Positions 1 to 64,000 of a stretch of 64,000 nucleotides of DNA are shown here, in pieces. Both the position numbers and the translations under genes were made by a program. Source of the DNA: Victivallaceae bacterium (lineage in GTDB: Bacteria > Verrucomicrobiota > Lentisphaeria > Victivallales > Victivallaceae); contig JBAYIO010000005.1 in the NCBI GenBank assembly GCA_041665605.1, positions 20,641 through 84,640 of the forward strand, in the 5' to 3' direction. Under the pieces are notes generated by a model. The model saw nothing but the letters and a program-made list of their open reading frames with translations. It was not told the DNA's origin and did not search any database. How positions within the stretch are numbered: position 1 is the first letter of the stretch; the number at the start of each line of letters is the position of its first letter.

Positions 1-8
1 CAAAGGTA

Positions 9-740
9 ATGGTGCAGCCTGAAGAGACGCCGGTTGCGGAACCTGCGGTACTGCCGCCGGTTGAACAATTGGCGCAGGAAGTACGTCTTAATCCTGAAGG
101 CCTTAATCTTTGTCAGGTAGGATACGACAAGGAGACCGGCCGCGTCAAATCCGTTTTTGCCGTCGGTTCAGCCGGAAATACGGATAAGCTGAAGCAGCAG
201 GTGGAAAAGACGCACGGGCAGAGTATGACTTCTGAACAGATGCTGGTGATTTCGACGGAAAATTATGCCTTGCTGCAGCAGTTGGAAAAAATGGGTATCA
301 TCACCATCAATACCCGGGATATGGCTAAAGTATTTGAATCCGAAAGCGCGGCGCCGCCGCGTCCGTCCGACCGTGACCGCCGGCTGGCTTTGAGTCGTCC
401 GGCGCTGGCCGCCGCCGAACGTCAACTGAAAATGGCATCGGTATTGCATGCAGGAGGCTTTGCGGCTGAGGCCGCCTCGCCGGCCATCCAGGCAGTCCTG
501 ACAGCCGCCGGCGCACTCTATGTCCACTCGATAGCGGAAGTTCCGGAAAAAGCTCCGGCGCAATTTGCCGCCGAGATGTTCAAAGCCGTCAGCAGCGCTG
601 CCGGGATCGAACGCAAGCATCTGCTGTTATTGCAGCTTTGCCTGCATGAAGTTCCGGAGGCGGACGATGGCATAACCGATGACGCCGCCGGATTTGTCGC
701 CGCTGTTGCCGAATTCGTCAATCGTCAGGCCATTACTTGA
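9..740 (+). CDS. hypothetical protein, possibly 5'-truncated by the window edge
   Basis: 243-aa ORF. The frame stays open upstream of the ATG to the window start, so the true start may lie outside. No family motif recognised. Ala/Pro-rich linker in the middle. Confidence 0.4.
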   Translation: MVQPEETPVAEPAVLPPVEQLAQEVRLNPEGLNLCQVGYDKETGRVKSVFAVGSAGNTDKLKQQVEKTHGQSMTSEQMLVISTENYALLQQLEKMGIITINTRDMAKVFESESAAPPRPSDRDRRLALSRPALAAAERQLKMASVLHAGGFAAEAASPAIQAVLTAAGALYVHSIAEVPEKAPAQFAAEMFKAVSSAAGIERKHLLLLQLCLHEVPEADDGITDDAAGFVAAVAEFVNRQAIT

Positions 741-832
741 AGAGACCATAAGCTGATTTTCAATTAAAAATCACCGTCGTTAGATGCAGCGGCTGAAATA
801 AAGCGAAGACGCTAAATGTTTCGCCGGAAAGG

Positions 833-1219
833 ATGGAAATGTCAGTTAGTCGTAATGAACCATGCCCGTGCGGGAGTGGAAAGAAATATAAGAAGTGCTG
901 CCTCAACGTGAAGTCTGCAGCGGAGTCGCCATCACGTTTCCGGTTTGAATCCGGAAGTTACGGCGGTCCCGGCCGGCAATACATGCCGTCCATAATCAGT
1001 TACGAACAGATTACTCCAGAAAAGTGGAGTGAACATTTCTGCCTGGTCAACCCGGTTCAATGCTTTGATTCCGGAGATAAGGCGTCGGCTTTGGCCGAAG
1101 CCGATCTGAATGATGCGTCAGCAGCCAAGTCTGACAGCGGATCAGACGAGGATTTCGCAATGAGTCTCAAGAACAAGGGATACATGAAGGTGGATAATTT
1201 TCGGAGAGCAGTAAATTGA
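833..1219 (+). CDS. SEC-C motif domain protein
   Basis: N-terminal [13 protein letters not shown] matches the SecA C-terminal (SEC-C) zinc-binding motif. The rest of the protein is uncharacterised. Confidence 0.7.
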
Positions 1220-1465
1220 GCAGTAATTACAGCATATTGCCGTGTGGCGTAAAAGCTCAATTAATTCAATGATCAGCTACGCGTGAAGTTGATTATCCCT
1301 GCATCAAAGTTCAATATTGATCCGGCTTTACCCGATGATTTTCTCGTTACGAAGTCCTCATTCCGACAGACTGCCGGGCCGCATAACTGATTCTTTTATC
1401 GCTGCCGGCGCTGACATGTTTTCCGCTGGTATTGGTACTTTTTTGTTATTTTCTTAATTTACATA

Positions 1466-1494
1466 TTGACAAAAACAGAGATTTAATATATAAT
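1466..1494 (+). promoter_or_regulatory. sigma70-type promoter, perfect consensus (TTGACA-17 nt-TATAAT)
   Basis: TTGACA at 1466-1471, a 17-nt spacer, then TATAAT at 1489-1494. It lies 52 nt upstream of the ATG at 1546. Confidence 0.55.
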
Positions 1495-1498
1495 AACA

Positions 1499-1513
1499 TT
1501 GGACAGTGTCCAA
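1499..1513. promoter_or_regulatory. candidate operator, perfect 7-1-7 palindrome TTGGACA-G-TGTCCAA
   Basis: Starts 5 nt after the -10 hexamer, so it would overlap the predicted transcription start. An AraR-type regulator is encoded at the other end of the locus (7549-8616). Confidence 0.4.
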
Positions 1514-1545
1514 AAATAAAGCAATTGACCAAAACGGCGGATTTT

Positions 1546-2823
1546 ATGAATGGTAAAAGCACAGTAATCACACTTTCAGCGCTGATGTTGTTTTTTTGCA
1601 TTACGCTGGTTTCAACGGCGTCTGACGGTTTTTTCGCTTCCGGTCCGGATCGCGGCGCCGCCCTGCCGGCAGATAAAGTTTATCCTGCCGGACGGATTTT
1701 TCCATATACCGGTTTTTCGCCGAAAAACGTAGAGGAAACTAAGCAGCGGAAGTTCACGCTGGCCGGTCCGGCTTACGGCAAAGGGATTGAAATTCTGATG
1801 CGGCAGGCTGCGGAAGCCAAAATGCCGGTCATCTTTTCATTGGATATTAATTACAAGGGTAAAATTCTGAAAAAAGAGGATCTGGCGGAAAAGGCGATTG
1901 ACTGGAACGCGATTACAGACGACATCACCCGTCAGGTAAAGACCGCCGCCGCCGACAAATCAATCGCCTGGTGGTATCTCACCCCGGAAGAGCTGCGCTG
2001 GTGGATTCCCAATGAGATAAAATATTTGGAGCTGGCGTACAAGGCGATTAAAGCTGCCGACCCGGACAAACGCCCGGTATGGATGTATTCCCCCTGTCAC
2101 CGCAATGATGAAGCCATGGCGAAGGAAGCACGGTTTCAGGACATCGTCGGCAAAGGCACGTATGTCAATTACGCCGGACAGAAAGATTCAAGAGTCTGGG
2201 TGCGCTGGAGTATTGAGCAGGAAATAAGCGCCATCCGCCTGGCGGATAAGAAAGACGCGTTTCCGATTCTGGTGCCTGAAATGTTTCAGGAGCCTGCGGC
2301 GGAAGAAAAAGCCATGATCCCGCAATGGGTCAGGCATGACGTTTATCTCGGACTGGTTTCCGGAGCCAAAGGCATAGCTGTCTTTTCATTATGGGCGCGT
2401 CCGAAATTCCCGTCGCATCCGGTATATTATGAAACATATTGCAAGGTTGCCGAGGAACTTAACGGCGCTGCCGGACTCGGACAGGTTTTCCTGTTTGGCG
2501 AGCCGAAAAATGACATTCAGATGAAGATTGCCGGCGGACCGGCGACAGTCAATTGCAAACTTAAAATAAAAAAAGTGGAGACCTTCACCTATCCGGCAGT
2601 GGCGTTTGCGAATATCGCGTATGGCAATAAACGGTATCTGATCGCAGTGAATTCCGCCAGCAGCAATTTGACGGCTGAATTCACAGGCTTTCCCGAAACA
2701 GGAATTGCGGCGGTAAACGCCTTCTCTGGAAAGGCGGCGGAAATTCCGTTGAACGGTATTTTAAAACTTGAGCTTAAGCCTTATGAAGTCATCGGCCTGG
2801 TCTTTTCTTCAACTGAAAAATAA
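1546..2823 (+). CDS. secreted protein of unknown family (putative glycan hydrolase), paralog of 3630-4970
   Basis: Start moved from the track ORF (1432) to ATG 1546. This gives a signal peptide (MNGKSTVITLSALMLFFCITLVSTA) and places the start downstream of the promoter. Shares blocks with 3630-4970: IAWW.(L/I)TPEELR.W, ADP(D/E)KRPV(W/F)MY, EMFQ(E/Q)P, GAKG. Confidence 0.7.
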   Translation: MNGKSTVITLSALMLFFCITLVSTASDGFFASGPDRGAALPADKVYPAGRIFPYTGFSPKNVEETKQRKFTLAGPAYGKGIEILMRQAAEAKMPVIFSLDINYKGKILKKEDLAEKAIDWNAITDDITRQVKTAAADKSIAWWYLTPEELRWWIPNEIKYLELAYKAIKAADPDKRPVWMYSPCHRNDEAMAKEARFQDIVGKGTYVNYAGQKDSRVWVRWSIEQEISAIRLADKKDAFPILVPEMFQEPAAEEKAMIPQWVRHDVYLGLVSGAKGIAVFSLWARPKFPSHPVYYETYCKVAEELNGAAGLGQVFLFGEPKNDIQMKIAGGPATVNCKLKIKKVETFTYPAVAFANIAYGNKRYLIAVNSASSNLTAEFTGFPETGIAAVNAFSGKAAEIPLNGILKLELKPYEVIGLVFSSTEK

Positions 2824-2859
2824 TTGTTAAAATCAACCAAAATTATGGGGGTAAAAAAG

Positions 2860-3594
2860 ATGAAAACAACAGTAATCAACGGGAATCCTGGAAGGCGTTT
2901 TTTCACACTCATTGAACTCCTCGTGGTGATCGCGATCATCGCGATCCTCGCGGCAATGCTGCTTCCGGCGTTGAATAAAGCCAGGGAAAAGGCCAAGGCG
3001 ATCAAGTGCCTCAGCAATCAGAAACAGATAGGCACCGCGATCACAATGTATCTGGACAGTAATAATCAGTTTTTCTACAGTCCCTCCGTTGCAACGGCAT
3101 CCGAAGCGGGCGATCCGGCAAACGGCATGAACGTGATGTGGTCGGTACGTTTGAAGTTAGATAAATATCTGCCGACATATAATATCTTCTACTGTCCGAC
3201 AAATACGATCACCAATGACCTTAATTGTTCATACGGTTCATTCTATACAATAGTATCACCGAATTATCCGAATTACCCGGCAGTCTCAATGAAAAATCAG
3301 AAATATGCCAAAGTCGGATTTTCGAAGCTTGCATTAATCGGATGTTCATGGAGTGTCAGCACACAAAAACAGTGTTACAGAATGATTTTCAGCGGCGACA
3401 TTACCAGCGAACCTTACGGCCGGCCTTTTTTGACCCATGCCAATCAGGTGGATCTGCTGTTTGCTGACGGGCATGCGGCAGCAAAAGGCATCAATGAACT
3501 TAAGCCGCTATATTGTCCGCAGATTTATCTTACCAATCCTGTAAATATCGGGTCCGCCGCGGACAGAAGCGGTTCATTTTATTACAAGCTTTAA
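2860..3594 (+). CDS. prepilin-type N-terminal domain protein, H-X9-DG family (pseudopilin-like)
   Basis: [33 protein letters not shown]-terminus. C-terminal [12 protein letters not shown] (H-X9-DG). Start chosen at ATG 2860 (MKTTV), preceded by a GGGGG/A-rich stretch. Confidence 0.9.
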
Positions 3595-3629
3595 CCAAAA
3601 CGGCCAATGCAATTTTATCTGGAGCAAAT

Positions 3630-4970
3630 ATGAAGTTTAACAATGTTGTCATGCTGTCTGTACTATTCGCCGCCACAGGTTGTTCCGGTTTGAATACTGA
3701 TGTGAAAAAGTTTTTCAGTACCGGCGCCAACCCTGCGTCAACCCTGCCTGCCGATCAGATTTATCCGAAAGGTCAGCTCTTTCCGTTCAGCTTCTATTCA
3801 ACCGGCGGCGGGTCGGAAAAAAAGCGCGGTGAACTGCTGCCGGAAGCGGAGCTGCTGGCTGATCAGAAAGAGATTATTGACGCCGGCGTTACCATGATCG
3901 GACCGCAGTATGAATTGAACAACCGCATCGCCGCGGATGCCGCCAAGTACAAGGTGAAGGGTGTTTATACAATAATCCCGGTAATTGACGGGAAGGAAGT
4001 CACCAAAGAATATTTGAAGGAAATAAACGCAAGGAAAGAGCCGCTGGATATAGAGAAACTGCGGCAGTCGGTTTCCGATATCGTCAGCAAAGCCGGAGGC
4101 AGCAAAGAAATTGCCTGGTGGGATATTACTCCTGAAGAACTGCGCCCCTGGGTTCCGCAGGAATTGCTGCTGCTCAAGACCGCAACCGAGGCGATTAAGC
4201 AGGCCGATCCCGAAAAGCGTCCCGTCTTCATGTATTTTCCCGGCCATTATAACGGCAAAGCCATGGGGAAGCTGGCCGTTTATCTGGATATCATTGGCAA
4301 GGGCATGTACACCAATTACAGCAGTATGAAAAATTCAAGAAGCTGGTGCCGCTGGACCATCGAACAGGAAATTGAGGCGATTAAGCTTTCCGGTAACAAA
4401 AACTCCATTCCGGTAGCGGTTACCGAAATGTTCCAGCAGCCGCCCGCGGCGGAAGTAAAACTGATTGATTCATGGGTCAGGTATGATGTGTATTCCGCGC
4501 TGATCGCCGGGGCCAAAGGCGTATTGATATTTTCCGCTTCTAAACGACCAGATTTTTCCGCCAGAAAAGAATATCTGAACGCCTATTTTAAAGTCTGCCG
4601 CGATCTGAACGGGCCGCTGAAACTGGGACAGGTGTTTCTGTTCGGTGCGCCGATGAATGATATTACTCTCACGATTACCGACGGCCCGCAGACCGTGCCG
4701 TTCAAATATAAGACTGCCGGGGCGGACATCACCTATCCCGCGGTAAGCATGGCGAATATTGCGTACAACAGCAGCCGCTATATATTCCTGGTAAATTCCT
4801 CTGACAAGCAGATCGAGGCAGTAGTCGGCGGCCTGGTTTACGGCAGCGGCGTAACGATTGAAGATTTGTTTGCCGGCAGCGAAAAATTTACCGCACCTGA
4901 AGGTGATTTCAGCATAAAACTGGAACCGCTTGAAGCAAAAGCTTTCAGAATCTATAATGCTCAACCATAA
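3630..4970 (+). CDS. lipoprotein of unknown family (putative glycan hydrolase), paralog of 1546-2823
   Basis: Start at ATG 3630 with GGAG at 3621-3624. Lipobox LFAATG-C. Conserved blocks shared with 1546-2823. Confidence 0.75.
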   Translation: MKFNNVVMLSVLFAATGCSGLNTDVKKFFSTGANPASTLPADQIYPKGQLFPFSFYSTGGGSEKKRGELLPEAELLADQKEIIDAGVTMIGPQYELNNRIAADAAKYKVKGVYTIIPVIDGKEVTKEYLKEINARKEPLDIEKLRQSVSDIVSKAGGSKEIAWWDITPEELRPWVPQELLLLKTATEAIKQADPEKRPVFMYFPGHYNGKAMGKLAVYLDIIGKGMYTNYSSMKNSRSWCRWTIEQEIEAIKLSGNKNSIPVAVTEMFQQPPAAEVKLIDSWVRYDVYSALIAGAKGVLIFSASKRPDFSARKEYLNAYFKVCRDLNGPLKLGQVFLFGAPMNDITLTITDGPQTVPFKYKTAGADITYPAVSMANIAYNSSRYIFLVNSSDKQIEAVVGGLVYGSGVTIEDLFAGSEKFTAPEGDFSIKLEPLEAKAFRIYNAQP

Positions 4971-5006
4971 AATCTGTCTGCTGAATTATATTACACGGAG
5001 TTTCTG

Positions 5007-7562
5007 ATGCCTGAGAATGTTAAAATTGTCCTGAACAGTATTCGCCGCTGCTTTTATCGCGGGGAACATGCTGAATTCGAATTCACCCTGCTGAATTTCT
5101 TTCCTTATAATCTGCCGGGCTGCCGTCTGGAAGTTTCCGTCGGGGAACTCTGGTCGGATGCTTATGACATTCCGGTGTTATCAATTAATGCTGTAAACAT
5201 CAAGTTCAGATTCGATACTGCGATCCTGAAAAGCGGGGAGTATGTTCTCAAATGCCGTTTGTTGCAGCAGGATAAAACCGTTGCCGGAGCCGGCTTCAGC
5301 ATAACGGTGGCGACAGCCCGGAAACGCGGCTGCATGGAGTTATGGCACTGGCCGGCGACAGTTCATTACAACGCGCTCGAAGCTGATGATGAATCGGCCA
5401 GACTTGAAATCGACAAATTGGCGGCAATGGGCTACACCTGGGCGCAGCTCAGGGCGAGCTGGGCTGTGGTCAATCCGGGAAAAGCAACTGATTTGATCGA
5501 ATATGCCATGGCGCGCGGCATTGATATGGGCATTCTTATTGAAAACGGCAATGGCGGCTGCTTCAGGGCAGACCGTGACGTGCCGCCGGAAGCCAGGCTG
5601 ATTGACAGCAGCGGCAAGGTGACCGAATTCGTTTTTCCGCACCATCCAATGGTGTTGAATAAGCATCGGATATTGCTTGAACGCATCATGCTGCTGTTCC
5701 GGGAGCTGCCTTCATGCACCACCGTTTTTGTGAACAGCGAAGTGGAAGACAAATTGAAGCTGCCATGCAATCCGGAAGCGCTGAAAATGCACGAGGCGGC
5801 GCTGGGCTTTTCGCCTTTGGAAAAATTGAAAAGCACTGAACGGGTTTTTGCCTCACCCTATCCTGATGCGCCGTTTGTTTCTCCCGGCGTAATTGCCGAT
5901 GATGATCCGGAATATCTGTACGCCAAATACTTTTTTAAACACGGCGACGGTTTTGTCATAACCAACGGCACGATGGCTGAAGTTATTCACCGCTACCGTC
6001 CGGATGTAAAAGTTATTACCGACCCGCTGCGGCTGTGTTCAGTTTACGGGCGCTTTGACGGCGCGGATATTGTGAGTTCATGGACATATACCAACCCCGA
6101 CCCGAAAGCTACATTATTCATAGAAACGCTGCTGGCCGAGGCCCGCCCGGACAACAAGGATGTAATTCATACCATTACCCTGTGGAACTATGCAGGAAGC
6201 CTTATACCCAGCGGAAAAGACCGTTTTGCCCGCGACAAGACACTGCGCATGGAGCCGGACCGTTTGCTGGAAAATGCCTGGATTAATTTTGCGCGCGGCC
6301 CCAAAGGCATCGGAACTTACTTCGGCAGTCCCATGGAACTGTTTTTCGAAAACGGCGATCCGTTCATATATTCCCCGGAAACGGAAAAAGCCATCGGTGA
6401 TTTTGCGCTTAATGTGATGGCGCCGTTCGGCGAGATGGTCCGAAAAACCGCCGCGGTTCCGCGCCGGGCGGCCGTCCTTGACTCTTTTGCCTCCAGGGTT
6501 TATGGCGTCTGTCCCCGTCCTTACAATCATTATCCGATTTATTACATCTACAACTTTTATACTGTTTTGAATATGGCGCATATTCCGGCCGATGTGCTGT
6601 TCGACGAAACCATAGTTGAAAAAGGGCTTGACAGCTATGATTTGCTGGTGCTGCCCAACTGCGACACCTTGCCGGAAAGCGTCTATAAGGAGATATTGAA
6701 GTTTGTCCGCAAAGGTGGAATCGTCGTTGCCGACCAGTATCTCCGGGCGGACATTCCCGGCGTCATCCGCTTTGATTTTGACTTTACCTACCGTTCCCGC
6801 GTAAATGCCAATGCCAATGCGCGGGGAATGGATTTTGCCGTAAAAGACGATACTGCTTTCCGGCAGGACAGCGATGAAAAACAGCTTGAAGGGGTCACCG
6901 CCGAAGCTGACCAGCAGGCGCTTGAAACCTATGCGGCGAAAGTCCGCGAAACGCTTGACGGAAAAATTGTCCGTGACGTGGATTGTTCATCGCCGCGTCT
7001 GCTGCTGAATATGCGCGAATACAGCGGCATAAAATATCTCTTTGTCGTGAACGATCACCGTACTTACGGAGAGCGTGTCGGCAAATACAAATCAATGCTG
7101 GAAAAAGGGCTGCCCGAAAACGCGGAGTTCACTGTCCGCGATCCCGGTTTTGAGCCGGTAATTTACGAACTGACTACTCACTGCCGGCTTGAGTGCCGCA
7201 AAAATGCTGAAGGGAATTATAATTTCGAGCTGAATGTTCCCGCCGCCGGAGGGTGCATTGTTGCGTTTTATCCGGCTGCGCTGGGGCCGGCCGGGATTGA
7301 AGTTCCGCCATGTATTACACGCGGAACGCGCTCAGTCATTAACGTCTCGCTTGGAAATGCAGCCGGACTCCAGCCGCTGAAAATTGCCATGACAGACTCG
7401 AAAGGTTGCCGCAGCGAGTTCAGCGGATACTATCTGGCGGAAAACGGCTCATGCTCGATGGAATTTATCCCGGCGGCAAATGAGCCCTCCGGAAAATGGT
7501 CTGTGGAAACCATTGATTTGACATCCGGCGATAAATGCAGGAAAGATATTAATATTGCTTGA
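5007..7562 (+). CDS. large cytoplasmic protein, putative glycoside hydrolase with a GH42-like C-terminal module
   Basis: 851 aa with no signal peptide. GGAG precedes the ATG. The segment YDLLVLPNCDTLPESVYKEILKFVRKGGIVVADQ resembles the glutamine-amidotransferase-like trimerisation module of GH42-type enzymes. The family call is tentative. Confidence 0.6.
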   Translation: MPENVKIVLNSIRRCFYRGEHAEFEFTLLNFFPYNLPGCRLEVSVGELWSDAYDIPVLSINAVNIKFRFDTAILKSGEYVLKCRLLQQDKTVAGAGFSITVATARKRGCMELWHWPATVHYNALEADDESARLEIDKLAAMGYTWAQLRASWAVVNPGKATDLIEYAMARGIDMGILIENGNGGCFRADRDVPPEARLIDSSGKVTEFVFPHHPMVLNKHRILLERIMLLFRELPSCTTVFVNSEVEDKLKLPCNPEALKMHEAALGFSPLEKLKSTERVFASPYPDAPFVSPGVIADDDPEYLYAKYFFKHGDGFVITNGTMAEVIHRYRPDVKVITDPLRLCSVYGRFDGADIVSSWTYTNPDPKATLFIETLLAEARPDNKDVIHTITLWNYAGSLIPSGKDRFARDKTLRMEPDRLLENAWINFARGPKGIGTYFGSPMELFFENGDPFIYSPETEKAIGDFALNVMAPFGEMVRKTAAVPRRAAVLDSFASRVYGVCPRPYNHYPIYYIYNFYTVLNMAHIPADVLFDETIVEKGLDSYDLLVLPNCDTLPESVYKEILKFVRKGGIVVADQYLRADIPGVIRFDFDFTYRSRVNANANARGMDFAVKDDTAFRQDSDEKQLEGVTAEADQQALETYAAKVRETLDGKIVRDVDCSSPRLLLNMREYSGIKYLFVVNDHRTYGERVGKYKSMLEKGLPENAEFTVRDPGFEPVIYELTTHCRLECRKNAEGNYNFELNVPAAGGCIVAFYPAALGPAGIEVPPCITRGTRSVINVSLGNAAGLQPLKIAMTDSKGCRSEFSGYYLAENGSCSMEFIPAANEPSGKWSVETIDLTSGDKCRKDINIA

Positions 7563-8616
7563 CGCTGGTTCGCTCAACAAGCGTGCTATGGACATGGCTG
7601 ATTTCAGGCTTTTCGCCGTTCAGAATCCATTTTTGCAGCATATCGACAGCGGCTTCGCCCTGTTCGCGCGCCGGTTCAGCAAAAAACGACAATCCGTTGA
7701 GTTCCGCATCCGGCCAGGTGATTCCGTCATAAGAGATAACCGAAAGATCGTCGGGTATTCTGATCTTATGTTTCCGGCACGAACTGAAAAGCAGTGCGGC
7801 CCGGTAATCGCGAACTGTAAATATTGCGGTCGGCATATTTGTTTTGAGCCGGAGCAGATAATCATCGGTTTTCTCATGGTCCTCCTGGTAAATATCTGCC
7901 AGACACCACTCTTTGTTAAATTCCAGATCCTCTTCAGCCAGTGCGCCTTTGAATCCGGTGAAGAATTCTTTGTAAAAGTAATTTTCCGGACTGCCGAGCC
8001 AGATTCCGATGCGCCGGTGTCCCTTGCTCTTCAAATACCGTACCGCGTTTCTGGCAATTTCACGGAAATCCAAAAATACCTTTACCGCATCAAATCCGTT
8101 CATATCCGAAGCAATGACGTAAGGGATGCCGGCTTTTTCAAGCGGTTTGATCAGGTCTGCATAATTACCGCACTGCAAGTATATGACGCCCTGGATGTCG
8201 CCTTTGGTGTACAGTGTTATGATTTCATCGGTGACAGTATCCGAGTCGGAAAAATTCATCAGATATTCGGAATTTTTCCTCTCCGCGCCGGCACAGGCGC
8301 CAAGCAGTAACTGCGACGCCACCGGCAGATAATTGAAAGTCCCGAAGTCCGAGGTTTTCAGAAAAAAGCGCTTGAGCACCGGACGTCCGACCAGGGTTCC
8401 GGTCACCAGCACGCCGCGCCCCGGATAAAGCTGCACCAGCCCTTCTTCCTGCAGCAGGCGGAAAATATTATGCACCGTACTTTTGGAGATGTTGAGTTTT
8501 GCGCCGATCGAACGGGCCGACGGCAGATATGATCCCGGCTTGTATTTCCCGGATAAAATAGCCTCCCGCAGATAAGCACGTCCGCCCTGCGCTTTTGATT
8601 TGATTGTATCCGTCAT
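7549..8616 (-). CDS. AraR-type chimeric regulator (GntR wHTH N-terminus plus LacI/PBP1 sugar-binding C-terminus)
   Basis: N-terminus: ILSGKYKPGSYLPSARSIGAKLNISKSTVHNIFRLLQEEGLV...GRGVLV. C-terminus has LacI-type blocks (RRIGIW, TAIFTVRDY, IPDDLSVISYDG). Confidence 0.85.
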   Translation of the reverse strand: MTDTIKSKAQGGRAYLREAILSGKYKPGSYLPSARSIGAKLNISKSTVHNIFRLLQEEGLVQLYPGRGVLVTGTLVGRPVLKRFFLKTSDFGTFNYLPVASQLLLGACAGAERKNSEYLMNFSDSDTVTDEIITLYTKGDIQGVIYLQCGNYADLIKPLEKAGIPYVIASDMNGFDAVKVFLDFREIARNAVRYLKSKGHRRIGIWLGSPENYFYKEFFTGFKGALAEEDLEFNKEWCLADIYQEDHEKTDDYLLRLKTNMPTAIFTVRDYRAALLFSSCRKHKIRIPDDLSVISYDGITWPDAELNGLSFFAEPAREQGEAAVDMLQKWILNGEKPEISHVHSTLVERTSVKQY

Positions 8617-8866
8617 TTTCGCCTCCCGGCAGTCATCACCCGGCCATACTATTGCATCCGTACATTATAATTTATAACCGCAAGGCATGAAAACAAGAAA
8701 TCACGGAATAAATCCCGTGGAATTTACCACAAAAAACAGCGGAAAAAATGTTTATACACGGACTTTAACTCCGGCGTGATATCTTTTTATCGAAAACAGG
8801 TTGCAAAACCGGCATTCAAGATGCAATTTATTAAAAATAACAATCATGATTAACAATTAACTGGAT

Positions 8867-9388
8867 ATGACTATCATGGAAAAACATACAATTTCGGTTT
8901 TGGTTGAAAATAAATTCGGGGTTCTGGCCAGGATTGCGGGGCTGTTCAGCGGCCGCGGCTACAATATCTCGTCGCTGACCGTCAACGAGACGCACGATCC
9001 GAACGTATCCAAGATGACAATTGTCACCACCGGTGATGAAGCGGTGCTTGAACAGATTGACAAGCAGCTTAACAAGCTGGTGGACGTGATTAAAGTCGAA
9101 GACCTGACCGGCAGCCGTTTCATCGAGCGTGAACTGGCATTGATCAAAGTCAAAGCGGAGAACCATGAGCAGCGTTCACAGATACTGCAACTGGTCGAGA
9201 TTTTTGAAGGCAAGATTGTGCTGGTCCATACCAATGAACTGGGCATTGAGCTTCACGGCAGAGCGGATAAAATTGATAATTTCATTGAACTGATCAAAGA
9301 TTATGAAATTGTCGAGACTGCGCGTTCCGGCCGGGTGGCGATTTCGCGCACCGCGGGGAAAAATGAGGATATCAAGACCATCAATTAA
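8867..9388 (+). CDS. ilvH: acetolactate synthase small (regulatory, ACT-domain) subunit
   Basis: ISVLVENKFGVLARIAGLFSGRGYNISSLTV...MTIVTTGDEAVLEQIDKQLNKLVDV aligns closely with E. coli IlvH as recalled. No large subunit is adjacent. Confidence 0.9.
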   Translation: MTIMEKHTISVLVENKFGVLARIAGLFSGRGYNISSLTVNETHDPNVSKMTIVTTGDEAVLEQIDKQLNKLVDVIKVEDLTGSRFIERELALIKVKAENHEQRSQILQLVEIFEGKIVLVHTNELGIELHGRADKIDNFIELIKDYEIVETARSGRVAISRTAGKNEDIKTIN

Positions 9389-9402
9389 CGACAGGGCTGA
9401 TT

Positions 9403-9660
9403 ATGGATAAAGAGGAGAGACCGGAACCGGATGATATCCAGCTCCCGGAATTCGATTATCCGGAATATCCGAACTGGAAACGCGGACTGAAGTGGGGCTT
9501 GTACGCCGGGATACCGGTTTCGCTGCCTGCTTTATCGCTGCTGGTTTTCCGGTCGGAACCTTTACTGGTAAAAATATTTTACGTCCTGATAATTGTTGTT
9601 TTGACTTTTCTCATTGTTGGAAGTATCGGCGCCTTTCGTCCTGACTGGGACAAAAAGTAA
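9403..9660 (+). CDS. small membrane protein (two predicted TM helices)
   Basis: 85 aa with an acidic N-terminus followed by two hydrophobic stretches. Its stop lies 2 nt before the helicase ATG. Confidence 0.5.
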   Translation: MDKEERPEPDDIQLPEFDYPEYPNWKRGLKWGLYAGIPVSLPALSLLVFRSEPLLVKIFYVLIIVVLTFLIVGSIGAFRPDWDKK

Positions 9661-9662
9661 AT

Positions 9663-11072
9663 ATGACCACAGCTCCGCCGGTAAAAATCCGCTTTTCCCA
9701 GGGTACGCTGCTGCTTGAAGCCACGCCCGGACAACTTATTCCGGTTGCCCGTGACGTGATTTTCGATGAACGGGTCAAGCTCTACCGGGCGCAGGCATAT
9801 AAATACGCCGGAATAATTATCGCCCTCCGGGAACACAAAATTGATTTTATCGACGAAGCCCGCGCCTATTCGCAACTGGAGCTTGAACTTCATGCCGGAT
9901 TTACGCCGCGTCCGCATCAGCAGGAGGCGTTCCGCTGCTGGCGCGTGGAAGCTGCCGGGCGGGCGATGATCGTCATGCCGACCGGCTCCGGTAAAACTTA
10001 TCTGGCGGTAATGGCGATAAGTGCGATCAAGCGGCCGGCGCTGATTGTCGTTCCAACCATCGACCTGATGCAGCAGTGGGCCAGTTCGCTGGAGAAGTTT
10101 TTCCGCTGCAAGGTCGGAATGCTCGGCGGCGGCAGCCGCGAGATCGAGCCGGTCACGGTAACTACTTACGACTCGGCGGTGATACACATGGAATTCATCG
10201 GCAACCGTTTCGGCTTCGTGATTTTTGACGAATGCCACCATCTGCCGGGCCAGGTCAACCGCACCGCCGCTTCCATGTGCATGGCCCCTTACCGCCTGGG
10301 ACTGACCGCCACGCCCGACCGCGAGGACGGCGGCAATGAGATTATGGAGGAACTGATCGGACCGATTGCCTACCAGATACATATCGACGAACTTGAAGGC
10401 TCCGTTCTGGCGCCTTACATCACCCGGCGGCTGGAACTGGCGCTGGAGCCGGATGAAGCCGCCGAATATCAACTGTCGCGGCAGATTTATACCGGTTTTC
10501 TGCGCCGCAACGGCATTACGTTCAATCAGAAAAGCGACTGGGCCAGGTTCATCGGACTGTGCGCCCGGCAGCCGGACGGGCGCAAAGCCCTCGACGCTTA
10601 TCTTGCGCAGCGCCGGATTGCCCGCGCCGGCAGAAGCAAATTCAATAAAGTATGGGAATTGATCTGCCGTCATCGCGGCGAACGGGTCATTGTGTTCACC
10701 GCCGATAACGACACCGCCTACGACATGGGACGCAGTTTTCTGCTGCCGGTGATCACCCACCGGACCAAGGCCGCCGAACGCAAGGAGTTCCTGGACAACT
10801 TCCGTTCCGGGCAGTATCCGGTGCTGATTACGAGCAAGGTGTTGAATGAGGGGGTGGATGTGCCGGAGGCCGGAGTCGGGATCATTGTTTCCGGCAGCGG
10901 CAGCATCCGCGAACACGTCCAGCGCCTGGGGCGGATACTGCGGGCAGGGGAGGGCAAGCAGGCCGTATTGTACGAACTGGTCAGCGAAGGCACTTCCGAG
11001 GTCAACGTCAGTGAGCGGCGGCGCGAACACCGCGCCTATAAAAATCATTTCAGTTATAAAAGGCGGTTCTGA
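9663..11072 (+). CDS. xpb: XPB/Ssl2/Rad25-type SF2 DNA helicase
   Basis: Motif I MPTGSGKT, motif II DECHH, motif III GLTATP followed directly by the XPB-specific RED motif (TATPDREDG), and motif VI QRLGRILR. Confidence 0.85.
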   Translation: MTTAPPVKIRFSQGTLLLEATPGQLIPVARDVIFDERVKLYRAQAYKYAGIIIALREHKIDFIDEARAYSQLELELHAGFTPRPHQQEAFRCWRVEAAGRAMIVMPTGSGKTYLAVMAISAIKRPALIVVPTIDLMQQWASSLEKFFRCKVGMLGGGSREIEPVTVTTYDSAVIHMEFIGNRFGFVIFDECHHLPGQVNRTAASMCMAPYRLGLTATPDREDGGNEIMEELIGPIAYQIHIDELEGSVLAPYITRRLELALEPDEAAEYQLSRQIYTGFLRRNGITFNQKSDWARFIGLCARQPDGRKALDAYLAQRRIARAGRSKFNKVWELICRHRGERVIVFTADNDTAYDMGRSFLLPVITHRTKAAERKEFLDNFRSGQYPVLITSKVLNEGVDVPEAGVGIIVSGSGSIREHVQRLGRILRAGEGKQAVLYELVSEGTSEVNVSERRREHRAYKNHFSYKRRF

Positions 11073-12314
11073 ATGCTGACCAAGGATCTGATGAAATTCC
11101 GCCGCAGCGGCGAAACGGTCAAACCGGTGTTCATTGCGGTTGATGATCCGGCCAATCTGGAGCTGGCATCGGAACTGCTGGCGGTCTACCGCCTGCCGGA
11201 GGACGGGCCGCCGCCGACCCGCGGCGAACTTGAGGAAATCGTCGAACCGCTGCTTAACGCTCATAAAGACGTCAAGCTGGCAAAGGGTTTTAACAAGCTC
11301 ATTCTGGACCGCTGTAAATTTACGATGCCGCTGGAATTTGATTATGCCGGGTTGCGGCGGAAACTCTTTACCGGATCAGCCGCCATGCTCACCGGCGGAA
11401 CCGCCGGTCTGGCGGAATACCGCCGTCTGCTGCTCGAGTCGGTTCCGGAATCCGCCAATATCATCGACGGCGGCATTTATGCCGATCTGCCGCAGAACGA
11501 AACGCTGGTTACGGTCAAACCGATGTTCACGAAGGAGCTGCTTGAACGCTATAATTGTTCCCAGGTGCAGGCATTGCTGTTCTATTGCAGCGACATGCTG
11601 GCGGAGGTTGAAGACCCGGACCCCGCGGAAATGCGCCGCATCTTCAAGTACCTGAAATTTTTCCGGCTGCTGGCGGAAGTCAAGAAAATGCCGGACGGCA
11701 AAGATGAAGCGGGCAATAAAACCATGCGCATTCAGATGCAGATCAGCGGCCCCGCCGGTATTTTTGAAAATTCCCGTAAATACGGCTTGCAGCTCGCAAC
11801 TTTTTTTCCGGCGGTATGCCTGTTGAAAAAGTGGACGGTTAAGGCGGAGATTGACCTGGACGGCAGAAAATGCAAGCTGCGGCTGGACTGGAAAAGCAAT
11901 CTGGTCAGCCATTACCGCAATTTCAGCGCCTATGTTCCGGAGGAAGTCGCCATGTTCCACCGCCTGTTCAAAGAAAAAATACAGGACTGGCAGATTGTCG
12001 GCGACACCCCGTTTTTCGATGCAGGCAATCAGGAAATAATCTTTGCCGACCTGAGTTTTAAAAACTCCGGCGGCAAAATCGTTCATCTGGAACTTTTTCA
12101 CCGCTGGCATTCCACCCCGCTGCTGAAGCGCCTGGAATATTGCGCAGCCCATCCTGAGCTGCCGTTCATCATCGGCGTTGACCGCAGTCTGTCCGAACGT
12201 CCCGAAATAAAGCAAGTCCTGGACAACAGTGATTTCTTTCAGAAAAAAGGTTTTCTCTTCCGCGACTTCCCCGGAGTAGAGCGCGTCTACAAACTCCTGG
12301 AATCCGTTAGTTAG
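11073..12314 (+). CDS. Bax1-like nuclease (DUF790) partner of XPB
   Basis: 413 aa. Its ATG abuts the helicase TGA (TGAATG). Size and strict adjacency match the archaeal XPB-Bax1 arrangement. The family is assigned from context and length, not from a verified motif. Confidence 0.6.
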   Translation: MLTKDLMKFRRSGETVKPVFIAVDDPANLELASELLAVYRLPEDGPPPTRGELEEIVEPLLNAHKDVKLAKGFNKLILDRCKFTMPLEFDYAGLRRKLFTGSAAMLTGGTAGLAEYRRLLLESVPESANIIDGGIYADLPQNETLVTVKPMFTKELLERYNCSQVQALLFYCSDMLAEVEDPDPAEMRRIFKYLKFFRLLAEVKKMPDGKDEAGNKTMRIQMQISGPAGIFENSRKYGLQLATFFPAVCLLKKWTVKAEIDLDGRKCKLRLDWKSNLVSHYRNFSAYVPEEVAMFHRLFKEKIQDWQIVGDTPFFDAGNQEIIFADLSFKNSGGKIVHLELFHRWHSTPLLKRLEYCAAHPELPFIIGVDRSLSERPEIKQVLDNSDFFQKKGFLFRDFPGVERVYKLLESVS

Positions 12315-12323
12315 CCGGAAGTC

Positions 12324-12360
12324 GCAGGCCCCGTCCGGAAATTCTATGGACGAGGCCTGC
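12324..12360. terminator. imperfect GC-rich hairpin between convergent genes
   Basis: GCAGGCC-C-CGTCC, an 11-nt loop, then GGACG-A-GGCCTGC. There is no clear U-tract on either strand. Confidence 0.35.
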
Positions 12361-12402
12361 CGGGTGGTGCATCGGTCACTCCGATCAACCAGTTGCCCGC
12401 GA

Positions 12403-14772
12403 TTAATATTTGTATTTGTAGATGCTCAAAACTTCATCATCAGTCAACGCCCGGCTGAATATTCTTAAATCATCCAGTTTGGCGTTGAGCCCGGAGGTAT
12501 TGCCTCTGCCCATTGTCAGCGACGCTCCATTGATGGCAAGCACGCCGCCGCCCAATTTGGCGCCATACGGTGAGCCGTTGATATAAAGCTGTCCGCCGGT
12601 GGCTGATTTGTAAACCATCGCGACATGAGTCCAGGTATTTAACTGAATCACAGGCGATGTCACAGAGATACTCTGCCATGTGCCGCCTGCATTTGCCAGG
12701 AAACGGATTTTCCCGTCAAAGCCGCCTGAATTGTCGCCGAAGAAATAGCAGACATAATTCGCATCGCCGGTAGAAGTCCATTTCTCGACCGGGAAACTGG
12801 CGTATCCCGATGTAATTGCACCGGGTTTGATCCAGAAACTGATTGTAAGGTTGTCCGCTATATTCAAATTATCATTGCTGTAGACGGAGACAGTGTCGCT
12901 GCCGTCGAAATTAAGCGCGTTTGCGATGACGCCGCCGCCGACATCCCATGTGGCTCCGCTTATTGTTCCGGTGTTGCTGTTGCCTGAAGAATCGGTTGCG
13001 TATATTCCGCTGCTGCTGTCAAACCTGTAGTCAGCCGACTGGGTTGTTTTCAGTCCTTTGAGCGCGACATTGACCGCAATTCCGTTCGGCGGCACATTAT
13101 TCAAGTTTGAAGAGCCGACCGCTTTCAGGACAAACGTATTGCCGGGGACAAACGCGACATCCGTATTGTTGTATGGCAGATAGAAATCTCCGCTGCAACT
13201 GCCAGCAGCCAGAGTCTGGGTTGCCGCGCTTATTTTAGCGCCGTTTTTCCATAATTCCAGCGAAACCGTACCGCTGGTGATTGCCGGGGTGGTGGAAACG
13301 GTATAGCCGGAGATTCTGCCGGCAGTGCTGCAGGCATATTGGGCGCCAGTCAGAGTCTGGCTTGGTTTGGCATGCAGCGTGGTGTCATTATAGATGGTAA
13401 TTGGATCATAAATGGTGTACAGCCCGGCGGCAAAAGCCGCGTAATTGCCGTTGCTGATTAAATTGCTGTTATATATAAAGCAGTTGCTGCTGTACCAGCA
13501 ATAACTGCCTGCTGTATTGCTTTGCACCGTGAACGGGCCGGGAAAATATGACGACAAGCCGGTCTGTCCTATTTCTCCGGGACAGGCGCCCCGCAAAAGA
13601 TTGTTTGAAATAGTGATGTTGCGCGGCCGCGCAATATGGTCGGCATCCAATTGCGGAACTGCCGGATCATTCCAGGTCGGATCAGTGGCATCGGCTTCAA
13701 TACGAATGCCGCCGCCGCCGTTTGCTGAATCCATTTTCAGCAAGTTTGATGACACTGTCCCGGTACGCACTCCCAGCAGTCTGATGCCGTAAGTGTAGGA
13801 AGGAACGCTGGACGGAATAAATACTGTATTGTTGGTGATGGTAATATTTCCCGGCGCCGGCGCATCAGGTATTTCCAGGCCGGCGTAAATCATGGCGCCG
13901 CCGCCATACCATGTGGTTCCGCGTTCCGCCACCCGTTCAACATAATTGCCGGAGACAGTGGCATTCGTGCAATTGCTAAGCAGAATTCTGCCGTCAATAC
14001 TGTAGCATGTATTATTGGAGATAGTGACGTTAGTCAGGTTATGGCATCCAATAGGATCGTCGCCGACATTGTTAATTACATTGCTGTCTATGAGCACCGT
14101 ATTTACATTAGCCAGTCCGAACCCTTCTGAATCGGTATAAGAGTGATTAGCATTGATAGTGCTGTTCTTGATTGTCACATTGGTCATGCTTATGGCGCCG
14201 TTGGGTTCCCAGTTGATATTATTGCCGGACTCTGTCGCGCCGAACAGGTATACCTCCGCCGGCGGATTCGACACCCCGCTGGTGAAATCGAATTTAACAT
14301 TGTCGATGGTTGTGCCGTTAGTGTTGAAAATAAATATTGCCCGACAGAATTTTGCATTACTGGTGGCTTTAATAGTCAGGTCTTTAATCGAGCCGTTAAA
14401 CGTATTCTGCACCCCGCCGTTATTCCGGTGCCGGCTGATGCCGACGCTAATCCAATATTGCCGGCCAAGGTTGTTGTCTAAATCCGCGTCGCATTGAATG
14501 GTTGATGAATTATTCGCGCCCAGTCCCCTGATGCTGCATGAACCATACAAAAACATATTTTTAGTGACGGTGATAGTCATGCCGGATGGAATTGTCAGGG
14601 TATTTCCGGTGCCGGCGACGGAATCGAATGCGGTTTGAAGCCTGGTGGATTCGTCTCCAGTTCCTGTTATGCCGAAAGTTGTTACGCTGATATCGGCGGC
14701 GTTTGCGAGACTGGCGGCGAACATGGAAAACAATAATAATCCGGAATGTAAAAATAGCGATGATTTTTTCAT
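12403..14772 (-). CDS. secreted right-handed beta-helix protein with C-terminal LamG/concanavalin-like domain
   Basis: Signal peptide MKKSSLFLHSGLLLFSMFAASLANA. Repeated (N/T)xT(I/V)xN beta-helix turns. C-terminal W..VA.VY...G...LY.NG and LDDLRIFSRALTDDEV are typical of LamG (Laminin_G_3) domains. Confidence 0.8.
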   Translation of the reverse strand: MKKSSLFLHSGLLLFSMFAASLANAADISVTTFGITGTGDESTRLQTAFDSVAGTGNTLTIPSGMTITVTKNMFLYGSCSIRGLGANNSSTIQCDADLDNNLGRQYWISVGISRHRNNGGVQNTFNGSIKDLTIKATSNAKFCRAIFIFNTNGTTIDNVKFDFTSGVSNPPAEVYLFGATESGNNINWEPNGAISMTNVTIKNSTINANHSYTDSEGFGLANVNTVLIDSNVINNVGDDPIGCHNLTNVTISNNTCYSIDGRILLSNCTNATVSGNYVERVAERGTTWYGGGAMIYAGLEIPDAPAPGNITITNNTVFIPSSVPSYTYGIRLLGVRTGTVSSNLLKMDSANGGGGIRIEADATDPTWNDPAVPQLDADHIARPRNITISNNLLRGACPGEIGQTGLSSYFPGPFTVQSNTAGSYCWYSSNCFIYNSNLISNGNYAAFAAGLYTIYDPITIYNDTTLHAKPSQTLTGAQYACSTAGRISGYTVSTTPAITSGTVSLELWKNGAKISAATQTLAAGSCSGDFYLPYNNTDVAFVPGNTFVLKAVGSSNLNNVPPNGIAVNVALKGLKTTQSADYRFDSSSGIYATDSSGNSNTGTISGATWDVGGGVIANALNFDGSDTVSVYSNDNLNIADNLTISFWIKPGAITSGYASFPVEKWTSTGDANYVCYFFGDNSGGFDGKIRFLANAGGTWQSISVTSPVIQLNTWTHVAMVYKSATGGQLYINGSPYGAKLGGGVLAINGASLTMGRGNTSGLNAKLDDLRIFSRALTDDEVLSIYKYKY

Positions 14773-15082
14773 TTCATTTCTCCTTGTCGTTTTCTGTTTT
14801 TTGTGAAAAGCATAATTACTCCATACGTTCTATTGGCCCTCCTTATTTAGTTGCGCAATTTTTTTGTTTGAGTCAAATTTTTATGACTCAATTAAAATTA
14901 ACTTTGTTGCATAAACTGTTTAAAATTCTTTTAGTATATATTGCAGGCCGGATGCAGGAATCCTGCAACCGGTTATATAATATTCCGGTAATCCGGTGTT
15001 ATTTATTCCGGCAGATCATTGCCGGCAGTTCCGTTGCCGGATCGCAAATGGTTCTGAGCAGTCTTTAACTTGCGGAGGCGAG

Positions 15083-16510
15083 TTAAATTTTACCGGCATA
15101 CCATCGCCATGGCGGACACGTTTCATCTTTGCCGGCCCCATGTACCTGAGGCTGCTCCGTTTGAATATACCAGCGTAACAGTCTGATTTCCAAATCTCTT
15201 TGTATATGGGCATAAACCGGATTATCATAAAGATTGTTCAGCTCCTTCCGGTCGGCATCCAGATCATAAAGCTGTCCCCACGAGATTTGTTCCTTCCAGC
15301 ATATGGAGAGCTTGTGTGTTTTGGTGCGGACAGTCTTTACGAAGGGAGTTTCAAAAAATACCGCCTGCTTTGCATCCCATGGTTTTCCGCAACGCATCCC
15401 GCTGCCTGTTACTGCGCTGGCCAAACTCTGTCCCTGTACTGTATCCGGGCATTCGATTCCGCAAAGTTCAAGGATGGCAGGCATTACATCAACCATTTCT
15501 GTCAATTCGTGAATCTGTTCCTTGCCAGTTTTTCCTTTCCAGTAGAAAATGAGCGGAATATGGTGAAGGACATCGAATGTCGAAAGATTTTTTCCGAACT
15601 GGCCGTATTCTCCGCAAAAATCTCCATGATCTGCGGTAAATACGATGATTGTATTTTCGAGTTCGCCCATTTTTTCAAGCTGTTTCATGATCCTGCCGAT
15701 TTGGTCATCAATCATGCTTACAAGGCTGTAGTAATTGGCGATTGCCTGCCGCAATTTTTTTTCTCCGGTCTGGAAGACGTTCCACATATTCTCGCATCCG
15801 GGGCGTTTTACGTCAGGCTTATTGTACCATTTTTCGTCATATGGCGGAAGCTCTATATCATCGGGATTGTAAGGAAATGGGTTGTCATCAGGAACGCATG
15901 TTGGAGGATGCGGCCGCTCAAATGTGGACCACAGAAAAAAAGGTTTGTTTCTGTCTGCCTGCTCCAGATACTTTATGGTCTCATCGCCGGTCCATGCCTC
16001 TACGGAATGCTTGTAAGGAATATTGGAGACATAAGCATCATATTCTTTTACATGTGTGTCATTGTACCAGCCGTTGTCTCCGAAACCATGTTTTTTCAGG
16101 TATTCGTGATAATCGTTTTGCTCCCCGTCATTTCCTCCTGCGCAGATTCTGGAGTATTCAAACCCCATATCGTCACAATGCCCTGAATGAGTCTTGCCGA
16201 CAGTTGCGGTCTGGTAGTTGTGGTTATTTTTTAAAAAATTCGGCAGGGTAGTCAGAGAACTGACATCAACAGAATTGCAGTTTGTCATTATGCCGTGAGT
16301 ATGCAAATACTGTCCTGTAAGGAGAGTTACTCTTGAAGGCATGCATAGTGCCGACTGACTGTAAGTCCGCTGAAAATCAACACCACCCGCGGCAAGGCTG
16401 TCAATGTTAGGGGTTTTGACCACTTTGTTCCCATGACAGCCAAGCGCTTCATAGCGGTGCTGATCAGTCATAAAAATCAAGATGTTGGGCTTTTTTTTAT
16501 TTTCCATCAT
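15083..16510 (-). CDS. Cys-type (formylglycine-dependent) sulfatase
   Basis: NILIFMTDQHR followed by the CMPSRVTLLTGQ (C-x-P-S-R) signature. No signal peptide is visible. Confidence 0.9.
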   Translation of the reverse strand: MMENKKKPNILIFMTDQHRYEALGCHGNKVVKTPNIDSLAAGGVDFQRTYSQSALCMPSRVTLLTGQYLHTHGIMTNCNSVDVSSLTTLPNFLKNNHNYQTATVGKTHSGHCDDMGFEYSRICAGGNDGEQNDYHEYLKKHGFGDNGWYNDTHVKEYDAYVSNIPYKHSVEAWTGDETIKYLEQADRNKPFFLWSTFERPHPPTCVPDDNPFPYNPDDIELPPYDEKWYNKPDVKRPGCENMWNVFQTGEKKLRQAIANYYSLVSMIDDQIGRIMKQLEKMGELENTIIVFTADHGDFCGEYGQFGKNLSTFDVLHHIPLIFYWKGKTGKEQIHELTEMVDVMPAILELCGIECPDTVQGQSLASAVTGSGMRCGKPWDAKQAVFFETPFVKTVRTKTHKLSICWKEQISWGQLYDLDADRKELNNLYDNPVYAHIQRDLEIRLLRWYIQTEQPQVHGAGKDETCPPWRWYAGKI

Positions 16511-16573
16511 GCTTTACTGCATTTCTTTAAATTATCTGTCCGCTGACGAGCAAATCCCGTCAGGGTATTGCAC

Positions 16574-17977
16574 TTATTTCTTTTGATCTGCCGGGTTGTT
16601 TATCATTATGATACCGGCGGTCAATTCCGGCCAGTTTTTCCATTTCCAGAATGCCGGAGGCTGTGCTGCCGGCGTACCGCAGACGGTTCCCAGGAAAACA
16701 ACTATTTTGCCTTTGCCGTATTTTTTGCTGACCAGCAAAGGATAGCCGCCGGCCTTGAGCAGCACTTCCGCATCTTCCGCCGGTGCGAGGTCGTGCCGGT
16801 AGTAAACGCATGGTTTTTCTTTCCAGTCAATATTGCCGAACTGCTGAGCAGACGGTTCAATCAGCAATGGCGCGCTTGAACCTTTCACCTGCCAGGCGTC
16901 TTTGATTTTTACGGGGAGGAAATCATTAAGATATGAAGTCTGATATTCCCCTTTGTCCAGAGAAAACAAACCGCCTAAAATTATTAAATTCATGCCATTT
17001 TTTACATTCGCGATAATATTCTTCAGGACAAAATCAGGAATTACCTGATTGGGGCCGAAAGGGCAGTCGACCAGGATACAGGCTTTCGCTTTTTGCATTG
17101 ACACAGAGCCTGGCAGCCTGTTGATAAAAAATTTATTTTCCGGAGTCAACGCCGGTTCAGTGTTTTCAATATAATAATTTCTTATTTCTTTATCGCTGAC
17201 TCCATTCTTCAGCAGATTCGCGGCAATGTTGTAACGGTTGAATGATATTCCGTTGAAGATAATATAATCATTACGGGGGGAACTGCTCTGTTCCTCGTTT
17301 GGGCTGACTTTGGAAATAACTATATTATCAATCAGGAATTTCATTGGTTTCTCTGTCACGCCCCAGCAGCCAATGCGAAGTTTTCCTCCAAGATATTCCT
17401 GGCGTCCGAGGATTGCGGCAGCGCCGTCAATATATACCGGGTCAACCATGTCTCCCTGATAATACTCCACAAGATCATTGTCAGTGTCAAAATAAATCTT
17501 ATAATGCAGCCATTTATTTTTCTCCACATTGCTCAGGCGGCGATGGCCGACAGGTTCATTGTTAAAATATTTTATTCGTTTTGCAGTTGCTTCGGGAAAA
17601 TACCGTCTCCAGTCTTTACAGTAATCATGCCAGAAAAGGGTAATATTATAGAATTCAATAAACAGGCCGATGCCCTGTTCATTATGATTGACATTCAAGT
17701 CGAACTCAACACTTCCTTTCCGGATAACAGGAATCTCCGTCTCAATATATCCGCCCTGAAGTTTTTCAGCCGGGCTGGAGGTGACTTCCAGTTTGCCGTT
17801 TTTAATTACATAGGTGCTGGCTTCCTTATTCGATTCCGGCTGGTGTACGCTCCATTTTTCCCCAACCGGTTTTCCTTCCGGATAATTATTAAAGCTGATA
17901 TTCACTGCCGGTTCACCGCAGTGAAGAACACCGACGGCGGTCAACAGTAGAAAAGATATCAATAAGTATTTTTTCAT
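16574..17977 (-). CDS. secreted two-domain protein (LamG-like N-terminus plus amidotransferase-like C-terminus), a fused paralog of 20578-21228 and 19811-20554
   Basis: Has a signal peptide. The N-terminal half aligns with the 216-aa protein (LHYKIYFDTDNDLVEYYQGDMVDPVYID vs IKIKIVFDNNTKIVQYFIDDMENPVMID). The C-terminal half aligns with the 247-aa protein (EPALTPENKF...LIILGGLFSLDKGEY vs TPALTPENQF...LVILGGLFTLNKGEF). Confidence 0.75.
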   Translation of the reverse strand: MKKYLLISFLLLTAVGVLHCGEPAVNISFNNYPEGKPVGEKWSVHQPESNKEASTYVIKNGKLEVTSSPAEKLQGGYIETEIPVIRKGSVEFDLNVNHNEQGIGLFIEFYNITLFWHDYCKDWRRYFPEATAKRIKYFNNEPVGHRRLSNVEKNKWLHYKIYFDTDNDLVEYYQGDMVDPVYIDGAAAILGRQEYLGGKLRIGCWGVTEKPMKFLIDNIVISKVSPNEEQSSSPRNDYIIFNGISFNRYNIAANLLKNGVSDKEIRNYYIENTEPALTPENKFFINRLPGSVSMQKAKACILVDCPFGPNQVIPDFVLKNIIANVKNGMNLIILGGLFSLDKGEYQTSYLNDFLPVKIKDAWQVKGSSAPLLIEPSAQQFGNIDWKEKPCVYYRHDLAPAEDAEVLLKAGGYPLLVSKKYGKGKIVVFLGTVCGTPAAQPPAFWKWKNWPELTAGIIMINNPADQKK

Positions 17978-18014
17978 TCGCCAATCCTTTATTAAGCAGT
18001 ATGGCCCCGCTTCG

Positions 18015-19814
18015 TTACTGATTTGCAGTTTCTATCAGCACACTTGCGCCCCAGGTCACTGACTGAATTTTCACTGTAACCGTATTGTTTTCGACGCTGG
18101 ATTCAAGTACCGCGGAATTAGGTTCAGGTTCAGCGTTGAGCACTACTGCCTGCTTAAACTTTTCATTGCTGTTTTTATTAAAAGTCAGAACGACATTCTG
18201 CTGCGGAGCCGGAATCTTATGATCCGCCAGGATATTCTTTCCTTCAGGCAGATTAACCATATTTATCATCAACTCTCTGCCCGTTGCCGTTTGTTTTTCA
18301 AATACCCACTGTTTCCAGAACAGCCGCTTGCCGCCTGCCACGGATATGGTATTGAACCGCTTGTCTTCGGACAGCAGCTTAAACTCGTTGTTATAGAAAT
18401 AGGCGGAATAGCGCATTGCGTACCGCCATATTTTCCAGTTTTCGCCCCGTGGCAAATCTCTGTCCATCGGGCCGATCCAGTGAATTCCGGAATAGACGAA
18501 TAAATATGGCAGCAGCTTAGCCGTCACTGTCGCGCTGGCTGGCGGCGGGCTCATCCAGCCGATTCCAACCTGACAGTTGTTCAGCCTGGACAGGCTTGCG
18601 TCCTGAGTGATTTTTGTAATCCATTCCTCCCAGGTATATTTTTCATAATTGAGCAGATATTCAAACCAAAGCCATGAATTCGTTGAGGCCTCTTTATGAT
18701 ATTTTTCCAAAGCGGCAACTTTTTGCGCAATTTCATCGCCGGCATTGGTCCCATAAATGAATTCCGGATGGGTTTCTGCTACTCCTTTCCTGAAAGCCTG
18801 CAAAAATTTAGTTCCTTCGGTATCCTGGTCCGGATATAATTCCCTGGCGCTTTTACCTGCAAAGTTAAACCAGTCGGATTTAGTCGCCCGCATCGGATCG
18901 CCGATTGTAGCCGGCAGAAAAGCCCAGTCAAAGCGGCATCCGTCCCAGCCGAACATGTCAATGGATTTTGCCATTTCCCGGCCCCATTTATAGGCATTCT
19001 CTTCATTGTACAGATATGAAGTGTAAGCAATCGCGTACCGTTTTCCATTATGAACAGTTCCGTTGTAAAGCAGCGGCTGTCCGTTTTTTCCGTAACGGAA
19101 ATACTCCGGATGATCAAGGCCTGTCGGCAGGGCCACTTCCCCGTTCATCCAAGGGAAGACCGCAATCCCGTTTTGATGAGCTTCGGCGACAAAACTTTTT
19201 ACGAATTTCTTGTTGACAACAGCTTCATAGCTTACCTGGGATTCCGTATGGGGCATCCATTCATCCTCCGGAGGCGTTAAACCGGTCATCGGGCATGACG
19301 TCCAGGTGTAATATTCGGCAAAAGAAAAATAATTTCTTCTTAATTCATCAATATATACTTTTTCCTGTCCCGGCTTACTGAACCATCCCGGATTGGCGAC
19401 ACTATATTGCCCCGCACTTGTGATGACATTGGTTACCGCGGCATATTCGCTGCGCGAATCAATGAGTTTGCCGTTCAGATACAGCTCTACTCTAAATTCA
19501 TAGCCGCCGTCGTTTTTCCCGCTATCCCAGGAAACTTTAATTTTCTTGTCTTCGGCAGGCGCGAGTGATACCGGTTGTTTGCCGATAATTCTTTTATCAG
19601 CAATGCCGAATGTAACAGAACACACCGTATCTATCTGCTGTGGAGAAGTTGAACGGTTTGTCAGTAAGATTTCCGCATTGGACGGCACATTCAGTTTATA
19701 AACAATTTTACCGATCCTGATTGTATCGACTGTCACAATTTTGTCTGCCATTGCCGGAACGGACAAAATTACACCTAAAAACATTGTATTTAGAATCAAC
19801 AGCAATTTCTTCAT
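18015..19814 (-). CDS. secreted protein of unknown family (possible TIM-barrel glycoside-hydrolase-like)
   Basis: 599 aa with signal peptide MKKLLLILNTMFLGVILSVPAMA. Its start overlaps the upstream stop (ATGA at 19811-19814). The GWDGCRFDW block is only suggestive of a GH-like barrel. Confidence 0.65.
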   Translation of the reverse strand: MKKLLLILNTMFLGVILSVPAMADKIVTVDTIRIGKIVYKLNVPSNAEILLTNRSTSPQQIDTVCSVTFGIADKRIIGKQPVSLAPAEDKKIKVSWDSGKNDGGYEFRVELYLNGKLIDSRSEYAAVTNVITSAGQYSVANPGWFSKPGQEKVYIDELRRNYFSFAEYYTWTSCPMTGLTPPEDEWMPHTESQVSYEAVVNKKFVKSFVAEAHQNGIAVFPWMNGEVALPTGLDHPEYFRYGKNGQPLLYNGTVHNGKRYAIAYTSYLYNEENAYKWGREMAKSIDMFGWDGCRFDWAFLPATIGDPMRATKSDWFNFAGKSARELYPDQDTEGTKFLQAFRKGVAETHPEFIYGTNAGDEIAQKVAALEKYHKEASTNSWLWFEYLLNYEKYTWEEWITKITQDASLSRLNNCQVGIGWMSPPPASATVTAKLLPYLFVYSGIHWIGPMDRDLPRGENWKIWRYAMRYSAYFYNNEFKLLSEDKRFNTISVAGGKRLFWKQWVFEKQTATGRELMINMVNLPEGKNILADHKIPAPQQNVVLTFNKNSNEKFKQAVVLNAEPEPNSAVLESSVENNTVTVKIQSVTWGASVLIETANQ

Positions 19815-20554
19815 TTAGCATCAGCTCCTTTCTTTATCATGTCTGCCGCAAATTTCGCCCATGCCGGATTTTTCCAGAATAGAGCGGTTGCGGTATCGGC
19901 GGTTCCGGATGGGATTCCCAGGAAAACTATAATTTGTCCTTTTTCACATTTTTTTGTAATCCACAACGGCTGATTATTGGATTTATAGATAATCTCCGCA
20001 TCATCAACCAATGGAATATCATGCAGATAAACCACCACCCCGCCTGGAGTCTCAAGCGGATTTTTCAGCTTTTTTACCGCCCATGGATTTTCGGTTTTTG
20101 CCGGCAGAAGTGAAGCGAACGGAGTCTGGCTGAATTCCCCTTTGTTCAAGGTGAAAAGCCCTCCCAGTATTACTAAAGTGGCGCCGCGCCTGACATCTTT
20201 AATGATAGATTTCTGGGCAATATCGGGCATTACTCCGGCATTTAAAGGGAAGTCGGCCATGATGATATATTTTCTGGCTTTCTTCGGGTTTATCGGCGGG
20301 AGTTTATCAAGCCTGAATTGATTCTCCGGTGTCAACGCCGGAGTGAGATTGGTGATAGTATAATCCGCCGTCTTTTTGACTCCCAGTTCTTTCAAAATTT
20401 CCGGAATTTTATAACGTTCGAAAGCAATTCCGCGAAAAACCAGGGCTTCATCCGCCAGTACATCCGCCTCTGCCGTTCCTGCTCCCGCCGCAATCAGGAA
20501 GCTGAAATAAACAATCAGTGGAGGCAGCATCATAAGTTTCCATCGTGTTTGCAT
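19811..20554 (-). CDS. secreted protein, class-I glutamine-amidotransferase-like fold (tentative)
   Basis: 247 aa with a signal peptide. Paralog of the C-terminal half of 16574-17977. Confidence 0.65.
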   Translation of the reverse strand: MQTRWKLMMLPPLIVYFSFLIAAGAGTAEADVLADEALVFRGIAFERYKIPEILKELGVKKTADYTITNLTPALTPENQFRLDKLPPINPKKARKYIIMADFPLNAGVMPDIAQKSIIKDVRRGATLVILGGLFTLNKGEFSQTPFASLLPAKTENPWAVKKLKNPLETPGGVVVYLHDIPLVDDAEIIYKSNNQPLWITKKCEKGQIIVFLGIPSGTADTATALFWKNPAWAKFAADMIKKGADAK

Positions 20555-20577
20555 GTCATTCCTTACAAAAAAACAGA

Positions 20578-21228
20578 TTATTTGCTCAAGCTAATGCTAA
20601 ACATCTTGTGTTCCAGTTTCCCGGCCGCCAGTCCATAGTTTCCAATAAGCAATAACGGAGCAGATGCATCGACTGGCACGAGGGTCACGTTTTCATCGAT
20701 CATCACCGGATTTTCCATGTCATCAATAAAATATTGAACAATCTTCGTATTATTGTCAAATACTATTTTAATTTTTATCTTTTTGCCGAGCGGAACATTA
20801 TCCGCAACATCTTTCCATTTCTCGTCATAATAACGCATCAATTTCTGATTTCCCATCATCTTAAAGGCCAGGTTGAGGTTATATATGTTGGTTTGCAGAG
20901 AGAAGTGATCGTACTGTGCGCCATTCGTATCAAGTGCAACTTCAAAAGTCAGTGTTCCTGAAGTGATTGCCGGAATTATTTGATGTATATTCCCGCCTTT
21001 GTAGGGTGCATTGGAAAACAGCATTCTCAGGTATCCGTCTTTCAGGCTGAATTCAGTCGCCTGGCCTGTAAAACTTTTCCAGCCTGCATCTTCAAGACTG
21101 GTGATTTTGCTGAAGTCCTGCTGGAAAACAACCTCGTTATCGGCCATTGCCGCCGGCATAATCCATGCCCCAGGCATCATCATACACGCTGCGACCATGA
21201 TTCTTTTAATACTTTTCCGGAATTTCAT
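20578..21228 (-). CDS. secreted LamG/concanavalin-like protein (tentative)
   Basis: 216 aa with a signal peptide. Paralog of the N-terminal half of 16574-17977. Confidence 0.65.
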   Translation of the reverse strand: MKFRKSIKRIMVAACMMMPGAWIMPAAMADNEVVFQQDFSKITSLEDAGWKSFTGQATEFSLKDGYLRMLFSNAPYKGGNIHQIIPAITSGTLTFEVALDTNGAQYDHFSLQTNIYNLNLAFKMMGNQKLMRYYDEKWKDVADNVPLGKKIKIKIVFDNNTKIVQYFIDDMENPVMIDENVTLVPVDASAPLLLIGNYGLAAGKLEHKMFSISLSK

Positions 21229-21277
21229 TTTGTTTCTCCTTTTTTATCTTCTATTATTTATTTCAAAATGGTATCGT

Positions 21278-22012
21278 TTACAACGAAGTATTGAAGCGGT
21301 AGAAATACTTAAGCGGCCTGGCGCTGCTTACATGACCATCCATATACACGGCATTGGCATAGGAACTATGTCTGTAGGCTGCGGCACAACCCGGGTCGCC
21401 GGGAAGAATCTGTGCCCCGTTATGAGGTGAATCATATTGCTCTACCGTCTCATCGTTGGCATCCGTCAGAAAGAAAACATAAGTTGGAACTTTAATCTGA
21501 TTCGGTTTAACCAGTTTCCACGATCCTCCGCTCATCAGTTGCTGATTATACCCGTAACCGAAAGCAGGTACGCCGCCATACTTGATATAGGAGGAATTTG
21601 AGCCTATTGTCGGCCACGGCTGGGATGGTTCCTGGGCTTCGGGACAGGTGAAGATACAAGTGCGTTTCTTGGACAGATCCCATAACCCGTTCGGCCCGTT
21701 GATTCCTACATATTTCATTATATTTTCACCCCAGAATGCGTAAAGTCCAACCTGTTTGCCTCCCGAGCTGCCGTTCGGCAGGCACCAGTCATAATCATTC
21801 ATATACATTGAGTGTGCAGTGCCGAATTGCTTGAGTTGACTTTGGCATGCGCCGCTTCTGGCGGTTCTTCTGGCTTTACTCAATGCAGGCAGCAGCATGG
21901 CGGCCAAAATTGCAATGATGGCGATCACGACCAGGAGTTCGATGAGTGTGAAATTTTTGTAATTTCTCAGGTTCTTCCTTGACTGATTTGGAACAACGGC
22001 TCTTGCTTTCAT
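21278..22012 (-). CDS. prepilin-type N-terminal domain protein, H-X9-DG family (pseudopilin-like)
   Basis: [30 protein letters not shown]-terminus. C-terminal [12 protein letters not shown]. Confidence 0.9.
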
Positions 22013-22039
22013 TTTGTCTTCTCCGTTAAATGTTAGGGT

Positions 22040-23164
22040 TTAAATACAAACTTCTTCCATTTTTTTTTCTTTTGTCCAACCTGACGCAACTTTACTTTTC
22101 TGGCGGAATTGCAAAACATAGTCCAAAGCTTCCCGGAGACTAAGTGTTGCAAGCCCGCAATAAAAATCAACCGCGCCGTAATACATGAATATTTCGTTAT
22201 CAACCACGACATTGGCACAGGGGAAAATGCATTTCGGATACCGGCCGTTCAGCTCATATGACGCCTCCGGTTCCATAATCGGCATGGGGGATCTGGCAAT
22301 AACTTTTTTTGGGTCCTGCCGGTCCAGCAGCATCAGGCCGACGCGATAAACGCCATCCCTGTCCACGGCGTGGTAGAAAGTCAGCCAGCCGTCATCGGTG
22401 GAAATCGGGACGCCGGAACCGCCTACTTTTAACTTTTCCCATTCATATTCCGGCTTGATCAGCAGATGATCGTCGGGGATATCTCTGCCGTCTTTCATGT
22501 CCCACGGCATTTCTTTGGCGTCGGACGCACAACAAGTCATGGTATCGGCAAATGATATCCAGATACAACCCGGATTGTAAATCAATGGCAGAGTCCACGG
22601 GATGAACGGGGTCGGGCGGTGCAGCATGACATATTTCCCGTTGATTTTCTCCGGGAACAGCGCCACATTTGCGTCGCTCATGTGTTCACTGGTAACCGGT
22701 CCGAGCCGCTCGACCTTTTTCCAGTCCGAGGTTGCCGCCAGTCCCACCCGCCGGAAATTATCAGTCCAGGTCGGGCTCATGTTGCCGTTCGGGCCGACAC
22801 GACGTTCCCGTTCAGCATGTTTCTTCATATTGAACGAGCGTCCTGCATAAGCGATATAATATTTACCTTCGAATTCAGTAATTCTGGAATCTTCAACAGA
22901 ACCGTGATCGAAATCATCCGGGTTGTCGGATGGGCGCAAAAACGGTTCAGGCGCGCAGTCGAAATTGATTCCGTCTGAACTATTGGCATAACCCAGTACC
23001 ATATCTCCGCCACTGCCAAGCAGATCGGTAGACGCGGTGAACAGCATATGAAACTTGCTGCCGTCAAAGATTACCCCGGGATTGCGCGCTTCATCGCGTC
23101 CCCATGGCAGATTTGGATTTGGTCCAAGGATTGGATTATTTTTAAACCGTCTGATGTTTAACAT
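22040..23164 (-). CDS. GH130 family beta-mannoside phosphorylase/hydrolase
   Basis: NPILGPN...RNPGVIFDG, GSVEDSRITEFEGKYYIAYAG and ALFPEKINGKYVMLHRP match recalled GH130 (DUF377) blocks. No signal peptide. Confidence 0.8.
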   Translation of the reverse strand: MLNIRRFKNNPILGPNPNLPWGRDEARNPGVIFDGSKFHMLFTASTDLLGSGGDMVLGYANSSDGINFDCAPEPFLRPSDNPDDFDHGSVEDSRITEFEGKYYIAYAGRSFNMKKHAERERRVGPNGNMSPTWTDNFRRVGLAATSDWKKVERLGPVTSEHMSDANVALFPEKINGKYVMLHRPTPFIPWTLPLIYNPGCIWISFADTMTCCASDAKEMPWDMKDGRDIPDDHLLIKPEYEWEKLKVGGSGVPISTDDGWLTFYHAVDRDGVYRVGLMLLDRQDPKKVIARSPMPIMEPEASYELNGRYPKCIFPCANVVVDNEIFMYYGAVDFYCGLATLSLREALDYVLQFRQKSKVASGWTKEKKMEEVCI

Positions 23165-23228
23165 TTAAATCTCCAGATTTTTTTTATTTATTTTATCCTG
23201 CAAGTTTATCCCGCAGGAATAATTAAAT

Positions 23229-24323
23229 TCATCTTGGTATGAGCCGTGGCGATATTCTAATGATTTTCTGAGCCGGCATTGCCTGCCCGGAAAGCACTTC
23301 CACCGCTTTGCGTCCCATGCTGCCAAAATCAATTGATATTGTCGGAAAAGACAAGTTTTGTGACAATTGTGGATTCAAATTATCATAGCCGATCACATCA
23401 ATGTTATTTCCCGTGGCTTGACAGTATTCTTTGGCGCCGAAAGCCAGATAATCATTAACGCATAATATCGCATCGAATTTACGTCCTGAACTTAAAGCCC
23501 GTTTCGCAAGCTCAGTTCCCATTTCAATTATACCTCTGGCATCCTTGCCGACCGGACTGCCGCCGTTAAGTATCAAATCAGGATGCATTTTAATTCCACC
23601 ATCGTTCAGGGCTTGCAGAAAACCCTCAATGCGGTGATGATAGTTTTCGTCTTCAACGTCATAACTGAACACTGCAAACTCGCGATGTTCCTTATTGATC
23701 ATATATTCAGCAGCCAGATACCCGCCGGCAAAGTCATCATTGAAAATGCCGACAATATTAGCCGGAGCATCGGAAAAGTTGGCAATGTCATAGTTGATAA
23801 GCACAAAGCGAACATCAGGAAAGGCTCTTAAACTGTCGAGACTTTTATCGCGGTACACGTCTGACAGCAGAACAATTCCAGTCAGCGCCATTTCCCGGCT
23901 GGTGCGATAAAAATCAATATTTTCATCCAGTCCCCCGGTAATGAAAAAAGGCACTACCTTCAAGTCCTGTCCTTTCTCCGCAATTCCGCGGTAGATCGCC
24001 ATTTCCAGTAAGTTGCTTTCCATTTCCTGCAGCGAGTGATGGCAATTGATTCCAACCATCCGTCTCTGGCCCATATTGGAAAAGACACTGTGCGCCACGA
24101 AAGTTCCTTTCTTGGGACGGCGGTAACAAACTCCGTCTTCAACTAAGGCCATCATAGCCAGATCTGCGGTGCGCAGGCTTACTCCTGTCATTTCAGCGAT
24201 CTGCTTTACATTCGGAATCGGCGCATCCGGTTCAAGCTTATTGCTGGCTATATAATCCCGCAACTGCTTCTTTATTTGCAGATACACTGGCGTTCCATTT
24301 AATTTTCGTTCTTGAATTAACAT
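23229..24323 (-). CDS. AraR-type chimeric regulator (GntR wHTH plus LacI/PBP1 domain)
   Basis: N-terminal wHTH: PIPNVKQIAEMTGVSLRTADLAMMALVEDGV..RRPKKGTFV. C-terminus has LacI-type blocks (AILCVNDYLAFGA, IDVIGYDN). Confidence 0.85.
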   Translation of the reverse strand: MLIQERKLNGTPVYLQIKKQLRDYIASNKLEPDAPIPNVKQIAEMTGVSLRTADLAMMALVEDGVCYRRPKKGTFVAHSVFSNMGQRRMVGINCHHSLQEMESNLLEMAIYRGIAEKGQDLKVVPFFITGGLDENIDFYRTSREMALTGIVLLSDVYRDKSLDSLRAFPDVRFVLINYDIANFSDAPANIVGIFNDDFAGGYLAAEYMINKEHREFAVFSYDVEDENYHHRIEGFLQALNDGGIKMHPDLILNGGSPVGKDARGIIEMGTELAKRALSSGRKFDAILCVNDYLAFGAKEYCQATGNNIDVIGYDNLNPQLSQNLSFPTISIDFGSMGRKAVEVLSGQAMPAQKIIRISPRLIPR

Positions 24324-24336
24324 AGTTCACACTCTA

Positions 24337-24375
24337 ATTATACTTGATTATACTATGATTATATTCAGATTATAC
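24337..24375. repeat. four helically phased copies of ATTATAC/ATTATAT (GTATAAT on the minus strand)
   Basis: Copies at 24337, 24347, 24358 and 24369 (spacing 10, 11, 11 nt), immediately upstream of the regulator ATG at 24323. Confidence 0.7.
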
Positions 24376-24386
24376 TTGGCTGTCAA
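24358..24386 (-). promoter_or_regulatory. sigma70-type promoter, perfect consensus on the minus strand (TTGACA-17 nt-TATAAT)
   Basis: Minus-strand TTGACA (plus-strand tgtcaa, 24381-24386), a 17-nt spacer, then TATAAT (plus-strand attata, 24358-24363). About 35 nt upstream of the regulator start at 24323. Confidence 0.5.
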
Positions 24387-24539
24387 TACCTGTTTTAAAG
24401 AAAAATCATTTTTTTTCTTTTTTTCTTAAAAGTGCTTTGAGTGCTGGAGTGTGCGGCAGGGTTTTTATAAATAACATGTTCCGGATTGTCTGATAGTCCG
24501 GCATTGAGCCGGTTGGGATTGTGGCTGGTCAGATATCTC

Positions 24540-24565
24540 AGGCGCAGAGTTGATCCTCTGCGCCT
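24540..24565 (-). terminator. perfect 10-bp GC-rich hairpin 14 nt after the stop of 24580-25851
   Basis: AGGCGCAGAG, a 6-nt loop, then CTCTGCGCCT. No U-tract follows on the minus strand, so it is not a canonical intrinsic terminator. Confidence 0.4.
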
Positions 24566-24579
24566 TGCTTACTAACGCA

Positions 24580-25851
24580 TCAGGCGTATTTTGTTGTCGC
24601 CTCTTTTGAGATTTGGGTCCATTCGTAAAGCCTGTTGTCGTGGCCCATCTGCGTTTGAAGTTCGCGCAGGATGGTCTGGTAATAATGACCTTGCAGTTTT
24701 CTGGCGCCTTCATTGACGTATTGCTTCAGCGCCGAGATGTCGTGCGGACATACTGCATCGGAGGCTTTATGCCGCCACATGATGCAATGTTTCGTGCCGA
24801 CCCGGGCAATCAGTTTGTCCAGGTTGGTCCAGGCGCTGCAAACCATTATCTTCAAGTTAGGTATGGCCAGTACGGGTTCCATTTTATTGGTCAGGTTTTC
24901 ACAGCAGCCATAGGAGACCGCACCGAAACGGGCAAAGATTTTTTTCTGGTAATCCAGCAGAAATTCTTCAAACATGGCGGGGCTCACCTGATCCAGTTCC
25001 TGTGAATTACCGGCAATCCAGCAATCTTTCAAAGAATATTCCCCGCCGTTTACGCCGGGTCGCGGCGGGTCGCTCTGGAACATCGCCTCATCATTGTTCG
25101 GCACAATTCCGCCGGCGGATTCGACTGCGTCCAGAAAACGCATCGCGCCTGCATAAATGACATTCATCAGCCGGTGCACCAGTTCCGGTTCAAGTATCAT
25201 GTCCATCATCATCTGCTCCATCCCCCGGAGATTGGCGGCGGCGGAGCAGATTGTGGCAATACTGAAATAACCTTGGAACGGCACGATCCTGACCGGCATG
25301 ACACCGGATAAAATTTCTTCTAACTGAGCCGCCGCCGCCGCGGTTTTCCGCGGATTATAACGGTACTCCGGAACGCGCAGCCGGTCGAAGTCCGCCGGAG
25401 TCTGCAATGCCGACTTGTACTGCCAGGCGGAACCTTCCGTCTCCAGGCTTTCTTTGACAATGTCCACTCCCCATACATTTTCAGGAATGACATCGAAAAT
25501 CATGGTTGATTTGAAATAATCGTTGACGGGTGTGTCATCGTCAATATCCCGTTTGAACAGCAGTTTTTTGAACGTTAATTCCAGATCCCGCAGCAGGGGA
25601 TCGTTGCAGCGCAGGCTGGAATCCGGAAGCAATTCTTTCCAGAGGCCGACAGGATTGCACCATACCGGCGAATGATCCGGACGGTGCAGCCCGTTGACAT
25701 CGCACCAGCGCTGCTTTATCGCGGTCATGCGCGGTTCGCGGGCAATGCTGACCACTTCCGCAGCCAGTTCCCGGACATACTTTGCTTCATCCGCGCGGCT
25801 GTTAAGTCTGGCATAATCTACCTGAAAATATTTTTGATAGCGGCTTTTCAT
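24580..25851 (-). CDS. uroporphyrinogen-decarboxylase-like (URO-D fold) protein of unknown function
   Basis: 423 aa. The LRGMEQMMMDMILEPELVHRLM block resembles URO-D/MtaA-like family proteins as recalled. Weak call. Confidence 0.5.
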   Translation of the reverse strand: MKSRYQKYFQVDYARLNSRADEAKYVRELAAEVVSIAREPRMTAIKQRWCDVNGLHRPDHSPVWCNPVGLWKELLPDSSLRCNDPLLRDLELTFKKLLFKRDIDDDTPVNDYFKSTMIFDVIPENVWGVDIVKESLETEGSAWQYKSALQTPADFDRLRVPEYRYNPRKTAAAAAQLEEILSGVMPVRIVPFQGYFSIATICSAAANLRGMEQMMMDMILEPELVHRLMNVIYAGAMRFLDAVESAGGIVPNNDEAMFQSDPPRPGVNGGEYSLKDCWIAGNSQELDQVSPAMFEEFLLDYQKKIFARFGAVSYGCCENLTNKMEPVLAIPNLKIMVCSAWTNLDKLIARVGTKHCIMWRHKASDAVCPHDISALKQYVNEGARKLQGHYYQTILRELQTQMGHDNRLYEWTQISKEATTKYA

Positions 25852-25971
25852 TTTTACCTCTTTTCGTTTTTATCAATATTCCTGATTTGTTATATTTTTC
25901 GTCATGACTATATTATACGTTATAACTATTGCATATTGCAATCATAAAAAACGTTAATAAAGTTAGCCTAA

Positions 25972-26868
25972 ATGATACAAAAAAGTTTCAGCAGCATGCG
26001 CGAAGAAGATTTTTCCGCATATTCGTCCGGGTTTACGGAATCCGGAAGAGCCATGCTGGAACATCTGGTTTCGCATCTGGCGATAAATCCGATTTCAGCC
26101 ATACATTATCTGTGTACTCCGGAATGGCGGCTGCCGCCCAGAAAACTGCAAAATTCCTATGTGACGTTATTGACCGGCGGTCATGGTACTGTTACGATGG
26201 AAGATAAAGTTTACCGGGTCGGCCCCGGCGATCTGATACTTTTTCCTGAAGGAATCCTGCATTCGTTTGAGCATCCGGCAGATGTAAGCATGGAAATGGT
26301 CAACGTGCATTTTCACGCGAAAGTTTATGGGCTGATGGATTTTCTCCGTCTGCAAGGATTGGAAGGCGTTTTTCATGACGCTGCCAGTTTCCCGGAATCA
26401 ATTTCGCACGAGCTGGCAAGAGTTTTCGCACTGAAACCGCCATGTTACCAGGTATTCATGGTACAACTGATCAAATCATTGCTGCTGTATGTTATGTATC
26501 ACTTTCAACGCGAAACGTCAACCGGAATTGCCGGCCTCAAGCAGTTGCTCAAATTGTTTCCGGCGCTGGAAATGATTGAGCAGCGGCTGGAAGACCCTGA
26601 TTTAAAGCAGTCTGACCTGGCGGCAAAGCTCCGGATCAGCGGAGTTTATCTGAGAAAAATGTTTAACGGGCTGTTCGGCGAAAGCCCGGTAAAATTCATC
26701 AATCACCGCAGAATTGAGCGGGCGTGCAAACTGCTGCGGGAAGCCGATTTGCCGGTCAAAGCTGTGGCGGAAAAATCCGGTTTCCGGGACTTGCAGTTTT
26801 TCTACCGGGTGTTTGTCCGGACCACCGGCACGACTCCGGCTCGCTACCGCAATATGTCAGATTTTTGA
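25972..26868 (+). CDS. AraC family transcriptional regulator (cupin N-terminus)
   Basis: C-terminal double HTH (LAAKLRISGVYLRKMF...AEKSGFRDLQFFYRVFVRTTGTTPARYR). N-terminal cupin-like GDLILFPEGILHSFEH. Confidence 0.85.
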   Translation: MIQKSFSSMREEDFSAYSSGFTESGRAMLEHLVSHLAINPISAIHYLCTPEWRLPPRKLQNSYVTLLTGGHGTVTMEDKVYRVGPGDLILFPEGILHSFEHPADVSMEMVNVHFHAKVYGLMDFLRLQGLEGVFHDAASFPESISHELARVFALKPPCYQVFMVQLIKSLLLYVMYHFQRETSTGIAGLKQLLKLFPALEMIEQRLEDPDLKQSDLAAKLRISGVYLRKMFNGLFGESPVKFINHRRIERACKLLREADLPVKAVAEKSGFRDLQFFYRVFVRTTGTTPARYRNMSDF

Positions 26869-27003
26869 GGATAATTATCATTTCGGATAAATCTTTAATC
26901 GTTTAATATAATCATTTGGCATTTGCAATACTTGAGAAATATGTCGTTTATAATTAAAATATAAAGGATTATTTTTTTAAAACATTTCAAGGGAACAGTT
27001 ATT

Positions 27004-28983
27004 ATGAATTACAGTCAGGCTTTTCAGCTACAGCAGTTGGAGGATATCGGCAGGAATTGGGGACATTATGACGTTAAAGACCAGTTTAAGCATTTCATTT
27101 ATAAAATAGCCGATGCCGAATTTGTGAAAGGCAATGCGGAACGGGATACGATCCGCACAGAAAAAGAGATCAATAAGCGGCGCAAAATAATGCGGGATAA
27201 ATTTATTGCCGCAATTGGCGGCCTGCCTTCAAGTGATACGCCGCTTAACGCTAGAATCACCAGGGTGATTCAGGAAGACGGTTTCCGCATTGAGAAGATC
27301 ATATTTGAATCACGTCCGGACGCTTTCGTTACCGCCAATATGTATATTCCCGACGGCATTGTCAAGCCGTGCGGGACAGTGCAATTTCTTAGCGGACATT
27401 TTGAGCAGGCCAAGCATGCTGACGAATATCAGGTTGTCTGCCGTACTTTGGTCAAGGCAGGCCTGATAGTCTTTGCGCAGGATCCGGTCGGGCAGGGGGA
27501 ACGGCACAGCTATTACGAACCGTCGCTCAACTACAATACTTTCCGCTGGGGAACCGGAGAGCATGATTACGCCGGTGTCCAGTGTCTGCCCGCCGGCCAA
27601 AGCATTGCCAGATACTTTGTGCATGACTCGATGCGCGGAATTGATTATCTCCGCACCCGTCCGGAAGTTGATAAGAATAAAATCGGCGTCACCGGCAATT
27701 CCGGCGGCGGCACCCAGACTTCGCTGATGATGGTTTGCGACGAACGCATTGCCGCCGCGGCACCGGCGACTTATCTGATGAGCGCCAACGGCTGGATGCA
27801 TACAGGCGGCGCCCAGGACCTGGAACAGATCTGGCCGGGAATGACTGCCGCCGGATTTGAACATGAAGACATTCTGCTGATGATGGCTCCGCGCCCGGTG
27901 CTGGTGCTGGCGGTGACGTATGACTTTTTCCCGATTGAAGCCACCCGGCAGACAGTTGCCAGGGCCAGGAGATTCTGGGACATCTGCGGCAAAAGCGCAA
28001 ATCTGGAGTTGTCCGAACAGCAGGTTGATCATCATTACACCCCGGAAATGGCGGTAAAATCCGCTGAATTCTTCGTCCGTCATCTGCTGGGGAAGAAAGT
28101 TAAAATAGATAATTCAAAAATTAAGCCGATTCCGGCTTCACAGCTTTACGCCACCAAAACCGGGCAGGTACGCGGCGAGCTGAAAAATGCCCGTTTTGTG
28201 CACGATGAAAACAAGGCAAGTGTTGAGCGAATTCAGCAGGCAGCAAACTCCGAACCTGAAAAAATGAGAAAAAACAAGGCACTGGCTTGGCTGAAAGCCG
28301 GTGTTTTTAACAATCGCAAACCATGTCCGCAGAATCTGCGGATATTGTATTCCGGTCACTCCAATGATCTGTGTTTCAATAACGTGTTCTGGTGGTCTCA
28401 GGAAGGAATAATAAATCAGGCGCTGGTATTCCGGGATTACCGTTTCGCTGATCAGAAACTGCCGCTGACCATCGCGGTGTGGACCGATGGCACAAATCAA
28501 TTGCGTTCCCACATGAACTGGTTGCGCAATACCTGCGCCGCGGGGAGGGCGGTGATGGTGTTGAATGTAACCGGCGTCGGCGCAATGGAACCGCGTAAAA
28601 TCAATCAGTATCCGACTCATGAGTGGTATGGCACTATCTGCCGTCTGGCGCATGATCTGATATGGCTTGGAGATTCAATTGTCGCGTTCAGGGCATACGA
28701 TGTAATCAGGGCGCTTGACGCCGCTCAGGAACTGCCGGATATCAATGTCAATGATATTGAGCTTTACGGGCATGGACGGCAGAGTGTATATGCGCTCATT
28801 GCCGCTGCGCTTGACCTCAGAGTGAAATCACTGCGGGAAGATGAGGCGCTGTCCGGATACGCCGACCTGGTGTGTGCGCGTCATTATGATGATTATGACG
28901 TCAACAGCATCATTTTTCACGGCATTCTGAAATATTGCGATCTGCCGGACCTCCGGAAGTGGCTGGGCAAAAAATATCAATAA
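27004..28983 (+). CDS. alpha/beta hydrolase (acetyl-xylan-esterase / dienelactone-hydrolase-like)
   Basis: 659 aa. Nucleophile elbow IGVTGNSGGG (G-x-S-x-G). No signal peptide. Confidence 0.7.
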   Translation: MNYSQAFQLQQLEDIGRNWGHYDVKDQFKHFIYKIADAEFVKGNAERDTIRTEKEINKRRKIMRDKFIAAIGGLPSSDTPLNARITRVIQEDGFRIEKIIFESRPDAFVTANMYIPDGIVKPCGTVQFLSGHFEQAKHADEYQVVCRTLVKAGLIVFAQDPVGQGERHSYYEPSLNYNTFRWGTGEHDYAGVQCLPAGQSIARYFVHDSMRGIDYLRTRPEVDKNKIGVTGNSGGGTQTSLMMVCDERIAAAAPATYLMSANGWMHTGGAQDLEQIWPGMTAAGFEHEDILLMMAPRPVLVLAVTYDFFPIEATRQTVARARRFWDICGKSANLELSEQQVDHHYTPEMAVKSAEFFVRHLLGKKVKIDNSKIKPIPASQLYATKTGQVRGELKNARFVHDENKASVERIQQAANSEPEKMRKNKALAWLKAGVFNNRKPCPQNLRILYSGHSNDLCFNNVFWWSQEGIINQALVFRDYRFADQKLPLTIAVWTDGTNQLRSHMNWLRNTCAAGRAVMVLNVTGVGAMEPRKINQYPTHEWYGTICRLAHDLIWLGDSIVAFRAYDVIRALDAAQELPDINVNDIELYGHGRQSVYALIAAALDLRVKSLREDEALSGYADLVCARHYDDYDVNSIIFHGILKYCDLPDLRKWLGKKYQ

Positions 28984-29010
28984 TAAATGTGGCTGGCGAT
29001 TCCGGCAGAA

Positions 29011-29850
29011 TCAGTTTCTCATGCTGGGACTGCCCAGGGAGCGGGCGAACTCGGTCGGGGTCATTCCGGCGGTTTTCTTGAACGCTTCGCAGAAATGCGG
29101 CAGGGAACTGTAGCCCACTTTCGCTGCGATGTCGGAAATGTTGTCAGTAGATTCCCGCAATAAATGCTGTGCTGTTTCCATTCTGATTTCCCGCAGGTGA
29201 TGACGGAAATTATGTCCGGTTTCTCTTTGCATCAGGTTGCGCAGATAAGAAGCGCTGACCCCTGAGTGTTTACTGACGGATTCCGCTGTAATGTCGCGCA
29301 TGTAATTATTCCTGATGAAATTCAATGCCCGTGAAATGACCGCGGTCCGGTGATTCAAATTATTCTCTCCGGTTATTTTCACTGTGTCCTGTTCAAAACA
29401 GCTTTCGGAGAGGCGGCGCTGAAGTAATAACAGCAATTGATTTAGCATAATGACGATCAGTTCGTGACAGAAGCGGTTTTCGGTCAGGTACTCATTTTTC
29501 ATCTTCAGCATGATGGTTCTTTCATCATGGTTCAGGAAGATGGCTTTGCTGGCAATGGAACTGTCAATATTTCCATAAAAAGCAATATTCAAAAAGTCGA
29601 ACGGCCTGCCGCCGACGCCGTGAAAATGGTGTTCCAGCATTGATGGTATGAGGGCGCATTCACCCGGTTTCAGCATGATTACTTCATTGCGCACGGTCAA
29701 CTCCACACACCCGTAATCAACAAAGATGATTTCGCATTCATCATGGATCTGTTTCTTCAGGTTGAACCCGCGGCTTTTGGCTTTATGCAGCACATAGTTC
29801 GCATTTCTTACCGGCAGCGCATTCAGCAAATTGTCAATCTTGTCTTTCAT
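29011..29850 (-). CDS. AraC family transcriptional regulator
   Basis: C-terminal HTH pair (VSKHSGVSASYLRNLM...AAKVGYSSLPHFCEAFKKTAGMTPTEF) with a cupin-like N-terminus. Confidence 0.85.
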   Translation of the reverse strand: MKDKIDNLLNALPVRNANYVLHKAKSRGFNLKKQIHDECEIIFVDYGCVELTVRNEVIMLKPGECALIPSMLEHHFHGVGGRPFDFLNIAFYGNIDSSIASKAIFLNHDERTIMLKMKNEYLTENRFCHELIVIMLNQLLLLLQRRLSESCFEQDTVKITGENNLNHRTAVISRALNFIRNNYMRDITAESVSKHSGVSASYLRNLMQRETGHNFRHHLREIRMETAQHLLRESTDNISDIAAKVGYSSLPHFCEAFKKTAGMTPTEFARSLGSPSMRN

Positions 29851-29929
29851 GTTGTTACAATATAATCATTATTGATGCATGTCAATATTTTAATAATCGT
29901 TAAGAGAAATAATTTAATCATTCAGGGAA

Positions 29930-29958
29930 TTGATGATTTGCCGGAATGACACTATAAT
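29930..29958 (+). promoter_or_regulatory. candidate sigma70-type promoter (TTGATG-17 nt-TATAAT)
   Basis: TTGATG at 29930-29935, a 17-nt spacer, then TATAAT at 29953-29958. 40 nt upstream of the GH4 ATG. The intergenic context is AT-rich, so a chance match is possible. Confidence 0.4.
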
Positions 29959-29997
29959 TATTACTATCCTTTAAAAACATTTACGGAGGTAACTATT

Positions 29998-31332
29998 ATG
30001 TCGAAAGGCGCAAAGATCGTAATGACCGGCGGCGGAAGCTATAATTGGATTCCGCGCATAATGTGCGATATGATGCAGGCTCCTGAACTCAAGGGCAGCG
30101 AAGTCTATTTGCTTGATCCCAATCTTCAAGCCGCCAAGGAAGTGAAGGCCGCAGTTGAAAAAATGTCCGGAACCCTGGGGGCGGGATTTAAGTTCACCGC
30201 CGGCAGTTCCGAGGAAAAGGCGTTTGCCGGTGCTGATTTTGTGGTCATAACGATTTCCACCGGTGATCTGGAAATGATGCGCCATGACCTGAAGATTCCG
30301 GAAAAATACGGTATTCTCCACACGGTCGGGGATTCGGTCGGACCAGGCGGCTGGTCACGCACGCTGCGCAATGTGCCGGTGTTTGTTAAAATGGCGCAGA
30401 AAATTGAAAAACTGTCGCCCAAAGCGATTATCCTGAATTACACCAATCCGATGGCGGCTCTGACCGGCGCGATAAGCGCTTCAACCTCGCTGCGCAATGT
30501 CGGCCTGTGTCATGGCGTATTTGCCGCGTATCAACTGTTAGAGAAGATTTTTGGAGTTGAAGAGCAGGATCTCTGCTTAAAATATGGCGGCGTCAACCAT
30601 TTTTTCTGGGTCACTGATTTCACGGTTAAAGGTCAGCCCGGATATCCGATGCTGGCTAAGAAACTTGCCGGCAGATCAATAGATGAATATTTTGCGAAGG
30701 CGCACAAAGATGAAGCAGGCATGGCACACCACAAGCACAAACTGCTGGACGAGTTATACCGGCAATATGGTTATCTGTCATATCCCGGTGACCGGCATAC
30801 CTGTGAATTTGTGCCGGGATATATTAATAACGGCAAGTCTCCGATCAAGCGTTTCGGCCTGGTCAGAACTTCGATTGAAGAACGGTATGATGTCAGAAAA
30901 GGCGCCAGGGAACGCGCCGCCAAACTGGCGTCAGGAGAAACGGCCCCGTTTGGGCGTTCCAGAGAAACCGCCGTTGATATCATGACCGCATTTATTAACA
31001 ATAAACCGTTTATTGACGTCGTGAATATGCCGAATATCGGACAGATTGACAACCTGCCGCGCGGTGCGGTTGTCGAGACGATGGGAATGGTTGATGCCCG
31101 CGGGTTCACCCCGATTGCAATCGGCTCCCTGCCGCGAGAGGTGCAGCCGACGATTGACGTGCATTGCAAAGTGCAGATGATGACACTGGAGGCGGCGATG
31201 AAGGGCGATCTGGAGATGGCGCTTCATTCGCTGATGCTTGATCCGCTGTGCGCGAATCTGCCGCCGTCCGATGTCCGCAAAATGGGGCTTGAACTGATAA
31301 AAGCCACCAAGGCATGGCTTCCGCAATTCTAA
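29998..31332 (+). CDS. GH4 family NAD(+)/Mn(2+)-dependent glycosidase
   Basis: KIVMTGGGSYNW (Rossmann), ILNYTNPM, VGLCHGV and GVNHFFWV blocks. GGAGG RBS. Confidence 0.9.
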   Translation: MSKGAKIVMTGGGSYNWIPRIMCDMMQAPELKGSEVYLLDPNLQAAKEVKAAVEKMSGTLGAGFKFTAGSSEEKAFAGADFVVITISTGDLEMMRHDLKIPEKYGILHTVGDSVGPGGWSRTLRNVPVFVKMAQKIEKLSPKAIILNYTNPMAALTGAISASTSLRNVGLCHGVFAAYQLLEKIFGVEEQDLCLKYGGVNHFFWVTDFTVKGQPGYPMLAKKLAGRSIDEYFAKAHKDEAGMAHHKHKLLDELYRQYGYLSYPGDRHTCEFVPGYINNGKSPIKRFGLVRTSIEERYDVRKGARERAAKLASGETAPFGRSRETAVDIMTAFINNKPFIDVVNMPNIGQIDNLPRGAVVETMGMVDARGFTPIAIGSLPREVQPTIDVHCKVQMMTLEAAMKGDLEMALHSLMLDPLCANLPPSDVRKMGLELIKATKAWLPQF

Positions 31333-31505
31333 GGAACTGTAAATAAATAAACTATTGAATTTTCACCGAATATCTTGATTTGATTTTCGAGTTGCTTGTG
31401 AGGCGCATACCGGCAGGTATGTAACGAAAAGCATTCAAGAGAGCGGTGTAAAAACATAGTTTATTTTGAGACAGTTGATTATTTATGGCAAATGGAGGAA
31501 CGGCA

Positions 31506-32282
31506 ATGAAAAAAGTATTTTACGGCAAAACTGAAATCGTATTATGCGATGATAATAATGACCTTGGGAAAAAATCAGCCTGTGCGGTTGCAAAAACTAT
31601 GATAGATTTGCTTGCGGAAAAAGAAGAATTAAGAATAGTTTTAGCGGCAGGAGAAAGTCAAAGCTCATTTCTAAATGCGCTGGCAGGGGAGACTGGCATT
31701 GACTGGCGCAGAGTAGTTTGTTTTAATATCGATGATTTCTGGGATATCAGGATGCCGGAAAAATTTACTTGCGGTTACCAGACTGCAAAGGAATTATATC
31801 AGAAGATCAACGCCAAATCAGTGAATCTTGTGCGCTTCAATGCCGTTGATCCGGAAGCTGAATGCCGGAGGTTTGAAAAATTGCTGCGGGAAAAGCCTGT
31901 TGATATTTTATGTCAGGGAATCGGAACGTCCGGTCATCTGGCCCTGGACGAACCGTTTGACACTGATTTCAATGATGAGAGATGGGTAAGACTTGTAAAT
32001 ATCGCCGCGCAATCTAAAAAGCAGCTTAAAGCAGACCCTAATTTTGAAGCGCTTGGCTACATTCCGGAAAAAGGAATAACGATGACAATCCCGGCAATTC
32101 TCGCTGCCAGGCATTGCTATACTATGGTACCGTTAAAATTGAAGAAGGAAATTCTCACGAAACTTTCCAATACAGATGTGGCCACGGAAGCTCTCCCCGC
32201 ATCTATCCTGTTAACCAGGAACGGTGTGCTTTTTGTGGATAGAGACTCATGTCCTGATTACTGGCTCGGTAATTTTAAATGA
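31506..32282 (+). CDS. glucosamine-6-phosphate deaminase / 6-phosphogluconolactonase family protein
   Basis: LAAGESQSSFLNAL and GIGTSGHLALDEP blocks. Start moved to ATG 31506, which is preceded by GGAGGA (31494-31499). Confidence 0.8.
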   Translation: MKKVFYGKTEIVLCDDNNDLGKKSACAVAKTMIDLLAEKEELRIVLAAGESQSSFLNALAGETGIDWRRVVCFNIDDFWDIRMPEKFTCGYQTAKELYQKINAKSVNLVRFNAVDPEAECRRFEKLLREKPVDILCQGIGTSGHLALDEPFDTDFNDERWVRLVNIAAQSKKQLKADPNFEALGYIPEKGITMTIPAILAARHCYTMVPLKLKKEILTKLSNTDVATEALPASILLTRNGVLFVDRDSCPDYWLGNFK

Positions 32283-32286
32283 TGAA

Positions 32287-32315
32287 GGCTGAGCAGGAAA
32301 TTTTTCCGCTCAGCC
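32287..32315. terminator. hairpin between convergent genes (bidirectional terminator candidate)
   Basis: GGCTGAGC...GCTCAGCC with inner GGAAA/TTTCC pairing. Moderately U-rich flanks on both strands. Confidence 0.5.
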
Positions 32316-32331
32316 TGCTTTACTGACGTTC

Positions 32332-32724
32332 TTATTCGGCGGTGATTCTGGTTCCTTTCATCGTGCCTGATGTATTCTGATCAGTAGTGTAAGTGCCTTC
32401 AAATTCATTGTCGGAACACAATGATCCGTTCAAATGGAAATTGCGTTTGTCATCATTGCGCTTCCCGTCAATCGTGAATTTCGGGCCGTTCTCGGCGATG
32501 GTGCCGGAGAGTTGGAACTCGCCAAATGCGTCATTGCATTTGCCTGTGAGATTATATGATTCCTGAGCTATAGCCATTGTTCCGGTTTGAACCCCGCTTC
32601 TGCCCTTCTCTTCGAACTTGTAGTTCCAGGCTCCCGTCATGTTGCAATGTTTCGGAACCGATGAGCATCCGGTAATGAATCCGGCAACAATGACGGCCGC
32701 TGCGAGCATGATTGACTTTTTCAT
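32332..32724 (-). CDS. small lipoprotein
   Basis: Signal peptide plus lipobox (AGFITG-C). 130 aa, no family recognised. Confidence 0.6.
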   Translation of the reverse strand: MKKSIMLAAAVIVAGFITGCSSVPKHCNMTGAWNYKFEEKGRSGVQTGTMAIAQESYNLTGKCNDAFGEFQLSGTIAENGPKFTIDGKRNDDKRNFHLNGSLCSDNEFEGTYTTDQNTSGTMKGTRITAE

Positions 32725-32858
32725 TTCATTTCTCCTTTGCTGATGGTTGGTTTCGAGATCACAATTGCATGATCATATATCAATATACATGCGGACAATA
32801 AATTGGCAAATCTTCCGCCGTGCATTAATTATATATGACGGAGCAATGATTCAGGTGT

Positions 32859-33479
32859 TTACTCTGAGTGGTGTGACATTTTTTTGCCAAGATGCAGTAG
32901 AAACAGAGCCAGCGCAAGAATACCCACGGAGGCCGCGAAATACAGCATTTGCACAATGTTCTCTATCTTCATTTCCAGCATGAATTGAAAGAACTTGACG
33001 ATTAAAGCCATAATAATAACTTGACCGATCTTGTCTTTTAAAACATCCAGAGAGCCGATATCCAGAATATTTGAGGATTCGGTGCTGTCCGCCGCATCGA
33101 TGTGGCTGATGAACAGTTCATACAGGCCAAAGCTGAAAATTAACGAAACTACTGCAATCAGGAAGATGTCAATGCTGCCGACAATTGTTCCCAGCACGGC
33201 CCCGTGCAGATCAATTTTAGCGCCTTGTCCGCAGGCGGCGTTCACCAGGTCAATAATCAGTTTCACAATATCGAATGTGCCGATTGCAAAGAGAATGAAC
33301 GACGCAAGCAGGCTGGAAATCACTGCAAACAGCACAAGATATCGGCTTGACCAGAGGAAATTCTCAAAAATCTTTTCAATTGTCCAGGTTTTTCGACGGT
33401 CGTTTTCCAAAAAGTGCTCCCTGGTTTTTCGAGGTTTTTGTTCAGACATAATATCTCCGGAATATATATAATCTTTCAT
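32859..33479 (-). CDS. YqhA/UPF0114 family membrane protein
   Basis: The FENFLWSSRYLVLFAVISSLL start and the four-TM layout resemble E. coli YqhA as recalled. Confidence 0.7.
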   Translation of the reverse strand: MKDYIYSGDIMSEQKPRKTREHFLENDRRKTWTIEKIFENFLWSSRYLVLFAVISSLLASFILFAIGTFDIVKLIIDLVNAACGQGAKIDLHGAVLGTIVGSIDIFLIAVVSLIFSFGLYELFISHIDAADSTESSNILDIGSLDVLKDKIGQVIIMALIVKFFQFMLEMKIENIVQMLYFAASVGILALALFLLHLGKKMSHHSE

Positions 33480-33745
33480 AAATTTTGATCATGATAAAGC
33501 ATGGAAGATAACCTTGAAATGCTGGAAAATCAAGTTAAGAACGATAATAACGACGGTGTTGGGTATTTTATGGAAGCAATAATTCCGGATTTTACAGTAA
33601 TCTGCTACTTGAATCACGGCGGTTTCAGTTGTAATTTTATGATAGATTTTTATCTATTTTGGCATATTTTGAAATATTCTGAGTGTTGACGCAATTTTTT
33701 GCAAAAAAACTATTTATAATAATTATTATTGAAGGAGCAGTTACT

Positions 33746-35650
33746 ATGTCATTGAAAAACATCACCGAATTGTCAACTTTTTTCGGGCTGAATCCGGATT
33801 ATGTGCTGGGCGGCGGCGGCAACACCTCTTTTAAAGACGAAAATTTTCTTTATGTCAAACCCAGCGGAATCAGCCTGGCGTCCATTACCGAAAAGGATTT
33901 TGTTAAAATGGAACGCGAAAAAGTACGGGCGGTTTTCGCTATCGGCGAACTTACCGGTGCGGTGGAGCGCGAAGCAATAGTCAAGAAAATGCTGGCTGAC
34001 GCAGTTACTTATGATTCTTCGGGCCGCCCTTCAGTAGAGGCTCCGCTGCATGAGCTTATTCCGACTGCCTATGTCGTTCATCTTCATCCTGCCGCGGTCA
34101 ACGGCATGACCTGCGGTAAAAACGGCAAAGAGATTTGCGAAGCGCTGTTTCCGGAAGCTTTGTGGATAGATTATATTGATCCCGGCTTTACGCTGGCTTA
34201 CGCGGTTTACCACGCAGCCAGGGACTACAAGCAGACTAAGGGCCGCGACCCGCAAGTGATTTTTCTTCAGAATCACGGAGTGTTCGTCGGCGCCAATGAA
34301 GCGAAGGATATCCGCTCAATTTACCAGATGATCATGGATACGCTGGCCGGACATTATCAGAAACAGGGCGTTGCATTAAAACTGGAGACCGGAGAGAAAG
34401 ACACGGCATTTGTATTCGAAAATGCGCCGATGTTGCGTTCACTGCTGGGTTCCGGTGCCCCGGCGACCGTGATCAGTCTGCCGCCGTTTAAGGCCGCCGG
34501 CGGGGCGCTGACGCCTGACCATATCGTCTATGCCAAATCTTTCTGCCTGGAAACCGAAAATCCGAATCTGGACGCTGTTGCCGCGTTTGAAGCCAGGCAT
34601 GGCTATAAACCGAAAGTCGTGTCCGTTCCCGGCAAAGCAGTATTCTGCGCCGCCGATACTTATAAGGATGCGCTTACCGTGGCCGGGCTGGCTGCGGATG
34701 CCGCCAAAGTGCAGGCCTGGACCGCAGCATTCGGCGGCTGTCTGTTCATGAGCGATAAAGCGCGCGGATTTATTGAAAACTGGGAAGTGGAATCCTATCG
34801 CAAACAGGTATCTTCCGGCAAAGCCGGCGGACGGCTTAGAGGCAAAATCGCGGTTATCACCGGCGGCGCTCAGGGATTTGGATTCGGCATTGCCGAAGAA
34901 CTGGCCGCAGAAGGTGCGCTGGCGGTTATTGCCGATATGAACCGTCAAGGAGCTGAAGGCGCCGCCGCCGTGATTAATTCCAAATTCGGATCTTCCTGTT
35001 CCATTGCGCTGGAAGTGAATATTTCCTCAGAGGAATCCGTGGAAAAGATGGTGCGCGAACTGGTTGAACGCTGCGGCGGCATTGACATTCTGGTTGCCAA
35101 CGCCGGGGTGCTGCGCGCCGGTTCAGTTAAAACCATGACTTTGAAGGACTGGGAATTTGTCACCGATATTAACTATACTGGATATTTCCTCTGTACCAAG
35201 CATGTTTCTCCGGTCATGGCGCTTCAGAATAAACATGGCGGCGGCTGGACTGACATTGTGCAGATCAATTCGAAGAGCGGATTGTGCGGCAGCAACCGCA
35301 ACGGCGCGTATGCAGGCAGTAAGTTCGGGACTATCGGTCTGACGCAGAGTTTCGCTATGGAACTGGTGGAAGATAGAATTAAAGTCAACAGCATCTGCCC
35401 CGGCAACTTTTTCGACGGACCGCTTTGGAGCGACCCTGAAAAAGGTCTGTTTGTTCAGTATTTGAACAGCGGCAAAGTGCCGGGAGCAATGACCATCGGC
35501 GATGTCAAGGCGTTTTATGAAGCCAAAGTCCCGATGAACCGCGGCTGTTTCCCTGCTGATGTGGCTAAAGCGATTATCTATGTGGTCGAGCAGAAATATG
35601 AGACCGGGCAGGCCATCCCTGTAACCGGCGGTCAGGTCATGTTGAGCTAG
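33746..35650 (+). CDS. bifunctional class II aldolase / short-chain dehydrogenase (rhamnulose-1-phosphate aldolase-SDR type)
   Basis: N-terminal aldolase-like half. C-terminal SDR with VITGGAQGFGFGIA and YAGSKFG. Start moved to ATG 33746, preceded by GAAGGAG. Confidence 0.85.
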   Translation: MSLKNITELSTFFGLNPDYVLGGGGNTSFKDENFLYVKPSGISLASITEKDFVKMEREKVRAVFAIGELTGAVEREAIVKKMLADAVTYDSSGRPSVEAPLHELIPTAYVVHLHPAAVNGMTCGKNGKEICEALFPEALWIDYIDPGFTLAYAVYHAARDYKQTKGRDPQVIFLQNHGVFVGANEAKDIRSIYQMIMDTLAGHYQKQGVALKLETGEKDTAFVFENAPMLRSLLGSGAPATVISLPPFKAAGGALTPDHIVYAKSFCLETENPNLDAVAAFEARHGYKPKVVSVPGKAVFCAADTYKDALTVAGLAADAAKVQAWTAAFGGCLFMSDKARGFIENWEVESYRKQVSSGKAGGRLRGKIAVITGGAQGFGFGIAEELAAEGALAVIADMNRQGAEGAAAVINSKFGSSCSIALEVNISSEESVEKMVRELVERCGGIDILVANAGVLRAGSVKTMTLKDWEFVTDINYTGYFLCTKHVSPVMALQNKHGGGWTDIVQINSKSGLCGSNRNGAYAGSKFGTIGLTQSFAMELVEDRIKVNSICPGNFFDGPLWSDPEKGLFVQYLNSGKVPGAMTIGDVKAFYEAKVPMNRGCFPADVAKAIIYVVEQKYETGQAIPVTGGQVMLS

Positions 35651-35665
35651 GAGCTTACCTGATTT

Positions 35666-36628
35666 ATGAACGTATTCTTTTTCGAAGCTTTTGAAGAAGA
35701 AGAGGCTGCATTGCGGCGATAGACAATTCACGGGATTCAATGCGGTTATTCCTGGAAGACAATTCAGGAGCCGGGTGCCGTTGAACCTCCGGCTCCGGTG
35801 ATCTCCATTCGTACCCAGTCGCTCATTCCGCCTGCATGGGCAGGCGGAATAGTGGCTGTTCTGACCCGCAGCACCGGTTACGATCATCTGGCCGCCTACC
35901 GCAAATTGACCGGTGCCAAACTGAACTGCGGCTATCTTCCGCTGTACTGTAATCGCGGAGTTGCTGAGCAGGCTATGCTGTTGTGGATGGCGCTGCTGCG
36001 CAAGCTTCCGGTGCAGATGCGGCAGTTTGCGGGATTCAACCGCGACGGCATTACCGGCCGTGAAGCCATGTCGAAGAAAATGCTGGTCGTCGGGGTCGGC
36101 AATATCGGCAGCGAGATCGTCAAAATCGGACAGGGGCTGGGCATGAAAGTGCTTGGCGCAGATACTGTCGAAAAATACGATTTTGTTGATTATGTTGAAT
36201 TCAGTGAAGGCGCAACTCAGGCCGATATTGTGGTTTGTGCCATGAACCTGACTCGTGAAAATAACCGTTATTTCAATTCTGAACGGCTCGCGTTGCTAAA
36301 ACGCGGGGCAATATTTATCAACATCGCCCGCGGCGAATTTTCACCGGCTCCGGCTTTGCTGGAAGCGTTGAAAACCGGCCAGTTAAGCGGTGTCGGACTT
36401 GATGTTTACGACCGCGAAACCGAACTTGGCCCCGCTTTGCGCGGCGAAAAAGCGATCGCCGACCCTGAACTCAGAGCAGTACTTGAGCTGATGAAGCGCG
36501 ATGATGTCATTTTAACCCCGCACAATGCCTTTAACACCACCGAAGCAGTCGAACGCAAATCCGGACAGAGCATGCAGCAACTGGAAGCGCTCACCACCAA
36601 CGGCAGTTTCATTTGGAATGTTCCGTGA
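35666..36628 (+). pseudogene. D-isomer-specific 2-hydroxyacid dehydrogenase interrupted by an in-frame TAG at codon 19
   Basis: ATG 35666 encodes MNVFFFEAFEEEEAALRR, then TAG (35720-35722). The same frame continues without further stops into the track ORF 35798-36628 (LTRSTGYDHL..., VVGVGNIGSE..., TPHNAF). The segment before the track's GTG start is part of the conserved N-terminal domain. Confidence 0.65.
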
Positions 36629-36758
36629 TCCGTATTTTTTGCTTTAATTCAGTTTAATTGTTTCTTTGACGCAAAAAGAAATGGCAGTTTTTATCCCAGT
36701 CTTGATTCAGCGCTTTTATGGATTAAATTGAATTATTCAATGCAACAAGGAGGGGAGT

Positions 36759-37964
36759 ATGGAAGCGAAGAAATTCAAATATGTCGTGGCCGGCGCCGGA
36801 CTTGCGGGATGCTGGGCTGTCGACGGGATAAGGGCACTGGATAAAACGGGTTCGATTCTTCTGCTGGGCGATGAAAAGCATCTGCCGTATGACCGTCCGC
36901 CGTTGACTAAAAAACTGTGGTTTGGAAAAAAGAAGGTTGAAGATATATTTATCAGGACGCCACAGTATTTTACAGACAATAATACAGATGTACTCCTTAA
37001 TACAACGGCGACCGTGTTTGATTCAGGCAGCAGAACCATCACTTGCAGCGACGGCGGCATCTATCAGTATGAGAAACTGCTTTTAGCGACCGGCGGCAGG
37101 CCGCGCCGGATGAATATCGAAGGGGCCGGTCTCGACGGGATTTATTACTACCGGTATCTGGACGATTTTATCAAACTGCAAGCCGGGGTTCGTGACGGCA
37201 CCAGGGCGCTGGTTATCGGCGGCGGCTTCATCGGTTCGGAAATAGCGGCGGCGCTGAATGTCAATAAGGTTGACGTGACGATGCTGATGCCGGAAACGTC
37301 GCTTATGGAACAGCTCTTTCCGAAGTCACTGGGATATGCCATCAATCAGGATTACATTCGGCGAGGGGTTAAACTCATTCTCCAGGACATTCCAGTTTCG
37401 ATTGTCAGACGAAACGGGAATCTGGTAACACTAACAAAGAACTGCAAAGAGATAACGTCGGATGTCATTATTGCAGGCATTGGTATGAAGCCCGATACGC
37501 AGTTGGCGGAATCGGCTGGACTGGCGCTGGAAAACGGGATTGCGGTCAATGAATTTTTGCAAACCTCGATGCCGGATATTTACGCGGCTGGCGACAATGC
37601 TTGTTTTCCATACGAAGCTCTCGGCCGCCGCATGCGGGTAGAACACTGGGACAACGCGGTCAATCAGGGCCGGGCGGCGGGCATGAATATGGCCGGAGCT
37701 GATACTGCCTATACTTATATGCCGTACTTTTTCTCAGACCTGTTCGATTTCGGCTATGAGGCAGTCGGCCTGGTTAACTCAAAACTCGAAACAGTCACAG
37801 ACTGGCAGAAGGAAAACGACACCGGGGTTGTATATTATCTCGAGAACGGCAAAGTGGCTGGTGCGATGATGTGCAATGTGTGGAATAAAGTTGAAGCAGC
37901 ACGTGAGTTGATAAAAAGCCGCCGCCTGACGACGGCGGAAGAACTGCACGGGCTGATTCGATAG
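36759..37964 (+). CDS. FAD-dependent pyridine nucleotide-disulfide oxidoreductase (ferredoxin-reductase/AIF-like)
   Basis: KYVVAGAGLAGCWAV (FAD GxGxxG), a second Rossmann motif LVIGGGFIGSEIAA, and YAAGD. AGGAGGGGAG RBS. Confidence 0.85.
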   Translation: MEAKKFKYVVAGAGLAGCWAVDGIRALDKTGSILLLGDEKHLPYDRPPLTKKLWFGKKKVEDIFIRTPQYFTDNNTDVLLNTTATVFDSGSRTITCSDGGIYQYEKLLLATGGRPRRMNIEGAGLDGIYYYRYLDDFIKLQAGVRDGTRALVIGGGFIGSEIAAALNVNKVDVTMLMPETSLMEQLFPKSLGYAINQDYIRRGVKLILQDIPVSIVRRNGNLVTLTKNCKEITSDVIIAGIGMKPDTQLAESAGLALENGIAVNEFLQTSMPDIYAAGDNACFPYEALGRRMRVEHWDNAVNQGRAAGMNMAGADTAYTYMPYFFSDLFDFGYEAVGLVNSKLETVTDWQKENDTGVVYYLENGKVAGAMMCNVWNKVEAARELIKSRRLTTAEELHGLIR

Positions 37965-37992
37965 ATTCAGAAATCACAAGAGGAGTATTGCG

Positions 37993-38313
37993 ATGAAACT
38001 GACAGAACAAAAATGTGAGGCTTGCCGGGCGGACATGCCGCCGCTTTCAGCGGAGGTGGCGCTGGACATGATGCAGGAAATTCCTGAATGGACAATAAAG
38101 GACAATGCTCTTGAACGGGTGTTCAAATTCAATGATTTCAAGAACGCGATGAAGTTTGTCAACCGGGTGGCGGAGGCGGCTGATCAGGAGGACCACCATC
38201 CTGATATACACATTTACTACAACAAGGTGCATATTGTGCTGTTCACCCACAAGATCAAAGGGCTTTCAAAGAACGATTTTATACTGGCGGCCAAGATAGA
38301 TTCGGCGGCATGA
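37993..38313 (+). CDS. phhB: pterin-4a-carbinolamine dehydratase
   Basis: DQEDHHPDIHIYYNKVHIVLFTHKIKGLSKND fits the recalled PCD catalytic motif [EDKH]-x3-H-[HN]-[PCS]-x5,6-[YWF]-x9-[HW]-x8,15-D. Confidence 0.88.
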   Translation: MKLTEQKCEACRADMPPLSAEVALDMMQEIPEWTIKDNALERVFKFNDFKNAMKFVNRVAEAADQEDHHPDIHIYYNKVHIVLFTHKIKGLSKNDFILAAKIDSAA

Positions 38314-38322
38314 AGAAAGTTG

Positions 38323-38865
38323 TCAGCTTAAAATCAGGCGGCGGAGGCAGCCGGTAAAATCACGCTGGAGATGCAGTTCAGCCGTGCGTCTTATGACCGG
38401 CTCGGCTGAAAGCGGCGTGCGGGTGTCCGGCAGCAGCAAGTCCGGCGCTAATTCCCAAAGCGGAACAGCCACAAAAGAATAATGCCGGATAGACTGGTCC
38501 GGCAAAGTCAGTGCTGACTCATCAACAACCAATGTCCCGTATAAAATTAAGTCGAGGTCAATGGTTCGCGGAGCAAATTTGTCGGCGGAGCGGACGCGTC
38601 CGAGACGTTCTTCGATTTTACGCAATATATCAAATTTTATCTCATGCGGCTGTTTAGCAGTTTTAATTTTGACAACCCCGTTTAAAAAATCGGGTTGCGC
38701 AGTGGAGCCTGCGGCGGCGGTCCTGTAGAAATTCGACATGGCGGTAATTGATAGTTCAGTGTTCAACATGGCCAGCGCACGGGGAATATTGTCCTCCGGT
38801 TTGATATTTGAGCCGATGGCGACAAAAGCGTCGGCCCAAGGTTCAGTATGCGGGATTTCAGTCAT
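38323..38865 (-). CDS. folK: 2-amino-4-hydroxy-6-hydroxymethyldihydropterin diphosphokinase
   Basis: AFVAIGSNI and RTIDLDLILYG blocks. 8-nt overlap with folB. Confidence 0.88.
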   Translation of the reverse strand: MTEIPHTEPWADAFVAIGSNIKPEDNIPRALAMLNTELSITAMSNFYRTAAAGSTAQPDFLNGVVKIKTAKQPHEIKFDILRKIEERLGRVRSADKFAPRTIDLDLILYGTLVVDESALTLPDQSIRHYSFVAVPLWELAPDLLLPDTRTPLSAEPVIRRTAELHLQRDFTGCLRRLILS

Positions 38866-39232
38866 CGTTGCGCTTCCTGAAAATTTCGACGCCTACGCTT
38901 CTGGCGTACCGCAGAGCACCGGGTTTATCGACCTTTATATTTACCGCCTTGACGCGGGGATGGGCAAGACAGATCTGGGCGATGCTGTCCGCCAGCCGCT
39001 CGACAAGATAAAAACTTGAGCTTTCCGTCATCGCGATTATCTGTTTTTTAATTACTTTATAATCGACGGAATCTTCAATGCTGTCGGTTTGGCATGGACG
39101 GCTTAAATCGGCGTAAAGCGTGATGTTGATAAGCACATCCTGTTTTTGTGTGCGCTCCCAGTCGTTCAGGCCGATAACACATCGCAGCAGCAGATCGGTA
39201 ATATGAATTTTGTCGAATCTTTCTATATCCAT
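38858..39232 (-). CDS. folB: dihydroneopterin aldolase
   Basis: DKIHITDLLLRCVIGLNDWERTQKQDVLINITL and DSVDYKVI blocks. Confidence 0.85.
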   Translation of the reverse strand: MDIERFDKIHITDLLLRCVIGLNDWERTQKQDVLINITLYADLSRPCQTDSIEDSVDYKVIKKQIIAMTESSSFYLVERLADSIAQICLAHPRVKAVNIKVDKPGALRYARSVGVEIFRKRNDD

Positions 39233-39268
39233 AAGCGCCGTCCATGTAATCCTTGCATCATGCTTCCG

Positions 39269-39913
39269 CTATTTTTTGCCGCATGCAGCCATAAATTCTG
39301 CTCGCAACGCGGGATCTCCATCATAATTTCCGCGCCAGAACGTGGTGCGGGTCATAGGAGACATTTCTTTGACGCCGCGCATCTCGACGCATAGATGATG
39401 CGCTTCAATGTACACCGCGACGCCGTGAGGTTCCAGAAGATGATTGAGCGTGTCGGCGATTTGCTGGCCGATGCGTTCCTGTACTGCAAAACGCCGCGTG
39501 AAAAGATGAACCAGGCGCGACAGCTTTGAAATACCGATGATGTGTTCATGTGAGATGTAGCCGACATAAACAACGCCGTAGAACGGCAGACTGTGATGTT
39601 CGCAGAGCGAGAAAAAGTAAATAGGCCCTTCGATTATCTGGCTCAGGTGGCAATCAGCCCCGCCGCGGCACTCGGTTTCAAACACCTTGACCAATTTCGG
39701 GTCGCCTTCATAACCCTCGGTTGCCTCGATCAGGGCATTGATGAAACGGCGTGGTGTTTCCTCGGTGGCCGGAGTATTTAAATTCAACCCAAGCGCGGTA
39801 AGTATTTCGGCCGCATATCCTTCGAATTTATGGATTTGCTCGTCACTGATCTGCCGCTTTTTGATATGCAATAAATTATTTTCGTCATCGAATAAATGTT
39901 CATTCATATGCAA
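39269..39913 (-). CDS. folE: GTP cyclohydrolase I
   Basis: FFSLCEHHSLPFYGVVYVGYI (CEHH zinc motif) and FTRRFAVQERIGQQIA. Confidence 0.9.
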   Translation of the reverse strand: MHMNEHLFDDENNLLHIKKRQISDEQIHKFEGYAAEILTALGLNLNTPATEETPRRFINALIEATEGYEGDPKLVKVFETECRGGADCHLSQIIEGPIYFFSLCEHHSLPFYGVVYVGYISHEHIIGISKLSRLVHLFTRRFAVQERIGQQIADTLNHLLEPHGVAVYIEAHHLCVEMRGVKEMSPMTRTTFWRGNYDGDPALRAEFMAACGKK

Positions 39914-40151
39914 AGCCTCCTAGTTTTTTGCCGACCGGCATAAGTAACTGACATTCCTGTCAGAAATACGCTAAAAAGATGTTTCCTCTTTATCAGCAAT
40001 AAAGTCTATCATCATAAGGTTAAATTTTCAAGAGGTAAAACACCGGATTTCTGTTTTGCGGCTTGAATTTAATATTCGCGTGATGCATATTGGGAGAATA
40101 CAGGAATTAGACCGGGGTGTTTCGCATTTATTTTAGATTCCGGAGTTTTTA

Positions 40152-41573
40152 ATGTCCAAATATTTTATTGTCATTTTTGCTGCTGCCGCATGTCTGCTGG
40201 CTGTTTCCTGTCAACCCGTCATTTCAAAATTCACCATGGAGAAAATGGTGGCGATAGATGATGAAGGCGATCCCAAACTATACGCTTACCAGGACGAGAA
40301 CCGGATTATTGAGGCGGAGGAATATACGTTTGACCATCAGCTTGACCAGATGATGTCAGCCATACAGAAAAGCGGCCGCAAAAAGATATTGATATATGTT
40401 TTCGGGGGAATGAATTCGGTCGACTCTATGGTTTCAATCACTGACGAAATGGCGCGGATTATTTATGCCCAGTCGGATTATTATCCCGTCTTTGTCAGTT
40501 GGGAATCCACCTTGTTCGAGTGCTATTTAGACCATCTGTTTATGATCCGGCGGGGAGTGAAGAGCTATGCTTTCGGTCCCGCGCTGTCGCCGTTTTATTT
40601 GACGGTGGATCTGGGGCGGGCGGTGACCAGGCTGCCGATCAATCTGGTTTACCAGTCGTGCGGAACATTCTCCTCTGACGGCGATTTCCCGGAGCTGGAC
40701 AACGATACCATTAAGAAAATTGACAATATGAAAATGCGTGTTTATATCGGCAAGGATAATTATCCTGGATATTACAGTGCGCTGGCCCGTACTTCATACA
40801 TCGCCGGCCTGCCGTTCCGGATAATCACCACGCCGGCGATAGACACCTGCGGCAAAAGCGCCTGGGATATTATGAAACGCCGTTCCAAAACTGCTTTCAT
40901 CAAAGCACAGCCGCTTGAAACAAGTGTTGAGAAAGAGATAAAAACAGCCTTGTCGCCGTCAGACGGCGCGATGTCGCGGCTGATGGACCGTTTGTGCGGA
41001 CTCTACCGCGGACATCCGGATTATGAGTTCACTGTCATCGGGCATAGCATGGGGCCGTTCATAATCAATGAAATGATTGCCCGTTATCCGGAACTGCCGT
41101 ATAAGAACATCGTGTATATGGCTCCGGCATGTTCGGTGATTGAAGCGGTCAGGGCGATCAAACCGTATCTGGAGAAAAATCCGAAATCCACTTTTTACAA
41201 TCTGTGCATCCATCCGCACCGGGACACGCAGGATATGATGGTTTACGGCTGCCTGCCGCGAGGCAGCGTGCTGGAATGGATCGACCTGTATCTGTCGGAT
41301 CCTGTTTCCGCCGATGATTTGACGCTCGGTCAATGGGACAATGCCGTTTTTCTGATGCCGCGGCTGATGGATAGTGTTCAGAGTCAAATTGTAGTAAAAG
41401 CTTTCGGACTGAGGGATCCGGCAACCAACACCATAGTTCTCGATATGCCGGGCCAGCATACGGATTTCGGCGAACCTGTGCTGCGGTTCTGGGAGCCGGC
41501 ATTCTGGGAAATTCCAGCCAGCGCCTCCACGAAAAACGGAATTACTAAGAATGGAATTAAAAAAGGCCGGTAA
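40152..41573 (+). CDS. lipoprotein alpha/beta hydrolase (DUF900-like)
   Basis: Lipobox LLAVS-C. ILIYVFGGMNS and nucleophile elbow VIGHSMGP. Confidence 0.7.
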   Translation: MSKYFIVIFAAAACLLAVSCQPVISKFTMEKMVAIDDEGDPKLYAYQDENRIIEAEEYTFDHQLDQMMSAIQKSGRKKILIYVFGGMNSVDSMVSITDEMARIIYAQSDYYPVFVSWESTLFECYLDHLFMIRRGVKSYAFGPALSPFYLTVDLGRAVTRLPINLVYQSCGTFSSDGDFPELDNDTIKKIDNMKMRVYIGKDNYPGYYSALARTSYIAGLPFRIITTPAIDTCGKSAWDIMKRRSKTAFIKAQPLETSVEKEIKTALSPSDGAMSRLMDRLCGLYRGHPDYEFTVIGHSMGPFIINEMIARYPELPYKNIVYMAPACSVIEAVRAIKPYLEKNPKSTFYNLCIHPHRDTQDMMVYGCLPRGSVLEWIDLYLSDPVSADDLTLGQWDNAVFLMPRLMDSVQSQIVVKAFGLRDPATNTIVLDMPGQHTDFGEPVLRFWEPAFWEIPASASTKNGITKNGIKKGR

Positions 41574-41706
41574 TACCGGCATAATATGCCGGAGTTGCTT
41601 GAGATATTGTTTGAATTTATTTCTTACGCAGATTAGAGTTGAGTAATTACAGACTGATGTTTATTCAATATTTTAAACAGATAAATGTAACAGGTAATGT
41701 CGAAGA

Positions 41707-42384
41707 ATGAAAAAAATAGCAGTATCAGTACACGATGTCACGCCGCGCTTCAGCAAAGAGCTTGAAGTAATATTCGCCGCGCTTGACGATGCCGGAGTGA
41801 AGGTGCGTTCCGAGCTGGTGGTGCCGGACTACCAGCGTCAGTTCAAACTTGCCGCACATCCTGATTTTGTCGCGATGCTTAAAGAGCATAGAAACCGCGG
41901 CTGTGATGTAAGCCTGCATGGTATATATCATGATTACGCCGAGTTCTACCGTTTTAATTACGATGCGGCGAAAGATGCTTTGCGCAAAGGTCTGGATATT
42001 TTTGGCGAAGCATTCAATTTTTTCCCTCCCGGTTTTGTTGCCCCGCAGTGGCTGCAAAGCCGCGGCAGTTTGCGGGCAGTATGGGAAAATGAATTTGTTT
42101 ATACTGCAACTTTGACCGGGGTGCATTTCAAAAGCGGCAATACCGCCAAAGCATTTCCGCTGAATTATGACTGGGGGCCGCTTGTGGTTGACCGCATCAT
42201 CACCTGCTGTAACAACCTGGCATGTCACATCCGCGGCGGCGGCCTGATCCGTTTCTCAATGCACCCGATGGATATCCCGGACCGGATGTTCGCGGCGGAA
42301 ATGAGGCAACTTCACTTTCTGCTGGACCACGGCTGGGAGCCGACTTCATACGAACAACTACGAAAAGAGGTAGACCATGTCTGA
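41707..42384 (+). CDS. DUF2334 polysaccharide-deacetylase-like protein
   Basis: The N-terminal AVSVHDVTPRFSKELEVIF pattern is typical of DUF2334 as recalled. 8-nt overlap with the downstream GT gene. Confidence 0.65.
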   Translation: MKKIAVSVHDVTPRFSKELEVIFAALDDAGVKVRSELVVPDYQRQFKLAAHPDFVAMLKEHRNRGCDVSLHGIYHDYAEFYRFNYDAAKDALRKGLDIFGEAFNFFPPGFVAPQWLQSRGSLRAVWENEFVYTATLTGVHFKSGNTAKAFPLNYDWGPLVVDRIITCCNNLACHIRGGGLIRFSMHPMDIPDRMFAAEMRQLHFLLDHGWEPTSYEQLRKEVDHV

Positions 42385-43546
42385 AAAACCGTGGACGGGA
42401 CGTCATCTGCTGCTGCTTAGCGGACCGATGGGAACAGGCCATGTTCAGGCCTCGCTGGCGCTGGCCAAGTATGCAAGTGAGCGCTATCCTGAAATGAAAG
42501 TCACTCATCTCAATGTCGTCGAACTGATGACGCCGGGATTGAAGATATTTTTTACGGACTATTATCATTTTATGCTGCGGCATATGTCGCTCATCTGGCG
42601 CTACATGTATCACTCATCGAATGTGCCGCCGGCCCATGCTCCGGTTTTCAGAAAACTGCTGGCGGCATGGCGCGGCACATTCGAGAGGCGTCTGATAAAG
42701 CGGATTAAAGAGTGTAATCCGGACTATATTATCTGTACTCATTTTTTACCTGCTGAAGTGCTTGGCAGAGCAAAAAGCGAGCGGAGAATAAACTGTTTTA
42801 CGTCCAGCGTGATAACCGATTTCTCGGTACACTGGGTCTATATCCAGACACAGTTAGACCTGTTTTTTGTTGCCAATCACGATATGTCGCTGATTATGCA
42901 CTTGCGCGGTGTCGGACGGGAAAAGATCTATATCACCGGCTGTCCTATTTTACCCGGTTTCTCTAAATCTTATTCCGACGAAGATAAAAAACGGTTGCGT
43001 GCTGAACTGGGGCTGCCGCATGATGCTAATTTGATAATGGTAATGATGGGCGGCGAAAATATTGGTCGTATTGCGCTTATCACCAGGACTTTGCTGGATA
43101 ATTTCCCCGGAGTATCCGTTTTGGCAATGACCGGCAGAGATAAAAAACTGTATCAGCAAATAGAGAAAATTGAGAAGAAATATCCGGGCAGGGTTTTCCC
43201 TATCTCTTTTACTACACGGGTTAATGATTACATGGCCATCTGTTATCTGGTAGTTTCCAAACCGGGTGGAATAACGATATCAGAATGTCTGGCGATGAAG
43301 AAGCCTATTATTGTCATGGACCCGATTCCCGGGCATGAAGAAAAGAATGCGGCATATCTGGCCACTCACGGGCTGGCTGCTTTCTCTGAAAGCCTGACCG
43401 ATCTTACCCTGATGGACGCCGAGCCAGGAGCTACCTGGATGCAGATGGTTTCGAATAACCACAGCATTTATGACCGGCATGATGCCGCCGGGAAAATTTT
43501 GAAAGTAGTTATTGAGTGGGAAGGCAATCCTCCTGTTCAAAATTGA
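42377..43546 (+). CDS. GT28 glycosyltransferase, MGDG-synthase/UgtP-like (diacylglycerol glycosyltransferase)
   Basis: LLLSGPMGTGHVQASLALAKY N-terminus and C-terminal KPGGITISECLAMKKP (GT-B). Confidence 0.8.
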   Translation: MSEKPWTGRHLLLLSGPMGTGHVQASLALAKYASERYPEMKVTHLNVVELMTPGLKIFFTDYYHFMLRHMSLIWRYMYHSSNVPPAHAPVFRKLLAAWRGTFERRLIKRIKECNPDYIICTHFLPAEVLGRAKSERRINCFTSSVITDFSVHWVYIQTQLDLFFVANHDMSLIMHLRGVGREKIYITGCPILPGFSKSYSDEDKKRLRAELGLPHDANLIMVMMGGENIGRIALITRTLLDNFPGVSVLAMTGRDKKLYQQIEKIEKKYPGRVFPISFTTRVNDYMAICYLVVSKPGGITISECLAMKKPIIVMDPIPGHEEKNAAYLATHGLAAFSESLTDLTLMDAEPGATWMQMVSNNHSIYDRHDAAGKILKVVIEWEGNPPVQN

Positions 43547-44610
43547 AATTCCAATTGCACCGGACCGGATCCCTGTTCTGGAAAGCCGGAGACGGTGACG
43601 CCGAGCAGGCGGACTTTGCGCTGGCCGGCCTCGGTTTTTTTCAGCAGACTGACGGCGGTATTCCGGATAAAGTCATATTCATTAATCAGACAGGGAAGGG
43701 TGAGGCTGCGGGTAACCGTCTGGAAATCTTCGTAGCGCAGTTTCAGGGTGACTGTTCTGCCTGCGAGGCCTTCCTCTTTCAGCAGGGACTCCACTTCACG
43801 GGATAAATCTTCCAGGATTTTGATTATTTCAGGGATGCCGGAAATATCAATTTGCAGCGTGGTTTCCCGTCCGAGCGATTTGCGCGGAACATTAGTTTCA
43901 ACTTCCCTGTCGTCAAAACCCCGTACGATATTGTAATAGTAGATGCCTGATTTGCCGAAATTTCTGATCAGTTCAGCCTGGTCAAAATTCTTTAAATCCA
44001 GGCCGTTATTGATGCCCAGCGCTTTCATCTTTCCGGCAGTTACTTTACCGACGCCGTAGAATTTGCCGATAGGCAGTTTTTCAAGAAAATCATTGGCCTT
44101 GTCAGGCGTAATCACAGTCAGCCCGTCAGGTTTGTTGATGTCGGACGCCACTTTTGCCAGGAACATGTTGAAAGATACTCCGGCAGAGGCGGTAAGCCCG
44201 GTTTCCCGGTGGATGCGTTCACGGATTTCCTGGGCCAGCAGCGTCGCGGAACGGCAATGTTGCTTGTTTTCAGTAACATCGAGAAAGGCTTCATCCACTG
44301 ATACCGGTTCAACCAGATCGGTATAATCATAAAATATCTTCTGTATCTGAGCCGAAACGGCGGCATATTTTTCCATGTTCACCGGCAGAAAAATTCCTTG
44401 CGGACAGAGTTTCTTCGCCTGGCTGGCCGGCATTGCCGAATGTACGCCGAATTTTCTGGCCTCGTATGAACAGGTACTGACGACCCCGCGTTTCCCGGGA
44501 TCGCCGCCGACGATCACCGGTTTGCCGCGCAGCGCCGGATTGTCGCGGATCTCGATTGAAGCGAAAAACGCATCCATATCAATATGTATGATTTTACGGA
44601 TCTTCGTCAT
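43537..44610 (-). CDS. dinB: DNA polymerase IV
   Basis: IIHIDMDAFFASIEIRDNPALRGKPVIVGG, SVDEAFLDV and GVGKVT blocks. Confidence 0.92.
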   Translation of the reverse strand: MTKIRKIIHIDMDAFFASIEIRDNPALRGKPVIVGGDPGKRGVVSTCSYEARKFGVHSAMPASQAKKLCPQGIFLPVNMEKYAAVSAQIQKIFYDYTDLVEPVSVDEAFLDVTENKQHCRSATLLAQEIRERIHRETGLTASAGVSFNMFLAKVASDINKPDGLTVITPDKANDFLEKLPIGKFYGVGKVTAGKMKALGINNGLDLKNFDQAELIRNFGKSGIYYYNIVRGFDDREVETNVPRKSLGRETTLQIDISGIPEIIKILEDLSREVESLLKEEGLAGRTVTLKLRYEDFQTVTRSLTLPCLINEYDFIRNTAVSLLKKTEAGQRKVRLLGVTVSGFPEQGSGPVQLEFQF

Positions 44611-44649
44611 TTTTGAAGCCTGATAAAGTTTTATCTAATAATAATAATA

Positions 44650-44671
44650 AAGGCCGGGGCAAGCCGGCCTT
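44650..44671 (-). terminator. intrinsic terminator candidate for 44697-45935
   Basis: AAGGCCGG, a 6-nt loop, then CCGGCCTT. On the minus strand it is followed by UUAUUAUUAUUAUUA, i.e. (TAA)5 at 44636-44650 on the plus strand. Confidence 0.6.
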
Positions 44672-44696
44672 GATTGAACAATTGAGAGAATTGAAA

Positions 44697-45935
44697 TTAC
44701 CGGCGTCCGCCGCCACCCATTCCGCCGGCTCTGCCGCCGCCAAATCCACCGCCACCCGTTCCGCCGCCGGAATAGGCCTGATGGAAATTGCCGACTCGCA
44801 TTGATTGTCCGTAATTTCGCTGTCCGCCTCCCGCATTCGGGATGGCGCCGGGGCGTGATTCCTGCCGGTTTATCGATTGCTCATAAGCATTGATCCGGTT
44901 ATCAAAATTATTGATATTGACGTTGGCGTTGTTGTATACCGGTTTCGGCACGGGGCGCGGCGTCGGTCTCGGATGCGGACGGTTATGATGATGCCAGTAC
45001 CAGTTTACCGGATAATAGGAGCCGCCGACACAATAAGTATAGCCGTAACCGTCGTCCGGAGTATAGTTGAAATTATTATCAGCCGGTATTGGCTGAGTCT
45101 GCTGGCTGCTGTCTGTGCCGCCGCCGGATGCGTCTGCTGTTTGAGACGCATTGGCTGAAGCGCTGGAATTATCGGTGGCGGCAGCGTTATTGTCCTGATC
45201 CGGCGCGGGAATATCCTCCTGCGGCGGAGGGTTATTCTGAGTGTTCATGGACGCTGCATATTCTCCATAAATGTTCAGGTATTTATTGATAATATCCACT
45301 GAACGGTTGACGCTTTCGGTGAAAACCGGAATGCCGTTGACCTTCTGATATGTGGCCTGGGCGCCTGTCGGATAAATATATCCGGTCCAGACATCGTCCG
45401 GCGGCAGATTTACGCCATCCAGCAGCACTCTTTTGCTTTTAATCGGCTTCCCGGTGGTGACTTCCTGGACTTCCACTATGCAACCCTGCTGGATCGGACC
45501 GACTGATTTAATTTTCACTAAGCGGCGCAATGCAAAAACGGCATACCTCAAATCTGCCGGATTGATGTTGATGTCGGCGCCGGCAAGTTTCTGCTGGACT
45601 TCTTTTTTGATCGCCTCCAGACGGGTTTTTTCGGTGCCGGCAACATCTTCCATTTCCGAAGATGAGTATTGCTTGACTTTCGCATCAAACTGCCGGCTTG
45701 CCACCGGCGTATAACCAAACCGTTTCTGGATATCCGCCGGAAGGTTGGTGAACGCAAGTCCGCGCAGAATGTAATTGCCGCCGGCATCAGTATAGCCGAT
45801 ATCAATTCCGGAAGGGTTTACTCCCTCAATGGTGATATTTTTATAAACTGTGCCATCGACAGTCTGGATATCTTCCGCATAGGCAAGACAGGGAAACAAC
45901 ATGAGCCCGGTAAGCAGGAACAGCAGTTTTTTCAT
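44697..45935 (-). CDS. secreted protein with a long low-complexity Asn/Pro/Gly-rich C-terminus
   Basis: Signal peptide MKKLLFLLTGLMLFPCLAYA. The tail includes HPRPTPRPVPKP and GGGTGGGGFGGGRAGGMGGGGRR. Confidence 0.6.
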   Translation of the reverse strand: MKKLLFLLTGLMLFPCLAYAEDIQTVDGTVYKNITIEGVNPSGIDIGYTDAGGNYILRGLAFTNLPADIQKRFGYTPVASRQFDAKVKQYSSSEMEDVAGTEKTRLEAIKKEVQQKLAGADININPADLRYAVFALRRLVKIKSVGPIQQGCIVEVQEVTTGKPIKSKRVLLDGVNLPPDDVWTGYIYPTGAQATYQKVNGIPVFTESVNRSVDIINKYLNIYGEYAASMNTQNNPPPQEDIPAPDQDNNAAATDNSSASANASQTADASGGGTDSSQQTQPIPADNNFNYTPDDGYGYTYCVGGSYYPVNWYWHHHNRPHPRPTPRPVPKPVYNNANVNINNFDNRINAYEQSINRQESRPGAIPNAGGGQRNYGQSMRVGNFHQAYSGGGTGGGGFGGGRAGGMGGGGRR

Positions 45936-46063
45936 CTTTCCGCTCCGTCTGTTAAGGATTATTTTCGGTTTTCTCTCTGATCACTATATACTATTGACCG
46001 GAATTCCAATTAGTCAATAAAAAATAAACAGCGGTATTCCTTAATCTCAATAAAGCAAGTTTA

Positions 46064-47221
46064 TTATTCCTGGTTATGCCCGGTTTCCGGTTTCTCTGCG
46101 GTGGTTTGATCCAGCTCGGTTGTTTTGCGGTGGTCCTGGTATACGGCATACTGAATCAGGCTCATGAACAGCAGCATCAGCATCGCCTGGGAGAGAATCA
46201 CCATGTCGATTTTGTAATCACCCCAGAGCAGCGGCAGAACGCTGAGTCCGATGATCAGGGCCATCAGATGCACCATCTGGACGGCGCGTTTCCGGCTCAT
46301 GCCCATTTTTACGAAACGGTGCGAAAGATGATTATGATCCCCGATGTATATGGGTTTGTGGTGGTAAAGCCGGATTACAACCACGGAAAAGGTGTCGAAC
46401 AGCGGGATTGCCAGGATGAACAGCGGGATCAGGATTGGAAAACGGGTAAGTGAATAATCACGGGAGAAGTAAGTGACGCTGGCGCTCATTACCGCCAGCA
46501 GATACCCCAGCAGATGGCTGCCGGAATCGCCCATGAAGATAGTTGCCGGGGAGTGGTTGAAAAACCAGAATCCGACACAGATGCCGCAGGTAAGCGCTCC
46601 GAATACGGCGATAAAATATTGGCCGTTCATGGCGGCTACGGCGGTGAAAAGCGCCATTGCGATTGTAACTGTTCCCACCGCCAGCCCGTCCATGTTGTCA
46701 AAGAAATTGATGGCATTGATCAGCAGCATGATCCAGAACACCGAGATGCACCAGATGACGGCCGGGTTGTTGAAAAATACGCTTATTTTGATGCCGCCTA
46801 AAGAAACGGCGACGGCGGCAATGACAAACTGGCCGAGGAACTTGGTGCCGGCGTTGAGCGCAAATTTGTCATCGAGCAAGCCCAGCGCCGTGGCGAGAAA
46901 TGCGCCTAGGCATATAAAAAACACTCTGCCTCCGACATAATTTACGCCGGAGATGTTATTGCCCAGGTCTTTGGAGACCGTTCCGGAATTGAACGCGTTA
47001 ATTGCGACATAACCCAGAATGATCGCGAGAATCCACGCTGAAAACATTGCGGCGCCGCCCAGCAGCGGAGTAGCCTTGGCGTGTTTTTTGTGGTCTTCGC
47101 ACTTGGGGCGGTCCATGAAATCAGTCTTTTCAGCGATTTTCTGAAAAACCGGAGTAAAGCCCAGCGACAGTACTGCACCAAGAAGAAACACAAACAAGTA
47201 AAGGTGCTGCCATAAAATCAT
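46064..47221 (-). CDS. polyprenyl-phosphate sugar-1-phosphate transferase (MraY/WecA family)
   Basis: Multi-TM protein with the NAINFFDNMDGLA motif and the MGDSGS block. Confidence 0.85.
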   Translation of the reverse strand: MILWQHLYLFVFLLGAVLSLGFTPVFQKIAEKTDFMDRPKCEDHKKHAKATPLLGGAAMFSAWILAIILGYVAINAFNSGTVSKDLGNNISGVNYVGGRVFFICLGAFLATALGLLDDKFALNAGTKFLGQFVIAAVAVSLGGIKISVFFNNPAVIWCISVFWIMLLINAINFFDNMDGLAVGTVTIAMALFTAVAAMNGQYFIAVFGALTCGICVGFWFFNHSPATIFMGDSGSHLLGYLLAVMSASVTYFSRDYSLTRFPILIPLFILAIPLFDTFSVVVIRLYHHKPIYIGDHNHLSHRFVKMGMSRKRAVQMVHLMALIIGLSVLPLLWGDYKIDMVILSQAMLMLLFMSLIQYAVYQDHRKTTELDQTTAEKPETGHNQE

Positions 47222-47345
47222 TTAGATTCCTTCGTATTTGTTTTTACTTTCACATTGAAAAATGCGAAAGTTTCAGTATTCTTAAATCCATTAGTATTTC
47301 TACTATAGCAGATATTGTTTAATTTAAAAATAGAAGATTATAATT

Positions 47346-48293
47346 ATGAGATCACAATATGTGTTCGGCCCGGTTGCTTCCAGGCGGCTCGGGATATCGC
47401 TCGGGATTGATCTGGTGCCGTCTAAAACCTGTTCGCTGAACTGCGTTTACTGCGAAGCCGGTGAAACCGATGCGCTTTTACTGGATCGCAGGGAATATGT
47501 TCCGATCGACGATGTTCTGACACAGCTCGAAAAGGTGCTGGAGTCAAACATTAAAATTGATTATCTGACTTTCTCCGGGGCCGGGGAGCCGACGCTGAAT
47601 TCCGGGCTGGGACGGGTCGTTGATTTCATCAAGTCCCGCTATCCGCAGTATCCGGTCTGTCTGCTGACTAACGGAACCCTGCTGGGCGATCCGCAGTTGC
47701 AGCGGGAGATTGAAAAAGTTGACCTGGTGATTCCTTCGCTGGACGCATCCTCGCAGGAGGAGTTTGAAAAGATCAACCGCCCGGTTAAAGGACTGGATTT
47801 TGACTCATTATGCCGGGGGTTGTTCGAATATGGCCGGAAGCGCACTTCCAAAGTATGGCTGGAACTGTTTATTGTTCCCGGTGTAAATGATTCGGACGAG
47901 TCTATCGCGAGATTTGCCGGAATTGTCAAAGCCATTAATCCGGATAAAGTTCAATTGAATACTCTGGACCGTCCCGGCTGTGTTGACTGGATCAAGCCTT
48001 CTTCGCGCGAAAACACGCTGCGGTTTGTCCGGGCGCTGGAGCCGTTTGTGCCGGTGGAGGCCGTCGGCCCTTTCAGATACAAGAGCGCCGCGCTGCGGTC
48101 GGATGTCAGGCTTGAGGAATTTGATCAGAAGATAATGGATCTGGTGGGCCGCCGCCCCTGTACTGTTGACGATTTGCGGGTGGCCCTGGGCGCCGATGAG
48201 AAAACGGTGAAGGCGCATCTCGACATTCTGCTGCGTTCCGGCAGGATTCAATCCGAGCGGCAGCCACGTGGCGATTTCTTCAGTCTCGCCTGA
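47346..48293 (+). CDS. radical SAM protein with a C-terminal winged-helix-like domain
   Basis: CSLNCVYC (CxxxCxxC) plus FSGAGEPTL. There is no second Cys cluster (no SPASM domain). Confidence 0.85.
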   Translation: MRSQYVFGPVASRRLGISLGIDLVPSKTCSLNCVYCEAGETDALLLDRREYVPIDDVLTQLEKVLESNIKIDYLTFSGAGEPTLNSGLGRVVDFIKSRYPQYPVCLLTNGTLLGDPQLQREIEKVDLVIPSLDASSQEEFEKINRPVKGLDFDSLCRGLFEYGRKRTSKVWLELFIVPGVNDSDESIARFAGIVKAINPDKVQLNTLDRPGCVDWIKPSSRENTLRFVRALEPFVPVEAVGPFRYKSAALRSDVRLEEFDQKIMDLVGRRPCTVDDLRVALGADEKTVKAHLDILLRSGRIQSERQPRGDFFSLA

Positions 48294-48349
48294 AACCGCG
48301 GACACAACAGACACAACGGACATACAAGTCCATGCAGGCTGATAAATAA

Positions 48350-49027
48350 ATGACAGTTAAAAAAGAAGAATTTGTGGTATGGGCCGGCTGCACCAGGGAC
48401 AAGGTGCTGCACGATGGGCAGACTTTAACTCCGTCGGCCGGGTGGATTTTTGTGGAGAGCGGGGATGCCGGATTGACGCGCCGCCTAAAGGCCGACGGGG
48501 ATTACTGGCTTATGGTGCATCGCCGCCGCAATCGCATTGAGGCAACCGGACTGTGGGTTTCCGCTGAAGCAGTGAAGGCGGTTAAGTCCAGGCTGGAAGC
48601 GGAACGCTCCGACCCGGCACATTTGAAAAAACTGGAAGCGGGTAAAAAATACCGCGAGTCGAAACAGGAAAAATATGAAGTTGAATTTCGCAGTGCGGTT
48701 TTGTCCTTTCTGGCATTTGCCGGAAAATGGTCCGCGTTTGCGGAAACGCTTGCCGATGCCGTGACGGTTCATGCCGTACCTGTCGGCAGCGGCACCGTCG
48801 CCAGAACGCTGCGGATTCCGCTGGAACGCCGGGCGGAAGCGGCGGTGATTGCCTGGATGCGTCATCAGACGACCGCGTATGACAATATGTCCATTGCCCG
48901 CATCAAAGGCGAACGCCGCGAAGTCCGCCGCAAACTTGCTGAACGTTCACGCCAGCTCCTGAGCAAATACCGTTCCGGCGAAGACGTTGATACAACGCTC
49001 TGCCCGTTGGCAAAAGTATTGAAATGA
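48350..49027 (+). CDS. hypothetical protein, DUF2293-like C-terminus (tentative)
   Basis: ARTLRIPLERRAEAAVIAWMRHQTTAYDNM resembles the recalled DUF2293 pattern (R.P...R....V.A.IRH..T.YD.L). Confidence 0.45.
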   Translation: MTVKKEEFVVWAGCTRDKVLHDGQTLTPSAGWIFVESGDAGLTRRLKADGDYWLMVHRRRNRIEATGLWVSAEAVKAVKSRLEAERSDPAHLKKLEAGKKYRESKQEKYEVEFRSAVLSFLAFAGKWSAFAETLADAVTVHAVPVGSGTVARTLRIPLERRAEAAVIAWMRHQTTAYDNMSIARIKGERREVRRKLAERSRQLLSKYRSGEDVDTTLCPLAKVLK

Positions 49028-49169
49028 TGTCATTCCTTCCGGCAAAAATCAACATGCTCATTGCTATTTTCCTTGGATTTGCCGTGATTACCGGCTTTGG
49101 GGCTCTTGTTAAATGGCGTACATGGTGTATTTTTTATTCATAAATTCAGAAATCAGAAAGGATTGTTAT

Positions 49170-49742
49170 ATGCATAAAAGTCTGTTGATCGCGGCGGCGC
49201 TGGCTGTCGTTTTTTTTGCCGGCTGCGCCAGAGAAGTGATTGTTCCCGAAGTGCTTCAGCAGACGGTGAACAGCAAAGTCTATACTAAATGCAATCTGTG
49301 GTATCAGAACCCGGAGAAAATGTCCTGCGTCAATATTCAGAAAGGCAAGTTCATCCCGTTCGGCTCTGAAATCGAGATTGTCGGCGCGACTGAGCGCAAG
49401 GTTGTCTTTAAAGACATGAATGGCATTCAGTATACGATCAAGTTTGATGATTCGCTGATGATGGTTCCGGTTGAAACTTACATCCGGCAGATTTTTACCT
49501 TGTCTGATAAAGCTGAACAGACCAAAGACCTGGACCCGGCAGTTGTCGGCAAGCTTGAAAAAGGCATCGTCACCGCCGGCATGAACCGGCGCGACGTTTT
49601 GCTGGCATACGGAACTCCGGCGGCATTCAGAACCCCGACGCTGGAAAACAGCACCTGGATTTACTGGGTTGATGATAATTCAACGATAAGAGTGGTTTTT
49701 CGTGCCGATAAAGTTAAAACTATCTTAAATTTTAATGACTGA
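49170..49742 (+). CDS. lipoprotein
   Basis: Start moved to ATG 49170 ([19 protein letters not shown] lipobox), preceded by AAAGGA. Confidence 0.6.
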
Positions 49743-49771
49743 AAAATAAATATCCGGAAGAGCAAAGAATC

Positions 49772-50713
49772 ATGAGTAAAAAAGCAATTCTTGTTACAGG
49801 CGGCGGCGGTTTTATCGGTTCCCATCTGTGTGATCGTCTGCTTAAAGACGGTCATGACGTGATCTGCGTGGACAATTTTTACACCGGCTCGAAAGACAAC
49901 ATCCGCCATCTGCTTGCCCACCCTGATTTCGAACTTATCCGTCACGATATTACCATGCCGCTGTTTCTTGAGGTCGATGCCATATACAATCTGGCGTGTC
50001 CGGCGTCGCCGGTCCATTATCAGAACAATCCGATCCATACCACCAAGACCTGTGTGATGGGCGCGATCAACATGCTCGGGATTGCCCAGCGGCTTAAAAT
50101 CCCGATACTTCAGTCTTCCACTTCGGAGGTGTACGGCAATCCGCTGGAGCACCCGCAGAAGGAGTCTTACTGGGGCAACGTCAATTGCATCGGCCTGCGC
50201 AGTTGCTACGATGAAGGCAAGCGTTGTGCGGAAACGCTGTTTTTTGACTACAACCGCCAATGCGGAGTTCAGATCAAAGTGGTGCGCATTTTCAACACTT
50301 ACGGTCCGAGAATGCTGCCGAACGACGGGCGCGTGGTCAGTAATTTCATTGTCCAGGCACTGAGCAATCAGGACATTTCCATTTACGGCGACGGCTCCCA
50401 GACGAGAAGTTTCTGCTACGTTTCCGACCTGGTTGAAGGTCTGGTCAGAATGATGGATACGCCTTCGGAAATTACCGGTCCGATCAATCTCGGGAATCCC
50501 GGCGAGTTCACCATGCTGGAACTTGCCGATCTGGTGATCGAGATGACCGGTTCGAAATCCCGCAAGGTTTTCAAGCCGCTTCCCCAGGACGACCCGTCCA
50601 AGCGCAAACCCGATATAACACGGGCCGGTGAAGTTCTCGGCTGGAAACCGACCGTTCAGCTTCGTGAAGGGCTCCAGAGAACAATCGACTATTTTATTTC
50701 CAGAACGAAATGA
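49772..50713 (+). CDS. UDP-glucuronate decarboxylase (UDP-xylose synthase)
   Basis: [33 protein letters not shown] and [10 protein letters not shown] blocks. Confidence 0.9.
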
Positions 50714-52110
50714 TTACTGAACTTTTTACTTTACAGGAAATCGCGCAGGCTTCCGGCGGGCAGTGGCACAAAAAACCGGCATCGCTGGTAAGCATTGCCG
50801 CAGTGAAGACAGACTCCCGCGAGGATTGCTCGAACGCGCTTTTCATCGCCTTGTCCGGTGAAAATTTTGACGCCCATGACTTTCTGCCGAAAGCGGTTGC
50901 CGCCGGGGCTGCGGCGCTGTGCATCAACCGGAAGTTTGCCGGCCGGCTCGACCCTGCCTGGCAGATCCCGGTGCTGCTGACTGATGACACGCTCCTGGCT
51001 TATCAGCAGCTTGGCGCGTTTCATAAAAATCGTCTGAAAGGGCTTAAAACCGTAGCGGTGACCGGCAGCATGGGCAAAACCAGCGTCAAGGAAATCATCC
51101 GCTCGATCCTGGTTGCCGCCGCCGGGCCTGATGCAGTCCATGCGACAGTCGGCAATACCAATAATCAGGTAGGAGTGCCTCAAAATCTGCTTGCGCTGAC
51201 TGCTCAACATAAATATGCCGTAATCGAAATGGGAACGAATCATCACGGCGAAATAGAACCTTTGAGCCGGTGCACCCGCCCGGATGTCGCGGTTATAAAT
51301 TCAATCGGCCCCTGTCATCTGGAGCATTTGCACGACCTGGACGGCGTTGCCAGGGAAAAATCGATGATTTTAGCGCATCTGAATCCCGCCGGAACGGCGG
51401 TTATTCCCGATGTTTCCAGCGGGATGCAGATTATTGAGGCGGCTGCCGCCGGATTCAACACAATGCGTTTTGGAACTACCGCGGCGGCGGACGTCAGGGC
51501 TGCCTACCTGGGCGGAAAACTGCACGGCAGCGCCCTTGAACTTACTTTCAAATGCCTGAATAACCAGTCCCGCCGCTTCGAGTGGCTGCTTTCCGGAGCC
51601 CATCAGGCCGCGAATGCCGCCGCCGGAGCATGCGCCGCGATTGCGCTGGGAATTGATCCCGACTGCATTGTTGCCGGACTGAAAAATTGCGTCCTGCCGG
51701 GCATGCGCATGAAAATCAGCGAGAAGAATGGCGTTACCTGGATCAATGACGCTTACAACGCCAATCCCGGCAGCATGCTGGCCGCGCTGCACTGGCTGAA
51801 TGAATTTGCCGAGCAGGACAAGCTGGTACTGGTGCTGGGCGATATGCTTGAACTGGGCAATGCCTCGCATGATGAGCACAAAAAAGTCGCCGCCGCCGCG
51901 CTGAAATTATTCCCGCGGGCTGAATTTTTCTTCGTCGGCGGCGGAATGGCCGCCGCGCTGAGTGAACTCAGGCCGGTCGCGGCTGTCATTGTCTGTGAAG
52001 ATTCCGCCGAGGCCGCGAAAAAAGTTGAAAGCGCCCTGATGCCTGGAAAGATGATTCTGCTTAAAGGTTCACGCGGGGTCCACCTGGAAAAGGTTGAACC
52101 GCAACTATGA
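50710..52110 (+). CDS. murF: UDP-N-acetylmuramoyl-tripeptide--D-alanyl-D-alanine ligase
   Basis: [13 protein letters not shown]-loop, NNQVGVP and DAYNANP blocks. Its ATG overlaps the upstream stop (ATGA). Confidence 0.9.
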
Positions 52111-53576
52111 AACCGGTAAATGAATATTTAGATTGTCTGAAACCCCTTGTCACCCATGTCCGGCTGGCTTCGGAACTGTTGATTTCCGGAGTTACCAATG
52201 ATTCGAGAATGGTCGACAGAGGTTCGCTTTTCGTCGCCATCAAAGGCGCGGCTGCTGACGGTCACCGCTTTATTGAAACGGCGATTAAAAAAGGCGCTTC
52301 GGCCATAATTTATTCTTCAACGCTGGATAAATTCATTCCCGGCGTGGATTACATTCAGGTGAAAGACACATATTTCGCCTATGCCCTGGCGATGGAATGT
52401 TTTCTCCGGTTTCCCGCCCGCGAACTGACGCTGCACGGCATTACCGGAACTAAAGGCAAAACCACTACGGCGTTTGTGCTGGAAAAAATTATGACTGAAA
52501 GCGGCAGGCGCTGCGGTTTGATCACTACCGTCAAATACGCCGACGGCAGGAAAGTGCAGGAGGCGGCCAGGACCACGCCGGAAGCCGGCGAACTTCAGAC
52601 ATTGTTCCGGAACATGGCGGACAACGGCTGTACCGATGTGATCATGGAAGTGTCAAGCCACGGACTGGATCAGCACCGCACGGGCAGCGCCCGCTTTAAA
52701 ACTGCGGTATTTACCAATCTCACCGGCGACCATCTTGACTATCACCTGAATATGGAGAACTATTATCAGGCGAAGAAACTGATGTTCACCGAATATCTGG
52801 CTGAAGACGGCGCGATGATTGTCAATACTGACGACCCTTACGGTGAGCGCCTGTTCAAAGAGTGCGGCGCCGGCCGCCGCGATTTGTCTTTCGGCAAAAA
52901 ACAATCCTGCGCCTGTCAGATAAAGGATATTCAGCTTTCCTCGCTGGAAACAATCTTTACATTGCGTTTCGAAGGAAAGGATTTTAATTTCAGAACTAAT
53001 TTAATTGGCGAACATAATATCTATAATCTCACCGGCGCTTTTCTCGCCGCGTATGTGTCCGGGCTTGACCCGGCAGAAATTGCCGCAACGATCGGAACCA
53101 GGATTAATATTCCCGGGCGGCTGCAGCAGTTTGTTTCCAGATCCGGCGTAAATTTCTTCGTGGACTACGCGCATACCGACGATGCGCTGGTGAAAGTGCT
53201 GACCATTTTAAAAACTATCGCCACCGGACGCATTATCACGGTTTTCGGGTGCGGCGGCGACCGGGACCGCACCAAGCGGCCGCGCATGGGGGCTGCCGCC
53301 GCGCAATATTCCGACATGGTGATTCTGACCAATGACAATCCGAGGACCGAAGACCCGCTGCGGATCATCGAAGAAATTAAACTCGGCATTCCGGAAGGCA
53401 CGCTGTTCGTGGAACAGCCGGACCGCAGGCAGGCCATTCTGCTTGCCGCCGCCAGCGCCAGTCCCGGCGACATCGTGCTCGTTGCCGGCAAGGGCCACGA
53501 AAACTATCAGGAACAGAACGGCATCCACACTCACTTCGACGACCGCGAAGTTGTCGCCGAAATCTGCGTTTGCTGA
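52107..53576 (+). CDS. murE: UDP-N-acetylmuramoyl-L-alanyl-D-glutamate--2,6-diaminopimelate ligase
   Basis: GITGTKGKTTT, EVSSHGL, DYAHTDDAL, GCGGDRD and NDNPR blocks. Its ATG overlaps the murF stop (ATGA). Confidence 0.92.
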   Translation: MKPVNEYLDCLKPLVTHVRLASELLISGVTNDSRMVDRGSLFVAIKGAAADGHRFIETAIKKGASAIIYSSTLDKFIPGVDYIQVKDTYFAYALAMECFLRFPARELTLHGITGTKGKTTTAFVLEKIMTESGRRCGLITTVKYADGRKVQEAARTTPEAGELQTLFRNMADNGCTDVIMEVSSHGLDQHRTGSARFKTAVFTNLTGDHLDYHLNMENYYQAKKLMFTEYLAEDGAMIVNTDDPYGERLFKECGAGRRDLSFGKKQSCACQIKDIQLSSLETIFTLRFEGKDFNFRTNLIGEHNIYNLTGAFLAAYVSGLDPAEIAATIGTRINIPGRLQQFVSRSGVNFFVDYAHTDDALVKVLTILKTIATGRIITVFGCGGDRDRTKRPRMGAAAAQYSDMVILTNDNPRTEDPLRIIEEIKLGIPEGTLFVEQPDRRQAILLAAASASPGDIVLVAGKGHENYQEQNGIHTHFDDREVVAEICVC

Positions 53577-53691
53577 AGACTGCAAAAAATGAACTATTCA
53601 AAATTGCCAGGCGGCTGTATCCTGATTTCTATCCTTTAAACGATATGAGAATATCCTGTTGCTGCTGAATCAATAAAAATTGCCTGATTTC

Positions 53692-54504
53692 TCAAAATGA
53701 GATTTGTTGTTTTCTGAACTCGGCTGGTGAATAGTTTGTTGTCTCCTTGAACGCTCTTGAGAAATGATATCTGTCTAAAAATCCAGTCTCCGTGGCGATA
53801 TCGTCGAGACTTTTATTAGTCAGGTGCAGCAGGATTGATGCTTTTTCAATCCTTTTTCTGCGGGAATATTTCTGGGGGGTGATCCCGAGCTCCTTCGCGA
53901 ACAACCTTATGAATCCGTTCACGGACATTCCCGCATTTTCAGCCAGTTCTTCGTTTGGCACAATTGTTGAGGTTTTTTTGTTGAGTGTATCCAGTGCCGC
54001 TTCGATTAATGGTGAACATCTTTTCAATCTTTTGAATTCGCTGTCTTTGATTTTTAGAAGCATGGAGCATACTACCGCGTGGGTTAACAAGCTCAGGTGG
54101 ACAGAACTCAGTACGGCCTGGCTGGGAATAAGAGATCGAATCATTTCTATTTGCTTTATAACAATCTCGTCGGCCGGGAAGAAATAAATTTTCGATTTGA
54201 TCTGATCGAAAGGTACTCCTGCGGTGAAATGAAGAAAAAAATGATTGAATGGCAATTTAAGTTCGGTGGAGAACAACGTCTCCGGCGCGATCAGACAGAA
54301 TTCTGTCGGTTCCAGCCGGTGTTCAAAATAACTGGTGCTTATAATAGCTCCAGCAGTGTTGTTCCAGTATAAACACCAGTATGAGTTGAAAATATTTTTA
54401 TAGTTCCACGTAGTTATCCCATAGCGATAATCACACCGCATGATTTTAATATCAGGATCATGACATTTATCCATGATAAATAGGCTCCTGTTTGAAATAT
54501 ACAC
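53692..54504 (-). CDS. AraC family transcriptional regulator
   Basis: C-terminal HTH pair (LAENAGMSVNGFIRLF...ATETGFLDRYHFSRAFKETTNYSPAEFR). The start codon is uncertain. Confidence 0.8.
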   Translation of the reverse strand: MYISNRSLFIMDKCHDPDIKIMRCDYRYGITTWNYKNIFNSYWCLYWNNTAGAIISTSYFEHRLEPTEFCLIAPETLFSTELKLPFNHFFLHFTAGVPFDQIKSKIYFFPADEIVIKQIEMIRSLIPSQAVLSSVHLSLLTHAVVCSMLLKIKDSEFKRLKRCSPLIEAALDTLNKKTSTIVPNEELAENAGMSVNGFIRLFAKELGITPQKYSRRKRIEKASILLHLTNKSLDDIATETGFLDRYHFSRAFKETTNYSPAEFRKQQISF

Positions 54505-54604
54505 AAAAACTTACATAATATCCATTTCATTTTATATCTTTCAAGCGTATAATCTATATAGTACATAAAATTTTATGAATTAATAACAAGGTACCGGATT
54601 AATT

Positions 54605-55759
54605 ATGAATAATTCGATAAGCAAGCATGAATTCGATGGACGAATAGCAAATACACAAAAATTAATGTCAAATGATAAATTTGATGCTATCCTGGTATTT
54701 TCCACAGAGTCCGAGCCTGCCGGGGTGCGGTATTTTGCGGATTACTGGCCGAGTTTTGAAACTACCGGGGTATTGATTCCCAGGGAAGGGGCTCCGTCAT
54801 TGCTGATCGGCCCGGAAAGCATGACTTACTCAAAAGCTCATTCCAGGCTGGAAAACATCATCCGGATGAAAGATTTCCGGGAATCGTCCCAGCCGGATTA
54901 TCCGGGTTCGAAACTCGCCACCTGGCAGGATATACTGAGTCAGCACCGGATCGGCAAACTGGGTATTGCCGGATGGCACATGTTCCCTTATGCCATTATG
55001 AAGAATATTGCGGATGTCATCGGCCAGGATAATATTTCCGACGCCGATAATCTTATCCGGCAGGTTACGCTGAAAAAGAGCCCGGCGGAACAGGAATGTC
55101 TACGGCGTGCGGCTAAAATATCTGAGCTGGGATTTAAAGCGGTACTGGAGAATATCCGTCCCGGCATGACTGAAATCCAACTGGCCGGCATCGCCACAGC
55201 CGCCATGTTGGCTTCCGGCGCGGAAGCGACCGGGTATCCGATATGGTGCTGCAGCGGACCTAATTCGATTCAGGCGATCAGCCGTCCGACACATCGCAAA
55301 GTACAGACTGGAGAAATCATTCATTTCAGCGTCGGAGCCAAAGTAGATGGATACAGCGCCAGCCTGGGCCGTCCGATTGTGCTGGGCAAATGTCCGGAAG
55401 CAATAAAAAGTTTCCTGCAAGTCGGACTCGACGCTGAAAATATGACTATCGGACTGATGAAAGCCGGGACCCCTGCTTCGGATGTAGCCAGGGAAGTTCA
55501 TGGCTTTATCACCGGAAAGGGTTTCGGCCATGCCATTCTCTACGGACCGGCGCACGGTTGCGGACAGATGGAATGCGAATTCCCGTTTGTTGAAACATCT
55601 TCAACGCTGGTGCTGGAGGAGAATATGACTTTCATGGTGGATATTTTTCTGGCGGAGAAAAATATGGGATTCCGCTGGGAAGATGGAATAATCATCAGGA
55701 ATGGAGCGGCGGAAGAACTTTCATCATATAAGAGACAGTTGAACATTCTGGAGATCTGA
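54605..55759 (+). CDS. M24-fold (creatinase/prolidase-like) protein with a degenerate metal site
   Basis: Creatinase_N-like N-terminus plus pita-bread C-terminus (GEIIHFSVGAKVDGYSASLGRP, AHGCGQMECEFP, FMVDIFL, FRWEDGIIIR). In a by-eye alignment both canonical Asp ligands appear as Ser. Confidence 0.75.
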   Translation: MNNSISKHEFDGRIANTQKLMSNDKFDAILVFSTESEPAGVRYFADYWPSFETTGVLIPREGAPSLLIGPESMTYSKAHSRLENIIRMKDFRESSQPDYPGSKLATWQDILSQHRIGKLGIAGWHMFPYAIMKNIADVIGQDNISDADNLIRQVTLKKSPAEQECLRRAAKISELGFKAVLENIRPGMTEIQLAGIATAAMLASGAEATGYPIWCCSGPNSIQAISRPTHRKVQTGEIIHFSVGAKVDGYSASLGRPIVLGKCPEAIKSFLQVGLDAENMTIGLMKAGTPASDVAREVHGFITGKGFGHAILYGPAHGCGQMECEFPFVETSSTLVLEENMTFMVDIFLAEKNMGFRWEDGIIIRNGAAEELSSYKRQLNILEI

Positions 55760-55761
55760 AG

Positions 55762-56553
55762 ATGATCATTGACATTCATGGACATCTTGGCAATATCAAT
55801 CAGGCGCCGTTCTGGGCGGCAGATGCGAAAAAGCTGGAGGTATACTGCGACGAGGCCGGCGTTGATCTGCTTTGCCTGTCCTCGTCAAAGTCTTTGATGT
55901 ATGATACCAGTGAAGGCAATGCTGAACTGGATGCGGCATTAAAGCAGTCCCGAAAACTGCTTGGCTATGTCGTGGTAAATCCGGTATTTCCGGAAACTGC
56001 TCAGGAATTGCATCTGCTGGAAGAGAATCCGAAGTTTTGCGGGGTAAAAATCCATCCGGACTATCACGGTTATGATCTTGCTTCGCCGTCGATAATAAAA
56101 TTTCTTGACGGGATTGCAGATAAAGTAAAACTGATGCTGGTCCATGTCTCATGCATGCCAGGAACCGGTTTTGCCGATGCGGTCAGAGCGGCAAACTTCG
56201 CCAGGCGTCATCCGGAAACAAATTTTGTATTGGCGCACATGGCAGGAATCTACCAGAACGGGCACTATCCCTATTTCCCGAACCTTCAGGGCTGCGAAGA
56301 AGTTGCCGCGATGAAGCTGGAGAATGTCTATATTGATACAGCGCACTACCTGATGTATGTCTATCCCGGGGTAATGGCAAGAATGGTCGAACTGGCCGGA
56401 GCCGGCCATATCGTTTTCGGAACTGATGTTCCGCTGCAAGGACCGATGCAGATGAAATTTGCGATTGAAACCATTCAAGCTTTAAATATATCCAATTCCG
56501 ATAAGGAAAAAATACTATGCGGCAATGCAAAAAAAATACTGAGTCTGAAATGA
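55762..56553 (+). CDS. amidohydrolase-2 family metal-dependent TIM-barrel hydrolase
   Basis: The MIIDIHGHLG start, internal HPDYHGY and VLAHMAG blocks, and FGTDVP near the C-terminus. Confidence 0.8.
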   Translation: MIIDIHGHLGNINQAPFWAADAKKLEVYCDEAGVDLLCLSSSKSLMYDTSEGNAELDAALKQSRKLLGYVVVNPVFPETAQELHLLEENPKFCGVKIHPDYHGYDLASPSIIKFLDGIADKVKLMLVHVSCMPGTGFADAVRAANFARRHPETNFVLAHMAGIYQNGHYPYFPNLQGCEEVAAMKLENVYIDTAHYLMYVYPGVMARMVELAGAGHIVFGTDVPLQGPMQMKFAIETIQALNISNSDKEKILCGNAKKILSLK

Positions 56554-56924
56554 ATCATCAGGAAGGTCATAAGACTTGGATAGTTCCTGACGGCTGGCTG
56601 CCGCCGGCCGGGGGCAGCGGCGATATGATTAATCACGAATCTCTGATGATTTTGAATACCGGCAGCAAAAAAGCGCAAATAACCATTGATATCTATTTCG
56701 ATGACCGGGAACCGGTTCGTGATTTGCCGTTAACGGTCGAAGCGGAAAGAATCAGGGCAATACGTCTGGATTTGCCGGATGAACTTGGCTTTGAACTGCC
56801 GCGGACTACTCAGTATGCGTTGAGAGTAAAAAGTGATGTCAAAATCATTGTCCAGTACGGGCGCATGGATGTACGCCAGCCCAATCTGGCGTATTATGGA
56901 ACTATGGCTTATCCGATACAATAA
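56550..56924 (+). CDS. sensory rhodopsin transducer (ASRT) family protein
   Basis: KTWIVPDGWLPP...NHESLMILNTGSKKAQITIDIYFDDREPVRDLPLTVEAERIRAIRLD aligns with the Anabaena ASRT sequence as I recall it. Start moved to ATG 56550, which overlaps the upstream stop (ATGA). Confidence 0.7.
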   Translation: MNHQEGHKTWIVPDGWLPPAGGSGDMINHESLMILNTGSKKAQITIDIYFDDREPVRDLPLTVEAERIRAIRLDLPDELGFELPRTTQYALRVKSDVKIIVQYGRMDVRQPNLAYYGTMAYPIQ

Positions 56925-56947
56925 ACATATAAAAAGCAAGAATCAAC

Positions 56948-57787
56948 ATGAAATTAAGAGACAAATTCTGGTTATGGGGGCAAAGCGCGGGCAGCCATCA
57001 CTTCCATCAGGACAAAAACATGCCTAATGGCAATGTATATGACTTGCCTGGTACTAACGTGATGGAATCGGCGGAGGGCGGTAAATTCTTCGGGATTCCG
57101 AATTGCTGCCGGGTGGTGATGAGTTCAGGTCCGGTACCGCCGTTCGATGCGGAATCGGAAAAACTCAAAGACTTCAAGCAGGTCGTCTGGTCGGCAGTCG
57201 GAGCTGGCGGCGTGGCCCGCAACAGCGACGATAAAAGTGACATTGACGAAGTGATCCGGCAGGCCGGGAAATATCCGAATATTACCGGAGCCGTCCTTGA
57301 TGACTTCTTTAAGTCCGTGGAAGGCTTCAATATCGGCGACTCAGTCGCCAGGCATACGGTCGGCAGTATCGCTTCCATTCGGGACAAACTGCATAACTTT
57401 CCTGGACGGAAACTCGATTTGTGGATGGTATGGTACTCCTATCAATTGGATTTTAAAGTCGCGGATTACATTTCATTATGCGATGTAATTACATTGTGGA
57501 CGTGGAAAGGATCGGATCTGGCGATTCTTGATGAAAATATCAGGCGGTTTATAATTAAGACTCCCGGCAAGCGGCGTCTGGCCGGTTGTTATATGTGGAA
57601 CTACGGCGAGTCCAGGCCTCTGACGAATAAACAAATGCAGGATCAGCTTGATTGTTATTATCGCTGGATTAAAGGAGGCGACATTGAAGGTATTGTGCTG
57701 TGTTCCAATTGCATCGCCGATATCGGATTGGAAGCTGTGGATATCACACGGCGCTGGCTCGACACCGTCGGGGATGATGAGATATAG
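56948..57787 (+). CDS. hypothetical protein
   Basis: 279-aa ORF, last gene of the 54605-57787 cluster. No family recognised. Confidence 0.55.
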   Translation: MKLRDKFWLWGQSAGSHHFHQDKNMPNGNVYDLPGTNVMESAEGGKFFGIPNCCRVVMSSGPVPPFDAESEKLKDFKQVVWSAVGAGGVARNSDDKSDIDEVIRQAGKYPNITGAVLDDFFKSVEGFNIGDSVARHTVGSIASIRDKLHNFPGRKLDLWMVWYSYQLDFKVADYISLCDVITLWTWKGSDLAILDENIRRFIIKTPGKRRLAGCYMWNYGESRPLTNKQMQDQLDCYYRWIKGGDIEGIVLCSNCIADIGLEAVDITRRWLDTVGDDEI

Positions 57788-58057
57788 AGTAGTCGCCCTT
57801 GACGCAAGTGAAAAAAGAGACTGCGGATTAATGCCTGAACCAGATAACCTAGATAACAAGCACCGAAGAATCACAAAATAGTTCGCGATGTCCTCCCCTC
57901 AATCTAAAAAACATTACGTGCAGCAATTTTGCTTGCAAATATCTTGCAAAGTATAATCTTATTAAGCTCACTATGCGGATATTTTGATCCGTCATAAAGA
58001 GGCATTGCATAAATTTAAATATTTATCAATAAAATTAAATAAAATTGTATAAAAAAG

Positions 58058-58086
58058 TTGACAAATGTTTTTTGAAGTACTATAGT
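58058..58086 (+). promoter_or_regulatory. sigma70-type promoter (TTGACA-17 nt-TATAGT)
   Basis: TTGACA at 58058-58063, a 17-nt spacer, then TATAGT at 58081-58086. ATG 58093 begins 7 nt after the -10 hexamer. Confidence 0.5.
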
Positions 58087-58092
58087 ATTTAT

Positions 58093-59271
58093 ATGATAAC
58101 ATTATTAGAACCAATTAATAAACGAAGTCAGGCTGTTATGGAACGACAGCGAGTGGCGGATATTTTGCAAAAAGCAATCCTGAACGGCACTTATCAGACA
58201 GGTATGGCGTTGCCTACAGAAACAGAGATGATGAAAGTTTACGGATTGAGTAGACACAATGTTCGTATGGCATTCGAGGTTTTACTGAAAGATAAGCTCA
58301 TTAAAAGAACTCCGGGACGAGGTACAGTTGTTGCTGGTGCAATAGAGAATTCAAAATCTACAATGATAAGCTATGTACTGCAAAGTCCTCAGGACTGGCT
58401 GTGCGCCGGAGTAATGCAGGGATGTAATGATTTTTTTAGTGGCTCTGATTACCGTTTTGAGTTTGTACAATGTGGTGATTTGGCGGATGAATTTGATTCT
58501 TGCATTGATCGTCTCATAAATATGCCGCCAGCTGGCGCTGTAATAATGCCCTTGCCGTGGCACGACAATAATGAATGGGTTTTTAAATTAAAACAGGCGG
58601 GAATACCGTTTGTAACAGTTGACTCCTATCCCTTTGGCTGTAATTGTAGTTCGGTGGAAATGGACAATCGACTTGGCGGTTATCTGGCAGGCAAGCATTT
58701 TATAGAACAAGGTTACAAGAACCTGTTTTGGGTTGGATATGAGCAGGCAAGCAGCACTTATCGACTTCGCTTTGAGGGTTTTATGGATGCGGTCAAAGAA
58801 TCGATTGAAAAAGTGAAAGTATGTATGCCGTTGCACTATAAATTAACGGCTAAAGCAGAGCGGGAGCATCTTCGTCCCTGGGAAGCATGTCAGGTTTTTT
58901 GGCGCGAAATGGTTACGCGATTGGATAAATCAATGTTTCCAGCAGGTGTATTTGCCGGTAGTGATATAGAAGCCTATGGAGTAATGCAGGCTTGTAAAGA
59001 GTTGGGTTTTGATATAGGCAAAACGGTTGGCGTAATAGGATTTGATGATCGTGATTTGGCGGTTATGGGTTCACCATTGCTTTCCTGCGTTCGTCAATCA
59101 CCTGAAAAGATGGGGGCTGCCGCCGCCCAACTATTAAAAATACTAATTGAAGATAATGATTCAAAATGCCAGCATATTATGCTAAAAACAGAATTGATTT
59201 TAAGAGAATCAAGTATATTGAAACTAAAACCCCAAGGAGAAAAGATTAAAGGAGATATATTGCAAAATTAA
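58093..59271 (+). CDS. AraR-type chimeric regulator (GntR wHTH plus LacI/PBP1 domain)
   Basis: wHTH: [42 protein letters not shown]-terminus has LacI-type blocks ([25 protein letters not shown]). The track's TTG start (58045) spans the promoter, so ATG 58093 (possibly leaderless) or ATG 58138 is more likely. Confidence 0.8.
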
Positions 59272-59303
59272 CAAGTTTAACAAGTTTAACAAGTTTAACA
59301 AAG
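59268..59303. repeat. 9-bp tandem repeat (TTAACAAGT x3 plus TTAACAAAG)
   Basis: Read directly from the sequence. The first unit contains the regulator's TAA stop, and the array ends 14 nt before the pseudopilin ATG. Confidence 0.9.
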
Positions 59304-59317
59304 GGAAAAAATTTAAA

Positions 59318-59983
59318 ATGAAAACAAAAAGAATTTTTACACTTATTGAGCTCCTAATAGTAATCGCTATTATTGCAATTCTAGCTGGAATGTTACTGCC
59401 AGCTTTGAATAAAGCACGTGACAAAGCAAAAGCAATTTCTTGCATAAATAATTTAAAGCAACTTGGATTGACTAATTTTGTTTATGCAGGTGATTATAAT
59501 GATTTCTTTGTAGGATACGATACCGGTCCTTCAAGTTATGATTCTTATTGGCACCGCTACACTGGACCTGATAATTATCATAATTTGGGAAGATTGTTCA
59601 GAGAAAATTATATTAAGAACCCTGCCATAATTTGTTGTCCGTCAGCACTTTACCCTGCCTGCCAATATAAACCGGCTGACTGGAAAAGAGCAACAGGTCC
59701 AGCAGCCATTGTGAGAGGCTACTATTATCATGGACGAAACGGCTGGGCGACTGGTACTGATAGAGACAAAGATGTTCGTTATAATAGAGTTAAAAACCTT
59801 GCTGGTAAAGCCGTTATTTTTGACCCTCCTTTTAATAGTATATTAGCAAATCATATAATAACGTTTAACGTATTTTATGGAGATGGTTCTGCTCATGCGG
59901 TAAAATGTTCCGGATGGTCAGCAATTGGTGATGCGTCACAAACAGGTTTTGATAAAATAATGAAGTACATGGACACTCATTAA
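59318..59983 (+). CDS. prepilin-type N-terminal domain protein, H-X9-DG family (pseudopilin-like)
   Basis: [39 protein letters not shown]-terminus. C-terminal [12 protein letters not shown]. Confidence 0.9.
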
Positions 59984-60353
59984 TTACAAAGTGTATTATA
60001 AGAGCTATGAAGATTAGCTTACTGCAAGTATTCTATATGTTGCTTAACATGCATTTTATATATTTAAACTATAATTTCTTCGCAAACTAGTGCCTGAACG
60101 AAAGCTATGAAATGCCTTGATTTTAAAGAGGTTATCAATGAACTTTGGGAGTGAAGATTTTTCAGTCCAAGTCATTTCTCTCTTAAAAAAGCAAAATTCA
60201 TTCAATAAATGTACGGCATATTGAAGCAATTCAATAAATTTCTAAAATATTCGGGTCGACAGTTGAACGTTAACTCATTTTGAATAATAGAGTTAATGAG
60301 TTTTCGTTCAAGCACAAGCTAAAGAAAACTATAATATAATAATGGAGTAAATT

Positions 60354-62510
60354 ATGAAGCTAAAATTATTAATATTGATATTAATTTCATTCGTTTATAC
60401 AGTTCAGAGTAAAGAGATTTTTAAAAGTAATTTTTTGAATGATGACAATCTGAAGCAGTGGAAAATTATGAAATATACCAAAGGCGAAAAAACAGGCGAG
60501 GCGATGCCGGGACGCATGGTCAACAAACAGCGTCCAATGATCTTACTGTCTCCTGATAATAAGAGTTGGGGATTTGTTGAAAAAACTTTTTCAGGAACCG
60601 AATTACCTAAAGGAGAAAAAATAAGACTGACTGTTTATTTACAAACTAATAATTGTAAAAATGTAGATTTAATAATCTCAGACGGTGTAAGTTGGGGAGG
60701 AGATGTTAAACGATATAGCAAAAGACATCCAAAGGAAAATTTTGCATGGGAAAAAGTCGTGGCAATATTTGACCGTTCGGATACAAACAATTTAATCAGT
60801 GTTGCAATTGGGCTGGATTATAGGACAGAAGGCACCTGGGTAGCAATTGACACAGTAGTAGTAGAATGCGCTGATAAATTTACCGAGAATACAGAAAAAG
60901 ACTCTTTGCCAGATTACAAAGTATGGCTCGAATCAAAAAAAATAGCAACATGGGTTTTGCCGAAAATTAATAAATGCTCTGAGGATTTAAAAACATATTT
61001 CGGTGCGGACGAAAATGCTATGAAAGCTTTTAATGGGGAGTTGCAGAACCTTAATAGAATAAAAAGCATAATTCAAAATGAAGAGTATATTTGCGCACAA
61101 GAGACAAAATATGTATTTAGTTCTGAACAATTAGGTTTTTTATGGAAAATATGTAACAGTTTAACATTTTTTAATGAGAATACTATTCTTACACCGGAAA
61201 ACCAGACCATATATGAAATGAATGCTGCTCAGAACGCACAAGAGATGTGTATTATTATGTTGCGTAATAATTTCGATTCGATAAATCGTTTTAAAGTTAG
61301 TTTAAGTGGTAATATTGCTAAAAATACCAAATTATATAGTATGGAATATATTGATAAATCCCCAGACTGTATCCGTCCAATGACTAATGACAGTTTTATT
61401 ACTTTAGGAAAGAGACAAACAGGTGGAATATTGATAATTTGTTCAACTCGCAATATTAATGCTGGAGAATATAAAGGAGTCGTCACTATAACGCCGTTTA
61501 ATTCAGAACTAGCGGTGCAAGAAAAAAAAATTAAGCTAAAGGTTTATCCCGTTAAATTGCCGGATGAAATGCCAATTAACATCTTTCATTGGGATTATAA
61601 TATAGCGTTAAAACCAGCATGGTTGGATTTTTTACTTGCGGGTAGAGTTAATACATTTCATATATCTAATTTGCCAGAACCTAAGGCACCGTATGATTTT
61701 TCCGCATTGAAAAAAGCAGTTACAAATATTCAAAATCAAAATAGAGGGCATCAATTCACATTAATTCTAGAATCATGGTTTGTTCGTGAAAGAGGCGGTT
61801 GGAAAAATGAATATATCCCATGGCTGAATGCATTGACTGTTGTTATGGCAGAGCTAGGATTGAAATATGATAATTGGTATCTCGAAGTATATGATGAAAC
61901 TCTTTCTCCTGAATTTTTAACTACTGCAAAAGCAATTAAAAAAATAAATCCTAAAATTAGGATATTTTCAGATTGTATTGTTAAAGATAGTAATGTAATA
62001 GATAATTTTACTCCATATGTGGATATGTGGAGTCCTTATGTTAAGCATTTGCCACCTGAAACAAATGAGTATGTAAAGTCACTTGAAAGAATGCAGGCAA
62101 GTAAACTGCCTCTATGGACATATAATTGTGATTCCCAACCATCGCAAGAATTATCCTTGTATCGCATTCAGCCTTGGATCGCACGAATGCATAATTTGGA
62201 TGGGTGTGCATATTGGACAGCAAAAAGCTGTGAAGAGCGTCCGGCTGGTAAATTTAATTACGGGATGACATATACGGATGACAATGGGAACCCATTGGCG
62301 AGTCGCCGATGGGAAGAGTGGAAAAGTGGTTTGGAGGATTATCTTTTACTTTATGTTGCGGATCAGAAAGCAACAAAGATTGGTGATAAAGAACTCAAGC
62401 AAAAAGTTAAATTAGCAATTTCAGAAACGATTGCTAATCGTAGTTCCCCAAAACTTGGATTGGTAATTAATAAATGGAAAGAAATCTTACTTGATAGTTT
62501 AAGTAAATAA
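60354..62510 (+). CDS. secreted protein of unknown family (possible DUF4091/GH123-like hydrolase)
   Basis: 718 aa with signal peptide MKLKLLILILISFVYTVQS. The WYLEVYDET and VDMWSPY blocks resemble DUF4091-type enzymes as recalled (weak). GGAG RBS. Confidence 0.65.
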   Translation: MKLKLLILILISFVYTVQSKEIFKSNFLNDDNLKQWKIMKYTKGEKTGEAMPGRMVNKQRPMILLSPDNKSWGFVEKTFSGTELPKGEKIRLTVYLQTNNCKNVDLIISDGVSWGGDVKRYSKRHPKENFAWEKVVAIFDRSDTNNLISVAIGLDYRTEGTWVAIDTVVVECADKFTENTEKDSLPDYKVWLESKKIATWVLPKINKCSEDLKTYFGADENAMKAFNGELQNLNRIKSIIQNEEYICAQETKYVFSSEQLGFLWKICNSLTFFNENTILTPENQTIYEMNAAQNAQEMCIIMLRNNFDSINRFKVSLSGNIAKNTKLYSMEYIDKSPDCIRPMTNDSFITLGKRQTGGILIICSTRNINAGEYKGVVTITPFNSELAVQEKKIKLKVYPVKLPDEMPINIFHWDYNIALKPAWLDFLLAGRVNTFHISNLPEPKAPYDFSALKKAVTNIQNQNRGHQFTLILESWFVRERGGWKNEYIPWLNALTVVMAELGLKYDNWYLEVYDETLSPEFLTTAKAIKKINPKIRIFSDCIVKDSNVIDNFTPYVDMWSPYVKHLPPETNEYVKSLERMQASKLPLWTYNCDSQPSQELSLYRIQPWIARMHNLDGCAYWTAKSCEERPAGKFNYGMTYTDDNGNPLASRRWEEWKSGLEDYLLLYVADQKATKIGDKELKQKVKLAISETIANRSSPKLGLVINKWKEILLDSLSK

Positions 62511-62734
62511 CGTCGTACTCAAGTTTGTCAGCGCCGATTGAAAATTGCGCTTATCCTCGAAAGCTGGACAACTTGCATAAGTGTAAAAGACTCTTAATTT
62601 AAAACTAAAAATAAGGAGCTAAGTTGGTTTTCAATTGAGCTTCAGCGCAGATGCATCACTCAGGATTTTAAATATAATTTGCATGTATAATATAATTAGT
62701 ATCTGAGACATATAATCAATATTGGAGATATAAA

Positions 62735-64000
62735 TTGAAGAAATCACCCAAAGTGGCAGTCATCGGCGCCGGCAGTTACTTCTTCGGCAAACCGGTAATA
62801 TGGAAGATGGTTAACAGCGAATATCTGTGTCATGGCACCCTGGTGCTGGTGGATACCAATCCCGCGGCGCTTGATACAATGATGAAGCTTGCCCGGCGTG
62901 CCATAGACGCAACCGGAGTTCCGACGAAACTGATTGGCTCCGTTGACCGCAAGGAAGTACTGAATGACGCTGATTTCGTGGTTTTGACTTTTTCCGAACG
63001 CAACGCCCACTATCGCGGCGTTGACACTCGGATTGCTGGCAAATATGGCGTTACTATGTGTTCGTCCGACACCATTGGCCCCGGGGGGATATTCCGTGCA
63101 TTAAGGGAAATTCCGCATGTTCTGGACGTTGTCGAAGACATCAGGAAACTTGCTCCCAATGCCTGGGTTATCAATTTTATTAACCCTTCCTCTGTGCTTG
63201 GAATAGCGTTGATGCGTTATGCGCCTGACATTAAGAGTTTCGCACTGTGCGACGGGAATCATCTGCCGCATTCCAGATTGAATTACATGAAGTTTGCCGG
63301 AGTCCTGCCTGAAGACGCTGTATCCATTCCACCGGAACTTGACGCAAGATTCGACATCAAAATAGCCGGAGTCAACCATTGCACCTGGGTGACGAAATGT
63401 ACTTTCAACAGAAAGGATATGATGCCGGCCTGGCGGGAAAATCTTGCAAAACATGCTGCCGCGGAATGGGAGACAGAGCCCAGTCCGAAAGCCAAGCCGC
63501 GTCTGAATATGAATTATGCGCTGCAATTGTTCGATATTTACGGGGCTTATCCGACAGCACCCAGCCATACTAAAGAATATGTTCCTTTTTTTCAAGGGTA
63601 CGGTGTAACGCCGAACGAACCGGAGCCGATTATCCTGTTCGACGCTTACAATCGCGCAAATGAAATGAAAGCGGCCTGGGAGAAGACCGAAAAGCTGGCA
63701 AACGGCGAAACCCCGATTGATGAATTTCTTAAGATGGATCATGGCGACCATGCAACCGATATCATTGAAAGCATGTGCGGTGATTTGAAGAAGCCGTTCT
63801 TCATTAACAGTCCCAATCGCGGAGCAGTAACCAATATGCCTGACGACGCATTACTGGAACTGGAATGTGAAGTGGATATGAATGGCATACGCCCGAAGCC
63901 TTTCGGGGAAATGCCGCGCGGACTGCTTGGTTTGCAGATGCAGGTACTCGACTCGCATGAACTGACGGCGGAGGCCGCCGTCACCTGCGACCGCAAAACC
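62735..64000 (+). CDS. GH4 family glycosidase, 3'-truncated by the window end (absent from the supplied ORF track)
   Basis: TTG start at 62735 with GGAG 7 nt upstream. I translated all 422 codons to base 64000 without meeting a stop. KVAVIGAGSYFFG (Rossmann), SSDTIGPGGIFRALREIPHVLDV, WVINFINPS, ALCDGNH and GVNHCTW are GH4 blocks. Confidence 0.85.
   Translation, partial: MKKSPKVAVIGAGSYFFGKPVIWKMVNSEYLCHGTLVLVDTNPAALDTMMKLARRAIDATGVPTKLIGSVDRKEVLNDADFVVLTFSERNAHYRGVDTRIAGKYGVTMCSSDTIGPGGIFRALREIPHVLDVVEDIRKLAPNAWVINFINPSSVLGIALMRYAPDIKSFALCDGNHLPHSRLNYMKFAGVLPEDAVSIPPELDARFDIKIAGVNHCTWVTKCTFNRKDMMPAWRENLAKHAAAEWETEPSPKAKPRLNMNYALQLFDIYGAYPTAPSHTKEYVPFFQGYGVTPNEPEPIILFDAYNRANEMKAAWEKTEKLANGETPIDEFLKMDHGDHATDIIESMCGDLKKPFFINSPNRGAVTNMPDDALLELECEVDMNGIRPKPFGEMPRGLLGLQMQVLDSHELTAEAAVTCDRKT

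What the first reader, a model, noticed from the sequence alone, without database searches (positions are those of the whole stretch)
1466..8616. Locus A: same pseudopilin-centred grammar, with two paralogous unknown exo-proteins flanking the pseudopilin
The locus opens with a consensus promoter and a palindrome (1466-1513).

Gene order:
- secreted 425-aa protein
- H-X9-DG pseudopilin (2860-3594)
- lipoprotein paralog (3630-4970)
- 851-aa protein without a signal peptide and with a GH42-like C-terminal module
- convergent AraR-type regulator, whose 3' end overlaps the 851-aa gene by 14 bp (7549-7562)

The intergenic gaps of 36, 35 and 36 nt indicate a single operon. The two paralogs share blocks with invariant Glu residues (TPEELR and (P/T)EMFQ), spaced like the acid/base and nucleophile of clan GH-A barrels; this reading is a by-eye inference. 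No transporter is encoded.
Basis: partly seen in the sequence, partly recalled or inferred. Interest (0 to 1): 0.68.

Follow-up and report, generated by a model that had tools for sequence, protein, structure and literature searches.

The report
Repressor-controlled glycan operon with pseudopilin
This is a sugar-polymer utilisation operon of a Victivallaceae (Lentisphaerota) bacterium that combines two exported enzymes of an unclassified glycosidase-like family, a locus-specific pilin-like protein, a cytoplasmic GH42-like protein and a repressor whose DNA site is conserved across species; the general kind is ordinary, but the enzyme families and the role of the pilin-like protein are unexplored.

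Summary
Coordinates, the 36/35/36-nt gaps, the 14-bp convergent overlap, the perfect TTGACA-17-TATAAT promoter and the 15-bp palindrome are all present.

- **Paralogs.** The two are 40% identical. They belong to an exported PVC family of 628 clusters at 50% identity, with no Pfam or PDB relative by sequence.
- **Paralog fold.** An AlphaFold model (pLDDT 94) gives a (beta/alpha)8 barrel plus a beta-sandwich. The invariant Glu148/149 follow strand 4 and Glu245 ends strand 7, which is the clan GH-A pattern. Carboxylate geometry could not be measured.
- **851-aa protein.** It has GH42/GH35 architecture and no signal peptide. No Glu sits at the end of the strand I number as 7, so its mechanism is open.
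- **Regulator.** It has the AraR architecture. TGGACA-N-TGTCCA lies just downstream of the -10 box in at least 12 orthologous Lentisphaeria loci (22 sites against 1.2 expected). In Victivallis it also sits beside an MFS_2 sugar transporter gene.
- **Pseudopilin.** The DUF1559 gene is always adjacent to a paralog gene despite shuffled gene order. Its globular domain is locus-specific.

Verdict: a real, regulated glycan-utilisation operon with candidate new glycosidase families. The substrate and the pseudopilin's role remain unknown.

The parts
1466..1494 (+). Sigma-70-type promoter: TTGACA (1466-1471), 17-nt spacer, TATAAT (1489-1494)
   Evidence: This is the only 12/12 consensus match in 1200-9000. 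The same TTGAC[AT]-17-TATAAT lies upstream of orthologous operons in L004, L005/L013, L010, L011, L012, L015, L016, L017, L020, L022, L064 and L074.
1499..1513 (.). Predicted operator: perfect palindrome TTGGACA-G-TGTCCAA, starting 5 nt after the -10 box and covering the expected transcription start
   Evidence: It is the only zero-mismatch copy in 64 kb. The core TGGACANTGTCCA is conserved at the same position in orthologous loci. There are 22 sites in 732 kb against 1.2 expected by shuffling. Binding by the regulator is inferred, not shown.
1546..2823 (+). Paralog 1 (425 aa): exported, soluble (beta/alpha)8 barrel plus C-terminal beta-sandwich. Unclassified clan GH-A-like family. Candidate acid/base Glu148/Glu149 (TPEELR, nt 1981-1998); candidate nucleophile Glu245 (PEMFQ, nt 2275-2289)
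   Evidence: AF2 pLDDT 94.4, pTM 0.91. Foldseek matches to GH13/GH5/GH30/GH27/GH164 have TM about 0.5 and 10-12% identity. Invariant residues are listed. There is no Pfam or NCBIfam hit. The N-terminus looks like a signal peptide.
2860..3594 (+). DUF1559 / H-X9-DG pseudopilin-like protein (244 aa): pilin-type N-terminal helix (FTLIE, nt 2902-2916), conserved Cys50/Cys112, H193-X9-DG204 (nt 3436-3471)
   Evidence: Pfam and NCBIfam hits. PDB hits to pilins and GspG cover the N-terminal ~57 residues only. Alignment A3. The C-terminal domain is orthologous to the pseudopilins of orthologous loci but not to the two other copies in the window.
3630..4970 (+). Paralog 2 (446 aa): predicted lipoprotein (lipobox-like ATGC, Cys18) of the same barrel family. 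TPEELR at nt 4128-4145, TEMFQ at nt 4422-4436
   Evidence: 40% identical to paralog 1. The lipobox was found by pattern. A separate 'paralog 2' subfamily is conserved in L004, L009, L010, L014, L017 and L029.
5007..7562 (+). 851-aa protein without signal peptide: N-terminal Ig-like domain, (beta/alpha)8 barrel, GH42M-like domain, two C-terminal beta-sandwiches. Invariant N243-S-E245-x-E-D248 after strand 4 (nt 5733-5750)
   Evidence: AF2 pLDDT 92.8, pTM 0.93. Foldseek top matches are GH42 and GH35 enzymes, E = 1e-18 to 1e-13, TM 0.42-0.57. GH42M is found in 37/37 family members, and no catalytic-domain Pfam hit is found.
7549..8616 (-). AraR-type regulator (355 aa): GntR winged helix plus LacI/GalR-type sugar-binding domain. 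Its 3' end overlaps the 851-aa gene by 14 bp (7549-7562)
   Evidence: Pfam GntR 3.2e-13, Peripla_BP_3 1.8e-25, Peripla_BP_1 1.5e-11. Orthologs (E = 1e-87 to 1e-117) sit in the orthologous loci. Recognition-helix residues are shared among loci that carry the operator.
8664..8693 (-). Candidate promoter of the regulator gene (TTTTCA-18-TATAAT, 10/12); no operator copy nearby
   Evidence: This is a consensus scan only. No palindrome match with up to 3 mismatches lies in 8617-8866. The assignment is weak.

Best explanation
Locus A is a substrate-inducible glycan-utilisation operon of a Victivallaceae bacterium.

**Repression (inferred).** Without the inducer, the AraR-type regulator (7549-8616) binds as a dimer to the palindrome at 1499-1513. 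That site covers the transcription start of a consensus promoter, so binding blocks transcription of four genes. A sugar released from the substrate binds the regulator's LacI/GalR-type domain and lifts repression.

**Extracellular or periplasmic step (inferred).** Two exported paralogs, one soluble and one lipid-anchored, are glycosidases of an unclassified (beta/alpha)8 family. They have the clan GH-A arrangement: acid/base Glu148 or Glu149 after strand 4 and nucleophile Glu245 at the end of strand 7, which implies a retaining mechanism. They cut an extracellular or periplasmic glycan.

**Cytoplasmic step (inferred).** Oligosaccharides are imported by a transporter encoded elsewhere; in Victivallis this is an MFS_2 symporter under the same operator. 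The cytoplasmic 851-aa GH42/GH35-like protein then processes them.

**Pseudopilin (least certain).** The DUF1559 pseudopilin-like protein is a locus-specific partner of the exported enzymes. It is anchored in, or assembled from, the inner membrane by its pilin helix. It most likely serves secretion or surface display of these enzymes, or capture of this particular glycan.

**Shown versus inferred.** Shown here are the gene structures, folds, residue conservation, conserved promoter/operator, gene linkage and export signals. Inferred are the catalysis, the substrate class, the regulator-operator pairing, the direction of regulation and the pseudopilin's role.
For: **Organism**
- The 851-aa protein is 100% identical to a Victivallaceae MAG protein.

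**Operon and operator**
- The window has a perfect promoter plus palindrome.
- The same module lies upstream of orthologous genes that are only 45-56% identical, in at least 12 loci. There are 22 sites against 1.2 expected, and 12 lie within 12 nt downstream of TATAAT.
- Two additional sites lie between the MFS_2 transporter gene and the regulator gene in L013, L015 and L016.
- L014 lacks the site and has a more divergent regulator, with changes in the recognition helices.

**Paralogs as enzymes**
- The model is confident, and all top structural matches are TIM-barrel glycosidases.
- E148 and E149 are invariant and E245 is near-invariant across 50 sequences that are 38-84% identical.
- The strand positions of these residues come from the DSSP string.
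- Weak, individually non-significant signals point to GH-A: the GH2 N-E-P motif aligns to P-E148-E149, and GH26 and GH2_C give weak Pfam hits.
- 47 of 50 members have export signals.
- Some members are fused to Laminin_G_3, dockerin, Ig and PATR modules.
- UniRef labels the V. vadensis member as a GH42 N-terminal domain protein.

**851-aa protein**
- The architecture matches GH42/GH35.
- 33 of 37 members lack a signal peptide.

**Linkage**
- Paralog, pseudopilin and 851-aa genes co-occur in about 16 Lentisphaeria loci with shuffled order. They also co-occur in one Chthoniobacterales and one Sedimentisphaeraceae locus.
- An MFS_2 gene also lies near the 851-aa gene in L040 and L045.

**Pseudopilin**
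- It is always directly next to a paralog gene.
- Its C-terminal domain is 25-91% identical to those of orthologous loci over 166-203 aa. The two in-window paralogs align over only 17-23 aa around H-X9-DG.
- A PulG-like pseudopilin gene sits inside an alginate cluster, and a pseudopilin was over-expressed on alginate, in a Verrucomicrobiota isolate (PMC13274419).
Against: - No activity, substrate or transcript data exist for any of these genes.
- The canonical Asn before the acid/base is replaced by Pro in the paralogs.
- Structural matches are generic (TM about 0.5) and include clans GH-H and GH-D as well as GH-A. All sequence links to GH-A are statistically weak (E = 0.37; hhalign probability 5%).
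- The 851-aa protein has T391-L-W-N394-Y395 where GH42 and GH35 would have the strand-7 nucleophile. It may use another residue (D339, D365 or E373), use another mechanism, or not be a hydrolase.
- In distant PVC genomes the paralog family occurs without the pseudopilin or the 851-aa gene, once beside a GGDEF gene and with a polysaccharide-export gene about 4 kb downstream.
- No operator lies upstream of the regulator gene in this window.
- The pseudopilin lacks Gly at position -1, and no type II secretion or type IV pilus genes lie in the 64 kb.
Confidence: 0.7

Rival explanations
1. The two paralogs are non-catalytic glycan-binding or capture proteins. They would be barrel-shaped lectins or pseudo-enzymes that hand substrate to other enzymes, and only the 851-aa protein would be catalytic.
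For: No sequence-level membership in any glycosidase family was found. The Asn of the N-E motif is missing. One paralog is a lipoprotein, as surface glycan-binding proteins often are. Structural matches have only TM about 0.5.
Against: The acidic residues are invariant exactly at the strand-4 and strand-7 positions across 50 diverged sequences. Some members are fused to lectin-like Laminin_G_3 modules, which would be redundant for a binding protein. Every top structural match is an active glycosidase with the same barrel-plus-sandwich layout.
Confidence: 0.12
2. The locus serves the cell's own envelope or exopolysaccharide rather than nutrient acquisition. The exported barrels and the pseudopilin would remodel or release a self-made glycan or support a surface fibre.
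For: In a Pirellulales contig the paralog gene sits directly after a GGDEF gene, with a Polysacc_synt flippase gene about 4 kb downstream. In Prosthecobacter it stands alone among housekeeping genes. The window itself carries glycosyltransferase and sugar-nucleotide genes at 42-51 kb.
Against: The locus has a sugar-sensing repressor architecture. The operator is shared with an MFS_2 sugar importer gene in Victivallis. Catabolic neighbours include GH95, GH32, CE15-like and sulfatase genes. The large enzyme is cytoplasmic. The window's other pseudopilin loci carry GH130, a sulfatase and a GH123-like protein.
Confidence: 0.1
3. The pseudopilin gene is a generic structural subunit of a type II secretion or type IV pilus system, one of many interchangeable paralogs. 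Its place in the operon would have no locus-specific meaning.
For: The N-terminal 45 residues are nearly identical among all copies. Such genes are very numerous in PVC genomes; 67 copies were counted in one Verrucomicrobiota isolate (PMC13274419).
Against: The gene stays directly adjacent to a paralog gene through several gene-order rearrangements and across three phyla. Its globular domain is conserved with the locus (25-91% identity) and unrelated to the other two copies in the same genome apart from the H-X9-DG motif.
Confidence: 0.15
4. The 851-aa protein is not a glycoside hydrolase. It would be a GH42-shaped protein that has lost the nucleophile and acts as a phosphorylase or transglycosylase, as a substrate-assisted hexosaminidase-type enzyme, or as a non-catalytic scaffold.
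For: Invariant T391/N394/Y395 sit where the strand-7 Glu is expected. An invariant E245-x-E247-D248 cluster follows strand 4. No catalytic-domain Pfam hit is found in any of 37 members. A beta-1,2-glucosyltransferase is among the best structural matches.
Against: Strand numbering comes from a DSSP string only. Nine strands are listed in the barrel region, so D365 or D339 could sit at the nucleophile position. Other clan GH-A marks are kept, namely Asn after strand 3, N-x-E after strand 4 and Tyr after strand 6. More than 60 positions are invariant, which argues for an enzyme.
Confidence: 0.3

Closest known systems
AraR-controlled arabinan/arabinose utilisation genes of Bacillus subtilis (GntR-family AraR subfamily)
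   Same: The regulator has a GntR winged-helix N-terminus fused to a LacI/GalR-type sugar-binding domain. A palindromic operator overlaps a sigma-70 promoter, and the targets are glycoside hydrolases and, in Victivallis, a sugar transporter.
   Different: The operator sequence is TGGACA-N-TGTCCA; from my own knowledge the AraR box is ATTTGTACGTACAAAT-like. The effector is unknown. No operator was found at the regulator's own promoter in this window. The phylum differs (Lentisphaerota), and so do the regulated genes.
Clan GH-A ('4/7 superfamily') glycoside hydrolases, e.g. GH5 ManDH5 (9gmj), GH30 XynC (3kl0), GH2 beta-glucuronidase (4jkk)
   Same: The layout is a (beta/alpha)8 barrel followed by a beta-sandwich. 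A Glu follows strand 4 and a Glu ends strand 7, 97 residues apart, with an aromatic residue after strand 6. The alignment to the GH2 acid/base segment and the following DPxKRPV strand is consistent.
   Different: Identity is only 10-12% and TM about 0.5. No existing Pfam, NCBIfam or PDB sequence family matches. The motif is P-E-E instead of N-E-P. GH13 and GH27 (other clans) score equally well by fold.
GH42 beta-galactosidases and GH35 archaeal exo-beta-D-glucosaminidases (5e9a, 4uni, 8ibs, 5gsm, 6jow); also GH164 and GH167
   Same: The order is barrel, then GH42M (glutamine-amidotransferase-like) domain, then beta-sandwich. The location is cytoplasmic. The GH42M segment aligns to GlmA at E = 3e-4.
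   Different: There is an extra N-terminal Ig-like domain and a second C-terminal sandwich. The barrel has no sequence similarity to GH42 or GH35. N-S-E replaces N-E after strand 4, and no Glu sits at the end of the strand I number as 7.
Type II secretion major pseudopilin GspG/PulG and type IV pilins
   Same: The N-terminal hydrophobic helix carries Glu5 (FTLIE). The protein matches TIGR02532, GspG, PilA and ComGC models over residues 8-70. A conserved Cys pair is present.
   Different: The residue before Phe1 is not Gly. In Lentisphaeria it is N/I/F/S/K/H/R, and in Planctomycetota and Verrucomicrobiota copies it is Ala. The roughly 190-aa DUF1559 globular domain with H-X9-DG has no solved relative. 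The gene is encoded inside a catabolic operon rather than a gsp or pil cluster.
Alginate-utilisation cluster of Verruconatronum alginivorum with a PulG-like pseudopilin (PMC13274419)
   Same: In a PVC bacterium, a pseudopilin paralog is encoded inside a polysaccharide-degradation cluster, belongs to a large paralog family (67 copies), and a pseudopilin is induced by the substrate.
   Different: The enzymes differ (polysaccharide lyases there) and so does the phylum. The authors only suggest type II secretion of the lyases; no mechanism is shown.
Bacteroidota polysaccharide utilisation loci (SusC/SusD type)
   Same: Both are co-regulated sets of surface or periplasmic and intracellular glycan-degrading proteins, including a lipoprotein enzyme and a dedicated sensor-regulator.
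   Different: No SusC/SusD pair or TonB-dependent transporter is present. A pilin-like protein occupies the 'always present' slot, and the regulator type differs.

Membership tests
Clan GH-A (paralogs 1546-2823 and 3630-4970) | (beta/alpha)8 barrel catalytic domain | tested here: met
   AF2 model with pLDDT 94.4 shows eight strand/helix units plus a C-terminal sandwich. Foldseek probability is 1.0 to many TIM-barrel glycosidases.
Clan GH-A (paralogs) | Acid/base Glu at the C-terminal end of strand 4 and nucleophile Glu at the end of strand 7 | tested here: met
   Invariant E148/E149 lie 3-4 residues after strand 140-145. Near-invariant E245 is the last residue of strand 242-245. This was tested only at the level of secondary-structure positions.
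Clan GH-A (paralogs) | Asn immediately before the acid/base Glu (N-E motif) | tested here: not met
   The motif is T-P-E-E in both paralogs, and P147 is near-invariant.
Clan GH-A (paralogs) | Carboxylates about 5 A apart in a pocket at the C-terminal face of the barrel; measurable retaining activity | not testable with these tools
Any existing sequence-defined GH family (paralogs) | Significant match to a family profile or a characterised member | tested here: not met
   There is no Pfam or NCBIfam hit at E < 0.1 for paralog 1. PDB phmmer and hmmsearch give only spurious or E = 0.37 hits. Only 2 of 50 members touch GH26 and 1 of 50 touches GH2_C, all weakly. CAZy itself could not be queried.
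GH42 (851-aa protein) | Barrel + GH42M trimerisation-type domain + beta-sandwich | tested here: met
   Foldseek top hits are GH42 enzymes aligned over roughly 770-780 columns. GH42M is detected in 37/37 family members, although the window protein scores 23.3 bits, below the 25.8 cut-off.
GH42 (851-aa protein) | GH42 catalytic-domain sequence signature (Pfam Glyco_hydro_42) | tested here: not met
   No hit is found in any of 37 members even at E <= 1.
GH42 / clan GH-A (851-aa protein) | Nucleophile Glu at the end of strand 7 | tested here: inconclusive
   With my strand numbering the position holds invariant T391...N394-Y395 and no Glu. Nine strands are listed in the barrel region, so D365 or D339 could be at the true position. 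Coordinates are needed.
AraR subfamily of GntR regulators (7549-8616) | GntR winged helix-turn-helix fused to a LacI/GalR-type periplasmic-binding-protein fold | tested here: met
   PF00392 at residues 14-71, E = 3.2e-13. PF13377 at residues 192-352, E = 1.8e-25. PF00532, E = 1.5e-11.
AraR subfamily of GntR regulators | Binds a palindromic operator at the promoters of the genes it controls; released by a sugar | tested here: inconclusive
   A conserved palindrome sits at the promoter in at least 12 orthologous loci that carry or adjoin regulator orthologs. This is strong comparative support, but binding and the effector are untested.
Type IV pilin-like / pseudopilin superfamily, DUF1559 H-X9-DG subgroup (2860-3594) | N-terminal methylation/cleavage-type hydrophobic helix with Glu5 | tested here: met
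   TIGR02532 scores 21.8 bits against a 16.3 cut-off. FTLIE lies at residues 15-19. PDB pilin matches cover residues 15-71.
Type IV pilin-like / pseudopilin superfamily | Gly (rarely Ala) at position -1 of the prepilin peptidase site | tested here: not met
   Position -1 is Phe here. Among 19 Lentisphaeria-type copies only one has Gly.
DUF1559 H-X9-DG subgroup | DUF1559 profile match and C-terminal H-X9-DG motif | tested here: met
   PF07596 scores 24.5 bits against a 23.3 cut-off. H193-X9-D203-G204 is invariant in alignment A3.
Bacteroidota-type PUL | Adjacent SusC-like TonB-dependent transporter and SusD-like lipoprotein | tested here: not met
   Neither was found among the ORFs of the window that I scanned with Pfam.

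The most novel reading that the evidence does not exclude
In Lentisphaeria, and in part of the wider PVC group, each glycan-utilisation operon carries its own DUF1559 pseudopilin. The variable globular domain of that protein would be the substrate- or cargo-specific adaptor of a shared pilus-like or type II secretion-like machine. This would be a PVC counterpart of the SusC/SusD logic of Bacteroidota: the pseudopilin either selects the co-encoded exported enzymes for secretion or display, or captures the cognate glycan. In that reading, the two barrel paralogs and the 851-aa protein would found new glycoside hydrolase families.
Probability: 0.25. Interest if true: 0.8.

Novelty: new variant of a known kind. 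Interest (0 to 1): 0.55.

Why it matters
Lentisphaerota, Planctomycetota and Verrucomicrobiota are major degraders of complex and sulfated glycans in guts, sediments and oceans. Their loci are poorly understood because they lack the SusC/SusD markers used to find such loci in Bacteroidota.

This locus offers four testable things:
- **A candidate new glycosidase family.** It comprises 628 clusters at 50% identity, all annotated as hypothetical. Two residues are already pinpointed for mutagenesis.
- **A GH42-shaped protein with an unassigned nucleophile.** No Glu sits at the expected strand-7 position.
- **A regulator-operator pair.** It is defined well enough by comparative genomics to map a regulon in Victivallis, a cultivable human-gut genus.
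- **A tractable case for DUF1559 H-X9-DG pseudopilins.** These proteins exist in tens to hundreds of copies per PVC genome, and almost no literature exists on them. Four papers mention DUF1559, and none addresses function.

The three-locus recurrence in one 64-kb window (regulator + pseudopilin + carbohydrate-active enzymes) suggests a practical rule for finding glycan loci in these phyla.

Tried and rejected
1. **Sequence searches of both enzyme families against PDB and Pfam.**
   - These returned nothing usable for the barrels. The sorting nexin-25 hits for the paralog profile are spurious.
   - hhalign of the paralog profile against E. coli UidA gave only 5% probability. I use it only as a register check.
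2. **Literature on DUF1559 and H-X9-DG.** Four and one papers respectively mention these terms, and none addresses function. The 2026 laminarin/PVC paper mentions no pilins. No paper links Victivallales, pilins and glycoside hydrolases. The Helbert et al. 2019 CAZyme screen lists several Victivallis enzymes; I could not map their accessions to these genes.
3. **Metagenome scan for TATAAT-N4-9-TGGACARTGTCCA.** It returned 76 loci.
   - Only L064 and L074 (orthologous operons) and L101 (a secreted beta-helix PF12708 protein) have a -35 box and plausible targets.
   - I judge the rest to be chance matches or unrelated conserved DNA. The scan did not reveal the missing transporter.
4. **Analogous palindromes at the two other regulator/pseudopilin loci of the window.** None was convincing.
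5. **Operator at the regulator's own promoter in this window.** None was found.
6. **Substrate inference from neighbours.** The contexts are too varied to name a substrate: GH95 pair, GH32, CE15-like, sulfatase, DegT/Gfo-Idh-MocA/xylose-isomerase-like trio, GGDEF/flippase.
7. **RNA elements.** There are no Rfam families or tRNAs in the window.

Full report
**1. What is in the sequence**

- 1546-2823 (+, 425 aa)
- 2860-3594 (+, 244 aa)
- 3630-4970 (+, 446 aa)
- 5007-7562 (+, 851 aa)
- 7549-8616 (-, 355 aa)

Independent gene calls on public contigs that carry the same genes agree. The 851-aa product is 100% identical to a protein of a Victivallaceae MAG, so the window comes from Lentisphaerota.

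The gaps are 36, 35 and 36 nt, and the convergent overlap is 14 bp. Upstream, TTGACA (1466-1471), a 17-nt spacer and TATAAT (1489-1494) form the only perfect promoter match in 1200-9000. Five bases further lies the perfect palindrome TTGGACA-G-TGTCCAA (1499-1513), unique in the 64 kb at zero mismatches.

**2. The two paralogs**

- *Relationship.* They share 40% identity (E = 1e-104) and both carry TPEELR and (P/T)EMFQ.
- *Family.* Neither has a Pfam, NCBIfam or PDB sequence relative. Homologs are plentiful but are annotated only as 'hypothetical'. They come from Lentisphaerae, Verrucomicrobia and Planctomycetes. A profile search of 1.84 billion representative proteins finds 628 clusters at 50% identity, 316 of them at E <= 1e-30.
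- *Conservation.* In a 50-sequence alignment E148 and E149 are invariant and E245 is near-invariant. Also conserved are Y206, N208, R263, H264, D265 and Y267.
- *Fold.* The AlphaFold model is very confident (pLDDT 94.4, pTM 0.91). It shows eight strand-helix units followed by a beta-sandwich.
- *Structural matches.* Foldseek against the PDB returns only TIM-barrel glycosidases with the same two-domain layout: GH13, GH5 ManDH5, GH30, GH27 and GH164. TM is about 0.5 and identity 10-12%. The fold class is clear, but there is no close relative.
- *Candidate catalytic residues.* In the DSSP string E148/E149 follow the fourth barrel strand (140-145) and E245 is the last residue of the seventh (242-245), with Tyr206 after the sixth.
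- *Weak sequence links to GH-A.* Two alignments, individually non-significant, put E148 on the N-E-P acid/base of GH2 beta-glucuronidases and align the following DPxKRPV strand. A few members touch GH26 and GH2_C profiles, and 13 of 50 touch an amylase-type C-terminal sandwich. UniRef labels the Victivallis vadensis member as a 'GH42 N-terminal domain' protein.
- *Export and fusions.* 47 of 50 members have export signals. The orthologs of the second paralog have lipoboxes. Some members are fused to Laminin_G_3, dockerin, Ig or PATR modules.

All of this fits exported enzymes rather than binding proteins. Three things remain untested or unmet. The carboxylate geometry could not be measured because coordinates are not exposed. 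The canonical Asn before the acid/base is Pro. No activity is known.

**3. The 851-aa protein**

- *Fold.* The model (pLDDT 92.8) has an N-terminal Ig-like domain, a barrel, a GH42M-like domain and two beta-sandwiches.
- *Structural matches.* The best are GH42 beta-galactosidases and GH35 enzymes, at E = 1e-18 to 1e-13 and TM 0.42-0.57. The GH35 matches are the Ignavibacterium beta-1,2-glucosyltransferase and archaeal exo-beta-glucosaminidases.
- *Sequence signal.* Only the GH42M segment is detectable by sequence. It aligns to GlmA at E = 3e-4, and all 37 family members hit PF08532. The barrel has no known sequence relative.
- *Location.* 33 of 37 members, including this one, lack a signal peptide; distant Planctomycete members have one.
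- *Candidate catalytic residues.* After strand 4 there is an invariant N243-S-E245-x-E247-D248. After strand 6 there is W359-T-Y361.
- *Missing nucleophile.* At the end of the strand I number as 7 the residues are T391-L-W-N394-Y395, with no Glu. Nine strands are listed in the barrel region, so the numbering is uncertain and D339, D365 or E373 may be the partner. I leave the mechanism open and treat 'not a classical hydrolase' as a live rival.

**4. The regulator and its site**

The 355-aa protein has a GntR winged helix and a LacI/GalR-type binding domain, which is the AraR architecture.

The comparative test was informative. I fetched 41 loci encoding relatives of the 851-aa protein plus several by exact look-up, and annotated them with profiles built here.
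- *Conserved position.* The core TGGACANTGTCCA (up to 1 mismatch) lies directly downstream of TTGAC[AT]-17-TATAAT in L004, L005/L013, L010 (twice), L011, L012, L015, L016, L017 (twice), L020 and L022. The proteins in these loci are only 45-56% identical to those of the window.
- *Statistics.* Over 732 kb of non-redundant loci there are 22 sites against 1.2 expected from shuffles. Twelve lie within 12 nt downstream of TATAAT.
- *Transporter link.* In V. vadensis and two relatives, two more sites lie between the regulator gene and a divergent MFS_2 (glycoside-pentoside-hexuronide type) transporter gene.
- *Negative control.* L014, whose regulator is more divergent, lacks the site and differs in the recognition helices.

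The regulator-operator pairing is therefore well supported, although binding itself is untested. The position of the site over the transcription start argues for repression. No site precedes the regulator gene in this window.

**5. Linkage and the pseudopilin**

- *Identity.* The 244-aa protein passes DUF1559 and the prepilin N-terminal domain model. It has FTLIE, a conserved Cys50/Cys112 pair and H193-X9-DG. PDB pilins match only its first ~57 mature residues.
- *Co-occurrence.* Paralog, pseudopilin and 851-aa genes co-occur in about 16 Lentisphaeria loci with shuffled order. Examples are TIM-PIL-TIM-BIG, REG-TIM-BIG-TIM-PIL and REG-TIM-PIL-BIG-BIG2. They also co-occur in one Chthoniobacterales and one Sedimentisphaeraceae locus. 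The pseudopilin gene is always directly beside a paralog gene.
- *Locus specificity.* Its globular domain is 25-91% identical to the pseudopilins of orthologous loci over 166-203 residues. The two other DUF1559 copies of the same window align over only 17-23 residues around H-X9-DG. The globular domain is therefore locus-specific, which argues against a generic structural subunit.
- *Recurrence in the window.* The window's other two copies (21278-22012 and 59318-59983) each sit next to an AraR-type regulator and carbohydrate-active enzymes: GH130 and a sulfatase in one case, a GH123-like protein in the other.
- *Only published parallel found.* In a Verrucomicrobiota isolate a PulG-like pseudopilin gene with 67 paralogs sits inside the alginate cluster, and a pseudopilin was among three over-expressed genes outside the two alginate clusters. 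The authors suggest type II secretion of the lyases (PMC13274419).
- *Oddities.* The residue before Phe1 is not Gly in Lentisphaeria copies, although it is Ala in Planctomycetota and Verrucomicrobiota copies. No secretion or pilus machinery lies in the 64 kb.

**6. Most likely mechanism**

1. A sugar-responsive repressor holds a strong promoter shut.
2. On induction, two exported retaining-type glycosidases of a new GH-A-like family are made, one free and one lipid-anchored. A locus-specific pseudopilin is made with them and helps to secrete or display them, or to capture the glycan.
3. Oligosaccharides enter through a transporter encoded elsewhere (MFS_2 in Victivallis) and are processed by the cytoplasmic GH42/GH35-like protein.

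The anatomy, folds, conservation, linkage and operator conservation are shown. The catalysis, substrate, repression and pseudopilin role are inferred. Neighbouring genes in other genomes do not agree on a substrate. They include GH95, GH32, CE15-like, sulfatase and amino-sugar or keto-sugar enzymes.

**7. Comparison with known systems, and novelty**

The system works like an AraR-type catabolic operon and like a polysaccharide utilisation locus. It is not a Sus-type PUL, since no SusC/SusD pair is present.

Its enzymes resemble clan GH-A and GH42/GH35, but they fail sequence membership in any family I could test. CAZy could not be queried.

I rate it a new variant of a known kind. The operon logic is ordinary and the catalytic families are unclassified. 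The obligatory locus-specific pseudopilin is a feature whose function is unknown.

Interest is moderate (0.55). It would be high if the pseudopilin proved to be the specificity element of a PVC glycan-acquisition machine.

Noticed in passing
window 2899-2901 (codon before FTLIE); also 21278-22012 (-), 59318-59983 (+); loci L004-L049: The residue at position -1 of the putative prepilin cleavage site is not Gly in Lentisphaeria DUF1559 proteins: N 7, I 4, F 2, S 2, and K, H, R and G once each. All seven Planctomycetota/Verrucomicrobiota copies have Ala. Either the peptidase of these bacteria has relaxed specificity, or the proteins stay uncleaved as membrane anchors.
   Followed up: partly
window 6177-6191 (residues 391-395 of the 851-aa protein): Invariant T391, N394 and Y395 sit where GH42 and GH35 enzymes would have the strand-7 nucleophile Glu. 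An invariant E245-x-E247-D248 cluster follows strand 4. The catalytic machinery is unassigned.
   Followed up: partly
window 12403-24323 (-): This is a second locus of the same grammar: an AraR-type regulator (23229-24323), GH130 (22040-23164) and a DUF1559 pseudopilin (21278-22012). Then come three proteins without Pfam hits (20578-21228, 19811-20554, 18015-19814), a GATase1_like protein (16574-17977), a sulfatase (15083-16510) and a beta-helix + Laminin_G_3 protein (12403-14772).
   Followed up: partly
window 58045-62510 (+): This is a third locus of the same grammar: an AraR-type regulator (58045-59271), a DUF1559 pseudopilin (59318-59983) and a 718-aa protein with a weak GH123 catalytic-domain hit (60354-62510). 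No palindrome comparable to the locus A operator was found there.
   Followed up: partly
L010 10331-10388 and 6434-6491; L017 2277-2334 and 5727-5784: In some relatives the gene set is split into two units, or duplicated in tandem. Each unit has its own TTGAC[AT]-17-TATAAT promoter and operator copy.
   Followed up: no
window 7549-7562; L010 12452-12468: The convergent regulator gene overlaps the last operon gene, by 14 bp here and 17 bp in L010, with no terminator between them. Induced transcription of the operon would therefore run antisense into the repressor gene. This could give a feed-forward effect, but that is purely speculative.
   Followed up: no
window 9663-12314 (+): An XPB/ERCC3-type helicase (469 aa) is immediately followed by a DUF790 protein (413 aa), as a conserved pair just downstream of locus A.
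   Followed up: no
L005 10568-13651; L013, L015, L016 equivalents: Victivallis loci carry a second, 1027-1155-aa distant relative of the 851-aa protein (E = 1e-73 to 1e-91 against the family profile) directly downstream. They have only one barrel paralog. The protein has no Pfam hit.
   Followed up: no
L101 433-455 and 606-2009: In an unrelated metagenome contig, the same promoter + TTGGACAATGTCCA module precedes a secreted right-handed beta-helix protein (PF12708, E = 1e-14). This is possibly another member of the regulon in some organisms.
   Followed up: partly
L045 11909-16574: In a Chthoniobacterales contig the PIL-TIM-BIG trio is followed by a DegT-type aminotransferase, a xylose-isomerase-like barrel, a Gfo/Idh/MocA oxidoreductase and an MFS_2 transporter. 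This hints at an amino- or keto-sugar route.
   Followed up: no
window 27004-28983 (+) and 29998-31332 (+): Further carbohydrate genes lie under AraC-type regulators: a 659-aa CE15/acetyl-xylan-esterase-like protein and a GH4 enzyme, then a glucosamine-6-phosphate isomerase-like protein.
   Followed up: no

Follow-up and report, generated by a model that had tools for sequence, protein, structure and literature searches.

Organization of locus B

Locus B comprised eight ORFs, all located on the minus strand (15083 - 24323), within the window, i.e., the whole 64-kb stretch of DNA that was analyzed (Table 1). An earlier note on this DNA had proposed an eight-gene minus-strand operon, and recomputation of the ORFs and their spacing returned the same coordinates and gaps, namely 64, 27, 49, 23, -4, 37, and 63 nt from the regulator end onward, the gap of -4 being an ATGA overlap (19811 - 19814). 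A scan of the operon strand retrieved no terminator-like sites in any of the intergenic gaps. The perfect promoter that had been reported in front of the regulator gene was retrieved too, as its TTGACA-17-TATAAT sequence (24386 - 24358) was the sole 12/12 match in a scan of positions 14700 - 24650. Its -10 hexamer and leader are overlapped by four AGTATAATC-like boxes (0 - 1 mismatch, exact copies 22 nt apart), the sole such cluster in the window, which, judged from their sequence and position, may constitute the operator of locus B.

Table 1 Features of locus B, and of the loci with the same layout, in the window
Feature	Position	Strand	Remarks
Promoter-like site TTGACA-17-TATAAT	24358 - 24386	-	5' of regulator gene; read directly in the sequence
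Four tandem AGTATAATC-like boxes	24336 - 24376	-	Candidate operator array; spaced 10 - 11 nt
AraR-type regulator, 364 aa	23229 - 24323	-	GntR winged helix and LacI-type sugar-binding domain
GH130 glycoside phosphorylase-like enzyme, 374 aa	22040 - 23164	-	PF04041, 151.9 bits; no signal peptide, cytoplasmic
H-X9-DG/DUF1559 prepilin-like protein, 244 aa	21278 - 22012	-	20-residue leader, helix, head of ~190 aa
Tract swapped between strains, ~800 bp	21100 - 21900		Prepilin head, 3' spacer, approximately first 120 nt of 216-aa gene
ConA-like (jelly-roll) protein, 216 aa	20578 - 21228	-	Secreted; paralogue of N-terminal half of 467-aa protein
GATase1-like protein, 247 aa	19811 - 20554	-	Secreted; paralogue of C-terminal half of 467-aa protein
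GH66-like glycosidase candidate, 599 aa	18015 - 19814	-	Secreted; AF2 and Foldseek
Two-domain protein, 467 aa	16574 - 17977	-	Secreted; ConA-like lectin/glucanase fold and GATase1-like domain
Cys-type (CMPSR) S1 sulfatase, 475 aa	15083 - 16510	-	Pfam Sulfatase, 171 bits; no signal peptide, cytoplasmic
Locus A	1432 - 8616		Same layout as locus B
Locus C	58045 - 62510	+	Same layout as locus B; low G+C

The cytoplasmic parts were found as previously described, including the lack of a signal peptide in the GH130 enzyme, a lack that was now found for the Cys-type sulfatase as well. The AraR-type regulator combined GntR (42.8 bits) and Peripla_BP_3 (49 bits) domains (Pfam/NCBIfam), and the same cassette begins with one of its orthologues in L005, L006, L088, L091, and L098. 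The closest solved relatives of the GH130 enzyme were a 1,2-beta-oligomannan phosphorylase (9fj8; 1e-50) and a beta-1,2-mannobiose phosphorylase (7fip), and those of the sulfatase a GlcNAc-6-sulfatase (5g2v) and a mucin-desulfating sulfatase (7p24).

Secreted proteins

The four secreted proteins had been considered unplaceable in characterized families. This view was revised by the structure prediction and Foldseek searches that the earlier note had proposed, which assigned GH66-like, ConA-like, and GATase1-like folds. The AF2 model of the 599-aa protein (pLDDT 79.6, pTM 0.82) displayed an N-terminal beta-sandwich, a (beta/alpha)8 barrel, and a C-terminal beta-sandwich, a three-domain fold shared with its best matches, the GH66 dextranases and cycloisomaltooligosaccharide glucanotransferases (CITases; 5axg, E 1e-28, TM 0.66); the identity with GH66 enzymes was just 9 - 14%, the match being one of fold. 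Residues D291, D296, E375, and E385 were invariant across the family of this protein, of which a distant homologue (P0012) carries Pfam GH66, and most homologues bear an additional N-terminal region of ~440 aa. Neither the protein nor its family profile gave a Pfam or PDB sequence match. The model makes it a candidate GH66-like glycosidase. The 467-aa protein, earlier thought to be without a known family, passed PF07090 (GATase1_like; 36.6 bits versus a cut-off of 27), and its AF2 model (pLDDT 87) matched STM3548 (2gk3), a GATase1-like protein of P. limnophilus (3rht), GH16 enzymes, and legume lectins. Its N-terminal half resembled the 216-aa protein (26% identity over 176 aa, E 7e-10) and its C-terminal half the 247-aa protein (38% over 233 aa, E 5e-44; BLASTP), both of which possess N-termini that resemble signal peptides; in L004, a single protein joins a domain of the 216-aa type and a 247-like domain. 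At the fold level, these three are ConA-like/GATase1-like accessory proteins.

Related loci in the window

The layout of locus B was repeated at loci A and C, as had been noticed before. In locus A, the prepilin gene (2824 - 3594, plus strand) was flanked by genes for two paralogous secreted proteins, followed by one for an 851-aa cytoplasmic protein that carries a GH42M-like domain, and by a convergent GntR/LacI regulator gene (7549 - 8616, minus strand). Locus C contained genes for a GntR/LacI regulator (58045 - 59271), a prepilin (59318 - 59983, plus strand), and a secreted 718-aa GH123-like protein (60354 - 62510); its region (58 - 62 kb) had a G+C content of 32 - 38%, versus 43 - 57% in all other 2-kb bins of the window. 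Each of the three H-X9-DG prepilin genes of the window hence shares a cluster with a GntR/LacI chimera. That every locus holds exactly one of them was true for these three loci but not for related cassettes, some of which contain two. Genes for a transporter, a TonB-dependent receptor, or a SusD-like protein were absent from loci A, B, and C and from the other large ORFs scanned in the window. The earlier note was thus right about the lack of a transporter and a SusC/D pair; its statement that binding proteins are lacking is weakened, as the ConA-like domains could bind glycan.

The prepilin-like protein

The prepilin-like protein of locus B scored 32.1 bits with N_methyl and 22.0 bits with DUF1559, slightly below the cut-off of 23.3 bits (Pfam/NCBIfam), and a regular expression search located its H-x9-DG motif at H215...D225-G226, in line with its initial identification. 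The family counts at least 7998 members (7998 out of 8000 candidates at E <= 0.001), with 67 - 74 paralogues per published genome (67 in Verruconatronum alginivorum; PMC13274419), and some members are named T2SS GspH-family proteins by NCBI. In the literature searched, H-X9-DG/DUF1559 proteins likewise figure just as an expanded family in PVC bacteria with no known function. With the T2SS pseudopilins (GspG/PulG, GspH-K), the protein shares a class III leader, an FTLIE sequence whose Glu is at +5, and an N-terminal helix that is hydrophobic. In contrast, the sequence of the head is unrelated, TIGR01710 covering residues 20 - 74 only (32 bits versus a cut-off of 88.85) and PF08334 giving no match; also, the genes occur in catabolic operons instead of a gsp cluster and as tens of paralogues per genome, often with a residue other than Gly before the helix. 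Similarly, solved pilins matched in the helix only. In the family alignment, the helix, C56, C123, H215, and G226 were invariant, D225 and H227 nearly so, and the polar head residues Q62, Y70, and N220 invariant or nearly invariant; among 27 divergent members, F21 - A37 was invariant except for the nearly invariant V28.

The residue preceding the helix is Asn in locus B and, among 120 family members, Gly in 32 and another residue in 73%, so that canonical cleavage, and therefore assembly, can only be presumed. This would suit a protein that is not a filament subunit, its pilin-like N-terminus being a membrane anchor or class-III-type signal that holds a periplasmic binding or sensing module. 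The sugar-binding proteins with pilin signals of the Sulfolobus bindosome would be an analogue. The filing of PF07596 under the Pfam identifier SBP_bac_10, the description of the family as solute-binding in papers, the conserved Q62, Y70, H215, N220, G226, D225, and H227, which suggest a common ligand or metal site, and the close association with a regulator that senses sugars are all compatible with such an anchored module. It is nevertheless improbable, since Glu at +5 and the entire helix are conserved beyond what anchoring needs, no ABC or other transporter partner adjoins the prepilin gene in Victivallales operons, and the head replacement described below suits an exposed antigen more than a specific receptor. 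Weighing against a filament subunit, too, the window contained no genes for the ATPase, platform, secretin, or prepilin peptidase of a filament-assembly system; T2SS E/F/G genes lay near the cassette in a single related locus (L005).

Conservation and position of the prepilin gene

The cassette has kept its prepilin gene from Victivallaceae to a Planctomycetes MAG, as seen in L005, L006, and L007 (Victivallaceae-type MAGs), L091, L098, and L004 (Planctomycetes MAG GCA_023150565.1). Positional statistics cover 80 independent loci from Lentisphaerota, Verrucomicrobiota, and other groups, which were chosen as containing a prepilin gene and processed with a crude gene caller and signal-peptide test. 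An AraR/LacI-type regulator gene was located directly upstream (-1) in 14 of 120 cases, versus 0 - 2 at each other position between -6 and +6 (odds ratio 9, p = 2.4e-7, Fisher test), and for 12 of the 19 regulator genes the very next gene was a same-strand prepilin gene, at a distance of -4 to 214 nt. The 97 upstream neighbours included matches to Peripla_BP_3 (18), GntR (10), LacI (6), and AraC (4). Products of downstream genes were longer than those of distant genes (mean length 589 versus 297 aa), more often had signal-peptide-like N-termini (52% versus 24%, p = 8e-7), and matched Laminin_G_3, GH42, GH123, GH39, DUF4838, DUF6259, CBM9, and AXE1, whereas distant genes in the same loci were housekeeping genes. 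A typical gene string was REG-PIL-sp800-cyt.... The regulator enrichment at -1, together with the long, secreted, and CAZyme-rich downstream products, indicates that the layout is real and general; the association with AraR-type regulators and CAZymes that the earlier note had suggested looking for was thus present in these prepilin-centred loci. The size of the family, its 67 - 74 paralogues per genome with three in this window alone, the preselection of the loci, and the crude tools could also mean that prepilin genes land beside many kinds of genes without a functional link, the layout reflecting gene density and sampling. This reading was already disfavoured and is very improbable, given that the enrichment is strand-specific and confined to -1 within the same loci, for which density alone is insufficient, that near and far genes of the same loci differ sharply, and that the cassette retains the prepilin gene across phyla.

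Replacement of the prepilin head

The prepilin head was replaced between near-identical strains. Compared with L091 in 100-nt bins, the window was 91 - 99% identical outside the tract and 54 - 62% over 21700 - 21200, with sharp edges at ~21100 and ~21900 and no blastn alignment over ~21248 - 21704. The prepilin heads shared 48% of their residues, versus 92 - 100% for the products of neighbouring operon genes and 97 - 100% for the operon enzymes. The L091 allele was found in two independent samples. A closer head (68.5%) occurred in L098, which is more distant than L091, making the tree incongruent. The swap was observed in one strain pair (window/L091); L066 and L075, another near-identical pair, displayed no comparable excess head divergence. 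Furthermore, the orthologous cassette of L005 coded for enzymes that were 58 - 65% identical and for non-orthologous prepilins (~29%), and same-subgroup prepilins also occurred in operons with other enzymes. This is the case for L088, with same-subgroup prepilins (~51% identical), a regulator and a GH130 enzyme that were 84 - 88% identical, and a different secreted enzyme.

These data bear on the idea of the earlier note that the pseudopilin is a locus-specific component of a glycan route. Such a component could be a pilus whose head binds the target glycan and that extends and retracts to bring the polymer to the envelope or periplasm; it would resemble MUL2, the type IV-like pilus system that Akkermansia requires for taking up mucin and the precedent among PVC bacteria (PMC13174399, PMC12418764). 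The recurring layout and the cassette conservation favour a component of such a route, and the co-location and co-conservation apply to a capture pilus equally. In addition, the final enzymes are cytoplasmic, yet a transporter or SusC/D pair is missing from the three loci and the scanned large ORFs, the L088 combination could reflect a head that suits a class of sugars instead of an enzyme, and binding is compatible with strong divergence between strains. The unrelated heads of L005, the same-subgroup prepilins beside other enzymes, and the head swap between strains with nearly identical enzymes speak against a locus-specific head, and the first and last of these also argue against capture or uptake by it. 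Moreover, no retraction ATPase or secretin gene is nearby, the secreted ConA-like proteins are likelier glycan binders, and a pilus cannot take sugars through the inner membrane, so that a transporter would still be required. A capture pilus is therefore rather unlikely.

Proposed role and comparison with known systems

Locus B is best explained as a single regulator-controlled operon for glycan use in a gut-type Victivallaceae bacterium (Lentisphaerota), its substrate probably being a sulfated, beta-mannoside-bearing glycan. The H-X9-DG prepilin-like gene is a regular component of such operons, usually in the order regulator, prepilin, large secreted enzyme(s), and cytoplasmic enzymes. Tentatively (probability of roughly 0.45), the prepilin is coupled to its operon and exposed, as a subunit of a type-IV-filament (T2SS-like) machine that is shared and serves a PUL-like system. 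The AraR-type protein probably represses the promoter in front of its gene as long as no sugar effector is bound. The GH66-like glycosidase and the ConA-like/GATase1-like proteins would then work outside the cytoplasm, oligosaccharides would enter via a transporter encoded elsewhere, and the sulfatase and GH130 phosphorylase would complete the breakdown in the cytoplasm. The near-invariant helix may insert the prepilin into the shared machine, T2SS-like or pilus-like, with the head exposed at the envelope, so that each induced operon would supply its own filament subunit. We lean towards a role in the export or display of the secreted enzymes of the operon rather than a glycan-reading head, although the data are compatible with both. 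T2SS pseudopili are normally periplasmic, not a location where diversifying pressure on a head would be expected.

Bacteroidota SusC/SusD-type PULs and locus B are both substrate-specific, regulator-linked clusters with proteins, secreted or at the surface, that degrade and bind glycans, with later-acting enzymes, and with one envelope component per locus that recurs, defines the family, and evolves fast. In locus B, this recurrent marker is a prepilin-like protein instead of a TonB-dependent transporter or SusD-like protein, the sulfatase and GH130 steps at the end take place in the cytoplasm, and regulation is of the AraR/LacI type, whereas PULs use hybrid two-component or ECF/anti-sigma systems. 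MUL2 (Amuc_1099-1102), also from a PVC bacterium, has been experimentally tied to glycan foraging and mucin uptake (PMC13174399, PMC12418764), but it is a single conserved locus that encodes a PilM-like protein and a pilin of archaeal type, not a pilin paralogue per catabolic operon; MUL2-like genes were not seen in the window. Independent experimental support for the proposed role comes from a relative, V. alginivorum, in which the alginate-induced operon pgaptmp_000046-60 holds a pulG-like pseudopilin, the one with 67 paralogues, among secreted polysaccharide lyases, upregulated by the substrate in proteomes; a second pseudopilin is likewise induced, and the authors of this 2026 study of Verrucomicrobiota connect a paralogue of this kind with the export of alginate lyases by the T2SS (PMC13274419). 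Unlike locus B, that operon has an SSF transporter, and it belongs to Opitutales, another phylum-level lineage; the pseudopilin observation is incidental, and the description covers neither the general layout nor head variability. A systematic description of the regulator-prepilin-secreted enzyme layout was not found in the literature searched. Modular or adhesive type IV pilins, such as PilB/PilC of Streptococcus sanguinis and the cellulose-binding pilin of Ruminococcus albus, in which a head or grafted module endows the filament with glycan or surface binding, differ in being few per genome and inside a pilus gene cluster, not linked in operons to regulators and CAZymes. The layout described here ties a sugar-sensing regulator, a pilin-like gene, and secreted enzymes together across many related genomes.

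Organization of locus B

The eight minus-strand ORFs of locus B lay at the positions proposed in the earlier note (see table), and its annotations of the regulator, the GH130 protein, the H-X9-DG prepilin, and the sulfatase were upheld by Pfam and NCBIfam. The intergenic gaps measured, in gene order, 64, 27, 49, 23, -4, 37, and 63 nt. A TTGACA-17-TATAAT sequence at 24386-24358 was the sole 12/12 promoter-like match within the scanned region 14700-24650, and no terminator-like sites were found on the coding strand of the intergenic gaps. In view of these short gaps, the single promoter-like site, and the absence of an intergenic terminator, one transcription unit is the simplest reading of the locus. 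The cluster of boxes resembling AGTATAATC in front of the regulator gene was the only one of its kind within the window, and an exact copy of AGTATAATC also occurred at 57950-57958 (+), preceding the regulator gene of locus C by approximately 90 nt. Judged from the sequence, these boxes may represent a putative operator array for AraR-type regulators. The secreted 789-aa protein encoded beyond the sulfatase gene may belong to the same regulon as locus B.

Coordinates of features in the window, and protein identity with the corresponding products of a closely related strain (contig L091)
Feature	Position	Strand	Remark	Identity with L091
URO-D-like upstream gene				97%
AraR-type regulator	23229-24323	-	locus B, gene 1	97.5%
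GH130	22040-23164	-	locus B, gene 2	97.1%
Prepilin-like protein	21278-22012	-	locus B, gene 3	60% for the whole protein; first 80 residues 86%, head 48%
216-aa protein	20578-21228	-	locus B, gene 4	91.7%
247-aa protein	19811-20554	-	locus B, gene 5	94.6%
599-aa protein	18015-19814	-	locus B, gene 6	98.7%
467-aa protein	16574-17977	-	locus B, gene 7	100%
Sulfatase	15083-16510	-	locus B, gene 8	99.4%
Four AGTATAATC-like boxes	24336-24376	-	spaced by 10-11 nt; overlapping with -10 hexamer and regulator leader	
Secreted 789-aa protein	12403-14772	-	right-handed beta-helix and Laminin_G_3; just downstream of locus B, 310-nt spacer	
XPB/ERCC3-type helicase (469 aa), then DUF790 gene (413 aa, 217 bits)	9663-12314	+	adjacent genes	

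The locus B regulator combined a GntR domain (residues 14-76) with a Peripla_BP_3 domain (residues 205-364), which is the AraR-type architecture. Similarly, the two other regulators (7549-8616 and 58045-59271) were fusions of GntR with a LacI/PBP-type domain, and each of the three H-X9-DG prepilin genes retrieved from the window by regular expression was clustered with such a chimera, as the earlier note had described.

The GH130 protein matched Glyco_hydro_130 (151.9 bits; cut-off 26), lacked a signal peptide, and had beta-1,2-mannoside phosphorylases as closest solved structures, two features that hint at a phosphorylase rather than a GH130 hydrolase; its score against the NCBIfam equivalog was 203, which is under the cut-off of 450. 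The sulfatase (PF00884, 171 bits) lacked a signal peptide too, carried a CMPSR motif in accordance with the Cys-type S1 signature (C-x-P-x-R), and was most related to GlcNAc-6-O-sulfatase and mucin-desulfating sulfatases. From this, we infer that the substrate of locus B may be a sulfated, beta-mannoside-bearing glycan.

Secreted proteins of locus B

All four middle proteins (216, 247, 599, and 467 aa) possessed signal-peptide-like N-termini. Their initial description as belonging to no characterized family had to be revised, as structure prediction with AF2, Foldseek searches, and paralogy by BLASTP placed them at the fold level, and the 467-aa protein passed PF07090 (GATase1_like). Indeed, the AF2 model of the latter protein (pLDDT 87) consisted of an N-terminal ConA-like jelly roll, matching GH16 enzymes and legume lectins, and a C-terminal GATase1-like domain, matching STM3548 and the P. 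limnophilus structure 3rht. The C-terminal half was 38% identical to the 247-aa protein (E 5e-44) and the N-terminal half 26% identical to the 216-aa protein (E 7e-10), while a MAG of the Planctomycetes (L004) encoded the 216- and 247-type proteins as one fused protein of 408 aa. This indicates that locus B holds one two-domain module twice, once fused and once split. Class I glutamine amidotransferases carry a catalytic Cys in their nucleophile elbow. For the GATase1-like half of the 467-aa protein, the family alignment contained no invariant or near-invariant Cys, and the conserved GG stretch (G335-G336; ILGGLFSL) was devoid of Cys. The ConA-like and GATase1-like proteins are probable glycan-binding or scaffold accessories.

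All three domains of the 599-aa model (pLDDT 79.6; pTM 0.82) matched GH66 dextranases and cycloisomaltooligosaccharide glucanotransferases (5axg; E 1e-28, TM 0.66), with a sequence identity to these structural matches of only 9-14%. At the sequence level, neither PF13199 (GH66) nor, with the family profile, the PDB gave a match, so that GH66 membership by sequence was rejected and the fold alone agrees; Pfam GH66 was present in a distant homologue. Residues D291, D296, E375, and E385 were invariant in the family and are candidates for the GH66 Asp/Glu catalytic pair. Most homologues were approximately 1015 aa long, owing to an extra N-terminal region of approximately 440 aa. Based on its predicted structure, the 599-aa protein is best described as a putative new GH66-like glycosidase family.

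Features of the H-X9-DG prepilin

The prepilin of locus B displayed the class III signal motif (PF07963, 32.1 bits, cut-off 21.2; TIGR02532, 21.6, cut-off 16.3), with FTLIE at residues 21-25, and, as in TIGR04294 and PF07596, an H-x9-DG motif following the prepilin N-terminus (residues 215-226, by regular expression). Against PF07596 (SBP_bac_10) itself, it scored 22.0 bits, below the gathering threshold of 23.3, over residues 46-90 only; the two other prepilins of the window passed (24.4 and 26.8 bits), and PF07596 was among the precomputed annotations of close relatives of the locus B protein. In an alignment of 27 divergent members, the helix F21-A37 was invariant, except for the nearly invariant V28, and the residues after A37 up to L44 were invariant or nearly so, with the exception of A38. 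In the head, the part of approximately 190 aa after the helix, C56, Q62, Y70, C123, H215, and G226 were invariant, and W94, P124, Y153, N220, D225, and H227 nearly so. Solved pilins matched the family profile over the N-terminal helix only. [quoted passage not shown]

The codon preceding FTLIE (21955-21953) specifies Asn, so that the prepilin-peptidase site lacks a Gly at its position -1. Among 120 relatives, this position was occupied by Gly in 32 cases (27%), by S in 19, and by N in 18, with A, T, and C also being common. A residue other than Gly is unexpected in substrates of canonical prepilin peptidases. The prepilin peptidase involved may have a relaxed specificity similar to that of archaea, or else the protein may not be cleaved. 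A membrane-anchored binding or sensing module that is not part of a filament is an unlikely alternative function of the prepilin, to be set against the helix that the 27 members share.

A discrete prepilin subgroup stood out at 49-72% identity, beyond which the identity dropped sharply to at most 39%. With the head as sole query, no more than 311 representatives (E <= 0.001) were retrieved from 1.84 billion clusters; heads have diverged too far to be counted with a single sequence. Sequences resembling the H-X9-DG head also occurred outside the format of approximately 240 aa, in the proteins P0171 and P0184 and at 3991-5733 of contig L090. One protein of 2356 aa contained 14 such stretches, and proteins of 571-580 aa carried the head at their C-terminus, one of them inside a prepilin operon (L090).

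Conservation of the cassette and recurrence of the layout

Relatives of the 599-aa protein and of the 467-aa protein were encoded on shared contigs. A JGI contig (L005) encoded a sulfatase, a GntR/LacI regulator, two prepilins, proteins of 215, 250, 1022, and 470 aa, and a GH130. Similarly, the Victivallaceae MAGs L006 and L007 contained a regulator, a prepilin, proteins of 220, 239, and 1019 aa, a GH130, a sulfatase, a GH123_N protein, and a second GH130. The Planctomycetes MAG L004 harbored a prepilin, proteins of 1031 and 463 aa, and a GH130, while the opposite strand encoded the fused 216/247-type protein and another prepilin. Hence, irrespective of phylum, each of these cassettes included a prepilin gene. 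On L005 (1-2419), genes for T2SS E, F, and G were located directly upstream of the sulfatase-regulator-prepilin cluster; no such genes were observed in the other cassettes.

To place these clusters in a wider context, one genome per GTDB species was scanned with a prepilin profile, yielding 80 loci, which originated from Lentisphaerota, Verrucomicrobiota, and further lineages. Genes were called with a codon-score caller, the prepilin genes being placed first, and regulators were identified with an HMM built from those of the window; both the caller and the signal-peptide test were crude, and control genes were taken from the same loci. A regulator occupied position -1 of 14 out of 120 prepilin genes, versus zero to two at each other position from -6 to +6 (Fisher odds ratio 9, p = 2.4e-7). 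Twelve of these 14 regulators were on the strand of the prepilin gene and separated from it by -4 to 214 nt, and, conversely, 12 of 19 regulators had a prepilin gene directly after them. Among 97 immediate upstream neighbors, Pfam identified Peripla_BP_3 (18), GntR (10), LacI (6), and AraC (4). Genes directly downstream encoded proteins with a mean length of 589 aa, versus 297 aa at five or more positions away, and more often had signal-peptide-like N-termini (52% versus 24%, p = 8e-7). Their Pfam matches comprised Laminin_G_3, GH42, GH123, GH39, DUF4838, DUF6259, CBM9, and AXE1, whereas the distant genes of the same loci were housekeeping genes. The usual string was regulator, prepilin, secreted protein of 600-1200 aa, and cytoplasmic proteins. 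Within these 80 loci, the check called for in the earlier note, namely whether H-X9-DG genes are enriched next to AraR-type regulators and CAZymes, turned out positive, both at position -1 and for the CAZyme-type genes downstream. That prepilin and operon have no functional link is, next to this enrichment, very improbable.

Replacement of the prepilin head

Although the enzymes of L005 were the closest available outside the species of the window (58-65% identity), its prepilins were only approximately 29% identical to that of locus B, no nearer than random family members. In addition, subgroup prepilins were found in other operons. One operon (L088/L089) combined a regulator (84%), a GH130 (88%), and a prepilin (51%) with a GDSL+DUF6259 protein; another (L090) combined a regulator (36%) and a prepilin (51%) with other proteins and a SASA esterase.

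The contig L091, compared with the window protein by protein, differed most in the prepilin, and there in the head (see table). In 100-nt bins, nucleotide identity was 91-99% in both flanks and 54-62% over 21700-21200, the edges of the divergent tract being situated at approximately 21900, just past the helix-coding part, and at approximately 21100, within the 5' end of the gene for the 216-aa protein. The more distant contig L098 (regulator 80%, GH130 87%) possessed a head nearer to that of the window (68.5%), which argues for allele replacement and not for uniformly fast evolution. The L091 allele was present in two independent samples with the same arrangement, on which ground an assembly chimera was rejected. 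Head replacement was seen in one strain pair, the window and L091; the near-identical pair L066/L075 displayed no excess prepilin divergence. Metagenome contig scans with the 851-aa protein of locus A and the 599-aa protein found no relatives, and exact-protein look-ups for the locus A proteins returned the same strain only. Covariation of head and downstream enzyme had a mixed outcome across 7 informative pairs only.

Strict recognition of an enzyme or a glycan by the head was set aside as leading idea because the prepilins of L005 are not orthologous and because the head is swapped in L091. The interpretation of the earlier note survived in part: the recurring layout proved general across the 80 loci, and a locus-specific role of the prepilin in glycan capture or uptake is regarded as doubtful.

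Possible function and relation to known systems

The preferred explanation builds on an operon-linked prepilin with an invariant helix, the order of regulator, prepilin, and large secreted enzyme, and a swappable head. With a probability of about 0.45, the prepilin, coupled to its operon, would serve as one subunit of a common type-IV-filament (T2SS-like) machine, its head being exposed and its role tending towards export or display of the enzymes of its own operon. PVC bacteria, including Lentisphaerota, Planctomycetota, and many Verrucomicrobiota, play a major part in degrading complex and sulfated glycans, to our knowledge without polysaccharide utilization loci (PULs) of the SusC/D type. 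DUF1559/H-X9-DG is, as far as we know, their largest paralogous family and is without known function. Bacteroidota-type PULs have a SusC-like TonB-dependent transporter adjacent to a SusD-like lipoprotein; by Pfam, neither of these, nor any other transporter, was found in the three loci, in agreement with the earlier note, nor among the remaining large ORFs scanned in the window. The Akkermansia MUL2 pilus (PMC13174399, PMC12418764) sets a precedent for the role of the prepilin in glycan capture or uptake that the same note put forward, a role considered doubtful; MUL2 differs in combining a PilM-like protein with an archaeal-type pilin (Amuc_1099-1102-like), and no PilM match occurred among the window ORFs scanned.

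DUF1559 appears in papers only as an expanded PVC family, with copy numbers of 68 in P. limnophila, where two paralogues are essential, and of 74 in R. baltica, and is labelled 'solute-binding' there, after Pfam. The nearest prior observation, an incidental one, concerns Verruconatronum alginivorum, in which an alginate-induced operon encodes a pulG-like pseudopilin; this pseudopilin has 67 paralogues, and T2SS export was suggested by the authors (PMC13274419). Neither the regulator-prepilin-enzyme layout nor head replacement was found described in the literature searched on H-X9-DG, DUF1559, and PVC pseudopilins. Tentatively, H-X9-DG/DUF1559 prepilins might define a new class of glycan-utilization loci in Lentisphaerota and related PVC bacteria, in which interchangeable heads, one from each sugar-responsive operon, on a shared type-IV filament would fill the position of SusC/D at the envelope of Bacteroidota and be exchanged as cassettes between strains under phage or host pressure. 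If true, such heads would account for an expansion of DUF1559 that reaches tens or hundreds of copies in a genome. The layout offers this family a concrete, testable role, and the gene order of regulator, prepilin, large secreted enzyme, and cytoplasmic enzymes provides a practical rule for finding PVC glycan-utilization operons, which could reveal new enzyme families, such as that of the GH66-like protein. The layout furthermore hints at a strain-variable envelope component, which may shape phage or host interactions of gut Victivallaceae.

Other features of the window

The window stems from a Victivallaceae MAG; contigs of its strain occurred in ENA, JGI, NCBI, and Logan assemblies, and the gene for the 789-aa protein was syntenic in every one of them. 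Independent short-read assemblies of this strain (L002, L003, and L101, each at position 1) broke in or beside prepilin genes, within the helix-coding part, and the prepilin paralogues of the window had 62-70 of 90 nt in common in this segment. This family is a probable cause of breaks in MAG assemblies, and its size may be underestimated.

Locus C (58000-62000), encoding a regulator, a prepilin, and a GH123-like protein, had a G+C content of 32-38%, versus 43-57% in all other 2-kb bins, and its genes were barely scored by the codon-score gene caller. The low G+C content and poor codon scores suggest a recent horizontal acquisition. In locus A, at 1432-4970, two paralogous secreted proteins, called elsewhere as 425 and 446 aa and without Pfam match, flanked the prepilin; they had the motif TLPAD(K/Q)(V/I)YP in common, and the second one carried a lipoprotein-like signal (LFAATGC). 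Finally, the helicase and DUF790 genes correspond to the XPB-Bax1-like pair that archaea and certain bacteria possess; a longer antisense ORF (9579-11264) was considered spurious.

Follow-up and report, generated by a model that had tools for sequence, protein, structure and literature searches.

Three genes on the forward strand form an AT-rich block of 4.5-5 kb in the window, the 64,000-nucleotide stretch of Victivallaceae DNA that was analyzed (Table 1). Native genes flank the block on both sides, one for a 279-aa protein and the other for a GH4 glycosidase. Pfam searches upheld the gene content given in a preliminary description of this DNA, namely an AraR-type regulator, an H-X9-DG pseudopilin, and a 718-aa secreted protein; the last, which had been called unknown, proved GH123-like by profile, AF2 model, and Foldseek comparison. 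The same three genes, with 71-87% amino acid identity, were found between unrelated flanks on an unplaced 9.3-kb metagenome contig (L031), which is the sole close relative known.

Table 1. Features of the AT-rich block and its flanks (positions in the window)
Feature	Positions	Strand	Basis or properties
Left flank: native 279-aa gene, last of AraC-controlled M24/amidohydrolase/ASRT operon	56948..57787	+	GC 0.494, GC3 0.573
Left junction, unique sequence of 221 bp	57788..58008		GC 0.398; matches neither congeners nor L031
Island core, 4.5-kb block common to L031 (regulator, pseudopilin, and GH123-like genes)	58009..62511	+	GC 0.352
AraR-architecture regulator: GntR winged-helix HTH and periplasmic-binding-protein-like sugar-binding domain	58093..59271	+	Pfam
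9-bp tandem repeat between regulator stop and pilin start	59263..59298	+	Repeat search
Prepilin-type (pseudopilin) gene, DUF1559 N-terminus and C-terminal H-X9-DG motif	59318..59983	+	Pfam, regex
Pilin-enzyme spacer	59984..60353		Alignment to L031
Predicted 718-aa exported GH123-like glycoside hydrolase	60354..62510	+	Profile, AF2 model, Foldseek
IS3-family scar: left terminal repeat and leader, ending at ribosome-binding site	62545..62618	+	74 bp
Native GH4 promoter and leader	62661..62734	+	Aligns with DNA upstream of GH4 in G002 and G003
Right flank: native GH4 glycosidase gene, cut by the end of the window (461 aa in the full contig)	62735..64000	+	Pfam Glyco_hydro_4 E 4.8e-44; GC 0.503

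The first gene encodes a protein with a GntR domain (residues 35-96; E 1.4e-12) followed by a Peripla_BP_3 domain (residues 217-390; E 1.6e-26). Gene callers gave it 392 aa, with ATG 58093 as the likely start rather than the TTG at 58045 of the mechanical open reading frame, and the L031 orthologue has 390 aa, 82% identity, and a dN/dS of 0.14. AraR of Bacillus subtilis, a repressor of the GntR family, has an effector domain of the LacI/GalR type. Both proteins share the chimeric arrangement of an N-terminal GntR winged helix and a C-terminal periplasmic-binding-protein (LacI)-type sugar-binding domain that marks AraR-type regulators, and both genes lie beside glycan-degrading genes. However, there is no detectable orthology between the two, and the regulator described here heads a pilin-enzyme operon instead of an arabinose regulon. 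Its best paralogue in its own genome is 25% identical, and none of the island genes has a close paralogue there.

The pseudopilin scored above the cut-offs for N_methyl (26.9 bits; cut-off 21.2) and for SBP_bac_10 (DUF1559; 26.8 bits; cut-off 23.3), the latter at profile positions 2-34 only. The N-terminal methylation motif, hydrophobic helix, and Glu+5 are present, as is the C-terminal H-X9-DG found by regular expression. The prepilin peptidase site lacks Gly at position -1, and Ile precedes FTLIE. The genome has about 150 prepilin-type genes, of which this is one, and pilin modules occur in about 5-6 of the 18 low-GC islands of the genome compared to roughly 3-4 expected, which is no enrichment beyond chance. 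Identity to the L031 pseudopilin is 71%, with pN reaching 0.20-0.22 in the head. The spacer that follows contains no Rfam match, and about 226 bp of it (roughly 60085-60311) are missing from L031.

The third protein carries an N-terminal signal peptide and an extra β-sandwich domain. Its AF2 model (pLDDT 82.9) showed the β-sandwich and TIM-barrel catalytic domain of the GH123 fold, and the top 22 Foldseek matches in the PDB were all GH123/Nga enzymes (E 2e-24 to 1.5e-19), with TM scores of 0.57-0.66 normalized by target length. The predicted fold resembles those of 5l7u (BvGH123), 5fqe (CpNga123), and 8k2j (NgaDssm) over about 560 residues (Foldseek E 2e-24; TM 0.62-0.66 by target). In addition, the family profile matched 8k2j (E 5e-8), with a Y-D-E of the protein aligned to A-D-E of 8k2j. 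An adjacent catalytic Asp-Glu pair serves the substrate-assisted mechanism of GH123. The corresponding D514 and E515 were invariant in 11 homologues, and this pair aligns with the D-E of the enzymes. By contrast, sequence identity to these enzymes is just 13-18%, the Pfam GH123_cat score of 20.7 bits (E 3e-4) falls below the gathering cut-off of 23.1, and the extra N-terminal β-sandwich and helical linker (residues ~20-260) distinguish the protein from them. The model and alignments thus point to a GH123-like fold and to a probable β-N-acetylgalactosaminidase or β-N-acetylhexosaminidase.

The low-GC island was confirmed by computation. GC content is 35.3% (0.353) between 57790 and 62734 compared to a genome mean of 49.3%, and only 0.12% of 9125 genome windows of 4.9 kb (mean GC 0.495, sd 0.034) are as low. 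A 400-bp profile falls at ≈57.8 kb and rises again at ≈62.8 kb, giving the steps that the preliminary description had predicted, and a two-change-point likelihood fit placed the AT-rich segment at 57900-62744 (LLR 94.6; GC 0.351 inside and 0.494 outside). GC also returns to about 50% within the GH4 gene, as had been claimed, and the GH4 promoter and leader are native despite a GC of 0.203. Codon usage gave a similar result. GC3 of the regulator, pilin, and enzyme genes is 0.34, 0.24 (0.244), and 0.27 compared to a genome mean of 0.58 (sd 0.086), which places them at the 1.4, 0.15, and 0.36 percentiles among the genes of the genome, and their Karlin codon-usage distances from the genome are in the top 0.1-1.1%. 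The genes flanking the island are ordinary in composition and codon usage. The left junction matched only itself in a BLAST search of its own genome.

The distribution of the block is restricted. The enzyme gene is absent from four genomes of the same genus (91-96% complete), its best match in the family is 38% identical, and a DNA search of 144 family genomes detected the conserved pilin N-terminus alone. The block is missing from the four congeners and from 143 family genomes. DNA homology to congeners ends at 57787, the stop codon of the 279-aa gene, and restarts at ≈62661, so that both GC steps match synteny breaks. Orthologues of the 279-aa gene (80-82% amino acid identity) and of the GH4 gene (91-92%) are present in the congeners G002 and G003, where the former is followed by different pilin modules with proteins of 1056 or 1127 aa, and the latter is preceded by a divergent 272-aa AraC gene where the island sits here. 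These neighbors, the AraC gene and the other pilin modules, are missing from the genome that carries the island. Because the congener genomes are heavily rearranged around pilin modules, a synteny break alone is weak evidence. The searches turned up no donor: two metagenome scans yielded no matches, and the nearest homologue beyond L031, among 5.8 billion proteins, is 35-36% identical.

In a comparison of the island with L031, blastn matched 58009-60084 at 80.6% identity and 60312-62511 at 91.3%, and nothing outside these segments matched. In L031 the block is followed by a pseudogene and McrBC genes. The island genes have remained intact, with dN/dS values of 0.14-0.27 that indicate purifying selection, and the two enzymes are 86.6% identical. 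Synonymous divergence (pS) from L031 differs between the regulator and pilin genes (0.44) and the enzyme gene (0.20; chi-square p = 1e-13), with the step located in the pilin-enzyme spacer; the corresponding dS values are 0.65-0.68 and 0.23. As judged from these divergences, the block is a mosaic relative to L031 and did not simply move as a unit, as had been proposed earlier. Since the enzyme gene shares a younger ancestor with L031 than the regulator and pilin genes do, recombination within the cassette has also taken place. The earlier interpretation was thus supported in part. The outlier GC, the absence from relatives, the synteny breaks, and the L031 context argue for a foreign or accessory origin, but transfer between genomes of different base composition, which had also been proposed, would have to be inferred: L031, the only other carrier contig, is equally AT-rich along its whole 9.3 kb and does not demonstrate transfer across differing GC.

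An ancient native operon is an unlikely explanation of these data. Under this reading the block was inherited vertically, disappeared from the sampled congeners, and turned AT-rich because of local mutational bias or of relaxed selection on an accessory operon that is seldom expressed. The regulator-pilin-GH123-like architecture is indeed old in Victivallales, being present in G036 (34% identity) and at 6 of about 10 informative homologue loci, and homologues of the enzyme are all from Lentisphaerota except for two MAG contigs, whose titles name Verrucomicrobia and Ruminococcaceae, respectively. A native origin is also consistent with the lack of mobility genes and direct repeats at the island and with dN/dS values of 0.26-0.27 for the pilin and enzyme genes, which exceed the 0.05-0.14 of the flanking genes. 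However, GC3 is 4 sd below average for the genome, both edges of the block are marked by sharp steps, and because enzyme homologues in other Victivallales have the same GC as their flanks and hosts (42-68%), the enzyme family is not intrinsically low in GC. Moreover, the sister copy in L031 lies in an unrelated setting, and dS between the two copies (0.23-0.68) is lower than that of the native flanking genes to their orthologues in congeners lacking the block (0.8 to saturated). Vertical descent would further demand loss in at least four congeners and in all 143 family representatives. If the L031 organism belongs to the same genus, vertical descent with loss in the other congeners is possible.

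The preliminary description had reported no integrase, transposase, or tRNA at either edge. We likewise found no tRNA and no integrase, recombinase, or transposase gene at the island, and a search for direct repeats at its boundaries, which had been suggested, found none; a 74-bp remnant of an IS3-family element at the right edge had nevertheless been missed. This left end begins 34 bp past the enzyme stop codon and is 98.6% identical to a resident copy (C1:35045-34972) and about 90-95% identical to C11:296-222. The C1 copy is immediately followed by orfA (HTH_Tnp_1, E 1.4e-8) and then by orfB (rve, E 5.7e-22), whereas no transposase gene lies beyond the scar. The presence of this truncated end of a resident element indicates that the history of the right junction was IS insertion followed by deletion; alternatively, the scar could be a later, unrelated insertion. 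An assembled Logan contig (L034) stops within the scar, at 62587.

It is very improbable that the island is still mobile today and transposes as a unit, whether as an IS-bounded element resembling a composite transposon or in some other form. The IS end so close to the enzyme gene and so similar to a resident copy would fit such an element, but there is a single IS end, truncated after 74 bp, and the left edge has neither a second IS copy nor an inverted terminal repeat. The two bracketing copies and target-site duplication of a composite transposon were not found, nor was a transposase open reading frame. Furthermore, the L031 block is free of this IS sequence, and the sole near-full copy of the IS in the genome carries frameshifts. 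The islet is not self-mobile: neither a recombinase nor a tRNA nor direct repeats accompany it. An assembly or binning artefact, in which DNA of two organisms was joined in a chimeric contig, scarcely merits consideration: the genome is a 183-contig MAG, the composition of the island is unlike that of the bin, and one of the junctions contains a repeat, namely the IS end, but ENA (92.7 kb) and JGI (95.1 kb) contigs match across both junctions at 100% identity, the left junction is bridged by a Logan contig of 5.2 kb, and the island lies well inside a contig of 95 kb, where housekeeping genes (mur ligases, groEL, and dnaK) are found on both sides of it.

The islet is most likely a three-gene glycan-utilization operon that was gained by lateral transfer and has not yet ameliorated to the host GC of 49%, with a junction shaped by IS insertion and deletion. 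It would consist of a sugar-sensing AraR-type regulator, a pseudopilin specific to the locus, and an exported GH123-like β-N-acetylhexosaminidase. There is good support for its foreign or accessory origin. The species would have acquired the operon from an unsampled low-GC lineage, most likely also in the Lentisphaerota/Victivallales, and the islet sits at a rearrangement-prone point between the native 279-aa and GH4 genes. The AraC gene found ahead of GH4 in relatives was probably lost through the IS insertion and deletion. Upon sugar binding, the regulator may de-repress the operon. Through its cognate pseudopilin, the enzyme may be displayed on the host type II secretion/type IV filament machinery or use it for export, and it would liberate GalNAc or GlcNAc from glycans. 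Contrary to what had been suggested, the cassette is only partly self-contained, because it would need the host pilin machinery; neither a prepilin peptidase nor secretion machinery is encoded in the island.

The AT-rich stretch is thus real. It is probably a sugar-degrading operon acquired laterally and, as such, an ordinary small genomic island with some instructive details. Like classical genomic islands and islets, it shows deviant GC and codon usage, sharp boundaries at synteny breaks, a patchy occurrence in close relatives, a cargo of accessory metabolic genes, and an IS remnant on one side. It differs from them in being very small (4.5-4.9 kb), in having the IS3 scar alone and no integrase or recombinase, tRNA target or att site, or flanking direct repeats, and in having a donor apparently from the same phylum. 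The island also resembles the polysaccharide utilization loci (PULs) of Bacteroidota, in which a sensor or regulator, an envelope accessory protein, and a secreted glycoside hydrolase are co-localized and substrate-specific, roles that the island genes would fill by analogy. As with PULs, the unit varies from one related genome to another and is open to lateral gain. In contrast to PULs, the island has no SusC/SusD pair and no conjugative element, and its accessory protein is of the prepilin-type DUF1559 family. A further difference from L031 lies between the regulator and pilin genes, where alignment showed the 9-bp tandem repeat to be shorter in L031 by 17 bp, or about two units.

The window (C5:20641-84640, where C5 is contig JBAYIO010000005.1) lies in a host genome of 5.39 Mb in 183 contigs with 49.3% GC. 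In a 400-bp profile, GC content fell from 0.44-0.53 to 0.28-0.44 over ≈57.8 to 62.8 kb and then returned to ≈0.50. GC content of positions 57790-62734 was 0.353, and equally low values occurred in 0.12% of the 4.9-kb sliding windows of the genome (n = 9125; mean 0.495, SD 0.034). A two-change-point likelihood fit over 55-64 kb delimited a segment at 57900-62744 (LLR 94.6), with a GC content of 0.351 inside compared to 0.494 outside. GC3 values of the regulator, pilin, and 718-aa genes were 0.343, 0.244, and 0.269, corresponding to percentiles 1.4, 0.15, and 0.36 of 3294 long ORFs of the genome (mean 0.583, SD 0.086), and the codon-usage distances of these genes from the genome fell in the top 1.06%, 0.12%, and 0.39%, respectively. 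The genes on either side showed ordinary GC3 and codon usage. The hand counts of GC in the preliminary description were therefore sound, and the low-GC island that it proposed is a real compositional islet, with GC steps at ≈57.8 and ≈62.8 kb and matching GC3 and codon profiles. The M24/amidohydrolase/ASRT operon is preceded by an AraC gene that is also rather AT-rich; the product of this gene shares just 39% identity with the AraC at the corresponding locus of the congener genome G003, compared to 73-80% for the operon genes, and the G003 AraC gene occupies a different place within the operon.

Features in and near the islet (window coordinates)
Feature	Position	Description
AraC gene	53692-54504	GC 0.41
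Left junction	57788-58008	221 bp of unique DNA
Regulator	58045/58093-59271	Pfam: GntR HTH and Peripla_BP_3 domain
9-bp tandem repeat	59263-59298	between regulator and pilin
Pilin	59318-59983	Pfam: N_methyl and first 33 positions of DUF1559 (SBP_bac_10)
Pilin-enzyme spacer	59984-60353	370 bp; no Rfam match
Enzyme gene to GH4	62511-62735	no convincing terminator or terminator-like site
Truncated IS end	62545-62618	98.6% identical to C1:35045-34972, ≈90-95% to C11:296-222

Both GC steps coincide with synteny breaks, because nucleotide homology with the congeners G002 and G003 ended at the stop codon of the native 279-aa gene (57787) and restarted at ≈62661 in the GH4 promoter. The low-GC segment is thus not syntenic in these congeners. 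Instead, their 279-aa orthologues (80-82%) are followed by different modules, each of a pilin plus a 1056- or 1127-aa protein, whose genes are missing from the host genome, and a divergent 272-aa AraC gene precedes the GH4 orthologue (91-92% amino acid identity). The position after the 279-aa gene is a hotspot at which the genus gains and loses modules. Rearrangement around pilin modules is extensive in these genomes, which makes a synteny break weak evidence by itself. Looking up the exact sequence of the flanking 279-aa protein gave no context other than this one. The congener loci L028 (G003:C266) and L030 (G002:C869) differ from each other by an entire additional block downstream of the 279-aa gene, which encodes a pilin and 1127-aa, 328-aa, and 178-aa proteins.

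A search among 5.8 billion proteins returned one at 86-87% identity to the 718-aa enzyme, with the next best at 35-36%, and metagenome contigs scanned twice for close relatives of the enzyme yielded none. The sister copy lies on L031, a 9.3-kb Logan metagenome contig (run SRR24204448) that carries the three genes in the same order (amino acid identities of 82% for the regulator, 71% for the pilin, and 86.6% for the enzyme). DNA homology was limited to window positions 58009-60084 and 60312-62511, and the L031 flanks had no DNA match in the host genome. Because homology is confined to the block and the flanks are unmatched, we conclude that the three-gene block is a discrete unit present in two unrelated neighbourhoods. 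The L031 flanks contain a broken ≈690-aa gene, a truncated McrB gene, McrC, and two other ORFs; the broken gene belongs to a Victivallaceae-wide family and is ≤50% identical to any family genome, congeners included. The region after the block (L031:4546-6664), where this gene is followed by the N-terminally truncated McrB adjoining McrC, is a decaying accessory/defence neighbourhood. L031 is AT-rich throughout (GC 0.355 overall and 0.363 outside the block), and its composition gives no indication of the composition of the donor genome.

The preliminary description had allowed that the segment might be ancient and simply AT-biased. None of the four other species of the genus (91-96% complete) has the enzyme gene; they contain only paralogues (E ≈ 1e-8), and the best match of the enzyme among 40 relatives was 30-38% identical. 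When 144 family genomes were searched at the DNA level with the regulator-pilin half, the only matches were to the conserved 100-190 bp of the pilin N-terminus. Enzyme homologues occur in Victivallaceae, Victivallales, and Lentisphaeria MAGs only, save for two contigs, titled Verrucomicrobia and Ruminococcaceae. A pilin gene lies upstream of the enzyme homologue in 6 of ≈10 informative loci, and a ≈380-aa regulator is also upstream in 4 of those 6. The window and L031 enzymes paired (support 100/100) on a long stem within the family in a maximum-likelihood tree and were the sole family members at 34% GC. Taken together, the tree, the upstream gene order, and the host-like GC of the homologues imply that the regulator-pilin-enzyme architecture is old in the order and that AT-richness is specific to the window/L031 cassette lineage, which argues against simple ancient AT bias. 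Orthology of the whole module with the similar architecture in G036, another Victivallales genome, was unsupported for the regulator (26% identity) and for the pilin (N-terminus match only).

Chimeric assembly is unlikely: ENA (92.7 kb) and JGI (95.1 kb) contigs matched both junctions at 100% identity, and a 5.2-kb Logan contig crossed the left junction and ended within the insertion sequence (IS) scar at the right junction, as expected at a repeat. The JGI metagenome with this contig comes from groundwater associated with a landfill (bioRxiv 10.1101/2024.05.30.596742). An intrinsically low GC of the enzyme family was ruled out, since the homologues are encoded at 42-68% GC, like their flanks. 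Intragenomic duplication was ruled out as well, as none of the three genes has a close paralogue in the host genome (best identities of 25% for the regulator, 36% for the pilin head, and 22% for the enzyme). The islet carries an intact regulator-pseudopilin-GH123-like operon, for which we consider lateral gain from an unsampled, low-GC member lineage of the phylum most probable.

The two halves of the block differed in their divergence from L031. dS (Nei-Gojobori) was 0.23 for the enzyme gene compared to 0.65-0.68 for the regulator and pilin, and pS was uniformly ≈0.44 in the regulator and pilin and ≈0.20 in the enzyme gene (chi-square p = 1.2e-13); native flanking genes compared to congeners without the block gave dS values of 0.8 to saturated. 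This unequal synonymous divergence implies different histories of the regulator-pilin and enzyme halves. Thus, the suggestion that the module moves as a unit agrees with its occurrence in two contexts, but not with the unequal divergence of its halves. The step falls in the pilin-enzyme spacer, which contains ≈226 bp that are missing from L031 and are flanked by an imperfect 14-bp direct repeat (GAAAGCTATGAAAT / GAAAACTATAATAT), and such pilin-glycosidase cassettes can recombine internally. The dN/dS values of the islet genes (0.14-0.27) imply that they are functional, with the pilin and enzyme under weaker constraint than the flanking genes (0.05-0.14). Relative to L031, the window has ≈2 additional units of the tandem repeat that separates regulator and pilin, so the length of this repeat varies between copies.

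As described previously, neither edge has a tRNA or integrase; no recombinase ORF was found, and an Rfam search found no family. Searches for direct or inverted repeats at the boundaries gave only chance-level short matches. The reported absence of a transposase holds for recombinase ORFs, but the right edge carries a truncated end of an IS3-family element, 34 bp past the enzyme stop codon and 42 bp ahead of native DNA. Its counterpart on C1 is the left end and leader of an IS3-family element directly before orfA (HTH_Tnp_1), which is followed by a frameshifted orfB (rve). IS3 ends start with TG, as do these copies, and homology in the window stops immediately past the ribosome-binding site. 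Most economically, the right junction would have arisen by insertion of an IS there or nearby, and a subsequent deletion would have removed the IS body and the AraC gene found ahead of GH4 in congeners. The host locus lacks this regulator, and, judged from sequence, GH4 may be read through from the acquired operon. The decaying element persists in several pieces: a near-full copy (C1:33700-35045), truncated left ends of 74 bp on C5 and 112 bp at C11:185-296 (the latter retaining 11 orfA codons), and a more diverged fragment (C39:40099-40157). The copies on C1, C11, and C39 do not adjoin other pilin modules or low-GC islands.

The regulator has the AraR-type chimeric architecture. The pilin ends in an H-X9-DG motif and is one of about 150 prepilin-type genes of the host, far below the others in GC3 (their 5th percentile is 0.41). 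The 718-aa protein had been called a secreted unknown. A Sec-type signal peptide could be read from its sequence, and a profile and a predicted fold now point to a GH123-like protein. It matched Pfam GH123_cat only below threshold (E = 3e-4), and the profile of an alignment of 11 homologous sequences matched the beta-N-acetylgalactosaminidase NgaDssm (PDB 8k2j; E = 5e-8), with the family-invariant Y513-D514-E515 aligned to its A-D-E. In Foldseek searches of the PDB with an AlphaFold2 model (pLDDT 82.9, pTM 0.71), all 22 top matches were GH123/Nga structures (E = 2e-24 to 1.5e-19; TM 0.57-0.66, by target). The protein is thus probably a hexosaminidase distantly resembling GH123, with an additional N-terminal beta-sandwich, and this assigns a probable activity to a protein family without Pfam annotation.

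The islet is a small genomic island with glycan-utilisation cargo, marked by an IS3 scar at one edge and internal recombination. Among the numerous pilin-linked glycosidase operons of Victivallaceae, at least one is accessory and most probably laterally acquired DNA, with documented boundaries and a second context. The finding is relevant to the ways in which the little-studied Lentisphaerota gain substrate range in anaerobic habitats, and it introduces no new principle of genome evolution. Literature searches for DUF1559 pilin-glycosidase cassettes found no description. More tentatively, and with some doubt, the glycan-degrading repertoire of Victivallaceae might be evolving by lateral exchange of compact regulator-pseudopilin-enzyme cassettes with pilin adaptors and re-pairing. 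Each pilin would then act as an adaptor specific to its cassette, attaching the enzyme of that cassette to a common type II secretion/type IV filament machine; enzymes would be combined anew with regulator-pilin pairs through recombination in the spacers within cassettes, and the mosaic divergence, with its step at the indel-bearing spacer, would be a footprint of such shuffling. If so, these cassettes would be a non-Bacteroidota analogue of PUL exchange in Bacteroidota; exchangeable PUL-like cassettes of this kind are a possibility compatible with the data.

Enrichment of pilin modules in low-GC islands of the host genome was unsupported (about 5-6 of 18 islands compared to about 3-4 expected). 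Low-GC regions at C62:20378-25340, C109:1079-4176, C74:6072-13569, and C3:94676-101222 contain modules of a regulator and/or pilin with secreted proteins, and the remaining islands carry defence- or restriction-type-looking genes, such as a 1615-aa ORF of 30% GC on C32.
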